Shown here piece by piece: positions 1-64,000 of a stretch of DNA of 64,000 nt; the first letter of the stretch is position 1, and each line of letters starts with the position of its first letter. The DNA is from Cyanophora paradoxa CCMP329 (Eukaryota; Plantae; Glaucophyta). The notes below the pieces were generated by a model. That model saw only the letters and a list, made by a program, of their open reading frames with translations. It was not told where the DNA came from and searched no databases. Made by a program: the position numbers and the translations under genes. The stretch lies in NCBI GenBank assembly GCA_004431415.1, contig QPMI01000491.1, forward strand, positions 1 through 64,000. The letters run 5' to 3'.

Positions 1-101
1 AACTGATATTGAGGGTTGCATAAACGATTCCTATCTAACCTGTAAACCATATTCAGTCACCTTGCATTATTTTTATCTGTTTCTTTATAGAAAGATACAC
101 A

Positions 102-838
102 ATGCCATACCAAGTTCTGATCTGGATGAATTTGTGGCTGGTGAAATGATAGAACCCCCTTTCAGACTACTCATACTCGGAAAAAGTGGATGCGGAAAAA
201 CAGAAGCTGTAAAATATTATTTGAAACAGCTGCATGATGCCAAAAAGATTGATACAACCTTATTATATCCGCTACCTCATTTTCACATTTTTGGGACAAA
301 GCTGCTACTGTTCAACTGGGTGCATGGGATCCCCAATACATGTCGAAAATTATAAAAGAAAGAGAGGCAAAAAGGGAGAAAGGAGAAGAACTTAACCATA
401 TGCTGGTGATTTTAGAGGATATGATAGAAAATGACCAGCTGGATCTCAGTCGAGATAAAACAGTGGAATGCTTTATGTTCGTGGCAGACATGTCAATATA
501 TCAATTATAACTATTTCCAAAATTAAGAAAGGTCGCAAGTGTTATTCGCTGCAATAGTGATATAGTAATTATGGTTTGTGCAAGCAATCAAAAAGAGCTG
601 GAAGCATTTGCAGAGGAGTTTTCGACTTTTCCTCGCAAAGAAGATTTCTATAACTGTTTGAAGAGTATGTCCACTCATACCAGTTCCTTGTTTATACATC
701 TTTCAAGTATAATGTGGGCTACTATGTTGATAAAGCCGATTTAGTTGGAGATTTCGATTTTCCTCGCTTCCACAGGAAGCCCAAAAGAAAGAAGATGAAC
801 TGAAACCACCAGAGAAAGAGGAAGCCCCAAAGAAGTGA
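102..838 (+). CDS. A32/FtsK-HerA-like genome packaging ATPase (frameshifted; end approximate)
   Basis: Walker A (FRLLILGKSGCGKT), Walker B-like HMLVILEDM, RGRHVNISII arginine-finger motif and IRCNSD read across successive frames. Likely ATG at 102. Confidence 0.85.
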
Positions 839-916
839 AAAGCCAAGTCCATAGCAATAAATTGATGCGATATAAACGCGGTTTATAAAATTATCTCTCA
901 TTCTAATAAAGATACA

Positions 917-1598
917 ATGCCTCCCAAACGAAAGATAGGGATCCAGCTGGGGCTGTTGGCTATTCAGGTGGTGGAAACAATGGATCCATTAACTGAACCA
1001 ATGAAATTCAATGGTATGAATGAGGTGAAGCCCTCACAGCAAGAAGAAGACCCCTCAATGCTGCCTATGAGGAATCAGTTGATGACAAAGCCCCACAGGC
1101 TTCAACCAGTGACCAACTCAACATCTCACCAGAAGCCTCAAAAATGAAAGCTGTTGCTGAGGGTGCCAGGCGAATTATTGGTGGCTGCTGATGATAAAGG
1201 TTTAGGCTTGCAAGATCTTTCACTGGCTCGCAAAGGTGAGGTCTTAGTAAGGAATCAGACAAGGTAATTCAGTCTATGGCTGGTGAAGTCACATACAAGA
1301 CTGCTCCCACTCAAAATATTCATCGAATTCCAAGGCTCAATGGGATGAGATGACTGCTAAACTCAAAGATCTGGAAGCCAAATCAAGTGCCTTGGAGCAG
1401 TATGTTACTGAGAAGAAAGAGAGAGCCAAGCTAAAGGAGATGCTTCGAAAGGAAGTTTATAAAATGGGCATTACTGGTGTCCCAGATAAACAGTTTATTG
1501 CTAAGAAAGAGAACCAAATCGATGAGCAGGCAGTAGATGAAATGAAAACAAAGACCCAAAGGGAACTATTGAACCTGGTGCCACCAAAGCTGAAGTAG
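917..1598 (+). CDS. Hypothetical viral protein, basic N-terminus and coiled-coil-like C-terminus (probably one frameshifted gene)
   Basis: ORFs 917-1147 and 1350-1598 are collinear. The upstream motif TTATCT-n-AAAGATACA-ATG resembles that of the ATPase. Confidence 0.5.
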
Positions 1599-1691
1599 AA
1601 AAGGGAGTAGCCCCAACAGTATATAAAGACGAGTTTGGCTTTAATTTCTCTGTTTTATTAGAGACATGGATATAATACGAAAGTTATTGAG

Positions 1692-1919
1692 ATGCTCAGT
1701 CTGCATGTGGTGAGCAATTGCCACAGTGGATGCTGTGACACAACAATAGAGTTTGAGATGTCAGATACTGAGGATAATGTATCTGAGGCAAGAGAGAGAA
1801 GGAGATCAACAGTTTCAGTGGAGTCAATGCCAGCAGACCCACAGAGTATACATATGAGCAACAGGAGTATCCAAGGAGAAGTTCCTCTGCCAGCAGAAAA
1901 CGTTTCTCTGGGAATATAA
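1692..1919 (+). CDS. Small hypothetical viral protein
   Basis: 75-aa ORF in a densely packed viral region; no recognisable motif. Confidence 0.3.
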   Translation: MLSLHVVSNCHSGCCDTTIEFEMSDTEDNVSEARERRRSTVSVESMPADPQSIHMSNRSIQGEVPLPAENVSLGI

Positions 1920-1996
1920 ATGGAGGACACTATTAGTTTAATCGAGTTTACAGTGATGAACCTGTTACTGAGGGTTCTATTAGACACATTCTAGCA

Positions 1997-2116
1997 ATGC
2001 AGAAACGATATAGAGAGGACCCAGCATATAGAGAGTATAAAAAGCAGCAAGCCCTGGCATCCTATTATCGCAGAAAAGCCAAAAAGAGGAGCAGAGACAA
2101 GAGGGAGACCGATTAA
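1997..2116 (+). CDS. Small basic protein (MQKRYREDPAYREYKK...), may extend upstream to 1920 through a frameshift
   Basis: Hand-translated 39-aa K/R/Y-rich ORF sharing a Y..D..YR..K pattern with ORF 5231-5485. Confidence 0.35.
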   Translation: MQKRYREDPAYREYKKQQALASYYRRKAKKRSRDKRETD

Positions 2117-2298
2117 ATATTATTTGCCTACTGAAAGTAGCAATGGACCCCAGGTCTATAAGATAATTGAGAAAAGCGGTCTCAGTATGCCACTGAGGCA
2201 GCTATAAAAATATATACAAAGGAATTGGCTTTATACTTGCAATCAAGTCACAGATAAGTTTTGTAAATATGCTTTTTTGTTGTTTTTTGTTTGCATTC

Positions 2299-2472
2299 TC
2301 AGACACTGAAACAGTAATGTGAATGTTTAACTGATCTATTTCTCTTTGGTTTAGCTGCATACATATTGTAACCTATCAATCTCTGTGACATTTCGATATA
2401 TGCCCCTATATCTCCATGCTTTATGCATTTATCTAACTCAGTCATGGTCATCTCATCAAGAGTCTTTGCCAT
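2299..2472 (-). CDS. Small hypothetical viral protein (MAKTLDEM...)
   Basis: Short ORF downstream of the primase-helicase, same strand. Confidence 0.3.
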   Translation of the reverse strand: MAKTLDEMTMTELDKCIKHGDIGAYIEMSQRLIGYNMYAAKPKRNRSVKHSHYCFSV

Positions 2473-2540
2473 TTTGTCTTCACTATACACAATCAAGTAA
2501 GCCTTAAGTATTCTTGTCAATTTTGGTCATTTTCGATAGG

Positions 2541-2639
2541 TGTGACAGGTGTGACAGGTGTGACAGGTCTATCCCATCGATTTTGAAAATCAACTTTTCA
2601 CCAGGGCTTTCCTTGGGATGGACTGTCACACTGTCACAC
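2541..2639. repeat. Inverted iteron cassette, candidate replication origin (copy 1)
   Basis: TGTGACAGG x3, ~55-bp spacer, CTGTCACA x2. Lies ~60 bp past the primase-helicase stop codon. Confidence 0.7.
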
Positions 2640-2698
2640 AAACCATTTTCAGTAAGGCTATAAAAATATATGTAAATCTCAATCATTAATCGTTTTCT

Positions 2699-5019
2699 TT
2701 AATATTCGGCATCATCTTCATTGTCTTCCTGAACCCTTGTTATCTTTCGAATCCCAATATATCCTCTGGCAAGAATACCATTAACTCGTTTTCTTTCTGA
2801 TTTAACATTGAAGATCTCCCTTACTCTTTTCATAACAGATACACATTCAAACTTTATTCATCAACACTTTTGTATGATTTGTAAATGATATCACTGGAAA
2901 CAAAGTCGTTAGCATTATGTGTAACTCGAATTATCTCGAAGCATTCACCAATCTTATCATTTTCAGCTATAAAGTTAATTCCCTGTTCATAATCGATTGA
3001 GGGGACTTCTTAAGATCTCTTCAACCTCTTTGTTCTTCCACATATCCAGTAATATCTTCATGTGAGCCATCTTATACTCATCATCATTGTGTAGAAGTGT
3101 GAACAGAGTTGGGTCAGCTTTCTTTTGACCAGCTTCTGGCTTCTCTCTGAATATATTATTGAATCTCTGATAGGAAAGTCTTCTTTGAATTGCAAAGTCT
3201 GGTTTATTTATAGTCAAATTGTCATTAGTTGTAATGTAGACTGAAACATTGGGGTAAGGATAACTGGGTCTTTGAACAAGGCTCTCACAGTCATTTCATT
3301 TCCACCTGTGACCTCCTTAATCTTGGAGATCTGCAGTTTATCACCATCTTCAGCCTCATTACTGAATACAAGTCGCTTTCCAAGGAGTTTGGCAAGTTCA
3401 GGAGTAGCCTCTGATGAGTTCTTTTTAGGCTTAGTCCAATAGGATATTTCGAGAGGGCTGTAATAGCGACCAGATATCTGTTTGCAGTATTCCTGAACAA
3501 GTGATTTACCATTAGCACCAGCACCAGTCCACATATAGAACTTCTGGGATTTAGTTGATCCACTAAGGGCAATTGCAATGGATGCCAGAAGATACTTTCG
3601 CTCTGCTGGATCATCCACAATCTCTTTATAAATCTGATTGAGATGCTCTATTTTCTTGGGGTCTACATTTTCAGTATAGTCATAACCCACAGTCTTGCTC
3701 ACCATATCTTCCAGTTTACCCTTTCTGAAAGTCATAGTGGTCAGATCAAATACACCATTTTCGAATCCAATCACATATGGAACTGTGTCAATCTTCTCAA
3801 AGAATTCATCATCATTCAGCAGTGGGACCAAGTCAGTCAGAAGGGATTTGCGAAATCCTGATTGTTTAAGATTTTTGGCAATGGTCATCAATGTTTTGGA
3901 TCTTTCTTCGAAAGCTGCTTTGTTTTCCTCATCCTTTAAAGCTCTTTGACTATAATGCACAGCCCTTCCAAGGTATTGGGGGACAACAAGACGGCTTATA
4001 TCTAGGTAAATCTTTAGGTTTGTGTCATCATGCTCCCAAATCCAGTATCAGTATTGAGTTTGAACCATGACTTTTTGGAGTATCTCCATGTATGTTTAAG
4101 AACCTCTTTGCATACTAACTCACATCATAATGAGCGCCACCAGAACCAGCGGATTTATCTATAAGATTGAAGATATCAGATTGCATTCCAATGCAGATGA
4201 ATCGTTTTTTGCAATTTCCACTGTAGCTTGACACAATGTATTTGTTATCATCTCCTTTAGCTTTCATAACATACCAGTTATTCGATTCATGTGAACCATT
4301 GCAGCATGGGCAATTGAGTCCCTTGTTAGCAGCATCAAAGTTAAAGCCAAGTTCAGTTTTAGAGATTATATTGGGATGCATAAATCCCATATCCACCAGC
4401 TCTTTGATAATATTGTTTTCCAGTTCATCATGTGAGGTAGCATTAGCAGTATACTCACTCTTATAGATGTAGTTATCTATTATCCACTTTTTGAAGTCAT
4501 CAGTAGGCTCATTGAAATCACAGGTATCATCCCATGGGGAGATTACCCAAGCCTTGTTCACACTGGGACACACATTGATCAGTCCAGAAGTTCCAGTTCC
4601 AGTGATTGTTTTCAGGTCAACCTTCTCAAAGCCTTTAAAGCCAGGAGCCTTATCGGTAATTTTGAGTTTATTGAACTCCTCAGGTCGTTTAAAGTAGACA
4701 TGATAGCCTTTTTTAGTTTTTGCCATGGGCTGATTGGCATCAAAGTCATCAGGAAACATATCCGGAATTTCTCAAAGTCCTCCTCATCATCAAAGTCAAT
4801 AACCATCATGTTGTCTGAGAGCAGAATGCCCCAAGATACATACTGATTAGTTGCCAGCGCTTCCTCATACTTTTCCCAGGACCATGCACCTCCCTTATGC
4901 TTGAAAACAGGGTCTTTGCTGTCAGGTTTCACTGGGATAATCATGTTTTTGGACAGTTCCTCATCAGATCTGAGCCAGTTAGCGAGCGATTTGAGCGATT
5001 TAGTCTGTTTGGCGTTCAT
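2699..5019 (-). CDS. PrimPol (AEP) - Zn-finger - D5-like SF3 helicase fusion (frameshifted)
   Basis: Prim-Pol motifs WGILL..MMVIDFDD and KTKKGYHVYF; CPCCNGSH; D5_N IGFENGVFDL; Walker A WTGAGANGKS; Walker B RLVFSNE; KEVTGG..RALF; DFAIQRRL. Stop at 2699-2701. Confidence 0.92.
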
Positions 5020-5230
5020 TTTCAGCGATCGGGGTCCCTTTTATATATATAGAAGATTTTTCTTTAAGTAGTTTTGGGTCCCCAATCATTTTTTGTTGGA
5101 AATCGAGAAAGTATCCCTACGAAATTTATCCACATGATATATCGAGTGGTTTAGATACAAAAAGGATGAATGGGTATTTCAGCGAATAAACAGCATATCC
5201 CCAGCCTAGTAATATGCTGGGAAAAATAAT

Positions 5231-5485
5231 TTAGACATGTTTCAATTTTCTCCCTCTATTTGAGTAAGGGACATCATACAAATACTTGACAAAGCAGACT
5301 GCATTGGCTGCATACTTTCGCTGACATGAACTTGCTATTTTCATTGCTCTATAGGTATCATCGGTTTGATATAGATCTCTTAGCTGTGTGGCTATTTTTT
5401 CGTTAAACTTTTTGATTTGAGCCTTACCTTTTTCAGTTTGCTGATATCTTTTCATAGCTCTCTTCTGGGCTTCACTGAGTGGCAT
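5231..5485 (-). CDS. Small basic protein, possible DNA-binding
   Basis: 84-aa ORF MPLSEAQKRAMKRYQQTEKGK..., preceded by the promoter motif. Confidence 0.6.
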   Translation of the reverse strand: MPLSEAQKRAMKRYQQTEKGKAQIKKFNEKIATQLRDLYQTDDTYRAMKIASSCQRKYAANAVCFVKYLYDVPYSNRGRKLKHV

Positions 5486-5541
5486 TTTTCCTTTGTCTCT
5501 CTTAATATATATAGAGAATTCTTTAAATCATTTTTTGTTGC

Positions 5542-5859
5542 TCAGCCAAATGTAATTGTTTCAACATCACATGCATTGTAGTCCAGAATGTTGAACAAGG
5601 TGAACTCTGGATACTGTAATGTGTTTCTACAGAATGGGCATTTTGTATTCCCGACTATTTCCTCTTGCTGTTTCATACATCCTATACAGACTGTCTTGAA
5701 GTACTGATCACACACAAACTGATCATAGCTAGTCTCATCACATTTACATAAACTGCATAGAATTCGTTTATACTCTGAGCTTTCACATGTGTCATTTCTT
5801 TCTCTAATGTTTCTCAGGATTGCTGAAATTTCTAGCGTTCTTTGACTCTCCTGGTTCAT
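5542..5859 (-). CDS. RING-finger-like protein (putative viral E3 ligase)
   Basis: CSLC...C....CIGC...CPFCR spacing. Likely start is MNQESQ at 5859, after the promoter motif. Confidence 0.7.
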   Translation of the reverse strand: MNQESQRTLEISAILRNIRERNDTCESSEYKRILCSLCKCDETSYDQFVCDQYFKTVCIGCMKQQEEIVGNTKCPFCRNTLQYPEFTLFNILDYNACDVETITFG

Positions 5860-5982
5860 TCTTGCTATTTGGCTTCTATATATATACAATATAAAATTTC
5901 CTTTAAGTATTTTCGCGTTTGGAATATCCCCATTTAAAACCTCCCCTTTTATTAGGAACAAGTTAGGAACAAGTTAGGAACA

Positions 5983-8900
5983 ATGCCCCGAATTAGCAAC
6001 AGACTTATTAGAGAAAAGAAATGGGAACTCATGGGATTACTGGGAACACTGTATGCAGCCCATGAAATTACAGAGGCTGAATATGACCGGGAAATCGGAT
6101 TTATTTCAAGGGGCAGACCCACTTTAGCAAAATTAACCAGAAAAGCCAATAACCTCTATGACAAAGTTGAGACTCTTGATGAACTCGATCGCCTGAGGCA
6201 AATAGAACCAGAGGCAGAAGATGGCACAGCCATGAATGAATTATATCGCTGGCTCACATACAGAGCCAGAAGGGAAGTTGTGGTAGATGTGATTGAATAT
6301 TTAGATAGAATTGCAACCTCTCTACCAAAACGTTTAAGAGATAGTCTGGATCAATTCAGGGCAATCAAAGTTCGCTTGTCGTTTATCTGCAAGTTCGTAA
6401 AAGTCAGCAATCCACAGGTTTGGATATCGAAATACATTTACAGCGATTATTTTGTATTAACCAAATCGAGAAATATTCGAACTGAGCTGAATAAAGCAGC
6501 CCAAATGTGTCAGGAACAGATGAATGTTGTTGATAGCTATCGATTGGAGAGAATCGAAATGCTAAGAGTTGCTATTATGAGTTATGCCCCAACTGGTGGC
6601 TGCTATGTTAAAACACCAGAATCAATTGCAGCCAAGAGAGCCACAGTGAATATTCGAAATATTGATGATTCTTGCTTTGAAAATGCCATTTTGGCATGGA
6701 TCCATAGGAAAGATGTAAATTCCCACAAGAGAAGTGAGCTTACACAATATCGCAAATGGAAATACTCACCAACCACATACAATCCTTTGGCTCTCAATTT
6801 CGACAATATCCCATTCCCTGTTCCTTGTGATGCTGAAATCATTGATAAATTCGAATCTCAAAATGCAGGCATCAGCATAAACATATTTGGAATGGATGGA
6901 GATGTTATATATCCCCTACATCAATCCAGCAACCCAGGCAGAAAGCAAAAGATTAATCTAATGCTCATTCATGATGATGAAGGGAATGGTCACTATATTA
7001 CTATCATGTCCCTTTCAAGACTTCTCAGAGTTGCCCTTGATAAAACCAAGGATCAAAAGTTACACTACTGTGATACATGCTTATCTCGATTCAGGTCTGA
7101 GGCTAAACTCACTGCTCATGTGGACTCAAACAGATGCATTGATTGGAGACTCTCAAAGGGAATCACCCCTAAGCCTGACACCACAATAGAGTTTGGACTG
7201 AAAAACCTCAGGAAAACTGTCTGGCTTCCTGTTGTGGTTTACTGCAAGATTGAACATAGAAGCATCCCCATTGATGCATCGAAATCCAAGAGGGAAGTCT
7301 CAGCAGTCAACATTAGAATAGTCACTGGGGCAGATGTTCAGGAGTTTCGATTTGAGGGTCAGGATCCAATGGGAGGTCTGTTTGAATGCTTGGAGTCCAA
7401 AGCAAGAGAGCTAATCGATTTCCTGTTCACCAATATTCCCATGAATGAACTCACAGATGAGCAAAAGGCTATTTACAGAGCTACCAAACACTGTTACCTT
7501 TGCAGTGAGAGGTTCACCAAGGAAAACTTCAAATGCAGGGATCATGATCACCACACAGGTAATTACATTGCACCTGCATGCAGAAACTGCAATCTCCATA
7601 GGAGAATCTCAAAGCAAACAAAAGTAGCAGTGGTTGTTGACCAAATGGATGACTGTGGGACATTCATTTTCAGAAAAATAGCAGGCATGGGTGATAAAAA
7701 GCGAATCGAAATCCTTTCGAAAAACTTTGATCAATACCTTTCATTGCAATGGGGTCTTTACAAGTTCATTGATGCAAGTAATTTTATGGACTTTGGGGCT
7801 GCTGATGTAGATGAGTTAATGAGCAAATTCCAGGCTTTCAGAAGGCTTTCACACTCAGTATATGGATTGGACCCAGTTCATTATGTATCTGCACCTGGGT
7901 TATCTTGGGATGCTATGCTTAGGACCACCAAGGCAAAAATAGAGCTTATAAGTGATGTAGAGCAATACGAATTTGTTGAGAGGGGAATCAGGGGTGGCTT
8001 TGCAACAATGCCTTGTAGGTATGCTGAGGCTGATGGTGAGAACTCCCATATAATGCTGTTTGATGCTAACAACTTGTATGGCTACTGTTTGAGTCAGCCA
8101 ATCCCAGTTGGTGATTTTAGATGGGAGACCGAATTCAACCCACAAGATAACAGATCCAGTTTCCTGGAAGTTGATCTGGATTACCCAATTAGGCTATATC
8201 TAGACCACAGTGATTTCCCCCTAATTATTAACAAGAAAATAGTAGAATATGCAGAATTATCACAATATCAAAAGAGCCTATTAGATCTCTCAGGAGAAGA
8301 GCTTGATAAGACCCTAAGCTAACTGCAACCTTTGGTTCTGTGACCAACTATGTGATTTCTGAGCCTCTTCTACAGTATCTGTTGGACAAAGGGGTGAAAC
8401 TAAAGAAGGTTCACAGGGTCCTATCATTTACTGTGGCTCCTGTAATGAAACCCTACATTGAGCTGAATACTGAGATGAGAAGGAAAGCAGTGAATAAATT
8501 CGAGGCTGATTTCTATAAACTCATGAATAACTCAATCTATGGGAAATGCATTGAATCTTGCAGAGGTAGATCTGTGGTTAAGATTGCAAACAGTGAGAAA
8601 CTGTTTATGAAATATGCAGCCTCCCCATTGGTGAAATCAACAAGTCCCATAAACGAAAAAGCAGTTGCCTTTGAGTTTTACACAAAGCATGTGAAGCTAG
8701 ATAAGCCAGTTGCTATTGGGGCTTATGTTCTGGATGCAGCCAAACTGCATAACTACAAGTTCTTCTATGATACTGTAAGGTCCCAATGGACAAAAGCAAA
8801 GTTACTATTCCATGATACTGACTCCTTCTGTCTATATATTGAATCTAAGACCCTCCAAGAGGACCTGGGGAATATCTCTTATGCATTGGACCTAGGGGGG

Positions 8901-9227
8901 TCTAACAGAATGACCCCAGGTAAATACAAAAATGAGATGCCTGGCTCTGCTATATTGGAGTATGTGGGTCTGAGAGCTAAAGTTTACAGTTTCAGAACTG
9001 CTGAGATTGAGAGGAGTAAGCTCTCTGGGACTTCAACTGAGGAACTCCAATTTAATGATTTTAAACAGTGTTTATTTGCAGGTATCAGCAAGACTGTGAC
9101 TGCAAAGCAGAAAAGAAGGGCAGATCACACAATAATAGACACTGTGAGTAGAAGGGTTGCCCTAAACTGCTTTGATGCAAAGAGATACATCTTACCAGAT
9201 GGTATTAATTCTGTTCCTTTTAATTAA
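5983..9227 (+). CDS. polB: Protein-primed family B DNA polymerase with N-terminal TP/vOTU-like region, C2H2-like finger and EndoVII-like insert (one frameshift near 8313)
   Basis: Motif A FDANNLYG, motif B KLMNNSIYGK, motif C HDTDS, VGLRAKVYS. CYLC..DHDHHTG..CRNCNL insert. Adding one C to the run at 8312-8314 restores KTPKLTATFGSVTNYV. Confidence 0.95.
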
Positions 9228-9230
9228 GAG

Positions 9231-10615
9231 ATGCCAGCAACTGGAAGAATAGTTAGGAGAACCACTGAGCAACTACAAGGTAACCTACTGCCTATCACAG
9301 TTCCCAAGGAGGAAAAGGGAGAATCTCGAATTGTAAAAAAGTCAGAGATGAAAGAGCTTGTCCCAGTAGAGATCCCAGTTGCTATTGCAGTGAAAGAAAC
9401 CAGCAAGATTGCCAAGAGATTCTATGATGTGAGAACTGGTTACAAAGGGCTTCAAGCTATGAGGGCTGAGTTACCTGATGAATCCTATAAGCAGTTGCAA
9501 GAGTTCTATAAAAAACAAGAAGTTGTTCAGATCAATGCACCTGCTATATCTAGGAAGAGAGATCCATGGTCCCAATTAGGCAACCCCTTGATACCTATGT
9601 GATTGATTTGCTCTTTTTCCCAGCTTATAAGAAACAAAACAATGGCTATGATACCTTTATGACTGCAATGGAATCTACACTGAGAACTGGGTATATCATA
9701 CCTATAAGGGATAAATCAGCTCTCACTACATTAGCTGCATTTAAACAGCTTGAAATGAGAGTGGCAAGACCCATAGTAAAAGTTCAATCAGATGCTGGGA
9801 GTGAATTCCAAAATCGAATATTCCAGGAGTATCTATCTAGTAAATTCATAGAACACCAAGTGAGTGGAACTGCAGACCATAGAAGCCAAGGTCGAATTGA
9901 AGCCTTTAACAAGCAGATTAAGAGACTGATCACAAACTACTGCATAGCCAATAATACAGCTAGATTCTTTGATGTGTTAGGTGATATTGAGTATAATTAC
10001 AATAATACAGTTCACTCAGCTACTAAGATGAAGCCAGGCGAAACTACAGAGGAGCATTATAGGTATATAGTGGGATTAGAAGATGAAAGATTCAAGAAAT
10101 CAATAGCTTACCTTGATACCATGCAGCCTGGCATGTTTGTTAGAGTGAAAGTTGAGAAAAATCCCTTTGCTAAACAGGGTAACAATTGGTCTAGGATGGT
10201 TTACACTGTTGATAGTAGGGAAGGCTTTAAGTTTAAGCTAAGGAGTCCCACTGGTGAGATCATAGATAACAGGTTTGCTTTCCATGAGCTGTTGCCTGTG
10301 AATGCAGTTGAATATCTAGAAACCCCTACAGTGGATGCCTTGGAGCAAGCTAAAGAGGAAGCTAGGGTTGATGCTGCTATAAGGAGAGAAGGCATAGAAG
10401 CTGCTAATGAAGTCCCAGATAAGCCTTTGATAGAGGCTAGAAAGGAGAAGGCTGGGAAAGTTAACAGGGAACTCAAAAAGCTCACTATAGCAGGGACACA
10501 GAAACTTTCTGAGGTTAATAGCCAGAGATGGTATAATGACTTTCAGACTACTAAGGAGTCATATACAGCCCCTAAACCTCAGAGAACACTAAGAGAAAGG
10601 ACCAAAACTAGCTAG
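9231..10615 (+). CDS. Retroviral-type (rve) DDE integrase (one frameshift near 9560-9570)
   Basis: YVIDLL / VQSDAGSEF / SQGRIEAFNK triad, YNNTVHSATKMKP, and an SH3-like VRVK..F.K...NWS..VYTV region. No chromodomain seen. Confidence 0.93.
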
Positions 10616-12043
10616 TTTGCTAGGCAAAAACTCGTTTTTTCCAAATATATGTATGACTGATATACATATATGCACATGATATACACATAGTCTTGTAGAT
10701 CTTATCAAGCGCTTCACAGCGATATGCAGAACGTTGCGTTTTGATGATCTGGTGATGAGATATAACAGTTTGAAGATGCAAAAGTCACTTGCCATAGTAG
10801 ACTTGGTGAAACACTAGCCCAGGAGTCGACTTGGAAAGCCGTTTTTGGCTCAGAGAATACAGCGCTTGATTTCTGACTCAAAACTACGCGGTTCAAATCC
10901 GCTCGGGAACCTTTACTTCGTTCGCCGTGAAACTTGAAAAGTAAAAAAAAAACGCGGTTTTTTCTAGATTAATGCTGTACCCGTCTAGAAAATCAATATT
11001 CACGTTTGCTACGATATCTCAACACCAACTTATCAAATCGATGCGCTTAAAACGTCATAAAATCGAGCATTTCAAGGCGGTCACAGCGCTTATGAGCCAT
11101 ATCGGAATTTCACTAACTGTAACTCCAAATCGCGATGAAACCGATTTTGAATTTCGATTTTAAATTCGATTAAAATCCATTAAACGTGAGTTTTTAATAT
11201 AGATCACTAGGAAGTTATCAAATCGATGCACTGACGGTCGAATATAATCCCATATATCATACATAACAATAACTTGCAATCACATATACGAATCTCAATG
11301 TGTATAGATCGCTATTACGATTAAAGCGAGTTTTGAAATTCAAAATTAATTCGATTAAATTCGATTATAACTCAAAAATCGCGATTTATAACCATATACT
11401 TATCGTTTCGATCAACTTATGATATCGAATATTCAACTATATTATATTGCTTCGATAACTGTGATCCCATCTATGATCCCATCAATCTAACACTGCATTT
11501 AGTAAGCATCTCCCCTTGATTCCCCCTATTATATTATATTTATATTTAAGTGGACTCAAGGTTGACTCATATTAATCGTAAAAGTAGTAAAAGTATATGG
11601 ATTTTGTTACGAATTCAATGCAAGGGTTGACTAAGTGGGTTGAGTTGACTCAAATTTCACAGGAAATAACAATGAATCAGAGTATAAATGCATTTTTTGA
11701 ATCAACTACACCAACTAACACTGAGAAAGTAGAAGATATCATATAGTATTACCATATATGGTTTGTCAGGCACTATAATATAGTTGTCAGGCACTTATAT
11801 AGTATGTCAGGCATTGTCAGGCACCTTTTTAGAAAACTTTTCTATAATTCAAATTTCATTGTTGATCCAAACAATGACTTTGCCAAAATAAAATACTTTG
11901 TCAAAATCGATGGATTTAATGCCTGACAAATAAATGCTGCCTGAAAGATTTTAAATCACATTCCTAAGATCACATTTGAATCAACTACACCAACTAACAC
12001 TGAGATTTTAACAATATATGAGGTCCTTACTGAATATGGTATG

Positions 12044-12134
12044 TGTGACAGGTGTGACAGGTCTATCCCGTGGATTTTAAAAATCAATTTCTCACTAGGA
12101 CTTTCCTTGGGATGGACCTGTCACACCTGTCACA
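12044..12134. repeat. Inverted iteron cassette (copy 2 of 2541-2639)
   Basis: TGTGACAGG x2 ... CCTGTCACA x2, with a spacer closely similar to copy 1 (TCTATCCC...CTTTCCTTGGGATGGAC). Confidence 0.8.
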
Positions 12135-12386
12135 CCCAATTATTTCAAAAATCCTAAGGGTCCCCCCTTAGAATCATTAAAACATGATAAAAACATATAA
12201 GTTTCATGTATAATTACGATTGGATTCAATAAGAGATCGATTTGTTAATATAAACAAATGAATCATTTATGGATCTTAATCGAGTTTAGCGATATGTTTC
12301 CGATTAAATGAATTAAATTTAATTAAATTTAATCGAGAAAGTACATGAATATAATATCGATTAAATCAATTAACTTTTAGACCAAT

Positions 12387-12671
12387 CACACATAGTAAAA
12401 TGCGGAGTTTTAACCAGAGGCAAGATCTAATTGAGATTCAGTTATATTATTCGGAAACATATACAGATTATCGATTCACTCAGTAAGACTAATCGGAAAA
12501 TAAGAGAAATTTACGATAAAATATCGAAAAGAATACAAAATAATCGAAATAAATGAATATTCGATAAGATATACACAGATTAACGATTGATTGAAATAGA
12601 ATATACGAGATATATCAACAAAATCAATTAAGATAAGCCGAGGGTTAAAACTCCGCATTTTACTATGTGTG
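12387..12671. repeat. Perfect 29-bp inverted repeat at the viral terminus
   Basis: CACACATAGTAAAATGCGGAGTTTTAACC (12387-12415) and its exact reverse complement (12643-12671), which ends at the host junction. Confidence 0.9.
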
Positions 12672-13122
12672 CTACCGCAGCGGCCTAACGGTCAACTCGC
12701 CGCAGGTTTTCGCGGCCAAATTCGTTTGCCACTTTCATCCTTTTTCGCCGGCCGACGAGGCGCCCTCGCCATGGCCCCTGCGCGCCGGCTCGCAGGTGGC
12801 ATGGTTCTGGAAGTACGTGGCTGCGCTGCCGGCAGCAGGGCGTGCGCGGCTGCTCGCGTTCGCGACGGCGTGCCCGCGGGTGCCGCCCGGCGGCTTCGCG
12901 CACCTCGTCTCGTCAAATGGAAGTCGGCAGCTCTTCCAGCTTGGGCTGCAGCTGCAGCCGATCGGCGAGCCAGCAGGGGCCGCCGCACCTGCCGGCCGCC
13001 GGCTGCCGAGTTCGCAAACTTGCTTCAACCAGCTCATGCTGCCGCGCTGCGGGACCTACGATGAGCTGCGGGAAGCGCTTGACACAGCCATCGCGGCTGA
13101 TCACGCCTTCGGCTTCGCCTGA
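12672..13122 (+). pseudogene. 3' end of a host HECT E3 ubiquitin-ligase gene, cut by the viral insertion (intron 12706-12795)
   Basis: YRSGLTVNSPQ|VAWFWKYV..RARLLAFATACPRVPPGGF..LPSSQTCFNQLMLP..YDELREALDTAI..FGFA*: HECT C-lobe with catalytic Cys and terminal Phe. Removing the 90-nt GT-AG intron restores SPQVxWFW. Confidence 0.9.
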
Positions 13123-14882
13123 AAGAAATCGATTTCGATTTTATTCAAGGCTATGCATTCGTCGAGGCGACAGGTAGGAATATCAAAAGGGATGTACATG
13201 TACAGGTAGAAGACTCGAGGATCGAGTCGAGGATCGATATCGCGAGCAGGGAGGGTGCACGTGGGGAGGGCCCGATCTAGAGGGACATGGGTGGATCCGG
13301 ACCCTCTCGCTCAAAGGGGACCTCGATCCCGCACCTCGATCTCGGATCCGGAGCCCCGGCTGTTTCATGGTCCGAGCAGAGAAGAATCGCGGATTTCACA
13401 AGCAGGGGGGCAAGCCCCCCCGCACCCCCCCATTTAATAATTCCAGCTGCAGTCTGAGTCTCTGTCTGTGCGTGAAATTAAACATGCATGAATTTGAAAC
13501 GCGATACATACCCGTACTCGCAGTATCTCAGAAAAAATGCCAGATCTAGACTTCGAATTCAGGGCACTGCGCATGCGGTCTTTCTTTGTCTTCAAATTTA
13601 AATAGCCTCGCTACTTCGATTTCATCAGTAATAGGCGGGCGCCTCGAGCCTTAAGCTTCGAAATATTCGCTGCTTCCGCTAGCTATAGCCGAGCGCTGCG
13701 TTGGCTTCGCCTGCTGATGTGCTCCTTCAAGACAAGCGCCTATGCTAGCGCTAGCCACGTACGTGTGTACAGACGCTATCTATGCAGCAGGAGCAGTGCG
13801 TACACGGTTGCTGAGCCTCTCGGAGCGCAACGTTCATGACAGCTGCAGCTGCGCTTCTGCAGCCTGCCAGGCTGCGCATGTCGTATACGTAGTGCGGGCT
13901 GTAGCTGCGTTAACTTAAGCTTTTTAAGCCTGCTTATAAAGCCTACATCAGCAGTATACGTACTAGTCCAGCGCTAGCTGCATGCAGACTGCAGTCACGG
14001 TGTGTTTCCGTTACTTTCCGTTACTAGTATCCGCCATTTTCCGTTACTTTCAAAAAAGTTCCGTTATCCGCGGATAAGCCATGGCCACCACGTAGTTTCC
14101 GTTTGCAAACGATGTCAAACTTGAAAAATCTAGCGTTTTGGGGAACGACGTCATTTTGGGTAACTACGTTCGTCGATCGATATCCACGTACGCCGCGGCC
14201 CGCGGGACGAGTCGACGTCGACGTCGACATTAACTTAGTAAATCTAGCGTTTTGTGGAGATTTGAATTCGCGAGTCGCGAGCTCGAGTCGCGACGTCGAC
14301 TCGCCGTGGTCTGTGGTCCGCGGCCGATTCGAACTTAGTATGCCACCTAGGCCTGCAGGCTGCAGCTGGCATGCAGCTGCAGCAGCTAGTGGCTGCGGCA
14401 GCTGTCGGGGTGAGTCGGGTCTACGCCGATATCGATGTCGACACTCGACGTGTTCGCACATGAGGGTTCATATTGGGTGCGACAAAACGGGGAACTGAAT
14501 CGAGACTGCAAGCTCAGCCGGCCGTGTTAACCCGATTTTTTTCGAAAGTGTCCGCTTGCGTCTTAAGTAATAAGTTATAACTTAGTATTTCTGATTTCAT
14601 TTCAGAGAAGAATCGCGGATTTCAGTAAACGGGTCGACGTCGAATTTCTGATTTTTACAGCTAGATCGATCGCGATCGAGGGCGAGCCGGTCACTCGCGA
14701 TCGAGCTCGAGCTCCGTTGCTTTCAAAAGTTTAGCGGGTGACTCCGCTGTTGGCTAGTCCGGGAAGAGCATTTTTTAAAATTAATATTCCCCCTCACTTT
14801 TCGTACGCTCATGCACGATCACTCCCCTCCCTGCCGAAGTTTCGTCTACCCTCCTCTCACTTGTTCGTAACCCGGCCGCACG

Positions 14883-15840
14883 ATGCAGGCGCGCCCCGCG
14901 CTCTCCCGGCGCTCTTCAGCCACGCTGAATCGACTCCGCAGAACCAGTACACCCGCACCTCGACGACGGAGAGCTACGGCTCGGGCGGCCCGCCGATGTC
15001 GGTGCGCGCGCGCTTTCCGGGACGCGCTTAAGCTTCCCTCGTCGCGCGCTCAGATCGCGCTCAGCAGGGCGGATACGTCCGCGAGGCTCCGATCTACCAG
15101 CGGGCGCCCCACCACAGCAAGCTCGGATCTCTGTGCGCGAAAATTTCCTCGCCATCGATACGACATCGGCGCGCGCCGGCGCGCTATTTCCTCGCTACGA
15201 AAAGCGCTGCCTCAAAGCCTCAGCGTTATAATATAATAAATGCGTTCGATTCACGTCTCTGCGCGCTCGCAATCGATTTTCGCGGCGCCTGCGCAGGGCG
15301 GCGGGAACGCTTGGAGCCGCGGTGGGCACTGTCACGGGAGCCGTCGCGGGCCTCGGCGGAGGTGCGCATGCGCGCGCGCGCCGGAAAATTTCAAGGAGGA
15401 CGGGAGAAGGCATGGCCAGGGTCGATTTCGCGGGCCTGCTCATGTTCAGCGCGTTTTCGCAGGGGCAAAGGCCGGCTCAGACATGTACAAAGAGCACGAG
15501 CGGACCGCGCCGGGACAGGTCTACGGCTCCGGATACCAGACCGGCGCCCCGCGCTCTGAATACTACGCACCCGGCGTCTCCGGCCCGTACCAACAACAGG
15601 GATCCTACCCGCGGGGGCCCCAGCAGGTCTACCCTCCGCAGCAGCGGCAGCAGCAGCAGGGAGGTGCCTCCCAGCCATCGCCCCCGCGCGGCAAGATCAG
15701 ATGCAGATCGAGAGCAGCGCGCCCCCTGATCATGACCGCCCCGCAGGCTACTACGCGAGCTCGCAGTCCACCTCGGAGCAGGCCCGCTACGGCTACGGTC
15801 CGCCGCACCGCTGCCCGGACCGAGAGCTTGCGAATCTTAA
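14883..15840 (+). CDS. Possible spliced host gene for a Gln/Pro/Tyr/Gly-rich low-complexity protein
   Basis: Segments such as MYKEHERTAPGQVYGSGYQ...QQQG and YYASSQSTSEQARYGYG with plausible GT-AG boundaries. Exon structure not resolved. Confidence 0.3.
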
Positions 15841-16509
15841 TATATATAATCGGGCGCTTTTCCGGCCCCTGGCCTCCGCGTCTGCTAATCACGAGAGCGC
15901 GCGCAGGCGCAGGCTCGGGACGCCAGGGCTACTAGAGAGCGCGGGCCGCGCCCGGGCGGAGCTCGAGCTCGAGGAGGGAGCATGCGCAGTCTTTTCGATC
16001 TCGGAGCTCAGTCTAGATATCGATCCGCGCATGCCGCCCCGGCCCAGGCCAGCTGCAGGCGAATCACGGCCGCGGCAGGGCCACGCGTAGCTCTAATCAC
16101 GAGTAAATAAAGTTGCGCGTGCATTCTTCGAATTCTTGAATTTTCAGCAAATTGAACAGCTGCCTGATCTTCAGCTTGCCCAATGCACTGCGGCACGCCT
16201 AATTTGCAAGCAGTATTAGCAAAAGCAATTTGATTCGACCTACTGGGATCATGAAAGAAGAAGCGATCCTTCTTGAATCAAATTTATCACAGATTGAAAA
16301 AAGTCTATTTAGGTATACAACGAAGGGGCGGAGCTATGTATAGAGGGCGCCGCGGCCAGTCGCGGGGCACGAGGGCCCCTGCGGCACGATGCCGCCGAGG
16401 CCCGGGGCCGGCGCCGGGTGCACCCTGTAGACGTGGCCCTCCGGCTCTGGCCCGGGCCCGCGCCTGCACTGCACCAGGGCCCCCGCCCTCCTGCACACGG
16501 CGGCCGACG

Positions 16510-19459
16510 TCAGCTGAGAGCCAGCGCCGCCGCTTCGGGCCGCCTGGCGCACCGGAGGAGGACGGGGGCGGCGCTCCTGGCCACGGGGAAGAAGGTGAGC
16601 GCCGCGCCGGCCACCGTGATCGCCATCGAGAACGAGCGCGCCTGCGCCCGCGCGCTCAGTCGAGGATCGGAGCGGGGAGATCGAACGCAGACTTCGAATT
16701 CGGGCACCAGGTGGGCGCGCTCGAGGAGGGGGTCCTCGGGCATGGCGACGAAGACGGACCAGTCGGCCGCCACGTCGCGGGCCGCCAGCGGCGACGCCGC
16801 CACCAGGTAGGGCGCCCCGCCCCAGCCGGCCACCCGCTCCCGGTACACGGGCGGGCTCGCCCCGGCCCCGCTCACCAGCGGCCACGGCCGCTCGTCCAGC
16901 CAGGCGCGGTACCCCCGCCACGACGACGCCACGTGCGGCGCGCCCTGCGCGCACCCGGCTTCCGGGTCAGTCTGAGAGGCGGCTGCGGCGCTGGCGGGCT
17001 TGGGCGCGGGCGCGCGCCTCGGAGGCGTGCTTGCGGGAGTTGTTGCTCGAGTTGAAGATGTCCGACGCGAGCGGCGAGGCGCCGTGCAGACTGCGCGGCG
17101 CCCGCGATCAGCGTTGGTTAGCACTAACATTAGGACGTGGACCCGCGGCCGCCGGGCGCGGGGAGGCACCTGCGGGCGATCATGTAGCCCCGGGCGTCCA
17201 CCAGCCATATCTCCGGCTGCGCGCGCGCCCCGTCGACTCGACCCAGGCGCGAGCTCGCGCGATCGATTTCGGCCGGCGCCGGCGCCGCACCGCCTTGCGG
17301 GTCGCGTGCCCCTGGAGCTGCGACGAGAGCTCCGGCCACTGCCCCGAGGGCCGGTCAGCTGCAGCGCTAGCCCCGACTGACCTCGACGCGGGGCCGCGGC
17401 CGGGCGCACCAGCGGGGTGGCGATGTACCAGATGGCCCGCACGGAGGCGTCCGGGTTGCGCGTCACGAGGCCGACCGCCGCCGAGAGCGCCACCGGCTCG
17501 AACGACATGTCCACCAGCTGCGGACGGGCGGGCGGGCGGGGCGGGCGCGTCGGCGTTCCAGCCTCGAGAGGAGGCCGGGGCGGGGCGCTCACGGCGACGG
17601 CGACGCGGGTGCCGGTGGGGTCGAGCGACGCCACCTCCGGCCGGCTCGCCACAGGAACCTGCGCGATCGAAACGCTCAGGGGTGGAACGGGGCGGGGCGG
17701 GGCGGAGCGGGGCGGGGCGGGGCGGGGCGGGGCGGGCGGAGCGGGGCGGGGCGGGGCGGGCGGGGCGGGGCGGGGCGGACGGTGCCGGTGAAGACGGGGC
17801 GCTTGAGGACGTCGTAGGCGAGCACACGCGCCGCCTGCGCCTCGTACCGCCCCTGCCCCGGGCCCCGCGAGGGCGAGGGTTACGGAGGGCGAGGTGGAGC
17901 GGTCGCGGCTCGCATAGAGCGGCCTAGAAGGAGCAGGGCGGGGCGGGGGTCGGGGACGGGGGGGCACGAGATCACCTGAGCGTCGAGGACGCGGTGGAGG
18001 GCGACGCGCGGGTTCGGGTCGTCGGGGGGCCACACCCAGCCCACCGACTGCAGCGCGAAGCTCGCGATCCCGATCGCCCGCTGCCGAGGGCGGGAGATCT
18101 CAGCAAAGAGGTGGGGGGGGGGGGGCGGAAGGGGGGGGAAGGGGGTAAGGTAGGGAGGGGGGGGAAGGGGGGGGGCGGGGCCGGGGGCGCACGGAGGGGA
18201 AGGAGAGCTGGATGAGCTGGCAGTAGTGGAGGACGCTGGGGGCCCCCGCGCCCCGCGCCGCGAAGAGGCCCGAGGCCCACGCCTTGAGGAAGTCGAGGTC
18301 GGCCCCGCCCCCCGCGATCGTCCCCTCGTGCAGCTTCGCCTGCCCCGGGCATCAGGGGGGTACGGGGATGGGCTCAGGGGGTACGGAGGGGGGCGGGGCG
18401 GGCCTGGGCGCGGAGGAAGTCGGCCGGGTCCGTCAGAAGCTTCTCCTCCACCAGCCTGCGCACGAAGGTCAGGAGCGATGTTCCGAAGGCCGCGTGCGTG
18501 TACCCCCGCCCCTGCTGCCCCCGACCTCTTAAACGCCCGTACCCCCGGCCGCATCCTCATCTCACCGGCGGACGTCGTTGAGCTTCTCCTGCTGCACGGT
18601 CGCGATGAGGTCGTCCAGGATGTTCCTGCGGGGCCGGGGCCGGTCGGGACCCGGAGGGGCGCCCGGGCCGCCCCGGGCCCCGGGCCCCGGGCCCGGCCCG
18701 CTCGACCGACCGGCCGCGCACCCGTTGAGCCGCGAGTTGATGAGCCAGACGGCTTGGAGCCGAGCAAGCCGATCAGGAACCGCGCGGGGGAGGGGGTACG
18801 CTTAGTGAACGGGGGCGGCGGGGGGTGCGCGTACCGAGGGTGACGGTGACGATGACGAGGGCCTGGGCGAAGGCCTTGAGGAGGGCGTGGCGCTCGGCGA
18901 GCTCGACCCCCCGCGCGATCAGGTGCGAGATCGACTGCAGCGAGAGGGGGCCCCGCTTGAGGCTCCCCTCCGCCTCCACCCCCTCCGATGCCGCCCGGTA
19001 CCCCTCAGGCGCGAGCTTCTCGCCCGGCCCGGCCGCGCCCTGCGGCTCGCCGCCCGCCTCCTCCTCCCGGATGCGGGGGCTGGGGGCCCCGAGCCCGGGC
19101 GGGAGCCCGTGCTTGGAGGAGCGGGGGCGGGTGCTGGCGAGGGAGGCCCGGGGCGCCGGCGTGCTGTCGCTGTCGCCGGGCAGGAGCGAGACGAAGAGGG
19201 CCGCGCTCCCCCGCGCGCCCCGCCCCTCCTCCCCCTCCCCCTCTCCCGCCGTCTCCCCGGCGCCTTCTTCTCCCCAGGAGCGCCGCCGTCCCGCCTTGCG
19301 CTCCAGTTCCGGCTCCGCAGCCGGAACGGAGGGCGCGCCCTCGGAGCTGGAGGCCTCCGGGGGCTGCGCCCCGTCCCGCAGCTGCAGCTCCTCCATCGCG
19401 GAGCCGCCTTCGAACTCGCCGCCCCGATCGAGGGAGGCCGCTGAGCCGAGCGGCGGCAC
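16510..19459 (-). CDS. Multi-exon host membrane protein, TM - extracellular (Cache-like?) domain - TM
   Basis: Coding-like exons between CCCCG-rich introns. N-terminal hydrophobic ALVIVTVTL..LIGLL; YLVAASPL..DWSVFVAMPED before a C-terminal hydrophobic SMAITVAGAALTFFPV. Confidence 0.55.
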
Positions 19460-20394
19460 CGAGGGCCGAGGGAAGCTTTTAAAAGCTCAGGCTCGGCAGC
19501 GACTCGGCTGCAGTACTGGTCTGCAGGCTGCAGGTCAGCGGCTTGACAGGGCTGGCCATGGGGCCGGGCCGGGGGGCGCACGCGTACCGTACGCGTACGT
19601 ATATATGCTGGCACGAGGTTGGCGTGTATCACCCGTGACCGGCGCGGGTGCGGTGTGTTCCAGGCGTGCGCTTTGTGATCAGCAGTTGGCCCGTCACGAC
19701 GTGCGCCGCGCCACGGGTAACCTCAGCTCAGCGGCTCACTCAGGGCGATTTGTTACTCGGGCCGGGCACCCATGGCCAGCACATGTACAGCTGTAGCGTA
19801 ACTGCCGTGCACCGCGCGGCGCGGTAACTGCCAGGCCTAGGCTGCCGCGCGCGGGCCTTGGAGATGAGCTCTGCAGCTGGGAAGGGCGGCTTCTCGTTGC
19901 TGCCGACTCGGCGAGTTGGCAGCGCTCCAGACTCGAGATCTAGATCTGGCACTGACGAAGGCTAGCACGCCGGCTGACGAAGGCCGGCGCCGCTGAGCTG
20001 ATATCGATCAGGAGCCGCTCAGCCGCCGCGCCGCTCGGACCTGCTGAGGTCCCGCTCCCTCTGCATCATCAGGCTGCATGCGCTGCTAGGCTCTGCCAGT
20101 GCTGGAAGGCTGCTGCCATGGGCCCATGACTCCCATCATCGGAGTCCCATGAGCGCCATGCAGCCGCTGCATGCAGCTGCCAGGCTGGCACGGGTACAGG
20201 ACAGAATCTCTGAACACGCAAGCGATTGAAAATGTTTTTAAACTTTGTTTTTAGGCGGGGGCCCAATCGGCCTTGGGGCCGGGCCCGGCGGCCCGGCGGC
20301 GGCCCGGCGGGCCGTTGCCAGTGAAACTTGCCACCGTGGCACCACTGGCACGTTGCAAATTAAAACTTGCAATCATTGAATTGCAATTGGGCCC

Positions 20395-20461
20395 GGGGAC
20401 TCGGGACTCGGGAGTCGCGATCGGGACTCGGGACTCGGGAGTCGGGACTCGGGAGTCGGGA
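20395..20461. repeat. (CGGGACT/CGGGAGT)n heptamer array containing the left candidate TSD (20443-20461)
   Basis: The same 19-mer CGGGACTCGGGAGTCGGGA recurs at 39138-39156, on the other side of the LINE. Confidence 0.6.
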
Positions 20462-20686
20462 TTTTTTTTGCAAAAGTGGACGTCGCATTGATACACCACG
20501 GCACATGTATCAATGTTCTACGTGACGTGCCCTTCCGACCGGTCAACTATCTAGCCGAAGGTGCTAGCTAGGTGCCGGCCATGGGTCGCTCAATATGGGA
20601 GGTTCGCCTGAGTGGGGGAGCCATGGTTTTCGGTGATAGCCGTAACCAGACCCGCGCGCCCACCCCTTGATCAACTCCTCCATCCC

Positions 20687-23600
20687 TCATGAGCCCTGGA
20701 AGTGAAATGTCTCGCAGTCCGCCGCCCTCCCTTGCCGCCGCTCCGCCACGCTTCCTCCTCCCCACTCCGCCTCCTCCCTCCTCCTCACCTGCGCCCCAGG
20801 ACCCCGATTAATCGGTGTCCCGTTTTGTCGAGGTGAAGAAGGTGGTAGGAGGAAGATATGAGGAAGGAGAGGGAGTGGGCGGAGGCAGCAGCTTGGGGCG
20901 GGCAGCGGATGCGGGGCAAGGCAGGGGGAGGTGCCGGGACAGCAGTGTGGAGTGAGCGTGGGCATTGGCAGGCGGCGCAGAGAGCTGGGAGTGCGGAGAC
21001 GAGGCGGGCCGCGAGGGGTCGGGAGGGTCGACCGGGTGAGAGGGGGGGCCGAGGCCAGGGGGGTGGCCGAAGCCATGGGGTTGGCCGAAGCCAGGGGGGT
21101 GGCCGAAGCCGATGGGGTGGCCGAAGCCAAAGGGGGGGCCGAGGCCATTGGGGGGGCCGAAGCCATAGGGGTGGCCGGAGCCAGCGGGGGGTCTGGCACT
21201 TGAGGGCCGGTTGGGGTCGGGGGGGAGACCGTAGGGGGCTGAGGGGCAGCGTCTTGCGAGGTCCCGAGCGGGGGGGTCAGCTGGAGCGAGGGGGGGGAGG
21301 GGGAGTTGGCTGCTTGCAGCGTCGTAAGTGGTTTGTACACTCCGGGTGCAAAGAGGGACGTGATTGTGGGTTGCCCCGTGGGTATCGGCACCGTTCGCGC
21401 TTTTTTGGTCATGCGCCTGGGAGTCTTGCGGCCGGTTGCCTTTCTTTTTGCCGTAGGTACGGGCCGGGCGGGTGTAGAGGCGGGAGGGGAGGGGTCGCGG
21501 GGCGCGGGCATTTTGGTGCCGGGGCGGAGGGGTATCGGCTGTCCGTTTACGTGAGGCAGGCGACGGGCGTGTTCGTTTTGGGGGAGGGGCCAGGGGGGCC
21601 CCGGAGCGGGGCGTTTGGAAGGTTGGGTAGTGTTCGTAGGACCCGCGGGCGAAGCGGGCAGGATGCCAGTGTCGGAGTTCTCGTGTGACTGTCGTGCTGG
21701 GGGTACCGCAGGTGGGAGGCAGGGCAGGAGGTGATCTCAGGGCGGGCGGGGCATTTTCCCCGTCTGGCGTCGGAGTGGGCCTGGAGGGCAGATGCAGAGG
21801 CGAACCGAGTGCCGCAGGTGCAGGAGAAGTCAGACGTCCCGGCGGCGGGTCCTGCATCGGGCAGCTGGGAGGAGGGGGGGGCCTGGGGTGAGGGGGCGAC
21901 GGGGAGTCGTGCAATTGCTTGGCGGAAGTTTTCCAAGAGAATCCATGGTTGGCCTTCCGAGCCCAATTCGCAGCAGAAGTCGGTGATGGAGATGGTATCA
22001 TGGAGGGAGGGGGCGGGGGGAGGGCGGGGGGGAGGGGGGGGACTGGGCGGCTGTATTAGAGGCGAGCGGGAGGGTTTGGAGTCTGCATGTTTGCGGTACC
22101 GACGTTTGGTTCTGTCATTGATGCCGTGTCGGAGCTCCCAGGCGTGGTTGCGGGCGCAGCGGTCTCTCCAGATTGCACGGAGGTGTTGGTCGAGGAGCAG
22201 CGCTAGTCTTTTTGGATTGACGATGAGGTGGTCTTGTTGATACCCAGAGCTGTGCAGAGGGCAGGCAGTCCTGCCGGTGTACCGAGGCGTAGGAGAGCGA
22301 GGGCGGGAAGGGAAGCATGTCGGCCAGGGCCGGGCTGAGTTTTTTCCATAGTGTATCGGCGAGGCCGGGGGGCGGAAGAGAGCCGGATTTGCGGTGGGGG
22401 AGAGAAGGGCGGAATGGAGGGAGAGGCGGGGTCAGGAGAAACGAGGCGGAGGAAGGGGAAGAGTTGAAAGATGGTATCGTCGTGTCCTAGTGGTTTGGGC
22501 GAGTGGCGGAGAACCGGGTACGGAGGAAGGTCACGAGTGCGTCCTGGAAAGCTTGGAGAAGGAGGCGAGCGGCGGGCAAGTAAATATGTGGACGAAGTCT
22601 TCGGGGGGTGGGTTGTGGGGTCGGGCGGTCTGGGGTCTGCGGCCGCCGGTGGGGAAGAGGGCGAGGGGAGCCCGGGGGTGCATGTGGCAGGGGGCGGGGA
22701 GGGGGAGGGTGGGGAAGCAGCATCTTCGGGGATGGGGGCAGGGGTGGGAGGGAGGTGACAGAAGGGGCAGTGGCGGTGCCGTCGGGGAAGAGAGGGCCGT
22801 AGAGGTCGGGGTCGTGGAGAAGGCGGATGGTGAGGGAGGGAAGGCTTCCAAGCATGCATTGGAATCTGACTTTGCGGAGGTGGTCGCCTGTGGGGGTGCG
22901 GCGGTCCGGTGGCTTGTCGGACACTAGGGAGAGGGCTGGAGCGAGGGTAACATGGGGGTTGCTGAGGACGGCCCCCGCGTTGCGAAGCTGGCGCCAGTCG
23001 AGGTATTGGGAGAGGGAGGCTTCGGCTAGGAAGTGAGAGCGGGGGTCCCCCTCGACGCGGTACGCATGGAGTCTGCCTCGGTAGGGCTCGGCCCCGGGGA
23101 CTGGGCCGTGGGATAGTGGGGGCGGGAGGCCAACACGGATGAGGAAGCATTTGAAACTGTGGGGAATGAAAAGAAGGGCGGAGAGGGGGGCGTCGGGGGC
23201 TGTTTTAGCAAGCTTGTCAACGGCGTCATTGTGGCGGTTGTCAGGGGTGTAGGCTGGGTTCGGGATACGATTCTTAGCCGGGGTGCGGGCCGCCTCTTTC
23301 TGTGCGGCTGTTTTGGATGTTTTGGCGGACCGTGGTTGCGGCAGGGTGGCTTCACGGTGAGCGGCTTCAGTTAGGATGGACGCCGCTTCGAGTGGGGTAA
23401 CGTGGGACGGCCGGAAGAGACGGCGCGCTGTGGCGGAGGCTTCGTTGCGAGCCAGGTCGGCGAGCTGAGAGGCGAGTTCTTGGGCGTAGCGGGCGCCGGG
23501 AGGGAGGGGGTGGCGGGCCCTTCGGGGCGGGGCGGGGAGACTCAAGCACAGTTGGGGAGCGCGGGAGGGCTGGATGGTTGGGGAGGATGGTGGGGAGTCG

Positions 23601-26600
23601 AGGGTAGGGAGGGTGCCGCCGGTGGAGACTGGGGGCGGCGCGGCGGATGGTACGCCCGGGGAAGGTCGGCGGGGGCCGGAGGGCCGGGAGGGTTGGGCTG
23701 CAGCATAGGGGGTCAAGGGTGACGGACCCGTAGCAGAGGCTGAGGGCAATATATTCACGGTATCTGCGGAGCGCTGCAGCGTCGGCCTGAATGTAGGCTG
23801 GGGGGCGGGGCAGGTCCGACGGGGTAAGTGCTGAGGAGCGACTGAGTAGGTCAGCTGTGAGGAGGAGGAGTGGACCGCAGGCCGTGCTGTTTGGGGGCTG
23901 GAGAACGGAAAGGGATGTCTCCGGGCGTAGATAGGTCCATCTGCAGAAGGGAGTGGGGGGGAGGGGGGGTCCAGAGTCGCGCTGACTCCAAGTGGCCGCC
24001 AAGTCTTGTGCAAAGGAGACAAGGTGATCAGGGACGTCGAGGGAGCCATTGTAGAAGTAGAATGAGCGCGTCTGTGGAAATAGAGCAAGTAGGTGCCAGT
24101 GTCCCGGAGGTCTGCTGGAGGAAGGGGTCAGCGAGGGGGCTGGTGGGGTCTGTTGAATTGGGCAATAGGTGAGGATGGGGACGAGAACGAGGCGGGCATC
24201 GAGGAGTCGTCCGTGGGGGATGTATCGGTGTAGGGGGAGGAGGGCAGAACCCCGAGAGTCGAAGTGGGAGGCTGCGCTAGCAGGGTAGGAGCTGGACGAT
24301 AGGAAGTGAGCAGGGTGGGTGAGGCCAGGGCGGCTTCCCGGGAAGAGAGCAGGTCAAAAAAGGCTTCCACGAGGGGAGGCTGAGGGGGCATTCGGACGGA
24401 GGTGTATAAGGTCGCCTCGTCGAATGAGTGAGTAACAGTGAGGGTCGGCTCGGGGGGCGGGTGGGAGGGGGGCTTCGACGCGAGGGTTTGCTCCGCGCAA
24501 TAATCATTGTCTGCGAAGCGGAAGGCATTCCCCAGCCAGCTTTTCTCCGCCAGCGTCAGCGGGCGAGGGAGGGGAATTCAGTCGGGTGGACGGGGGTTCG
24601 GCCTGGGGAGGCATGCGCAACGGGGTGGGCCGCGGGCGACGGAGGGCGTGGGATTGAGGAGTGGGCGTGGGAGGGGTGGAGGGATGCGGGGAGGGGGAGG
24701 GGAGTTGGGGGATCGGGGGGTGTAAGGGGCAAGGGGGAAGGGGGGGACGGAAGGGAGGGGGGTGGGGTCTCGTTTGCGTCGGACCCGGCGGCGGGCTTTT
24801 GCTGCCGTGTGCTGGGAGGGGCGGGAGCTGGTGCGTGGGGTCGTGCGCTGCCGTTTTGTTGTGAAAGCCGGGCCGTTGGCCTGGATTGTCCCCAGGAGGA
24901 CCTCAGGGTCCCGGAGGAGGAGAGCGGCCGCCCAGCGTTCCCGGTAGATGGGGGCGTGGAAGGGGATGGGGCGCGCGGCCCCGTCCTTTGCCGTACAGGT
25001 GGACTTCCTCGCCGCGGCCAATGAACTCAGCGGCGGTCATGACGAAGAGAGCGTCTTCACCCGTGTGGACGTGTTTCCAAGCTTGCGTGGGGAAGGTGCT
25101 GGTGTCGTATTTCCAGGCCGAGCGTGGAGAGGGGTCGCCAGGGCGGAGGGTCGCCGTCCACCATTTGAGGACCCAGTCTTTAAGAAGGACCGTGACGTCG
25201 GAGGCGGGTTTGCGGGTGACGTCCAGGATGCGGATTTCGCGGAGGCGGGCTGAGATGATTGCTAGTCGCCAGGGTCGGGACCCAGAGGGTGGTAGGGGAA
25301 GGAGAATATAGTCGTACTCCGTTGGGGAGAAGGGGTGCGGGACGTAGGATCGGTCCGTTAGCGGCCGGCCTGCGCGGGTCTTGAGCGAGAGGGTGGAAGG
25401 GGCTGTGCCCATGAGGATTGAGGTTGCGTGGGAGGACGAAAGAAAGAGGCACTTGGGGGTGGTGGGGGCGTGCAGCCGGAAGGAGACTTGCCGGTTCTGA
25501 AGAAGTCTGAAGAAAGCGTCAATGGGTTCTGCAGGTATGGGTTGTTCGAGGAGAAGGGTGTGGCCAGGTGGGCCCCAGACCGGGGTTGGGGTCGATGAGG
25601 GAGAGAGGAGCCGCTCTAAGGGCGGCCAGGCGAGATTTTATGCCATCGAGGAGGGGAAGTACTCGGCGGTCATACCGGGGGCCGTCAGGATCGATGGCAG
25701 CCGAGTAGGGAATGGCTCGGCGGCCATATCGTTCGAACAGTATGGGGAGGGCGCCGGTTTGGTCGCGGAGTGGGAAAGTGGGTGGGGGGCCGGGCGGGGC
25801 GGGGGTGGGGTGGCAGTGCGGGCAGGATAGGGCAGGTCCCCGTGCCCATTGTTCTGCGATCAGGGAGGAAATGGGGAGTCCCCACATGCCAGGATCACAG
25901 CGGTGGTACGCGATCGGAGGGGCACCAGCCTCAGCTTGGGGGGTGGGGGCAAGCGTGAGATCTTCGTCCCAATACCAGGCGGGGAGAGGCGTGTCGCGGT
26001 CGGCGGGGACAGCCGGTTTGCAGAGGGAAGTGTGATAGAAAGTCCAGCTGGGGCCGGGGGCCCGAGGGTGGGCGAGGTGGTGGTCGAGGGCGAGCTTCCT
26101 TGTAGGCCCGGGGTCGGGATATTCGGCGTCGGGGGGGTCCTCGGGGAGTGGTTGAAGGAAGATTGGGTTGGGAGGGGAGTAACATTGGAAGGAGATGTTG
26201 CGAGTGATGTTTTTGCGTCCGAAGGCTTCTAGGAAGGCTGAGTAGGCGCGGAGGATGTCGCAGTCCGAAGTGATGGTGAGATGTTCGTCGGAGGGGAGGA
26301 GAGCGTGGTTTTTGGGGATGCGGATGCAGCGGTTCCAGATGAGAGTTTCCTCCGCTACGAATGCTCGTTCGAGTCTAGCCGACGCGAGGGGGACGAGGTC
26401 TAGGATCAGGTGGGTGTTGGTAGTATCAGAGGCGTCGACATATTCGGCTAGGTCCGCCTGGCAGCGGAGGAAGTTGTAGTCGGCCGGGCTATCTGCTAGA
26501 ATATATGTGCGAAGATGCCGGCGAGGCGGAAAGAGGGACGAGAATAGCGACGGGGGGAGGGGCGGGGAGGAGTCGTCCGAAAAAAGGAGTCGAGCGTCGG

Positions 26601-29600
26601 GGATGTCCATTCCACCAATATAATGATAAGGGGCCGAGGCAGGGAACGTCTGCGGGGCAGTAGGTGGGGGGGCAGCTGGTCCGCTGAGGGGGACGCGGGG
26701 TCGGCGGGGGGAGGAGGGGACCGGGCGTCGGGTTGCCTGTGGGGTTGTAGCCGTTGCGGTTGGCCGCGGAATGGTCTTTGGTTGGTGAGAGGGGACCCAT
26801 TGGAGCGTGATTTGAAAGTTTGGGTCTTGAGCGATACGAATGGCGTATTGCGTGCGAGCGTTGAGGAGAAGGGCCCCGTCTTCTCGGCGGAGCAGGGTGC
26901 GGAAGTTGATAGGGTGGGAGAAAGAGGAGGGGTCTCGGAAGGCGAAGGCTGTCAGGGCCCGGATAGTGTTTTGGCTGTCCGTGATAATTTTCCCACCCGT
27001 GGGCCCGAAGTACGTGAATGCTGCGGAGATCGCGCCTGCTAGCTCTCCCAGGTTCACGTTGTGTTGGACACCGGGGAGGCGGTGGGCGAACTCGATGTGG
27101 TTAGGTAAGTCGGGATTATTTTCGAGGGGTGCAAGGCCGGCGTAGGTGGTTCGGACTGATGCGGAGCCCTGTTTTTGTGTGCTGGCGTCCGTGTATATGA
27201 CCCGGGGAGTAGGGTCGGGGGGAGGAGGTGGGGAGTTTAGGGCACGGAGCGTGGGGCAGAGCTCAGCGAAGAGGGCTCGGGAGGTGGCGAAGAGGAAGTC
27301 GAGCCCGGCCGAGGAATCATAGAATTCGCGGTCGGCTTGTGAGGGAGGGTCCTCGGGCGTGGGCGTCGCTCGAGGGCGACATTGGTGGCCTGGGCTTCCG
27401 CGCGGAAGGAGTCCCACCAGTCAGTTTCCCGAAGCCAGAGGTCGATGAAACCAATATGTGTGATTTCGCGGGGGAGGTTGGGAGGGGGGAGTTCGGGGTC
27501 ATATTGGGCGGAGGGGTTTCTGAGGAGGGGTCGAGGCGGCTTTTTTAGCTGCTCTTGTGGGTTGAGCGCGGGTGGGCTGTTGTCCTCTGAAGCGGGAGCA
27601 TGGGAAGGCGGGGCGGAGTCGGGCAGCTGCCGGGAGCGGGTGGGAGCCGGCCTATTTAGGTTGGAGAGGCTCGGAGACCAGCCCTTCGATTCGCACGAGG
27701 AGCCCGCTGGAATTCGGCGAACGTGGGATGCGTACTCGACCCAGCGGCAGGCCGTTGTGGAGAGGCCCAGCTCGCGATGGAGCTGTTCGGAGCCGCAAAA
27801 TTTTGGGTGGGGCAGAATTGGAATTCGAGTCTGCGTTCACGCCAGGCAGGGTCGAGTTCAAGAGCCGATAGGCCGGGGTCGCGTGTGGAAAGTCCATCGT
27901 ATGGGGTGAGGCAGTAATGGACGAGTTCCACCCCATAATTATACTCTGAGTCTCGGGGCAGTTAGGGTCCGCGTCGGGGTCCTCGGGAGCCAGTTCGTCC
28001 GGGTTGTCGTCCGGGAGAGGGGTTTCCCGACGACGCGACCAACTAGGCCTTGGGACGTCCAGACAAAGTCACCGATTTTGAGTCCCGCAAGGACGGCGTC
28101 GGCTTGGAGAGAGCGACGGATGTCTGGGATAGAGGGCGGCGGGGCATGGGGTATCGGGGGAGGAAGGGGGACTGGATGGAAGGGCGGGGAAGAGAGAGTT
28201 CTTCGCGGACCGCGTCCCACCAGGAGGGGGCATGTTTGTAGTATGCCGGGACACGACCATGACTCCAGAGGAGGGACCAATCAGCTAGTGAGCCGTCGGA
28301 GGACGTAATGTCACGGATGGTGAGGAGGCCGCAGCGATAGAGGCGCTGGCCGGCTTGTTGGAGGGTGAGGGGCGTCAATTGTGATGATATAATGTATTCT
28401 CGTCGAAGGTGGGACCGTCGGGAGGGGAGGCCGTGCGTCCAGGAATCGCATGTTGTGAGGATGTGGTGGGAGGTGGAAGTCAAGTCTGCCGTGATGGCGA
28501 GCGTAATATTTTTCTGTAGTGTAAGGGGCCCCGAAGGAAGGTTCGGGTATTCATGTGGGAGGAGGGGGAGCCCGTACCGGGCCTGGGTGTCGAGGACGCG
28601 TTGTCGGTATATTTGGCCGTAGAGTGATGATGTGTGGGAGGCGAGTTCCTGGCGGAGGCGCTCGTCGACGCACTGCTGTTGGCGTTGGATGACTGCTATT
28701 GAGGGAAGGCGATAGATGGAGGAGAATGCAGCCGTGGAGACGGACTGGGCCAGGTTGGCAGTGTGTTTGGCCGCGGTGAGCCAAACAGCGTCGAGGGACT
28801 GGCATTGGGATGGCATTAGGGTCATGATGCGGAGGGGGTATGACAGTTTAGGGAAGAGAACCCGGTGTAATATCACTTGGAATTCGTGAACGGTAATCTT
28901 TTTCGTGGCTAGGATCGAGATTGCAGATTGGAGCTGGGATTTGAGTAGGCGGACTTGGTGGGTCCAAGACAGGTTCGCAGTAAACTGGACGCCGAGGACG
29001 CGGAAGGGCGTTGTGGGGGAGAGGATGTGGCCAACCTCAGCTCTGGAATCGCCAACTCCGACATAGTATTTGCTCTTGACCGGCTCTTCGGATCGGGGGG
29101 TTTCCAGTGAAAGATTTCCGTCTTTTTGGCGTTCAAGTTCATGCCATGGATATGTAGAAATTCGGACAGCCAGTCAAGCATATGTTGGAGGCCCTGAGCC
29201 GAGCTGGCAAGCATGGTGGTATCGTCGGCGTATGCAAGCACAGAGACTTTGGGGCAGGGACCGGCGGGGAAGTAGAGGGTTCGCCAGGGCATGGTGGGCG
29301 GGGGAACGGGGCGGGTCGGATCAGATCGGTGCGGCCCAAGCTGGTAGCCGAAATTGGACTGAGTCGCTCGTTCTTCAATGGCGGTGAGAGCGGCGTCGAA
29401 GAAAATGCGCCAGTGGAGGGGGGCTTCGATGCCACCTTGGGGAGGCCACAGGGACTTGAAAATATTCAGTGCGGCCGTGGGGGGTAAGGATGCACGCCGT
29501 GCGGTGTTGAGCTGCTTTTTTGTGGAGGGCTATATATCGTTTCCCTTCAGGATGGAGGTGGAGTTGGATACGGTTAAGGCTGAGCTCTTGGCTATGCCAG

Positions 29601-32600
29601 GAGACACTGTCGTAGGCGCTGGCGATATCCCCAGGCCGCCAAAGATTGGCTTTTTGAACTGGTGCGCGTCCTCGAGGGAGGATCGGAGGGCGTAGAGGAC
29701 AGGGTCGGTAGATTCGCGGCGACAGAAACCATAATTACGGCCGCGTAAAATGTTATGTGTATCAATGCGGTCTTCCATGCGGTGGGTCAGGAGGCCCGTG
29801 ACCAGCTTCCAGGTGACTTCTTGAAGGGTGATGGGGCGGAGATCGGCGAGATCTGCTGAATTATCTCGTTTCGGGATAGCGTAGACTTGGCCGCGAAGTG
29901 CGTGGTCGGGCACGTGGCCGAGAAGAGTGGATTGAACTAGAGCTCGGATGGCGTCGCGCGAGGTGGTCCAGTGGGCCGCGGACTCGAAGCTGTTTATCTC
30001 GTCTGTAGAGTGTGAGGCGGTTAGGGTCTGGCGTTCCGTCTTGGAGAGGCGGAGGGGGGACCAGAGCATTTTAAGCATTCCGTTCGTGAGGCCGGAGGGC
30101 CGCCAGCGCCATTGGACAGGGACGAGATGAGGCGATCGAGTTCGGGGTCCTCTGGCATGGCCATTAGCCCGTCCCAGACGGCGGGGCGAAGTGGGAAAGG
30201 GGTCGGTACTGGCGTTTCCAAAATCTGCCCAACCAGGCGCCGTTTTCAATGACCTCGAATTTCGTAGCTATGGCATCCAGGTTTGGGGCGGCCTTGCGGA
30301 GTCGCCAGAAATTTTTGAAGTGATCCAGATGTGCGCGTTTAATTTCAGTGGATCAGTGAGCACTTCGGGGAGTCCCGCTGCCGTGCGGGTAAGATACAGG
30401 CGAGGGGCGGATCGGAAGCGGGAGAGAAGGAGTTGAATAGCCCGACCCATGCTTCGACAGTGGGACAGGAGGTGGCGGCGGGTGTCAATATTGCGAGCGA
30501 TGTCGGCTTCAGTGTATGCGTGGCGATGGTTGTCCAGGGCGGCCCGCGCCTGTAAATGCCACATGCTGAGTTGAGCATGGTACTCGGCGATTTCAGATCC
30601 TGTAATGATACCCTTCTCGAACTCAGGGTAATTAGGAGGGTCGGGGAAAGCGAGGAGGGAGGGGCAAAATGCCAGCGTGGTGTCCGAGCCCGCGGATTTT
30701 CGGATGTCTGTCACGTCTTTGGGAAGGTCCCGGAAAACAGCCCGAATAGTTTCGTCAGGCGGGTGGTCTGTGGAACCTTGGCGGGACCAGTCGTTTAGGG
30801 CCTGTCCGACGCGGCCAACAAGTTGTTCGTCGTCAGCGTCCAGCGCAGACAAGTGGTTGAATTTAGCCATATCGCCCTGGGCGGCTACTCGGTGTTGGAG
30901 GACTTTTGCAGTAGAGAATTCTTTAGCGTGAGCGACGGACTTGATACTCTGGGCGATTGCGCAGAGGAGGGAGCGGTGGGATTTCGTGGCGCGGCGGGCA
31001 TAGTCGGGGCTGTTTTCGGGAGTGAGAAGGAGCTGGATATACCGCTGACCGTGTTTATTGAGAAAGGCTTCGACAGCGAGCTTGAAAGCAAGCCGGATTG
31101 GTGCAGGCTGGGCGGCATAGTTGAAGAGAGGGGGGAGAGGCTGGGGTCGGGGCTGGCGGGGGGCGGTCGGGGGGCAGAGAGCACTCCTTCGGTTGTGAAA
31201 GTCGCCAATACTGGGAAGTGATCGGCTGAGAGCAGGGGGAGGGTCGTCCAGGGACAGCCAGTGTACGAGTGCCCAGCGATCGGGCCGCTAGGGTGGGGAG
31301 GCGAGGGCATAGTCGAGGCGGGCGGCGTTCAGGAGAGGGCGGTGGCCTTGCTCGTCGATGAAGTCTGCGTGGTGTGAGATGTGCGTGAAATCGCCGGGGT
31401 ACCGGTGTCGATGAGGCCCCAGGTCGCTCGGAGGAGGGTCCAGATTTCCGCGTAGGAGTTCGGGGGTGTAGTTTCGGTGCGCCGGTTGCCCCCGGTGATC
31501 CGGTCGTTGCACGGAGAGTGTGTGCTATTCATATCGCCGAGTACCAGGAGATGTGTCTGCCAGTCAGGCTCGTGGAGGTCAGGTGCGACCTTCGCGGTCA
31601 GGTATTCGGTGAGGTCGTGGAGCTCTTTTTGCAAATTGTCGTGCCCGCAGTCCGGTATATAGAGTGAGAGGACAATGAGGCGCTCGCGCGTGCGCGGGAA
31701 GTCAAACCGAGCGCCGGCTACCCGGCCGTCAAACGCGTAATCCGCCTGGCGGTGCGCTGCATAGCTTGCTGAGATCCACAGCGCGGAGCCGGCGGTGCCA
31801 GGACGGGCCGCGGAGGGAGGGAGTAGACAAGGTAGCTAGATTTATGGCGGCGGACTGCCGTCTTAATCAGGTGATCGCGGATATTGGGCGGAAAGGGCTT
31901 CGAGGGGGGCGGTCAACGGGGACCATGTCGACCTCTTGAAGAGCAACGAAGTGACAGTCCCAATCACGGCGGCCATAGTCGATTGCGCTGATAAATTTAG
32001 TTGCAACATTGTTGCCGCTCGTCTTCCCCTCCAAGCGGCGAATATTCCACGTGAGGGCGCGGAGGTTCAGCTTCGCATTAGCCGCGTCCGGGGGATGTGC
32101 TAGGACGGGGATCTGGAGCACATCACGATGGCCGCGAGCGTCAATACGGTCAGCGGTGTAGAGGGAGGGAGGGTATAGCGTTAGAAGGGACGAGGCCGCC
32201 GTGACTAGTGTCGGGGAGGAGAGGGCAGCGGCGGCGGTAGCGACTGCAGCGGCCGTAGCTGTGCTGGGCTCAATGTCCGCAAGAGCGACAGGGACAAGGG
32301 CAGCGAGGAGAGCACAAAGGAGGAGGCGCGCGGGGAGAGGGGCCGGGCGGCTGAAGGTCCGTTGGACTTGTGGGGCGCGGCGCGCAGGCCAGCCCAGGAG
32401 TTCGAGACCGGCGTCATGCGGCGCAGCGTCCGTGGCGCCGGCGTCAGCGGGGCCAGCGCTGGCGTGCACGTAGGCACTGGCGCGGATGCTAACTGCGAGG
32501 TACGCGGCCGTGCGCGTGGCTGGTACGCGTCCGGATCCGTACACGGGGCTCGTACGACAGCTCTCGGCGTCATGCAGCGCGGCGTCCGCGGCCGAGCTCG

Positions 32601-35600
32601 AGGCGCCGGCGTTGGCGGAGCTAGCACTAGCGTGGGCGCCGGAGCTAGCTGCGAAACCTGCAGTGGTAGTATCGGTGCTATAGCTAGGCGCCGGCACGCG
32701 ACCGTACGCAGGGTTGGTGGTACTTGCTATAGTGCAGCTATTAAAGCGCCAATCGCGGATTGCGGAGGTATTGGGCCGCTTCGAATCATTGCCCGACTCA
32801 CCGGTCGCATGAATAGAAAAAACTGTTCGCGTTGGAGTTTTTTGACGGCACGCGGCGGGGGTACCGGTAGGCGCAGTTTCGTCCGGGGCCCTGAGACGTT
32901 CCGAACGGAAGGGGAGGCTCCACCGGCCACTGCAGTAGGCGGCGGCGCTGATGTGGCTTCCGTGCTCCAGTCCAGCGATCATGTTCTGGAGCATGCCGTA
33001 GCGCGGTCTAGCGAACGTGGTCCAGGAGGTGCTCCAGATGTAGACACGGCGACTGAGCTGCGAAAGTACTTGCGCGGCCTGCTGGATGCCGAGGCGAACA
33101 GCGCGGCGTGGAGCGGCAGCGACAGTAGCATCAGTACGGGGCCCGGGATTGACCTCTCGCTGCGGGCCTCCGGGAAACTTCTGCACATCGAGGTTTGCTC
33201 TACGGGTCGGACAGTCGGCTCGGGCACTGCGCTGAGCAGCCGGGCGGCCGAGGCCGACAGCGTCCTGCAGGTCGAACGGAGGCGAGGCGCAAGGCGCGCT
33301 GGGGCCCGGTGGCGGCTTCGCTTCAGGTCCAGGTCCGTCAGCACGGGCGCGGCGCCGAGCAGCGGGGCGGCCGACAGCGTCTTGCAGGTCGCGCGGCGCG
33401 GGCGGAGCTCGAGGCGAGACAGGCGGCGCGCTGGGGCCCGTCGGCGGCTTCACTTCAGGTCCAGGTCCGTCAGCAAAGGCGCGGCGCCGGGCAGCAGGGC
33501 GGCCGACAGCGTCCTGCAGGTCGCGCGGCGCGGGCGGAGGCGAGGCGCGGGGCGCGCTGGGGCTCGGCGGCGGATTCTCGTCAGGTCCAGGTCCGTCAGC
33601 GCGGGCGCGGCGCCGGGCAGCGGGGCGGCCGACAGCGTCCTGCAGGTCTCGCGGCGCGGGCGGAGGCGAGGCGTTGGGCGCGCTGGGGCTCGGCGGCGGC
33701 TTCACTTGAGGTCCAGGTCCGGCAGCGCGGGCGCGGCGCCGGGCAGCTGGGCGGCCGACAGTGTTCTGCAGGTCGCGCGGTGCGGGCGGAGGCGAGACGG
33801 GCGGCATGCTGGGGCTCGGCGGCGGCTTCACTGCAGGTCCAGGTCCGTCAGCGCGGGCGCGGCGCCGGGCAGCGGGGCGGCCGACAGCGTCCTGCAGGTC
33901 ACGCGGCGCGGGCGGAGGCGGGACGGGCGGCGCGCTGGGGCCCGTCGGCGGCTTCACTTGAGGTCCAGGTCCGTCAGCACGGGCGCGACGCCGGGCAGCG
34001 GGGCGGCCGACAGCGTCCTGCAGGTCGCGTGGCGCGGGCGGAGGCGAGGCGCGGAGCGCGCTGGGGCCCGTCGGCGGCTTCTCTTCCGGTCCGGGTCCGG
34101 CAGCACGGGCGCGGTGCCGGGCAGCGGGGCGGCCGACAGCGTCCTGCAGGTCGCTCGGCGCGGGCGGAGGCGGGACCACCGGCGCGCTGGGGCCCGTCGG
34201 CGGCTTCTCTTCCGGTCCGAGTCCGGCAGCGCGGGCGCGGCGCCGGGCAGTGGGGTGGCCGACAGCGTCCTGCAGGTCTTGCGGCGCGGGCGGAGGTGAA
34301 ACAGGCGGCGAGCTGGGGCTCGGCGGCGGCTTCACTTCAGGTCCAGGTCCGTTAGCAAAGGCGCGGCGCCGGGCAGCTGGGCGGCCGACAGCGTCCTGCA
34401 GGTCGCGCGGGGCGGGCGGAGGCGAGACAGACGGCGCGCTGGGGCCTATCGGCGGCTTCTCGTCAGGTCCAGGTCCGTCAGTCCGGGCGCGGCGCCGGGC
34501 AGCAAGGCGGCCGACAGCGTCCTGCAGGTCTCGCGACGCGGGCGGAGGCGAGGCGCGGAGCGCGCTGGGGCTCGGCGGCGGCTTCACTTGGGGTCCAGGT
34601 CCGGCAGCGCGGGCGCGGTGCCGGGCAGCGGGGCGGCCGACAGTGTTCTGCAGGTCGCGCGGTGCGGGCGGAGGCGAGACGGGCGGCACGCAGGGGCTCG
34701 GTGGCGGCTTCACTTGAGGTCCAGGTCCGTCAGCGCAAGCGTGGCGCCGGGCAGCGGGGCGGCCGACAGCGTCCTGCAGGTCACGCGGCGCGGGCGGAGG
34801 CGGGACGGGCGGCGCGCTGGGGTCCGTCGGCGGCTTCACTTGAGGTCCAGGTCCGTCAGCGCGGGCGCGGCGCCGGGCAGCTGGGCGGCCGACAGCGTCC
34901 TGCAGGTCGCGTGGCGCGGGCGGAGGCGAGGCGCGGAGCGCGTTGGGGCCCGTCGGCGGCTTCTCTTCCGGGCCGGGTCCGGCAGCACGGGCGCGGTGCC
35001 GGGCAGCGGGGCGGCCGACAGCGTCCTGCAGGTCGCTCGGCGCGGGCGGAGGCGGGACCACCGGCGCGCTGGGGCCCGTCGGCGGCTTCTCTTCCGGTCC
35101 GGGTCCGGCAGCGCGGGCGCGGCGCCGGGCAGTGGGGCGGCCGACAGCGTCCTGCAGGTCGCTCGGCGCGGGCGGAGGTGAGACAGGCGGCGAGCTGGGG
35201 CTCGGCGGCGGCTTCACTTCAGGTCCAGGTCTGTCAGCGCGGGCGCGGCGCCGGGCAGCTGGGCGGCCGACAGCGTCCTGCAGGTCGCGTGGCGCGGGCG
35301 GAGGCGAGGCGCGGAGCGCGCTGGGGCCCGTCGGCGGCTTCTCGTCAGGTCCAGGTCCGTCAGTCCGGGCGCGGCGCCGGGCAGCAGGGCGGCCGACAGC
35401 GTCCTGCAGGCCTCGCGGCGCGGGCGGAGGCGAGGCGTTGGGCGCGCTGGGGCTCGGCGGCGGCGCGACAGGGGGCGAGGCGCGCGGGTTGCTGGGGCCC
35501 GGCGGCACATGTGGCAGGCGAGGCGTGATGCAGCTGGGGCCCCGGTGGGTGGTTAGACCCTGTCCGTCGATCCGACTGGTAGAAGTTGTAGTGGGCATGT

Positions 35601-38278
35601 GCGAGGGCCCCCGCAGTCGCGAGCGGCCGCAAGCAAGGAGGGCAGCAAGAGCTCCAAGAGCAATGAGCGCGAGAAGGGGATTGGGTAGAAGGGGGATGAG
35701 GGGAAGTTGCAGGACGGGTTGCGCAGCAGCGGGTTGAATGTGCCCCAAGAGGGCGGCGATGATGGTGGGGAACTTGGGGGAGTAGTGTGGGTACGGGGCT
35801 TTCTTAAAGGGGCCACGGGGGGATATAGTGTCTAGAGCAGTTTGTAGGGCGTGGCCTGTTAAGGCGGAAACGGTCACTATCGAAAGAAATTCTAGGGGCT
35901 CTGGAGGAAGAACTAGGAGGAGGAGGAAAGGCAGGGCAAACGGTGCAGCCAGCACAGCCGGGGCCAGGCCCGGGTCATCTGAGACATAAAGTGCATGCAG
36001 GAGATCAGCCCCGAGCTGCCATAGTGCACAGGAAAGCACATGCCATTCGGCCGCAAGGAAGGCCGGGAAAATAATAGAAAATTCAAGGAGGCGGGGTGCG
36101 AGAAGGAGAGCAAAGTCGGCGAGGCGGGTCCAAGCAAACGCTGCCCGGCGGCGTGCCAAAGGGGACAGGGCCGGGGGGGGGCGAGGGGGGGTCGGGGGAG
36201 GGACAGGGCAGGTAAGGAGTTGAAGAAGAGCAGGGCCGGACGAGTCAAGAAGCCGCCTGCGGCGCCGGGAGAGGAGTGCGAGCAGGAGGATCCCGGCAGC
36301 TGGCGGGGGAAGGGGCAGGAGGGTAGGGGGAGGGGGGGGTGGGGGGAGGGAGAAGGGTGGGAGGGGGGGAGCAGTTGCTCGGGAAGTGCTAGGAGGAGGG
36401 GCGGGAGGAGGGCTGGTCGAGGGGGCCGGGTACGAGGGGTCAATGAGCCATAGTGGGGACACGGGAATCGCTGCAATAACGAAGCGGAGGGCGCCGAAAA
36501 GGTGAGGGGCAGTTGTAAGGGGGGGGTAGGGCAAGGAAGCAGTGAAGGGAGAGGATAAGGAGGGGGACCCCGCGGTAAGGGCCTCCACATCGACGCCCTC
36601 GAGCTCGTCGCGCACGCTGGGCTTGCCGGCGGGCGCGGGTGAGGGGGGGACGGTGGGCGCTGGGAGCAGGGTCGGGGAAGGCCAGATGGCGAAGGAAGCG
36701 GGGAGACAGCAGGACGAGAAGCAGCGAGGGGAGGGCGAGAAAGGCGGGGGAGAGCTGAAGATAAGATGGGGGCCTGATAGATGGAGGGGAGGAAGAGGCG
36801 GGAGAGGCGGGGAGAAGGGGCGGTGCCCTGGGGGTAGTCCACCAGGGGAGAGGGAGGGGGTCAGGGGGGGCCGAGAGAAAGGGCGATTCCGCGAAAGCCG
36901 CTGCTGAGGGGGTCCAAGGGGAGGAAAGGAGAGTTCTATGTAAGAGCCGGGCAATAAAAGGGTGCAGGGGGGGGTACTCTGAGAGGCGGGGGGGTAGCTG
37001 GAAGAGAAGTGAGAAAGGGGGTAGTGAGAGGGCGAGGAGAAAGGAAAGAAGAAAGAGGAGAGAGAGGGCGGAGAGGGAGAGGAGCTCGGGGGTTGTGATA
37101 TGGGGCAGGGGAGGGCACGAGCCGTGCAGGAAGGCATAAAGGGGGGAAGTGGGGGCCGTACAGGAGGGAGGGGGGTCAGGGGCTGTCGTTAACGGGCTTC
37201 GGCACGGCTCCGGGGCGGGCTGGGGGCGGGGCTCTCGGGCTGGGCGGCGGCGGCTGGTACGGCCCTTGAGGCGCCGGGCGAGGAGGGGCGGGCGGGGTCG
37301 GGGAAGGGAGCAGCCAGACGAGAGCGCAAAGCGGACCGTGAGGCGGACACCCCGGGGCGGGGCAGGAGAGCTGGCGAGGGAGCTGGCCTGCGGAGCCATC
37401 TGGCGCGTCCTCACAGCTGCTGGGGGGGGTAAAGAGGGCCAGCTGTTCCGGAGGGCGAGGGCGGCTGCAACGTTACGACTTGCCCGTGCCGTCGAGAAGG
37501 GAGGGCGCGCGGGCAGGGGCGTCAGCGGGCGCTGGGTACGGGGGCGTACACGATTGGACGTTGCAGGACGGAGGCCAGGTAGGGGGAGGTCGGGGCGGGA
37601 GGGCGGCGCAGCAGAAACCTGCAGCTCAGCCGGTAGGGGTGGGGGAGGGGGGGAGCTGAAGAAACGACGGAGGCGACGCGGATGACTCTTCCGCGAGGCC
37701 CGGGGCCGGCGAGGCGAGGGACGGCTCTGATAGGGGGAGAAGGGCGAGCGCGGGAGCCAAGGAGTTGCACCAGCGAGGGCCGGGCGGGGTGTAGGGCAAG
37801 AGCGGGGCGGGAGCGGCGAAGGCGCCGGCGGGCGGACCTCGGCAGGGCCGCCAGGGCCGGCGACGGCGGCAGGGCGTGGGCCTAGCAGCGGGGCGGGGCG
37901 GCGAGGGGGCGGAGTAGGCGCGGCGATCGGGGGCCCGGCGGAGGCCCGGGGGTCCGGGTTCGACTTCGCGGGGGCGGGCTCGGCGGCATCGTCTAGGCGC
38001 CGGCGTCGTCGGACATAGCCCCGGACGCCGATTCCCACGGACAGGCTAAGCGCCATGAGTATCGCCAAGGCGGCCCAGCTGGGACTAGAAAGGAGCCCGA
38101 GGATCTCAGAGGCGTAGACGTAGGGAGGGGAAGCCCAGGTGGAGGGTTCAGCTAGGGGCCCGAGGACCGGGGCAAAGCTAGCCGCCAGCGGGAGGAGGGC
38201 GAGGAAAAGAAAAGAAAACAGACCAAAAGTGGAGACGCCATGCCGGAGACCCAGTTTCCTGCGAGGAAGGTGTGGCAT
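20687..38278 (-). CDS. LINE polyprotein, ~5,900 aa if frameshifts are corrected (alternative upstream ATG at 39127)
   Basis: Chain of overlapping minus-strand ORFs. Checked breaks lie in homopolymers, e.g. one extra A near 22210 restores SIQKRLALLLDQHLRAIWRDRC. Confidence 0.6.
21047..21185. repeat. 18-bp minisatellite (~7-8 units) encoding ASA(T/P)P(L/M) near the polyprotein C-terminus
   Basis: GGCCGA(A/G)GCC recurs every 18 bp. Confidence 0.85.
22156..22772 (-). other. LINE C-terminal CCHC (zf-RVT-like) finger and IWxxR motif
   Basis: HCPFC (22758-22772) ... EDFVHIFTC (22576-22602) ... AIWRDRC. No PD-(D/E)xK endonuclease seen after it. Confidence 0.7.
23730..24430 (-). other. Ulp1/C48 (clan CE) cysteine protease domain, apparently catalytically intact
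   Basis: RLVLVPI...GHWHLLAL (His 24099-24101)...FYFYNGS (Asn 24048-24050)...W...LQPPNSTACG (Cys 23877-23879)...YREYIALSL. His, Asn, Gln and Cys are in one frame. Confidence 0.8.
25010..25545 (-). other. Second Ulp1/C48-like domain, catalytic residues lost
   Basis: PIDAFFRLL...CLFLSS...YDYILLPL...PWRLAII...IRILD...W...PTQ...EDALFVMTAAE matches the fold pattern, but His and Cys are replaced. Confidence 0.6.
28970..30110 (-). other. Non-LTR reverse transcriptase domain
   Basis: AIPKR..DLRPITL..WKL, NYGF, PQGGIEAPL.WRIFFD, LAYADD (YADD at 29221-29232), GMNLNAKKT, FRVLGV. Confidence 0.95.
31200..32075 (-). other. APE (EEP-fold) endonuclease domain
   Basis: LTWNIRR, VALQEV, LVLGDMN, RLDYAL, SADHFPV. 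Confidence 0.93.
33240..35470 (-). repeat. Coding tandem array, 126-bp/42-aa unit, ~18 copies
   Basis: GGCCGACAG recurs at exact 126-bp spacing (33501, 33627, 33753 ... 35391). Unit PPPAPRDLQDAVGRPAARRRARADGPGP..KPP is open throughout. Confidence 0.95.
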
Positions 38279-39584
38279 GAGAGGGTCGAGGTGGAGAGGC
38301 GGGCGGCGGGCGGGCGGGCGGGCGCGCGCGCGCGGCGGAGAGCGAACAGCAGGGGGGCATCTTACCCCGGTGAGCCTTGCGGCCCCGGGGGATCGACGCG
38401 CGGGTTGCCTATCCTCGGAGAGCCGGGCCGCGCGACGACGGCGTGTGGCCCCGTGGCATCGGCGCAACGGAGGGGACCGGACGGATAGCCAAACCGCGCG
38501 ACGACGGTATAAGGCCCCGTTACATCGATCCGTTTGTGAATTGGGGGGGGGCTTATTCACGGATAGCCAAACCGCGCGACGGCGGTGTAAGGCCCCATGA
38601 CTTCGGCCAGAGGGCGGCATGCCTTTAGCGTCGGCAGCGAACGCGGATGGCACGTCGTTCGAACGTCGGCCGCCCGCGCCCGCCACGCAGTGAAAGAGTG
38701 GTGATTTGAGAACTGCGGGGCGGGCGTGAGGCCCGGGCGGGTGGCGCGAACGACGCGCGAGGCAGGGTGATGTCCCTTCGCAAGGGCGCATCGCACGGGG
38801 GCTTCTGCAAGCAGAAGGAGCTTGTTCGGTCGGTCGCCGCCCGGCTCGAGTTCCGTCACGGGCGGCGTTGGCTTCTTGGTGGTCGCTCGGCTCGAGAGTG
38901 AGCGCGGCGCCACATCGTTCGACTCCCTCTGCACCGCCGAGCTGCGACGCCGCTTGGATTGCATCTTGTTGTTGGCGTTGCGTCGCGAGCCTTGTTTTCG
39001 GCTCCGGTGTGCTCGGGCGATGTCCTCCAGCTCCGTTTGGTGCCGGAAGGCTGTTTATGCTGCTGGACGATGCGCTAGCATCGCCAGTGTCCCGTACGCG
39101 CAGGCCTTCGCGATGGCCTGGGTACATCGTTTTTTTTCGGGACTCGGGAGTCGGGACTCGGGAGTCTTGTCGGGAGTCATTGATACACCACCGTGTCACC
39201 ACGGTCCACGGCACATGTATCAATTAATATCAATGTTCTAGGTGACTGGGAGTCTTGTTGGGAGTCCAGTCACTGAGTCATCAAGTTGGGAGTCTCATGA
39301 TCAACTTAAGCTAAAGCTTGGGACCTACTCGGACTCTTGGGACTCAACTTGGGAGTTGTTGGGGGCCTACTTCAAGGCTACTCCTTGGGGCCCTAATTTC
39401 GCGCCGGGGGTGCAAGGGGGGTGCAAGGGGGGAACGCGCCGGCCGCGTTTTTCGCGCCGGGGGTGCAAGGGGGGAACCGGGATCTAATGAAAGAGTCCTA
39501 GTGGCACGCACATGCGCGCGGCAGAAGGACCCCGGCCCAGTGCGCGCGGCCCCCAAAGAACGCCAGCCCACGGGCTGCGTCGGC

Positions 39585-40045
39585 TGAAAACCGCTTTTTG
39601 CATGGACGGCCGCAGCAGGCTGCAGCCACGACCGCCGCGGATCCGGAGCAGCACGCGGCCCTCGATCGCGAGGAGGATCCGGAGCTAGCTATAGGCGGTA
39701 CGCGCCACGCCGGCCCAAGGGCTGCGTCGGCTGCGCCGCACGGCGTTAACGCGCGGCAGGCGTCAAGGGGCAGGCGTCAAGGCGAGAGAAAACTGGTCTT
39801 CGCCCTCGAAAACCGCTTTTTGCATGAACGGCCGCAGCAGGCTGCAGCCACGACGGCCGCGGAGCAGCACGCGGCGCTCGATCGCGAGGAGGAGCTAGCT
39901 ATAGGCGGTACGCGCCACGCCAGCCCACGGGCTGCGTCGGCTGCACCGCACGGCGTTAACGCGCGGCAGGCGTCAAGGCGAGAGAAACTTCGGAAAACTG
40001 GTCTTCGCTTTCGAAAATCGCTTTTTGCATGGACGGCCGCAGCGA
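39585..40045. repeat. ~200-220-bp tandem duplication (two full copies plus a partial)
   Basis: AAAACCGCTTTTTGCATG..CGGCCGCAGC starts at ~39587, ~39809 and ~40014. Confidence 0.8.
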
Positions 40046-42749
40046 CAAACACGTGGCGCAACCCAATTTCCACTCATTTTTTCCCGCGTTGCATACTGGA
40101 CCTCGAAAACGGCCTCAAACAAAAAATTTTGGCTGAAGCGAGGGAACGGGAAGCAAGCTGGGAAAAGCCCTTCGGTCTTCGTCCCCCCTTGCAATAAAGG
40201 GCCCGCTGCGGCGCGCGCTCGGAAGGGGTGGTGCTCGTGCACGCCGCCGCGGGGGTCCGGGGAAGGGAAAACACACACCGAAGTCCGTGGACCCCCGGTT
40301 CGAATCCGAAGAAGGCCAGTAAAAAGAGCCACTGACTTGCCGCGCGCGTCAGTTGCCAGTTGGGTCCGGGGAAGGGTCTTTAAACTCGGCGAATCCAAGA
40401 TCTAGATGCAGAGAGCAGGGACTAGTACTTAAGCTTAAGCTTAAGAAGCCTTGATCATCATGAAGGCGCGCGGTGGCCGCGGCCGGCCGCGCGGGCGCGA
40501 GCCGCCGGGCCGGCTCCGAGGCCAGGCTGGCCATGCCAGGCGAGCTGTCCTCGCGATCGAGACGAGCTGTCCTCTAGATCGAGGTAGGCCTCAGGGCCTA
40601 GCTATATAGGGCGCGAGCCCCGGGGGCGGGCCGGGGGATGGCTCGCAAATTGAACGTTAACCTTGTGTACATGTGGACGTGCTCGAGCTCCTGCGCATGC
40701 CCCGCGACCGTCGCGCGCGTGAGGCGTGGCGGGTGCACGAGTGGCCTGGCCTGGGCCTCCGCGCGATCTGGGCGCGGGCGCGGGGACGCTGCTCAAGCTC
40801 ACGCCGTGACGCTCCGCTCAGAAAGCGGCGCAGCGCTAGCGGGCCAGCTCATGATCAGCGGCTGCGCATGCAGCAGGCATGCGCATCGCGCGCGCGCGGG
40901 GGCTCTGCGTCGCGCGGCGCGCGCGCCGCGCGGGCGTCGGCTTGTTGCAAGTGGCATAGACGGCCAAGTGCGGCCGGCTTGCGGCCGGCTTGTGCAATTC
41001 CGTCGGGGCGTGCGCGGTACGTTGGCGCGGGTGAAGCGTGCGCGGCTGGCACGGCTAGCCGCTGAGCCACAGCAAACTGTCACGCGCGCGAGAGGCGTAA
41101 CCATTGTTGAGCCGAGCCGAGCTGCGGCGCCCGGGGGAGAAAGCGGCCGGGGGGTACCTTAAGAGGTTTCCTCAGGGTAAGTTCGCACTCTCCAATGTGA
41201 TTGGCTAGCGCGCGCGGCGTCCTCCCACGCGACCGCGCTCGCGCCCGGCCTAGCTCTCGCAGAACGGAATGTCGGGCATGATGCGCGCAACGACCTCGAA
41301 CTGGTCTGGCCCGTATATCTGCTCCCTGTGCGTCGCTGGACCCGTTTTTGTCCCGGGTGTTGGTGCCTGTTCCTGGATCACCCTTTGGTCGGACGGGACC
41401 GGGAGACACGGTTTCGGGGTCCCCTGGGGATGGGCTTTCAGGGTGTACCGCGCGGCCCGGGTTTTGCGGAGGTCGGGGAAATGGGATTTGGAATAGGGTT
41501 GGGCCCGAGGGACAGGGACAGGGGAAGTGATTTTCCCTTCCCCAATAAGACGGGGGCCGTTCAACGGTTGGGGCTCTTCGAATTGACGACGAAGTTTACC
41601 GTACGTCACTCTTGGACCTTCAAAAAAAAAGGCTCCGCCGCCCCGCCGGGCCGAGTCAATTTGGGAGTCGTGGGTCCGACGTGGGACTCTTGGCCCAGTG
41701 GGAGACTGGGACTCTGGGTCCTGAGTCTGGGAGTCTGGGGGGGTCTGTCGACGTCCTTTCCGAAAAGTTCCGCCGTACAAAACTTTTCCGAGTCTGGAAA
41801 CTCGGCGGTGGCAGGAAGTTTTGTACGGAGACTTCCCACAGTGGCACGTAGTCAAACCTTTGGCAGGTACCGTTGGCAGCCTTTTGGCTTTGGCAAGGTA
41901 CCGTTGGCAGATTATCGCATTCGTGTTCCCACTAGTTCGTAGGAAATCTTCGGTGTTTTTTGCAAACGAGGGCGTCGCATTCAATGATTGATATGTGACG
42001 TGACGCGCCCTTCCGAGTCAAAGTTCCGATTTCGCTATCAGGAAGTCTTCGTTTCATGGCAATGATGCATCCAATCATGGCAATCATTCGTACACATGTA
42101 CACTTGACAGCAGTGCCCCGGTCGAGTGTCTGTGCCTATAGCTACCGGATACTGGAAAGCCGACTCGGCGACTACTAGAAGAAAAGGATCCGGACTCGGG
42201 ATGAGGTCGAATTCTACAGCTAATTGTCGTGCATGCGCACGTGCACGTGGTCGAGCTGTCGCTGGAGCTCTACTTGTAACCCCCAGAACATAATATGCCC
42301 CCCCCCCCCCCCCCACACCCCCCCTCCCACCCTCACCCACCCACCCACCCACCCAACACATGTACACTCTACATGTGACACAGGAGGGCATTCCTAGTGG
42401 GGGTCATGCATGTGTACCGTAGTACGTGTATTGATCATGACACGAGCTATTCACATGCATCTGGGCTGTCGACAAGGCGCCGTCCGCAACAAAGCGTGAG
42501 GACTGTGCCTAAATATGATTCTGCGTATCAAAAACTCGCGACGCCATGACGGTGGCGATGCACAAAAATTCTAACATGCGCTCTAGATCTGCGACGTCGA
42601 CACTTCCTACGTAAGGGGCTCGCCCCCCCCGCAGAAATATCGATTCGAAAAACAATCCGAAAACGAAATTGGAAATATGCAGCTAAAAAATTTATTCGGG
42701 GCTCCTCGCGCTCGCGAGGAGGCGGGGCGAGAACAGGCCCGTCGAGCTC

Positions 42750-45700
42750 CTACAAGAACGTGGCGAGAAGAGTTGCTGCGAGGGTGACAAGGAGAAGGAG
42801 CAGGGCGTGGCCGAGGCCCTGGGAGGCGCGAGCCGCCCAACGGGCGCCGGAGCTGCCGCGGCCGAGGAAGCCGCCCTGGTCGGACGTCGAAGTGAAGGCC
42901 GCCGTGATTGTGCCGTTCGCAATCTGCAAGTTCGATTCGACCACGCTGCGGGAGAGGGTCACCTGGCCGATCTGCGCCGGCGCCGCCAAACCATGTTCAG
43001 TCGACGTCGCGCGATATATATCGATATATATTCGGAATGGGTCTCAGTCAAGCTCGGGATCGGACCTGCACGATGGCGGCGTCGGATAGGCCCGCGTACT
43101 GAGACGGCATGCCCCCCGTCAGCATGTAGAGCGTGGACCCCGGCGCGACGGTGAAGCCCGCGCCGAGGTTGACGACCAGCTGGTTCCCGGTTGGGCCCAG
43201 CAGCGTGCGGCGGCGCCCGGCGCCCGAGCCGCTTGACTTCGAGCCCGTGAGCTTGCAAGTGACGCCTGCGAATTCGAAGAATTTGATCGTGTTTCAGAGG
43301 CTCAAGGATGGGGCTCGGTTTACCCCTGCCGAGGAGCGGAAGGGTCTCCGCAGCGATGGCCGAGCTGCACGGGATGGTCGAGCTGGTAGTACCGTCGCTA
43401 TTGATTGTGTACGGGATGTCAATCTCGATGGAGATGCTGCAAGGTGCGCGTTAATGTTGTTGAGCTTGCGTGCAAGCACGATATGCGTTCATGATCACTT
43501 GCGCTCACCTCGTGAAGTCTCTCTGATCAAAGGTCGCGGCGCCAATCGTCTGCAAGAGCGGGGTTCGTCGGCCCGCCAGAGACACTGAGAAAGAACGCGA
43601 TCGGCTTCGACGCACCACGAACGGGCAGCTCTCCTTGTTGCAGCTGTTGGTGAACTTGCACCACTCCTCGAGATTTGGAGGGAACTGGCAGCGGCCTGTC
43701 TTCACTCCGCAGATCTGCGAGTGCCGCGACCGGTGAGCCTCGCAATTTCCGCGGAGAAGGAGAGGCGAGGCGATGCCGCGGCCGCGGGACCTGGCAGGGG
43801 GTGCACTGGTAGCACGACTTCATGTTGGCGGAGGACGGCTGGGCCCCGGACTCCGCATCCACGACGGCGATGGCCTCGTCGGCGAGGAAGACGTTCTTGA
43901 AGATTCCGTCTGCCGCGTTGGACGTGGCGATGTAGTCGGAGCCTTCGGTCACGTTCGAGGCCTGCACGTACAGGCCTGCGGCGAGCCGGTCGTGAGGGTG
44001 CGCTCTTGAATTATTGAGAATTAATATTAGAGCGTCTGCGCACCGCCGCCCTGACTACTGTCGCCCTTGACCTGGTTCTGGATAAAGAGCGTGCCTTCGA
44101 ACTTTATGCTGGCTCCGATGACGGCAATACCTTTAACGTCAACGGTACGCCGTAAGTTAGTACCTTTTTCGAACTGCTTGCATAAACCTCGACTCACCGC
44201 CGCCGAAGGCGCCAAGGGCAGAGTTGCGGAAGAATAGGGACTTGTTGATGCGGACGACACCACCGCGCCGCCCCGCGGTCATCATAATGAGGGCGCCACC
44301 ACCGATCTGAGTCGGCTCGAGATCGGCATCCTTGTACCACGAGAAGCCGGCCTGGAGATGAGAAGGACTGATCGTGAACAGCTGCGTACGCAGGCATGTG
44401 CGTTGTTGAGTATGCACACCGTGTTCTCGTCGAATCCGGACGTTTCGCCGGTGATGTCGATGGCGTCTGCTGAGAAGAGACCGCCGCCTAAAGCGATCCG
44501 GCGGACGGCAATGAGCGCGATCAATGTTCATGCAGATGCACGATTAGTACTACGGTGCTAAACGTTAACGTTGCACATACCCATAAACGCCTCGTTCTTG
44601 CGGAAGACGCACTGCTCGATGCGAACGGGGCTGGAAGCACCGAACACGGCCAGGCCGCCCCCCATGCTGGACTCGGTCGGCAGATCAAGCTTCTGGCCGC
44701 CGATCTCGACCGGGTCGCTGGGGTCGACGCCGCCCGCGATGTTCTCCAGGAACACGCACTTCGTGAAGGAAACCGAGCCAGCGTCCGTCGGCGCGCTTGA
44801 GGCCTCAGACGGGTCCAGCTCGCCGACGGCCACTCCGCCGCCCATAATCGCACCGTTCTCTGCGTATACGTATAATTATAAAGACGTGAGCACCCTCAGG
44901 GTGCAGCGAAGCAATTCGATCTCACTCTCGAACTGGGTCCCGTAGAAGCTTGCTGAGCAGCCCGACTGAATAAGGGCCGCCCCGCCCGTCTTCGCTGCGA
45001 TGTTGCTGCTGAACGAAGACGTTGTTACTGTGAGCTTCGCCGAGGAGCCCGTGCACGTGAGGCCGCCGCCAGCTGCGCTTTGTTTTAATAGGTGGTTCGA
45101 AATTCCGATGCAGCGCCCGCCGGGTTTGGACAAAGATCTATAGCTAAAAGTCGACGAGCTCGAGACCCACCATCCGCATTGATGAGATTGAAGCTGTCGG
45201 AGACAATAACGGTGTCTAGAGCCACCTCCGCGTTACTGACATGCAGCCCGCCACCGAGGGAGTTGCCGATTTGGCTCGAAGAGATGCGCGCGGCTGTGCC
45301 CACCCAGATCGCGCCTGGCGAATCGAAGTCGTTTGAAGGCAGAGAGGAGAAGACATAACGGAAACAAATGCGCACCGGCGGCGTCGGCGGTGTTGCTGTC
45401 GAAGTTCGTGCCGTTGACAGTGACCACCGAGTTTGCGCGAACGAGGGCGAGGGCGCCACCGAAGCGATGTTGGGGGTCGAGGGCGGGGTCGCCGCCTGAG
45501 AAAGCTTCGTTGCGCTGTCAGGGAAGACATGTTAGCACATCTCAGCTAAGCTACTAAACGTCAGTAAACGGTGCTCGGAGCTTAGCTAAACGTTAGTAAA
45601 CGACGGCGCACGGTAAAGTAGCAGCCCTGGAAAGAAACCTCGCCGGCAGAGGACTGCGCAGAGCCGACAACGATGGCACCGCCAGCGCCGCGCAGCGCCT

Positions 45701-48700
45701 GGGTGTGTCCATTGCAGCGTGTAAATTCAGGGAACCCCGATTGAAGCGAGGTGGAATTAACTAACGCGCCTCGTTGTCGACGAACGTGCAGCCGGTAAAG
45801 GTGGCAGAACTCTCCTCGAGAACGGCTACCGCGCCGCCGTCCATCCCGGCTTTGTTCTGATTTCCGGGAATTTTGGTTCTCAGGTCTGGTGAGGCGCAAA
45901 ACCGAATTGAAACGAATGTGGTGAACCCGGACGAAGATGCAGCCGATGAAGTTGGCCGAAGACTTGCTGCGGAGTGCGACTGCGCCACCGAAGCCCGTGG
46001 CGTTGTTGTAGCCCCCCAATACAATGACCCCGTAAATCGGGACGTTCTTTGGTAAAAAGGATCTTCAGATTAGGACGTCATTGGGGTGAGTGGCGTATAC
46101 GTAGATTACCTTGACGTTGAAAATTGAGATGGCTGACGCTGCGTCGGGAGGGTTCAGGTTCGGAGGCGGCTCGAGCACGCCGCTCCGCGAGCAGTTCACG
46201 AGCATGACGCCCTGCAAAGGTGCCTTAAAACTACTGAATAAGCGACGTACGCGGACACGGCTCCGCACCATCGGAACGACCAGTGGGGACGCGTGCGAGA
46301 TGAGAAACGCGGGGCCAAGTCCAGCGCAACTTTACAAGGACGCAATTAAAATGCGACGGGAAAGCCTTGAACAATACAAAATGACGCACTGCATCCGAGT
46401 ATCTAGCGCAGAGAACGGGCCCGTCGGCATGCCGCTGACCGACCGGACCTGCGCGCAATACATTTTAGTTAATCATCATTGATCGCAGGTGAGCTAAGTT
46501 TGATTTTCTGAACTCAGAGACTTCGATTCCGAAGTTACACGCACCCACACTTTCGAGCCCTCCGCCCCCGGTATTGGCTCAGGAGCATACCAGAGGTCGC
46601 TCGTCCCATTCTTGACGTAGTCCGTGGCCTCCAGGAAGATGCCGATCTGCGCGGCCGAAAAACTATCACGACGGATCGTTTGAAGCTGAAGGGAGCCAGA
46701 ATTCGAAAGGTGCAAGCCTCGACGGGGCGGCCGAAGGAGCCGACGCGGGCGTAGGCAAACTCGAAGGCGGCGGCGGATCTGCTGAAGATGATCGGAGTGT
46801 CCTTGCTGGGCAGCGCGGCCCCGAGCTCCGTGTCGTTGAGGCCGAGGCTCGGCGCGACGAGGATGTTCACGTCATAGGGCGTCTCGTAGGAGATGTCCAG
46901 GACGACGGGCCCGGGGCCGCAGCCGCCGCCCTCCGCCGCAATATTTATCGCAAGCTGCTCGACGCCCCTCAGAAGAACAATGAGCGAGCTCTTGCGGCCT
47001 GATTCGCCTGCGAGGATCTCTGTCAAAGGCTGGATCCGCGCGCGCCTCGGCCGCGGGATTCAGACCTTGCGAGTTGCGGATGGGCTGCGCGCAGGTCTTA
47101 GGGATGCACCCTTCCCGTTCGCGAACGTCGAGTACGGCTGCCAGAAAACCGTACGCGTCATGATCAATATTAGTCGCGTGCAGAACCATCGGGAACCGCG
47201 GACCCGCAAAGCCCGAGGCTGTCGCATCGAAGCGGTACATGCCAGGCTTTGTGACGTTGAACTAAATAAAGTGGAGGCGCGAAATTAGAAGCGCGAAAAA
47301 ACGTCGAGAGGAGAACTCTCGCCTGAAACTGGACGACGTGGGTGTGTCGTGTCTTGCAAACCTCGAGCGTGCCGGAGACCGGGTAGTCGCACAGCGAGGG
47401 CAGCTCTGCCCTCCCCAGAGACAGAACCTGCACCTTCTTGTCCGGTGGGCACGTTGAGGAGCCTGCATAGACACAGGCACATTTGCATTGTGAGGTTTAC
47501 GGCGAAAATAAGGCGCTGCTGGTGACACGCACTCTCTCCGATAATGAAGCCGGCTGGAAGTGGCGGCGGCGGCTCGGCAAACGGGACCGCGGCAAATGCG
47601 GCAGTCGCGGCTTGCTTTTCGTCTGATCACGAGAATCCGCTCAAAGGCGTGTACTTGCAATTCTGCGAGCCACTTCACACACCTCGCAACTTTTGGATGG
47701 CATCGGCGGCAGCAGGGTCGGAAGGCTCGACAGGATACAGGTTCGCGCCCTGCAAGAAGGAGCCAGCGGCAGGATCGGACACCGCAGTCTCGTCCTCGGG
47801 CAGCGAAGTTTTGTCGGCGGCCAGCGCCAGAGTCTCCTCGATGGGAAGTGGCGTAGTGATCTCAAAGTCATCATCGGGCGACATCGTCGGCGGAGCGTCC
47901 GAGCTGAACTCGCCCTCATCGGCCAGAACTGTTTGAAGTGCCCATGGCAACCACATAGGGAACACATGCGCAGGTGTTGGCGTCAGCCATGAAACTCTAA
48001 TAACATCCACATAATAATTACGCACGCATGCGACCATTTCGAATCTCCTCATCGATTTTCCTGGTGACGAAGGCGGATAGGGCTCGGCGACGCATGATGG
48101 GCGCCGGAAGCGGGTCCGTCGTGTTTGCGCAAATGGTTTGCATGTTGCTTGCGTTGATTCCTCCGGCAAAGGCCTCCGCGGAGCACAGCTCAGGCAGCAC
48201 GCCAAGCGAGGCGGAGACGTTGGTGCCGCGCTGCGGACACTCGACGAAGATGTCATCGAGCAGGTCGGCGGGACAGCTGAGGCCCGCCTCACACGGCTGG
48301 TCGATGGCCTTCACGGTGTTGCTGCCCTCCTCTGCACAAAGCCCATCAGTTCTGTTCGTCAAAATTCTGCATAAAAAAACCCCGAACCATCCTTATTGTA
48401 TCCGGCCGTGGTGATGGCGCCAAGGACAAAAGTGCGCTTGACGACGCGCTTCACGTCTGTTGACGACAGGTTGACCAAGGCGGAGTAAAACTCGAATTCC
48501 AAAGAGCGGTCAATCGGGAAGCGCTTGTATAGAGGCTTTGAGTTGGGGAGGTCGTCGGTTATCTGCAGGGACGACTGCAATTAGCGGTCATCTGCATGGA
48601 TGGCATCTGGAGTTTCGCCGACCGTGAGGACGACCTCCTTGGTGAGAGCCGCCATCGCCGCGCCGAACCCAGCGGAGGCCGGCATCCACGAGACGTTAAA

Positions 48701-51700
48701 AAGACCTGTGGGTGCATCAGTAGCCGCGTGCGCGACAGCCTGTTAGCCCTCTTCGAGGCGCGCCGCAGTCGAGACGCGCAGCCGACAGCTGGTAGGGAAG
48801 CGAAGTGTTTCCTTGCACAAATCCGTGTCGGGGAATTCCTGCATGCACGAGGGTATTGCTCAGTACTGATATCAGGCCGTTCAAGCCAACGCAGATTTCG
48901 ATCAATGAAGGCTCAAACCGGGCATCTGGACTACCAGCGGCGCTGCAAATTTTCCGGGCAAGAAGAGGTCGACTTTGTCCTTGCCGACTCCCTTCAGGCC
49001 TTGGGTATAGAACCTACGTATAAGCAAGGAGCGCCTCAAAACCAGGTCGATATCCAGATTTAGGTTAGAAGCAGAGGGGGTTGAGAGCACTTGTAAACAA
49101 TGCCTGCGGTACCCGTACGCGTGCACATGTTATGACTTCAGCAAGGCGCAATGACATTGACATCGACATGCCCGCACCTGGCAGCAGCCCGGGAATGGTA
49201 AATGCGTTCTGGTTTGCAGCCCGCGAAGGAATGTAGTCGTAGTACGGGGCGGCTAAACTCGGAGGATCCAAGATGAGCCGCGCGTCCGGCTGCTGCGAGG
49301 CGCCTGTCCCAAATTCGGCCTTCTCGCAGGGAGCATCCCACTTCGAGTTAACGACGCGGTAGCGCCCCGTTTCACACGGGCTCGGCACGGCGGTTGGCTC
49401 CCGCGGCGGCGCCACCAAAACCTGCCGTCCGGCGTCCGGACGAGGCGAATTCTAGGCGGCATCCGGCAAAGGGCGAGCAAACCTGACTGAAGTTACTCTC
49501 CGGGTTCGGCTCAAACTTAATCTTTGCGATGAACTGCATGCAACAAATGTGCACGTAAGATGATCGTGGAAGCGAATTCTTACACCCCAGCCTCGCACCT
49601 TGCCAGGGTTCTCCCGGTCTGGAAGGATCGAAACAAACTTAACATCAGTCGGGATTTGCGCTCTCAATGCGTAAATCGAGTTTTGCGCCGACGGAATGCG
49701 AACAAAGAAGACCGTAGCCGAGCGCCAGGCACGAAAGAGCTGAGCGACTCGCTAGCCGCGGAAGCGGCGCGAGGCGAGCACGGGATTAGCAGCAGGCTGC
49801 TGCGAGCGCCCCGCAAGGGACTAGCTGAGCTAGCCGTTGGGCCGAGCCGGCGGGCTTGAAGCCGCCGAGCTCCGGGGGGTACGCTGATTCGGGGTTTCCC
49901 TTCACGCCCAGCTTCGCTCGCGGCCGCCCCAGGCCACGAAGCGACCAGCGGCGAAGCGAAATCGCCACAGCCAGCACTGCAGTCACTCCTAAACAGCCCT
50001 GTCGGACCGGCGGCCGCACTTCTCGGCCGTCCCTCCAATTGCACAGAGCTGACCAACTCTGCAGCACCACGGCTCGCCATAGCTGCAGTGGAGCGCGATC
50101 CCGCGGCAGCAACTGCGCATGCCTCGATGGCTGGCCGGCGCAAACCCTGTTCCCAGCGATCCTCCGGAATCGGCCTCGGGCCCCGATTCACGCTTGAATC
50201 TGGTTCCTTACTGCCGTGCCGGTACGTGGATTCACGTCCGGGCCCGCCCGCCACGCTCGCATCCCGCGCGCGCTGGCTATCCCGGGGGCCCACCGTCAGT
50301 CCGCGGCCGCCGGCTTGCCTATACACTCTATATAAGCGTGTATTGAGACCCGCCGCGCGATTCCTCCGGTTCCCTGACCAATTCCTGCACGCATGCTCCG
50401 GAGCTCCTCGGCGCTCGCACCGGACGTCGACACCGCCGCTGTGCCACGCCGGCGGAGCTCGCGCAGGACTGCCCGGCCTGCTGGCGCGCGCGCTGCAGAC
50501 CCACCGCGAAGTCGGGGCTTGGATCGTGCCTTACGCGTGATCCACCGACGGACGGTGCCCAGCCGCTCGCGCGGCTCGGGGAGGCGACGGAGTACGGCTC
50601 TCGCGTGCGCCTCGCGCTGTGGGACGGCCCGCGTGCGCCTCGCGCTGTGGTCCCTGTACTCGGAGTTCGGAGGCCGCGCGCGACTCTCGCTGTGGCCCGA
50701 TCCCCCGGCGGATTCCGGCCGCGACCGCGGCCGGCGAACTTCCACCAGGAGCACGGATCTCGCGAGCGCCTCGCTGTGAGATGGGCCCGCGTGCGTTCGT
50801 CGCTGTGGGCCCCCGTGCAAGGAGTTCCGGGGCCGCGTGCGCCCCGCTGTGGCCCCAGACCGCTTCAGCGGCACCAGCCGCTCCCGCGGCCGGCGAACTC
50901 CCAACCTGGCCTTCGAATTCGACTCCCGCGTGCGCCTCGCGCTGCGGGACGGCCCGCGTGCGCCTCGCGCTGTGGGCCCCCTACTCGGAGTTCGGAGGCC
51001 GCGCGCGACTCTCGCTGCGGCCCGCTCCGCCCCCGGCGGACCCCGGCCGCGCCCGCGGCCGGCGAACTTCGACCAGGAGCACGGGTCTCGCGAGCGCCTC
51101 GCTGTGAGATGGGCCCGCGAGCGTTCGTCGCTGTGGGCCCCGTGCGCGGAGCTCCGGGGCCGCGTGCGTCTCGCTGTGGCCCCAGAGCTTCACCCCGGAG
51201 TACGGCTCTCGCGTGCGCCTCGATCGCTGCGGGACGGCCCGCGAGCGTGCGCGCTGTGGGCCCTGTACATATATATATATACTCGGAGTTCGGAGGCCGC
51301 GCGCGACTCTCGCTGTGGCCCGATCCGCCCGGCGGACCCCGGCCGCACCCACGGCCGGCGAGCTTCCACCAGGAGCACGGATCTCGCGAGCACCTCGCTG
51401 TGAGATGGGCCCGCGAGCGTTCGTCGCTGTGGACCCCCGTGCGCGGAGCTCCGGGGCCGCGTGCGTCTCGCTGTGGCCCCAGATCTAGAGCTTCACCCCG
51501 GAGTACGGCTCTCGCGTGCGCCTCGCTCGCTGCGAGACGGCCCGCGAGCGTGCGCGCTGTGGGCCCTGTACTCGGGTTCGGAGGCCGCGCGCGACTCTCG
51601 CTGTGGCCCGATCCGCCCCGGCGGATTCCGGCCGCACCCGCGGCCGGCGAACTTCCACCAGGAGCACGGATCTCGCGAGCGCCTCGCTGTGAGATGGGCC

Positions 51701-54700
51701 CGCGAACGTTCGTCGCTGTGGACCCCCGTGCGCGGAGTTCCGGGGCCGCGTGCGTCGCGCTGTGGCCCCAGAGCTTCACGCCGGAGTACGGACCTCGCGT
51801 GCGCCCCGCTGCGAGACGGCCCGCGAGCGTGCGCGCTGCGGGCCCCGGACTCGGAGTGCGTTACGCTGCGGACTATAGCTACGACTCTCGCTGGCGCGCG
51901 CGCTGCGAGTATTAGTCGGCCCGCTGGCGCGTCTCGAGCTCGCTGCGGACTAGCCGCTAGCGCTAGCGCTGCTGGCGCGACCGCTACAGCCTCGCGATCG
52001 ATCGCGATCGCAGAGTGTTTTGTTTGTTTTTGGTCAATTCTAGTCGATTCAAGGATTGACTCGACCTTAAAACAAAAACAAAAACAAAACAAACAAAAAC
52101 AAAACAACGGACGTACCCGTTGTACCGGCCGGACTCCGGACTCCGGAGCCGCCGGACCCGCGGTACCGGTCCCGCGCCGCGCGGTCTCACTGCCGCAGTG
52201 CCAGGCCGCTGAGGCGGGCACTTCCGGGGATCCGCTGCCGCAGTGCCGCCGCTGCGGCGCCGCACGGCATGCGCAGTCTGCAGTGGCAGTACAGCCGCAG
52301 TGCCGCAGTGCGAGCTCGAGTCGGCCGGCGCCCGCAGCTGCAGTTGCCAGGCTGGCGCTTCCGCTACCGCAGTGCTGCCGCTGCCCCAGTGGCGCGTTAC
52401 GCTGCGGCTACGGTCCCCGCTTGCGCTCTAGATCTCGCTGCGAGTCGGCCTGCTGGCGACCTTCCGCGCATCCGCGCCGCACCCTTGCGCAACCCGGGCC
52501 CCCGCACCGCAGCTCGGCTCGCCGCCGCCGCCGGACCTGCCTGCGCAGGGCGGGCCGGCCGCTGGCCCGCCTGCGGCACTCCCCGGCTGGAGCCCAGGGC
52601 TCCACCTCCGTCCCGAGGTCCGAAAACGACCTCGCGCGGCCCCGCACCGCCACGCCACCCGCCGCCGCCGCCTGACCTGCTTGCGCGGGGCGGGCCGGCC
52701 GCTGGCTCGCACGCAGCGCTCCCCGGCTGGAGCCGCTGAGCCCAGGGCTCCGCCTCCGTCCCGAGGTCCGTCACGGCCTCGCGCGGCACCCGCGCCGCCG
52801 CTCGACCCGCCGCCGCCGCCTGACCTGCTTACGCAGGGCGGGCCGGCCGCTGGCTCGCCTGCCGCGCTCTCCGGCTGGAGCCTTGGTCTCCACCTCCGCC
52901 CCGAGGTCCGTCACGGCCTCGCGCGGCCCCGTGCCGCCGCTCGACCCGCCACCGTGGCACCGCCGCCTGACCTGCTTGCACAGGGCGGGCCGACCGCTGG
53001 CGCGCCTGCGACGCTCCCCGGCTGGAGCCCAGGGCTCCACCTCCGCCCCGAGGTCCGAAAACGACCTCGCACGGCCCCGCCCCCCGCGCCACCCGCCGCC
53101 GCCGCCTGACCTGCTTGCGCAGGGCGGGCCGACCGCTGGCTCGCCTGCGGCGCTCTCCGGCTGGAGCCCAGGGCTCCGCCTCCGCCCGAGGTCCGTCACG
53201 GCCTCGCGCGGCCCCCGCGCCGCCGCTCGACCCGCCGCCGCAGCCTGATCTGCTTGCGCAGGGCGGGCCGGCCGCTGGCTCGCCTGCCGCGCTCTCCGGC
53301 TGGAGCCCTTGGGCTCCACCTCCGCCCCGAGGCCCGTCACGGCCTCGCGCGGCCCCGCACCGCCGCTCAACCCGCCACCGTGGCACCGCCGCCTGTCCTG
53401 CTTGCGCAGGGCGGGCCGGCCGCTGGCTCGCCTGCGGCGCTCCCCGGCTGGAGCCCCGGGCCCCACCTCCGCCCCGAGGTCCGAAAACGACCTCGCGCGG
53501 CCCCACGCCCGCGCTCGACCCGCCGCCGCCGCATAACCTGCTTACGTAGGGCGGGCCGGCCGCTGGTGCGCATGCAGCGCTCCCCGGCTGGAGCCCAGGG
53601 CTCCACCTCCGCCCCGAGGTCCGTCACGGCCTCGCACGGCCCCGCGCCGCCGCTCGACCCGCCGCCGCCGCCTGACCTGCTTGCGCAGGGCGGGCCGGCC
53701 GCTGGCCCGCCTGCGGCGCTCTCCGGCTGGAGCCTTGGGCTTCACCTCCGCCCCGAGGTCCGTCACGGCCTCGCGCGGCCCCGCACCGCCGCTCGACTCG
53801 CCGCCGCCGCCGGACCTGCTTACGCAGGGCGGGCCGGCCGCTGGCTCGCATGCGACGCTCTCGGGCTGGAGCCCTTGGGGCCCCACCTCCGCCCCGAGGT
53901 CCGTCACGGCCTCGCGCGGCCCCGTGCCGCCGCGCGACCTGCCGCCGCCGCCTGACCTGCTTGCGCAGGGCGGGCCGACCGCTGGCTCGCCTGCGACATT
54001 CGCCGGTTGGAGCCCTTGGGCCCCACCTCCACCCGAGGTCTGAAGCGGCCTCGCGCGACCCCGCGCCGCCGCTCGACACACCGCTGCCGCCTGACCTGCT
54101 TGCGCAGGGCAGGCCGGCCGCTGGCTCGCCTGCCGCGCTCTCCGGCTGGAGCCCAGGGCTCCACCTCCGCCCCGAGGTCCGTCACGGCCTCGCGCGGCCC
54201 CGCGCTGCCGCTCGACCCGCCGCCGCCGCATAACCTGCTTGCGCAGGGCGGGCCGGCCGCTGGCTTGCATGCAGCCCTCCCCGGCCGGAGCCTTGGTCTC
54301 CACCGCCGCCCGAGGTCCGTCACGGCCTAGCGCGGCCCCGCGCCGCCGCTCGACCCTCCGCCGCCGCATAACCTGCTTGCGCAGGGCGGGCCGACCGCTG
54401 GCTCGCCTGCGGCGCTCCCCGGCTGGAGCCCAGGGCTCCGCCTCCGCCCCGAGGTACGTCACGGCTTCGCGAGGCCCCGCGCTGCCGCTCGACACGCCGC
54501 CGCCGCCTGACCTGCTTGCGCAGGGCGGGCCGGCCGCTGGCTCGCACGCAGCACTCCCCGGCTGGAGCCCAGGGCTCCACCTCCGCCCCGAGGTCCGTCA
54601 TGGCCTCGCGCGGCCCCGCGCTGCTGCTCGACCCGCCGCCACCACATAACCTGCTTGCGCAGGGCGGGCCGACCGCCGTCTCGCCTGCGGTACTCTCCGG

Positions 54701-57700
54701 CTGGGGCCCAGGGCCCCACCTACGCCCCGAGGTCTGTCACGGCCTCGTGCGTCCCCGCGCCGCCGCTCGACCCACCGCCGCCGCCTGACCTGCTTGCGCA
54801 GGGCGGGCCGGCCACTGGCTCGCCTGCCGCGCTCTCCGGCTGGGGCCCAGGGCTCCACTTCCGCCCCGAGGTCCATCACGGCCTCGCGCAGCCCCGCGCT
54901 GCCGCTCGACCCGCCGCCGCCGCATCACCTGCTGGCGCAGGGCGGGCTGGCCGCTGGCTCGCACGCAGCGCTCCCCGGCTGCGCCCAGGGCTCCACCTCC
55001 GCCCCGAGGTCCGTCTCGGCCTCGCGCGGCTTCGGGCTGCCGCTCAACCCACCGCCGCCGCATGACCTGCTGGCGCGGGGCTGGCCGGCCGCTGGCTCGC
55101 ATGCAGCGCTCCCCGGCTGGAGCCCAAGGCCCCACCTCCGCCCCGAGGTCCGAAAACGACCTCGCGCGGCCCCGCACCGCCGCGCCACCCGCCGCCGCCG
55201 CGTAACCTGCTTGCGCAGGGCGGGCCGGCCGCTGGCTCGCACACAGCGCTCCCCGGCTGGAGCCCAGGGCTCTACCTCCGCCCCGAGGTCCATCACGGCC
55301 TCGTGCGGCCCCGCACTGCCGCTCGACCAGCCGCCGCCGCAAAACCTGCTTGCGCAGGGCGGGCCGTCCGCTGGCTCGCATACAGCGCTCCCCGGCTGGA
55401 GCCCAGGGCCCCACTTCCGCCCCGAGGTCCGTCACGGCTTCGCGCGGCCCGCGCTGCTGCTCGACATGCCACTGCCGCCTGACCTGCTTGCGCAGGGCGG
55501 GCCGCTGGTGCGCATGCAGCGCTCCCCGGCTGGAGCCCAGGGCCACACTTCCGCCCCGAGGTCCGTCACGGCCTCGCGCGGCCCCGCGCTGCTGCTCGAC
55601 CCGCCGCCGCCCCAGAACCTGCCTGCGCAGGGCCGGCCGCTGGTGCGCATGCAGCGCTCCCCGGCTGGAGCCCAGGGCTCCACCACCGCCCCGAGGTCCG
55701 CCACGGCCTCGCGCTCCCCTGTGCTGCCGCTCGACATGCCGCCGCCGCATAACCTGCCTGCGCAGGGCGGGCCGGCCGCTGGCTCGTCCGCAGCGCCCCC
55801 CGGCTGGAGCTCAAGGCGTTACCACCGCCCAGAGGTCCGTCACGGCCTCGCCCGACCCCGCGCTGCCGCTCGACCCGCCGCCGCCGCATACCCTGCTTGC
55901 GCAGGGCGGGCCGGCCGCTGGCTCGTATGCAGCGCTTCACGGCTGGAGCCCAGGGCTCCACCTCCGCCCCGAGGTACGTCACGGCTTCGCGAGGCCCCGC
56001 GCTGCCGCTCGACACGCCGCCGCCGCCTGACCTGCTTGCGCAGGGCGGGCCGACCGCTGGCTCGCCTGCGACATTCGCCGGTTGGAGCCCTTGGGCCCCA
56101 CCTCCACCCCGAGGTCTGAAGCGGCCTCGCGCGACCCCCGCGCCGCCGCTCGACACACCGCTGCCGCCTGACCTGCTTGCGCAGGGCAGGCCGGCCGCTG
56201 GCTCGCCTGCCGCGCTCTCCGGCTGGAGCCCAGGGCTCCACCTCCGCCCCGAGGTCCATCACGGCCTCGCGCAGCCCCGCGCTGCTGCTCGACCCGCCGC
56301 CGCCGCATAACCTGCTTGCACAGGGCGGGCCGGCCTCTGGCTCGCATGCAGCGCTCCCCAACTGGAGTCCAGGGCTCCACCTCCGCCCCGAGGTCCGTCA
56401 CGGCCTAGCGCGGCCCCGCGCTGCCGCTCGACCCGCCGCCGCCGCATAACCTGCTTGCGCAGGGCGGGCCGGCCGCTGGCTCGCATGCAGCCCTCCCCGG
56501 CCGGAGCCTTGGTCTCCACCGCCGCCCCGAGGTCCGTCACGGCCTAGCGCGGCCCCGCGCTGCAGCTCGGCGTACCGCCACTGCCTGACCTGCCTGCGCA
56601 GGGCGGGCCGGCCGCTGGCTCGCCTGCCGCGCTCTCCGGCTGGAGCCCTTGGGCTCCACCTCCGCCCCGAGGTCCGTTCACGGCCTCATGCGGCCCTGCA
56701 CCACCACTCGACCGCCGCCGCCGCATAACCTGCTTGCGCAGGACGGGCCGGCCGCTGGCTCGCATACAGCGCTCCCCGGCTGGAGCCCAGGGCTCCACCT
56801 CCGCCCCGAGGTCCGAAAACGACCTCGCGCGGCCCCGCACCGCCGCGCCCCCGCCGCCGCCGCCTGACCTGCTTGCGCAGGGCGGGCCGACCGCTGGCTC
56901 GCCTGCGGCGCTCTCCGGCTGGAGCCCAGGGCCCCGCCCCCGCCCCGAGGTCCGTCACGGCCTTGCGCGGCCCCCGCGCCGCTGCTCGACCCGCCGCCGC
57001 CGCCTGACCTGCTTGCGCAGGGCGGGCCGGCCGCTGGCTCGCATGCCGCGCTCTCCAGCTGGAGCCCAGGGCTCCACCGCTACCCCGAGGTCCGTCACGG
57101 CCTCGCGCGGCCCGCGCTGCAGCTCGGCGTACCGCCACTGCCTGACCCGCTGGCGCAGGGCGGGCCGGCCGCTGGCTCGTCCGCCGCGCTCTCCGGCTGG
57201 AGCCCAAGGCTCCACCGCCGCCCGAAGCCCTTGACGGCCTCGCACGGCCCCACTCCACCACCCGGCTTGCCGCCGCCGCCTGACCTACGGGTGCAGGGCG
57301 GGCCGGCCGCTGGCCCGCCCACCGCGCTCCTGCTGGAGCTCAAGGCTCCGCCACCTCCCCGAGGTCTGCAGCGACCTCGCGCGGCCCGGCGCCGCCGCCC
57401 AGCTCGCTGCCTCCGCCTGATTGGCTGGCACAGGGCGGGCCAGCCCCTAGCCCGCCCGCGGCCGTCGGACGCTTCCTGGCTGGAGCTCAAGGCTCCGCCA
57501 CCGCCCCCAGGGCGGGCCGGCTGGTGGACCGCGCGCAGCGCCTCCTGCGGTAGCTAAAAGCTCCGCCGCCGCCCGAAGGTCCGTAGCGGCCTTGCGCGGC
57601 CCCGCGCGGCCGCTCGACCCGCTACCGCCGTCGGACCTACTCGCGAAGGGGCAGGCCGGTCGCTGGCTCGCCAGCAGCGCTCTCCTGCTGGAGCTCAAGC

Positions 57701-60700
57701 CTCCACCACCGCCCGAGGTCTGCAGCGACCTCGCACGGCCCCGCACTGCCGCTCGGCTCGCCGCCGCCGCCTCGCCTGCTTGCGCAGGGCGGGCCGGCCT
57801 CTGGCTCGCCCGCGTCGCCCCCTGCTGGAGCTCAAGGCTCCTTCGCGGCCCCGAGGTCCGTCACGACCTCGCGCGGCCCCGCGCCGCCGCTCGACCCGCC
57901 GCCTCCGCCCGACCTGCTGGCGCAGGGCGGGCCGGCCCCTGGCTCGCCAGCCGCGCTCTCCTGCTGGAGCTCATGGCCCCATCACCGCCCCGGGGTCCGT
58001 CACGGCCTCGCGCGGCCCCGCGCTGCCGCCGCCTCGCCTGCTGGCGCAGGGTGGGCTGACCGCTGGCTCGCCCACGGTGCTGTCCCACGGGCGCTCCAGG
58101 CCCTGAGGCCCCGCGACTGCTCCCGCGGTCTTATGCGGCCCCACGCCTCCGCGCGGCGCGCTTCCGCCGCCTAACCTGCTTGCACAGGGCAGGACGGTGG
58201 TGGGCTCACTTTCGGTGCTCACCGGCTGGGATGGTTTTAGATTCCGCCGCGGCCCCGAGGTCCGTAACGGCCTCGCGCGACTTCACGCCGACGCGCAGTG
58301 CGACCGCCTTGCCCGCCCTCCACCCGTAGCGCGCCCCTGGCCCGCACCGCCCAGCATGACTTGTCGGCGGCGGGGATCTGGCGGCGCAACTATCAAGCGC
58401 CGCCCCGGTTCGTCGACTGTCCCATAGGGGTACGACGAGAACCCCCCAGCCTTCTGTGCCGGCTCGTTCCCTCGGGCTTCTTGGCCCGCCCCGGCCCCAT
58501 GTTGTTGTCCGAATTCACGCTCTCTGCCCGTCCCTCCTACAGCGCAGTGCGCTGGGGGATAGGGGCTCAGCGTCCGAGACACGTTGGGGTGGCGGGGGAG
58601 GAGGAAAGAGAGGGGGGGGGGGGCAGGAGGAGGGTGGATCAACCCTCGCCCTCTTGATCACTTTTGTCCTTATGTATGCTATTCTGGCTGGCTGTGACCT
58701 GACTCTTGTTTGGTAGGGGGTACTGCATTCGTGCTGCGTTCGCTACGCTCACCCCCGCGGCCTCCGGCGGCGGTACCCGGCTTCGGATCCCCGAACCCGG
58801 AAGAAACCGCGTACCCCTCCCCGGGGTACGCCGTTCACCCCAACCGGCCCCACAAGGCGCGGCCCGAGGCCGAACGCGTACCCCGGAGAGGGGTACGGCG
58901 TCAGAGCGGCCCCGATCAAGTGTACCCCCGAGCGGGGTACCCCGATCGGCCCGCGACGGCCCGAGCGGAGTACCCCGAGCGGGGTACACCGTCTCGACCC
59001 GCAACGGCCCTCCCGGGGTACAGGCGCCTAGCACGCTTACCCCGGAGAGTTCTTGTTCCGGAACTCGCAAGGGCGAGGCCGGAATGGCATACGGCGATCC
59101 GCCCTGGTCGATCGCCAACGTATTATGATACGTGGTTCCCGGGAAAGCAGCCTTGAGCTGCCGTACCTCAGGGCCCAACCCGATGCGCTATCCCGTGCAT
59201 CTAGCTAAGTAGTGTCAGGCGTAAGATAGCTAGGTCTTCTGCATTCGAATGAAGCGAGGCGTAAATCGGGATTTGCGCTCTCAATGCGTAAATCGAGTTT
59301 TGCGCCGACGGAATGCGAACAAAGAAGACCGTAGCCGAGCGCCAGGCACGAAAGAGCTGAGCGACTCGCTAGCCGCGGAAGCGGCGCGAGGCGAGCACGG
59401 GATTAGCAGCAGGCTGCTGCGAGCGCCCCGCAAGGGACTAGCTGAGCTAGCCGTTGGGCCGAGCCGGCGGGCTTGAAGCCGCCGAGCTCCGGGGGGTACG
59501 CTGATTCGGGGTTTCCCTTCACGCCCAGCTTCGCTCGCGGCCGCCCCAGGCCACGAAGCGACCAGCGGCGAAGCGAAATCGCTCCCGCCCACCTCCCCGC
59601 GATTTTTCCTTCCGGGGCGCCGAACCTCGCCACCCAGCGAGCCCCGGCGCCGCGAAAAGTTCGCGCAAAAAGGCAATGCATACGGCGACCAGCGCCAGCG
59701 TTCGCCGAGGGTATTATAATACGTGGTTCCTTGCCGTCTCCTGTGCACACGGTTCCGGATGTTACTCCCGCTCGGTGCCGGCCACCAGCGCGGACGTGGT
59801 CGTGCACAGCTGATCCGTGGTAATTTACAATGGTTCCGTCGAAGATTCGGGCACGAACCGCGCAGACTCGGTGTACCGGTCGTCATTCGTGTTTCCACGC
59901 GCGTCCGCTGGGCCCACTTGTGCCGGGCCGGGGTCCAGCGCGCCCCCAAGAAACAGTCGCGCGGCTTCGTGGAGAATCTCGAGTTTTCCCCGCTGGGTTT
60001 TACCCTGTTTTCCTCTGGACCCGTGGGTGCCGAGCCGGGGTCCAGCGCGCATGACCGTTACGCGGTTTTCCCGCGGTAACTTGCTGGTTTTCGAGTCTGC
60101 CGCCCCGGCGCGGGGGGAGACTTCGCGCATGATTCGGAGTCCTGTTGGTTTTTGATGAGCCTCGGTTGTCGTACGTTGTACGACTCCTTGGTCTCATGGT
60201 CGTCTGCGGACGACGGGCACGCTACGCGTGTGGTAGGGGGTACTGCATTCGTGCTGCGTTCGCTACGCTCACCCCCGCGGCCTCCGGCGGCGGTACCCGG
60301 CTTCGGATCCCCGAACCCGGAAGAAACCGCGTACCCCTCCCCGGGGTACGCCGTTCGCCCCAACCGGCCCCACAAGGCGCGGCCCGAGGCCGAACGCGTA
60401 CCCCGGAGAGGGGTACGGCGTCAGAGCGGCCCCGATCAAGTGTACCCCCGAGCGGGGTACCCCGATCGGCCCCGCGACGGCCCCGAGCGGAGTACCCCCG
60501 AGCGGGGTACACCGTCTCGACCCGCAACGGCCCTCCCCGGGGTACAGGCGCCTAGCACGCTTACCCCGGAGAGTTCTTGTTCCGGAACTCGCAAGGGCGA
60601 GGCCGGAATGGCATACGGCGATCCGCCCTGGTCGATCGCCAACGTATTATGATACGTGGTTCCCGGGAAAGCAGCCTTGAGCTGCCGTACCTCAGGGCCC

Positions 60701-63700
60701 AACCCGATGCGCTATCCCGTGCATCTAGCTAAGTAGTGTCAGGCGTAAGATAGCTAGGTCTTCTGCATTCGAATGAAGCGAGGCGTAAATGGGAGCCGCG
60801 ATCGGGCTTGGGAATGTCCATAGAGGATTGCTCCATCCGTTTCCGCCTAGGAAAATCTGATTCTTCATCAGTAGACGCAAACGTTCGTGGGGATTGCTGT
60901 TTCAGTTGTAATTATGCTCACATTTTTGTTCATACGGACGGCGAGAACGTTGATCTTATAAGGGGATCCTGGATTGAGGTCTTCGATCCGAACACTGAAC
61001 ATATTCTGCATTTCGCTTGTCCGGGACGACCCTGCAAGGAAGGTGCCTGGGTTTGTCGTGAAATTGCCCTCAATCTTTCGGCAGTGTCCGCGGTTCAGGG
61101 AGGTGTCCCAGACCAAGATGAGCTTCATGCCCTCGCAGACCGACGGATCCACGGTCATGTTGTTGGCGGTACGGGTGCCGTTAGCGGTTCGAGCGAGCGA
61201 GGCAACGGTCAGTTTGTTTGCTTGGCTGTAGACGGCATCGGTGACAAGGACTGGAGACCCGGGGATGTACTGGATCCACTGCTTGAGCACTTTCTTGAGG
61301 TCTTGGGGATCGAGAGCGCTGATAGTGGCCATGTAGCCCACGACGTCGACGTCGAGCATGGAGAATGCGGGGAAGAGCCAGCCGACCTCTAGGAAGTAGG
61401 AAGACCTGCTCAGGAACGTTTAACCGCCCGGGAGGGCGAACCCTAAATCAAAGCAGTTGCGACTCTGTGTCGACACGCACACGCGAAGGGCTTTGACCGA
61501 GAAGTAAGGCACCAGGCCCTTGAACGACTCTTCGGGCGGACTGAGGGCGTTGATCGTGCTGAAAGCGGTTTGAATCTTGCTAAGGGGGCTGGTCTGCTTC
61601 ATTTGTTCCACAGCATCGGCGACGCTGCCCGCTGTAGTCTTCAGAGAGCGGGCGCCAGTGTTGGAGCTTGCAGCGTTGACGATCCTCTCGTCGATCTCGA
61701 GCAGGTTCCGACGGACGACGAGGGCAGCGCCGTTGTAGCCAGAGGCCTCGTTCGTCGCGTTCGGAGGACACTTGGTCTGGACGACTGACGCGAAGTCAGA
61801 CGCGCCCCTCGGCACGGCGCATCACCGGGCAAATGGCGCACGAACGACCTTGACGAGCGGGTTCGGGAACGGCTCGCCAAAGATTTTCGTGTTCGCATCC
61901 CAGTATTGGCCAGCCTAAACAGAATCAAAAGGAGTAAGAGAAGAGGAGCCACGGCTGGGTTCGGCTACCAGTCGATATGAAAGGCTTAATCCCGCGGGCA
62001 ACTTGATCATCGTATCGAGAACCAGGTTAGCGCCAACGTATGGAACGACTGCGATTGCAAAACTCATGAGGACATTTTCCCGAATTCAATTAGCCACGCA
62101 CATGATAGCCAGAGCTGGAAGGCTCCCGGGCATCCGGCGGCACTTCCGACCTGACCGCCGCGAGCGGTTGTTTAAATTAGAGAAGCCTAATTATGTAAGC
62201 TTAAGGCCGTTGAGCCTGGCATGGGAACCGGTGAGTAGGTGGCGCCGATCTTGATGGGGAATTGCATTACAAAGTTGAGGAAAGAGACGCTGCGTGCATT
62301 GTAACATTGTTTGAGCAGTGGAGATATCAGTATGACGATATTGAGCTGGCGCCTCACCCCATAGCACCCATATCCAGGCCGATCTAAGCGGAGATTTCGT
62401 CAAACAGGCACAAGGATTTCGAAGGCATGCAAATGGGAAAACCTCGGGAATGAGAGAAATGTAGCCATCGATGACTGGAAAAGGAGCATCATGTACGGGT
62501 CGGACAAAAATGCATATTTAAGAGAGAATGCAGCTGCGCGTGTGCGCACAGACATCCGTCGGAGGATCCGGCTTTTTGGCCTCGAAGACAGGCTGCTTTT
62601 GATCCATCCATCCGAAGAGCGGGGCCAGCTGCTTTGCCTTGCCGTCGTAAGCTAAGCCGACCTCCACGCCAGCGTCCACGTTGACGCCGAACACAGGGTT
62701 CCAGTTCAGCGTGAGATCGATGCAGGCTATGATCGTGCCTTTCAACTGCGGCCGCAAGAGTCATGATCAGACTCACCAAAGTTTGAAAAATGGGCGTGGG
62801 CGCGAGATAGAAAAGTAAGGTGGGCGCAAGGACATGGCGCACGTAGGGCGTAAGGTTGACGAAGACGGGCCCGTAGACAAAGAATTGGATGGAGTGCTCA
62901 GCTTTTGGAAGGTCTTGGGAGACGCAGGCCTCAATCGTGACAGAAAGCTTGAGCTTAAACCAGAACTTGACTTTCAGGCCCGTGTAGTCTGACCGATTGT
63001 GAACGAACCAGAAAATGCGAGGCGTAGGGGGATATACGTACATGAGAATGAAATCCAGTTGAGCTTGTAGTCTTTTACCTTCAGCTCAAACTTGTATCCC
63101 TGCGGCCAAGAGATTCAGGTGGGAATCAAAAAGGGAAGCGGTGTGCGCCGCCAAAACGAACCGATCCGATCCAAACGTAGATCTTCGCAAGAAAAACAAT
63201 TGCAACTCTGTTAATTAGGAAAGTTTTGCAGAAAATTCAGATAAACTTTAAACCTCTTCTGGGTCAAGTTCCAGCACGCCCCACAAACCGCCGGAAACGC
63301 CCACTCCAGTCTTGTCTTTCTTCTTGTCCGACTTGCTTCCAATATCGCTTTTGCCAGTCTGTGCATGCGCACCTCAGAGCGCGCATTTAAATTTATTGCG
63401 TGTTCTGCGCGATTGGCGGTCGCACGGAAACTGAAAAATCTGTATCCGACGTTAGATCGAACGGCTATGGTTCACTAATGAAATTCACTAATGAAAAGGC
63501 TTCCATTAAGCTCACCGAGTTTGAAGACAGGGAGCTTCATAAACTGTCCAGATCGTGTTAGCATACGTGAGATCAAGAACCACAGACCTGGCGCGCGCCG
63601 CGCACCTGGCGCATGAAGAAATCATCTGCAAGTTTTTCGAAAAGGCGGCGTCGATGACTTAAAACGAATTCGAAGCACACTGGTAACGAACCGTAATTGA

Positions 63701-64000
63701 ATTTGCTGCAGACGCGGTATTAGAATTAGCTACATAGCAATTGCGAATTGCAGTGTCATTATAACTATCCAACCGAAAATGACTCACATTCTCGGTACTC
63801 TAGGGTAGGGAGGGAACGGAACCATTTCCGTGGGAATGCGGAACGTGATCGTGCATTCTCCGGCAAGGCTGCGATGCGCGGGCCGGGCCGGGGTTTGGAT
63901 TGATCTGATGTCGGAGGTGGGTAACCAGACGGAAAAGCTGACCACGAAATGGCCTCGACTGCGAGAGCTGCGTAGTCCAGAGCCTGGTTGGCCTGCGACG
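42750..64000 (-). CDS. Large multi-exon host surface protein: FN3-like, Cys-rich and PMP/pectin-lyase-like beta-helix repeats, C-terminal GPI-type signal. Interrupted by the 49650-60790 element; 5' end probably beyond the window.
   Basis: Repeated GGA(V/I/L) and FxxN motifs (44000-46020); IEDLNPGSPYKINVLA (~60950); terminal GSSG..HALLLLLVTLAATLLATFL* (stop 42750); many short GT-AG introns; reading frame rejoins across the insertion. Confidence 0.75.
50590..51850. repeat. Tandem array 1, ~290-330-bp unit, ~4 copies with CGCTGTGG subrepeats
   Basis: CAGGAGCACGG.TCTCGCGAGC at ~50746, 51074, 51370 and 51659. Confidence 0.85.
52500..58290. repeat. Tandem array 2, ~139-bp GC-rich satellite, ~40 copies, decaying at the right end
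   Basis: CCTGCTTGCGCAGGGCGGGCCGGCCGCTGGCTCGC recurs about every 138-148 bp. Unit length is mostly not a multiple of 3. Confidence 0.95.

Follow-up and report, generated by a model that had tools for sequence, protein, structure and literature searches.

We propose, with a probability of roughly 0.7, that a stretch of the Cyanophora paradoxa genome holds a copy of an APE-type LINE family whose giant open reading frame (ORF) carries a module of about 1,170-1,185 residues inside its RNase H domain, in the loop between the WVxSH strand with the catalytic His and the N..D.LAK helix with the last catalytic Asp. This stretch, hereafter the window, is 64,000 nucleotides long, and the copy that it contains is decayed or mis-assembled. 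The module of the window copy comprises a Cys/His domain of no assigned fold (domain X), a dead C48-like domain (C48-A) and a second C48-like domain with His, Asn and Cys retained (C48-B), and long Pro-rich linkers flank it. In RNase H-bearing LINEs of the APE type, the last helix lies within a few residues of the His loop. The motifs suggest that the two RNase H halves dock into one fold, and the activities discussed below are likewise predicted from sequence. The features of the element are as follows:

20806..32088, minus strand: LINE body, collinear with P0002, an intact relative, and interrupted by many frame changes (endonuclease, EN; reverse transcriptase, RT; RNase H N-part; cassette; last helix; zinc knuckle; C-terminal tail)
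26767..27240, minus strand: RNase H N-part, strand 1 to strand 5 (Pfam PF00075), 43% identical to P0002:1612-1765
27201-27178, minus strand: VIYTDAST, with a catalytic Asp
27054-27031, minus strand: NLGELAGA, with the catalytic Glu
26988-26971, minus strand: IITDSQ, with a catalytic Asp
26805-26767, minus strand: LQWVPSHQPKTIP, containing WVPSH with the catalytic His
26629..26766, minus strand: Pro-rich linker right after WVPSHQPKTIP; no N..D.LA helix within its translation
25522..26628, minus strand: domain X, aligned with P0002:1810-2160 and with P0001
25983-25957, minus strand: domain X motif PAWYWDEDL, from the alignment
25911-25807, minus strand: conserved Cys/His cluster of domain X, AYHRC ... 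C..CHP, from the alignment
25038..25517, minus strand: C48-A, Ulp1-like with dead catalytic positions, 43% identical to P0002:2165-2365, in a frame unlike that of domain X
24341..24373, minus strand: C48-B N-terminal helix LVEAFFDLLSS (BLASTP to VVEVFFDLLSA... of P0002, E 5e-5)
23844..24197, minus strand: C48-B catalytic core, 35% identical to P0002 (E 1e-16)
24107-24078, minus strand: C48-B motif GHW
24062-24036, minus strand: C48-B motif FYNGS, whose Asn is Asp in P0002
within 23903-23844, minus strand: C48-B motif TACG
23195..23263, minus strand: proposed last RNase H helix (alpha-E), PNPAYT..N..NDAVDKLAK, PNPAYTPDNRHNDAVDKLAKTAP, the top-scoring downstream segment, in the 53%-identity block
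23230-23204, minus strand: NDAVDKLAK, the motif within the proposed last helix
22573..23194, minus strand: conserved C-terminal block (AYRVEGDPR and others) and zinc knuckle, from alignments with P0002
22772-22755, minus strand: first zinc knuckle piece, HCPFCH
22590-22573, minus strand: second zinc knuckle piece, HIFTCP, in a different frame from the first
20396..20461, minus strand: the element's 3' tail, where an A-rich stretch leads into a (GAGTCCC)n microsatellite (9.6 copies of period 7 by Tandem Repeats Finder)

The assignment to APE-type LINEs follows from Exo_endo_phos and RVT_1 lying in one ORF together with a 3' simple-repeat or A-rich tail. Pfam matches RVT_1 in the window at 28912-29292, and both PF03372 and PF00078 in P0002. 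The endonuclease starts at about 32088, and an ORF of 1,756 aa in the window extends into it. A search of phage DNA returned nothing.

The evidence that carries the argument comes from P0002, a metagenomic ORF that is uninterrupted over 3,720 aa; none of the five other frames of its contig has an open stretch of more than 211 codons. Within this single frame lie EN, RT, the RNase H N-part, three inserted domains as in the window, NDQVDKLAK and a zinc knuckle. When P0002 was compared against the window (tblastn), a collinear chain of matches ran from 32088 to 20806 in alternating frames, at 28-49% and mostly 35-40% identity. Conservation is concentrated in the domains [RNase H N-part 43%, C48-A 43%, C48-B 35-41%, last-helix block 53%], and the linkers are poorly conserved. 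The preliminary description had placed an unknown domain, a degenerate C48-like domain and a C48-like domain, in this order, between the RNase H motifs, and P0002 bears this out. Because the same layout is found in an intact and distant relative, the comparison indicates that the cassette is a conserved, in-frame part of the LINE ORF and that the layout arose with the evolution of the element itself. Two scans of JGI metagenomes, one with an alignment of RNase H and domain X and the other with an alignment of the last helix, did not find relatives.

The window copy is in a different state. It contains at least four frameshifts, as well as stop codons, and its pieces are spread over different frames, the reading path passing from mod0 to mod2 near 25520, to mod1 near 24960, to mod2 near 24300 and to mod1 near 23380; it is from these frameshifts that we conclude decay or mis-assembly. 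The N-terminal helix of C48-B is read in another frame than its core, hence one frameshift falls inside the domain, and the zinc knuckle is split by about 55 Pro-rich codons. With its frames split, an Asp replaced by Asn and a Gln displaced, the window copy as read is incapable of encoding the protein.

The RNase H N-part shows its three acidic motifs and WVPSH where they had first been noticed (27201-26785, minus strand), with N..D.LAK about 1,185 codons further on, counted from the His to the Asn of the helix. The window and P0002 both retain the Asn and all five catalytic positions, the latter in the canonical order D, E, D, (H), D. Once the halves are joined in silico, which was done in scripts for scoring only, the catalytic columns align with those of six bacterial RNase HI sequences. 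A Pfam search, which the preliminary description had suggested as a check, gave an RNase_H match in the window (residues 73-212 of the ORF 27417-25522; E 1.3e-4, 22.6 bits) and a PF02902 match in P0002 (residues 2530-2760; E 0.0021, 18.4 bits, profile positions 87-193 of 217), but both scores lie below their cut-offs (25.8 and 20.7 bits, respectively) and no window piece matched C48. The RNase_H match spans profile positions 5-123 of 141 and ends short of the last helix. The N-part of P0002 had no Pfam match, and sequence and profile searches of the RNase H N-part against the PDB gave chance matches only. An AlphaFold model of the N-part from a two-sequence alignment reached a pLDDT of 32, and a complex prediction for the N-part and helix segment of P0002 scored 0.00, which speaks neither for nor against docking.

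To place the last helix, each stop-free downstream segment of 30 residues, in three frames, was added to the end of the N-part, and the product was scored against a custom RNase HI profile built from six bacterial enzymes only. The segment with NDAVDKLAK scored highest of 4,638 [15.2 bits, against 2.2 for the N-part alone; mean 2.3, s.d. 0.9], with a runner-up of 14.2 bits at 23497, about 85 codons upstream. The same test on P0002 ranked NDQVDKLAK first of 1,925 segments, again with a near runner-up (2.3 against 3.1 bits). NDAVDKLAK aligns with the NERCDELAR segment of E. coli RNase HI, and we take its Asn and Asp to correspond to N130 and D134 of that enzyme. In hhalign against the six bacterial sequences, only strand 5 and the helix aligned, at low probability, and searches of the last-helix block against the PDB, by sequence and by profile, gave chance matches only.

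The helix adjoins a well-conserved downstream block and may belong there instead.

If it does, the RNase H would be truncated and inactive rather than split, and the cassette would be a set of extra C-terminal domains in series. The helix indeed runs on into the block with the highest conservation (53% identity to P0002); its profile evidence is weak, given the near runner-up; and the subthreshold Pfam score and low pLDDT of the N-part point the same way. However, D, E, D and H are all kept in the N-part despite about 60% sequence divergence, which is unexpected for a dead remnant, and in both elements the first-ranked segment has the Asn and Asp spaced as in RNase HI. We consider a truncated enzyme unlikely, and favor a split RNase H.

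Within the cassette, domain X matched nothing in Pfam or NCBIfam and gave no real match to C48-B in hhalign; a search for proteins homologous to the P0002 domain returned none, Pro-rich words filling the candidates. C48-A has neither His nor Cys in either element, RPW standing for His-Trp and EDAL for Asp-Cys-Gly, and the changes are identical in P0002. It has no Pfam match in the window or in P0002, and its P0002 version has 26 of 30 neighbors in PF02902 clusters (score 0.94) in Atlas, a language-model feature search. C48-B of P0002, with 28 of 30 such neighbors (score 0.95), presents a complete His-Asp-Gln-Cys set in order (GHW, IYDG, QQQRNTCG). Of the His, Asn, Gln and Cys first described as lying in frame in the window, His, Asn and Cys are kept, but the Gln is one residue off the oxyanion Gln of P0002, and the pieces of the cassette lie in different frames. 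The dead and live domains match each other weakly and in register (hhalign, E 0.022). For C48-B, a single-sequence AlphaFold model had a pLDDT of 38, PDB searches by sequence and profile gave chance matches only, and a search for homologs of its window frame returned none, Pro-rich words again filling the candidates. An NCBIfam search gave no match. The weak profile and language-model evidence suggests that both domains are C48-like.

Other copies, which the preliminary description had proposed to look for, do exist in Cyanophora. P0001 is a gene model, 97% identical and aligned to domain X; P0003 is a second copy with HCPFCH in frame. Between them, these further copies provide matches to domain X and to the zinc knuckle. 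They bear on the reading in which the 3.5 kb are a separate nested element or a host gene captured by one copy, or in which decayed, GC-rich sequence yields the motifs by chance. The frameshifts and stop codons of the window copy, and the lack of a Pfam C48 match in its pieces, would fit such an origin, but a relative only 35-40% identical has the domains in identical order within a single unbroken ORF, with the cassette in frame, and matches the C48-B core at E 1e-16; no terminal direct or inverted repeats flank the cassette. Together with the additional copies, this makes a nested, captured or chance origin barely credible.

Two candidates, a nested element and a canonical helix hidden after WVPSH, are ruled out by the single-frame layout of P0002. 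In the alignment, WVASHQ of P0002 is followed directly by a Pro-rich linker and not by a canonical helix.

Under the split arrangement, the RNase H would still fold, with the module looped out on its linkers, and would clear the RNA template once reverse transcription has taken place. At the integration complex, the live C48 domain may act on proteins of the host or of the element as an isopeptidase of SUMO or ubiquitin-like type, and the dead copy may serve as a binding or scaffold domain. For the Ulp1 domains of other transposons, it has been proposed that they take part where transposition or repair depends on SUMO or ubiquitin (PMC2836005). De-SUMOylation of silencing factors and a cleavage-gated RNase H, as first suggested, are speculation. 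The cassette could even be a built-in switch, in which the live domain cuts in the linkers, or the dead copy holds the live domain on a SUMO-modified host factor, so that target-primed reverse transcription would have to reach the right step before RNase H is active or released; we regard this as very doubtful, and if true it would be a protease-gated nuclease made by domain-in-domain insertion.

The same architecture could also serve cleavage in cis, the live C48 domain cutting the giant polyprotein into working pieces, which could release the cassette from its loop in RNase H or part EN-RT from the C-terminal region. Clan CE proteases of adenoviruses and poxviruses cut polyproteins, and processing has been considered as a function in retroelements with proteases. 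The great length of the ORF (3,720 aa in P0002, more in the window) would also fit, and a dead-plus-live tandem could hold substrate as a pair. On the other hand, Ulp1/SENP enzymes normally recognize, and need, folded SUMO, of which none is seen in the ORF, and the Gly-Gly pairs common to P0002 and the window fall only inside RT and RNase H motifs, with none at the cassette borders. Self-processing in this form seems to us unlikely.

An insert of three domains and about 1,170-1,185 residues in the active-site loop of a small nuclease, kept over deep divergence, would be an extreme case of domain-in-domain architecture. The list of transposons with SUMO or ubiquitin-type proteases would now take in APE-type LINEs from a glaucophyte. 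Should the protease prove active, the family offers a tractable case of why many classes of mobile elements recruit such enzymes, perhaps to evade SUMO-dependent silencing, to steer repair where they insert or to process their own proteins. There is also a warning for annotation: these single-ORF elements of 13-19 kb will be split into many false gene models, as exemplified by P0001 and P0003.

The initial remark that Ulp1-like domains are known mainly from DNA transposons overlooks those of LINEs, as well as the Josephin-like protease of Dualen (PMC9977147). NeSL-1 and Utopia-1_TSP, non-LTR retrotransposons of nematodes, encode in a single ORF an RT and an N-terminal Ulp1-like (C48) protease (PMC4640811), and thus resemble the window element in combining such a cysteine protease with RT. 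They differ in having a restriction-like endonuclease and a single N-terminal protease, NeSL being without RNase H, whereas the window element is of APE type with a dead-plus-live tandem inside RNase H. Indeed, the element falls outside the NeSL/Utopia clade, its endonuclease being an N-terminal Exo_endo_phos and its protease internal, after RT. Ginger1 and Mutator-like DNA transposons fuse a transposon protein to the pfam02902 Ulp1 catalytic domain (PMC2836005), but these move by cut and paste and carry the protease C-terminally on the transposase, whereas here it would be nested in the fold of another enzyme. The Dualen/RandI LINEs of Chlamydomonas carry APE, RT, RNase H and a deubiquitinase-like cysteine protease (PMC9977147, PMC4640811); they too are algal LINEs with an accessory cysteine protease and RNase H, but the Dualen protease is Josephin-related and not C48, a restriction-like endonuclease is present in addition, and no split RNase H has been described. 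With the RNase H-bearing APE LINEs of the I group, plant L1 and Tad1 (PMC4640811), the window element shares the order EN-RT-RNase H and the D-E-D-H-D residues. It is well established that in those elements a few residues separate the His loop from the last helix, in contrast to about 1,170-1,185 in the window element and P0002. Ulp1-like proteases were thus already known in LINEs, in NeSL and Utopia, and the proposed split RNase H layout is a variation on a known habit.

The RNase H of the minus-strand LINE copy in the window is likely, though not proven, to be split, its last helix being the candidate segment that lies far downstream, beyond a cassette composed of a domain X and two C48-like domains. 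The preliminary description, made from the sequence alone, had proposed a LINE RNase H interrupted by tandem Ulp1/SUMO-type proteases, and each of the RNase H motifs on which it relied was found where that description had put it.

Features of the window element
About 32088 to 20806, minus strand: body of the APE-type LINE
End of the 1,756-aa ORF 37137-31867, minus strand: start of the Exo_endo_phos endonuclease
29292-28912, minus strand: RVT_1 piece (Pfam match)
27201-27178, minus strand: VIYTDAST, RNase H motif
27054-27031, minus strand: NLGELAGA, RNase H motif
26988-26971, minus strand: IITDSQ, RNase H motif
26805-26767, minus strand: LQWVPSHQPKTIP, RNase H motif
23230-23204, minus strand: NDAVDKLAK, about 1,185 codons past the RNase H His

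Pfam RNase_H matches residues 73-212 of the 632-aa ORF at 27417-25522 (E 1.3e-4, 22.6 bits, below the 25.8 cut-off), and because the match covers only profile positions 5-123 of 141, it stops just short of the last helix. Translation of the window past WVPSHQPKTIP gives a stretch that is rich in Pro and lacks any N..D.LA-type helix.

With the 632-aa ORF as query, an exhaustive HMMER search found two proteins: P0001, a Cyanophora paradoxa gene model in EukProt that is 97% identical to the query, and P0002, a protein of 3,720 aa encoded on an 11.9-kb ENA metagenome contig (L001). The frame of P0002 is open over 3,762 codons, against at most 211 in the remaining five frames, and Pfam matches Exo_endo_phos at residues 13-292 and RVT_1 at 733-1037. 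By tblastn, the window element runs collinear with P0002 between 32088 and 20806, with identities of 35-40%. In P0002, a single frame carries the RNase H motifs LWHDAST, AGEVA, VLDS and WVASHQPKTIP, then a Pro-rich linker, domain X and two C48 domains, the first dead and the second with GHW, IYDG and QQQRNTCG, followed by a helical segment, by NLYNDQVDKLAK at 2926-2937 and finally by a split zinc knuckle; the RNase H His and Asn are 1,172 residues apart. In this uninterrupted sequence WVxSH is not directly followed by a canonical final helix, the presence of which the preliminary description had said would refute its reading. It had likewise weighed a separate nested element as the origin of the cassette; this is ruled out by the one-frame layout of P0002, together with the absence of any repeats found bounding the cassette in the window. 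Two EukProt Cyanophora models, P0001 (tig00020553_g10726.t1) and P0003 (tig00020563_g11348.t1), are fragments of copies of this LINE (domain X and the zinc knuckle, respectively) rather than host genes.

The single reading frame expected from the preliminary description holds in P0002 but is broken in the window copy. With frames named by the coordinate of the first codon base modulo 3, the RNase H N-terminal part (strands 1 to 5) and domain X lie in mod0, the dead C48 in mod2, the first helix of the second C48 in mod1 and its core in mod2, the last helix in mod1, and the halves of the zinc knuckle in mod2 and mod0. Stop codons also interrupt parts of the element. Parts lying in different frames and broken by stops point to a copy that is either decayed or carrying assembly indels.

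To place the last helix, we built a small RNase HI profile from the E. coli enzyme and five plasmid-borne homologues, and scored the RNase H N-terminal part with every possible 30-aa downstream window appended. For P0002, the window starting at 2929 ranked top of 1,925 (3.1 bits, against a mean of -1.8 and a standard deviation of 0.39). For the Cyanophora sequence, the stretch at 23245 ranked top of 4,638 stop-free windows in three frames, with 15.2 bits against 2.2 for the N-terminal part alone. The second-best helix lies 48-85 residues upstream in both elements (14.2 bits in the Cyanophora sequence, 2.3 in P0002), and its Asp is not conserved between them; since this helix also follows the cassette, the RNase H would be split whichever of the two is its last helix. 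When the joined halves were aligned with the six bacterial enzymes (MAFFT), D, E, D, H, N and D fell in the catalytic columns, and hhalign extended the strand-5 match, at low probability, through E. coli NERCDELAR. No other part of the ORF is as well conserved as the block around this helix, which is 53% identical between the window element and P0002. AlphaFold gave the N-terminal part a pLDDT of 32.

The protease assignment of the inserted domains stands in part. The C48 profile match that was sought is present, below the cut-off, in the second domain of P0002 and in none of the window pieces of the cassette, which have no Pfam match, and the domains themselves are conserved. In P0002, PF02902 is the sole Pfam match of the second domain, over the catalytic core (E 0.0021, 18.4 bits against a cut-off of 20.7), and 28 of its 30 neighbours in an Atlas feature search fall in PF02902 clusters at 0.95. 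The corresponding window core (23844-24197) matches P0002 at E 1e-16, keeping His and Cys, with Asn at the Asp position and the Gln displaced by one residue. The same feature search returned 26 of 30 PF02902 neighbours (0.94) for the first domain of P0002, in which, as in the window element, Arg or Pro replaces the His and Ala the Cys; this domain is thus an ancient pseudo-protease that both elements have kept. Neither Pfam nor NCBIfam assigns domain X to a family. Its PAWYWDEDL motif is invariant, and its conserved His/Cys cluster (AYHRC ... C..CHP; window 25807-25911, P0002 about 2075-2110) looks like a metal site.

In both elements, about 45-60 Pro-rich residues also interrupt the C-terminal zinc knuckle (C..C ... 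H....C; window 22573-22772, minus strand; P0002 3083-3142), a second loop insertion within a small domain of the same LINE ORF. Elsewhere in the window, a unit of about 126 nt is repeated in tandem about 18 times over 33198-35472; the copies are 82-91% alike and encode a 42-aa Pro/Arg-rich repeat within the 1,756-aa ORF leading into the endonuclease, so that the N-terminal region of the LINE is very long and repetitive. At the 3' end (20396-20520) an A-rich stretch passes into (GAGTCCC)n, and the final 3' UTR bases (GTGTATYAATGC ... TGCAAA) resemble those of L001 (11800-11870), which hints at a conserved LINE 3' end recognised by the RT. G+C shifts sharply, from 36-41% over 1-12000 to 58-78% over 14000-64000, and at 50000-58000 (73-78% G+C) the GC skew is negative, opposite to that over the LINE.

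What the sequences show is how the parts of the LINE ORF are ordered, that they are conserved and that catalytic residues are kept. On this layout, the RNase H would fold while Pro-rich linkers let the module loop out, and the live C48 may work in trans as a SUMO or ubiquitin-like isopeptidase. The main functional alternative is self-processing by the protease; no conserved Gly-Gly was found at the cassette borders, a weak argument against clan CE processing sites of the canonical kind.

Proteases are known from other mobile elements. The LINEs NeSL and Utopia-1_TSP carry an Ulp1-like protease at the N-terminus (PMC4640811), the Ginger1 and Mutator DNA transposons also encode Ulp1-like proteases (PMC2836005), the Dualen LINEs of Chlamydomonas have a Josephin-like protease (PMC9977147), and APE LINEs commonly have an RNase H (PMC4640811). 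Our literature search turned up neither an account of these Cyanophora elements nor one of an RNase H interrupted by a module of this kind. Whereas the protease of NeSL and Utopia-1_TSP is N-terminal, the Cyanophora element probably has its protease module inside the RNase H.
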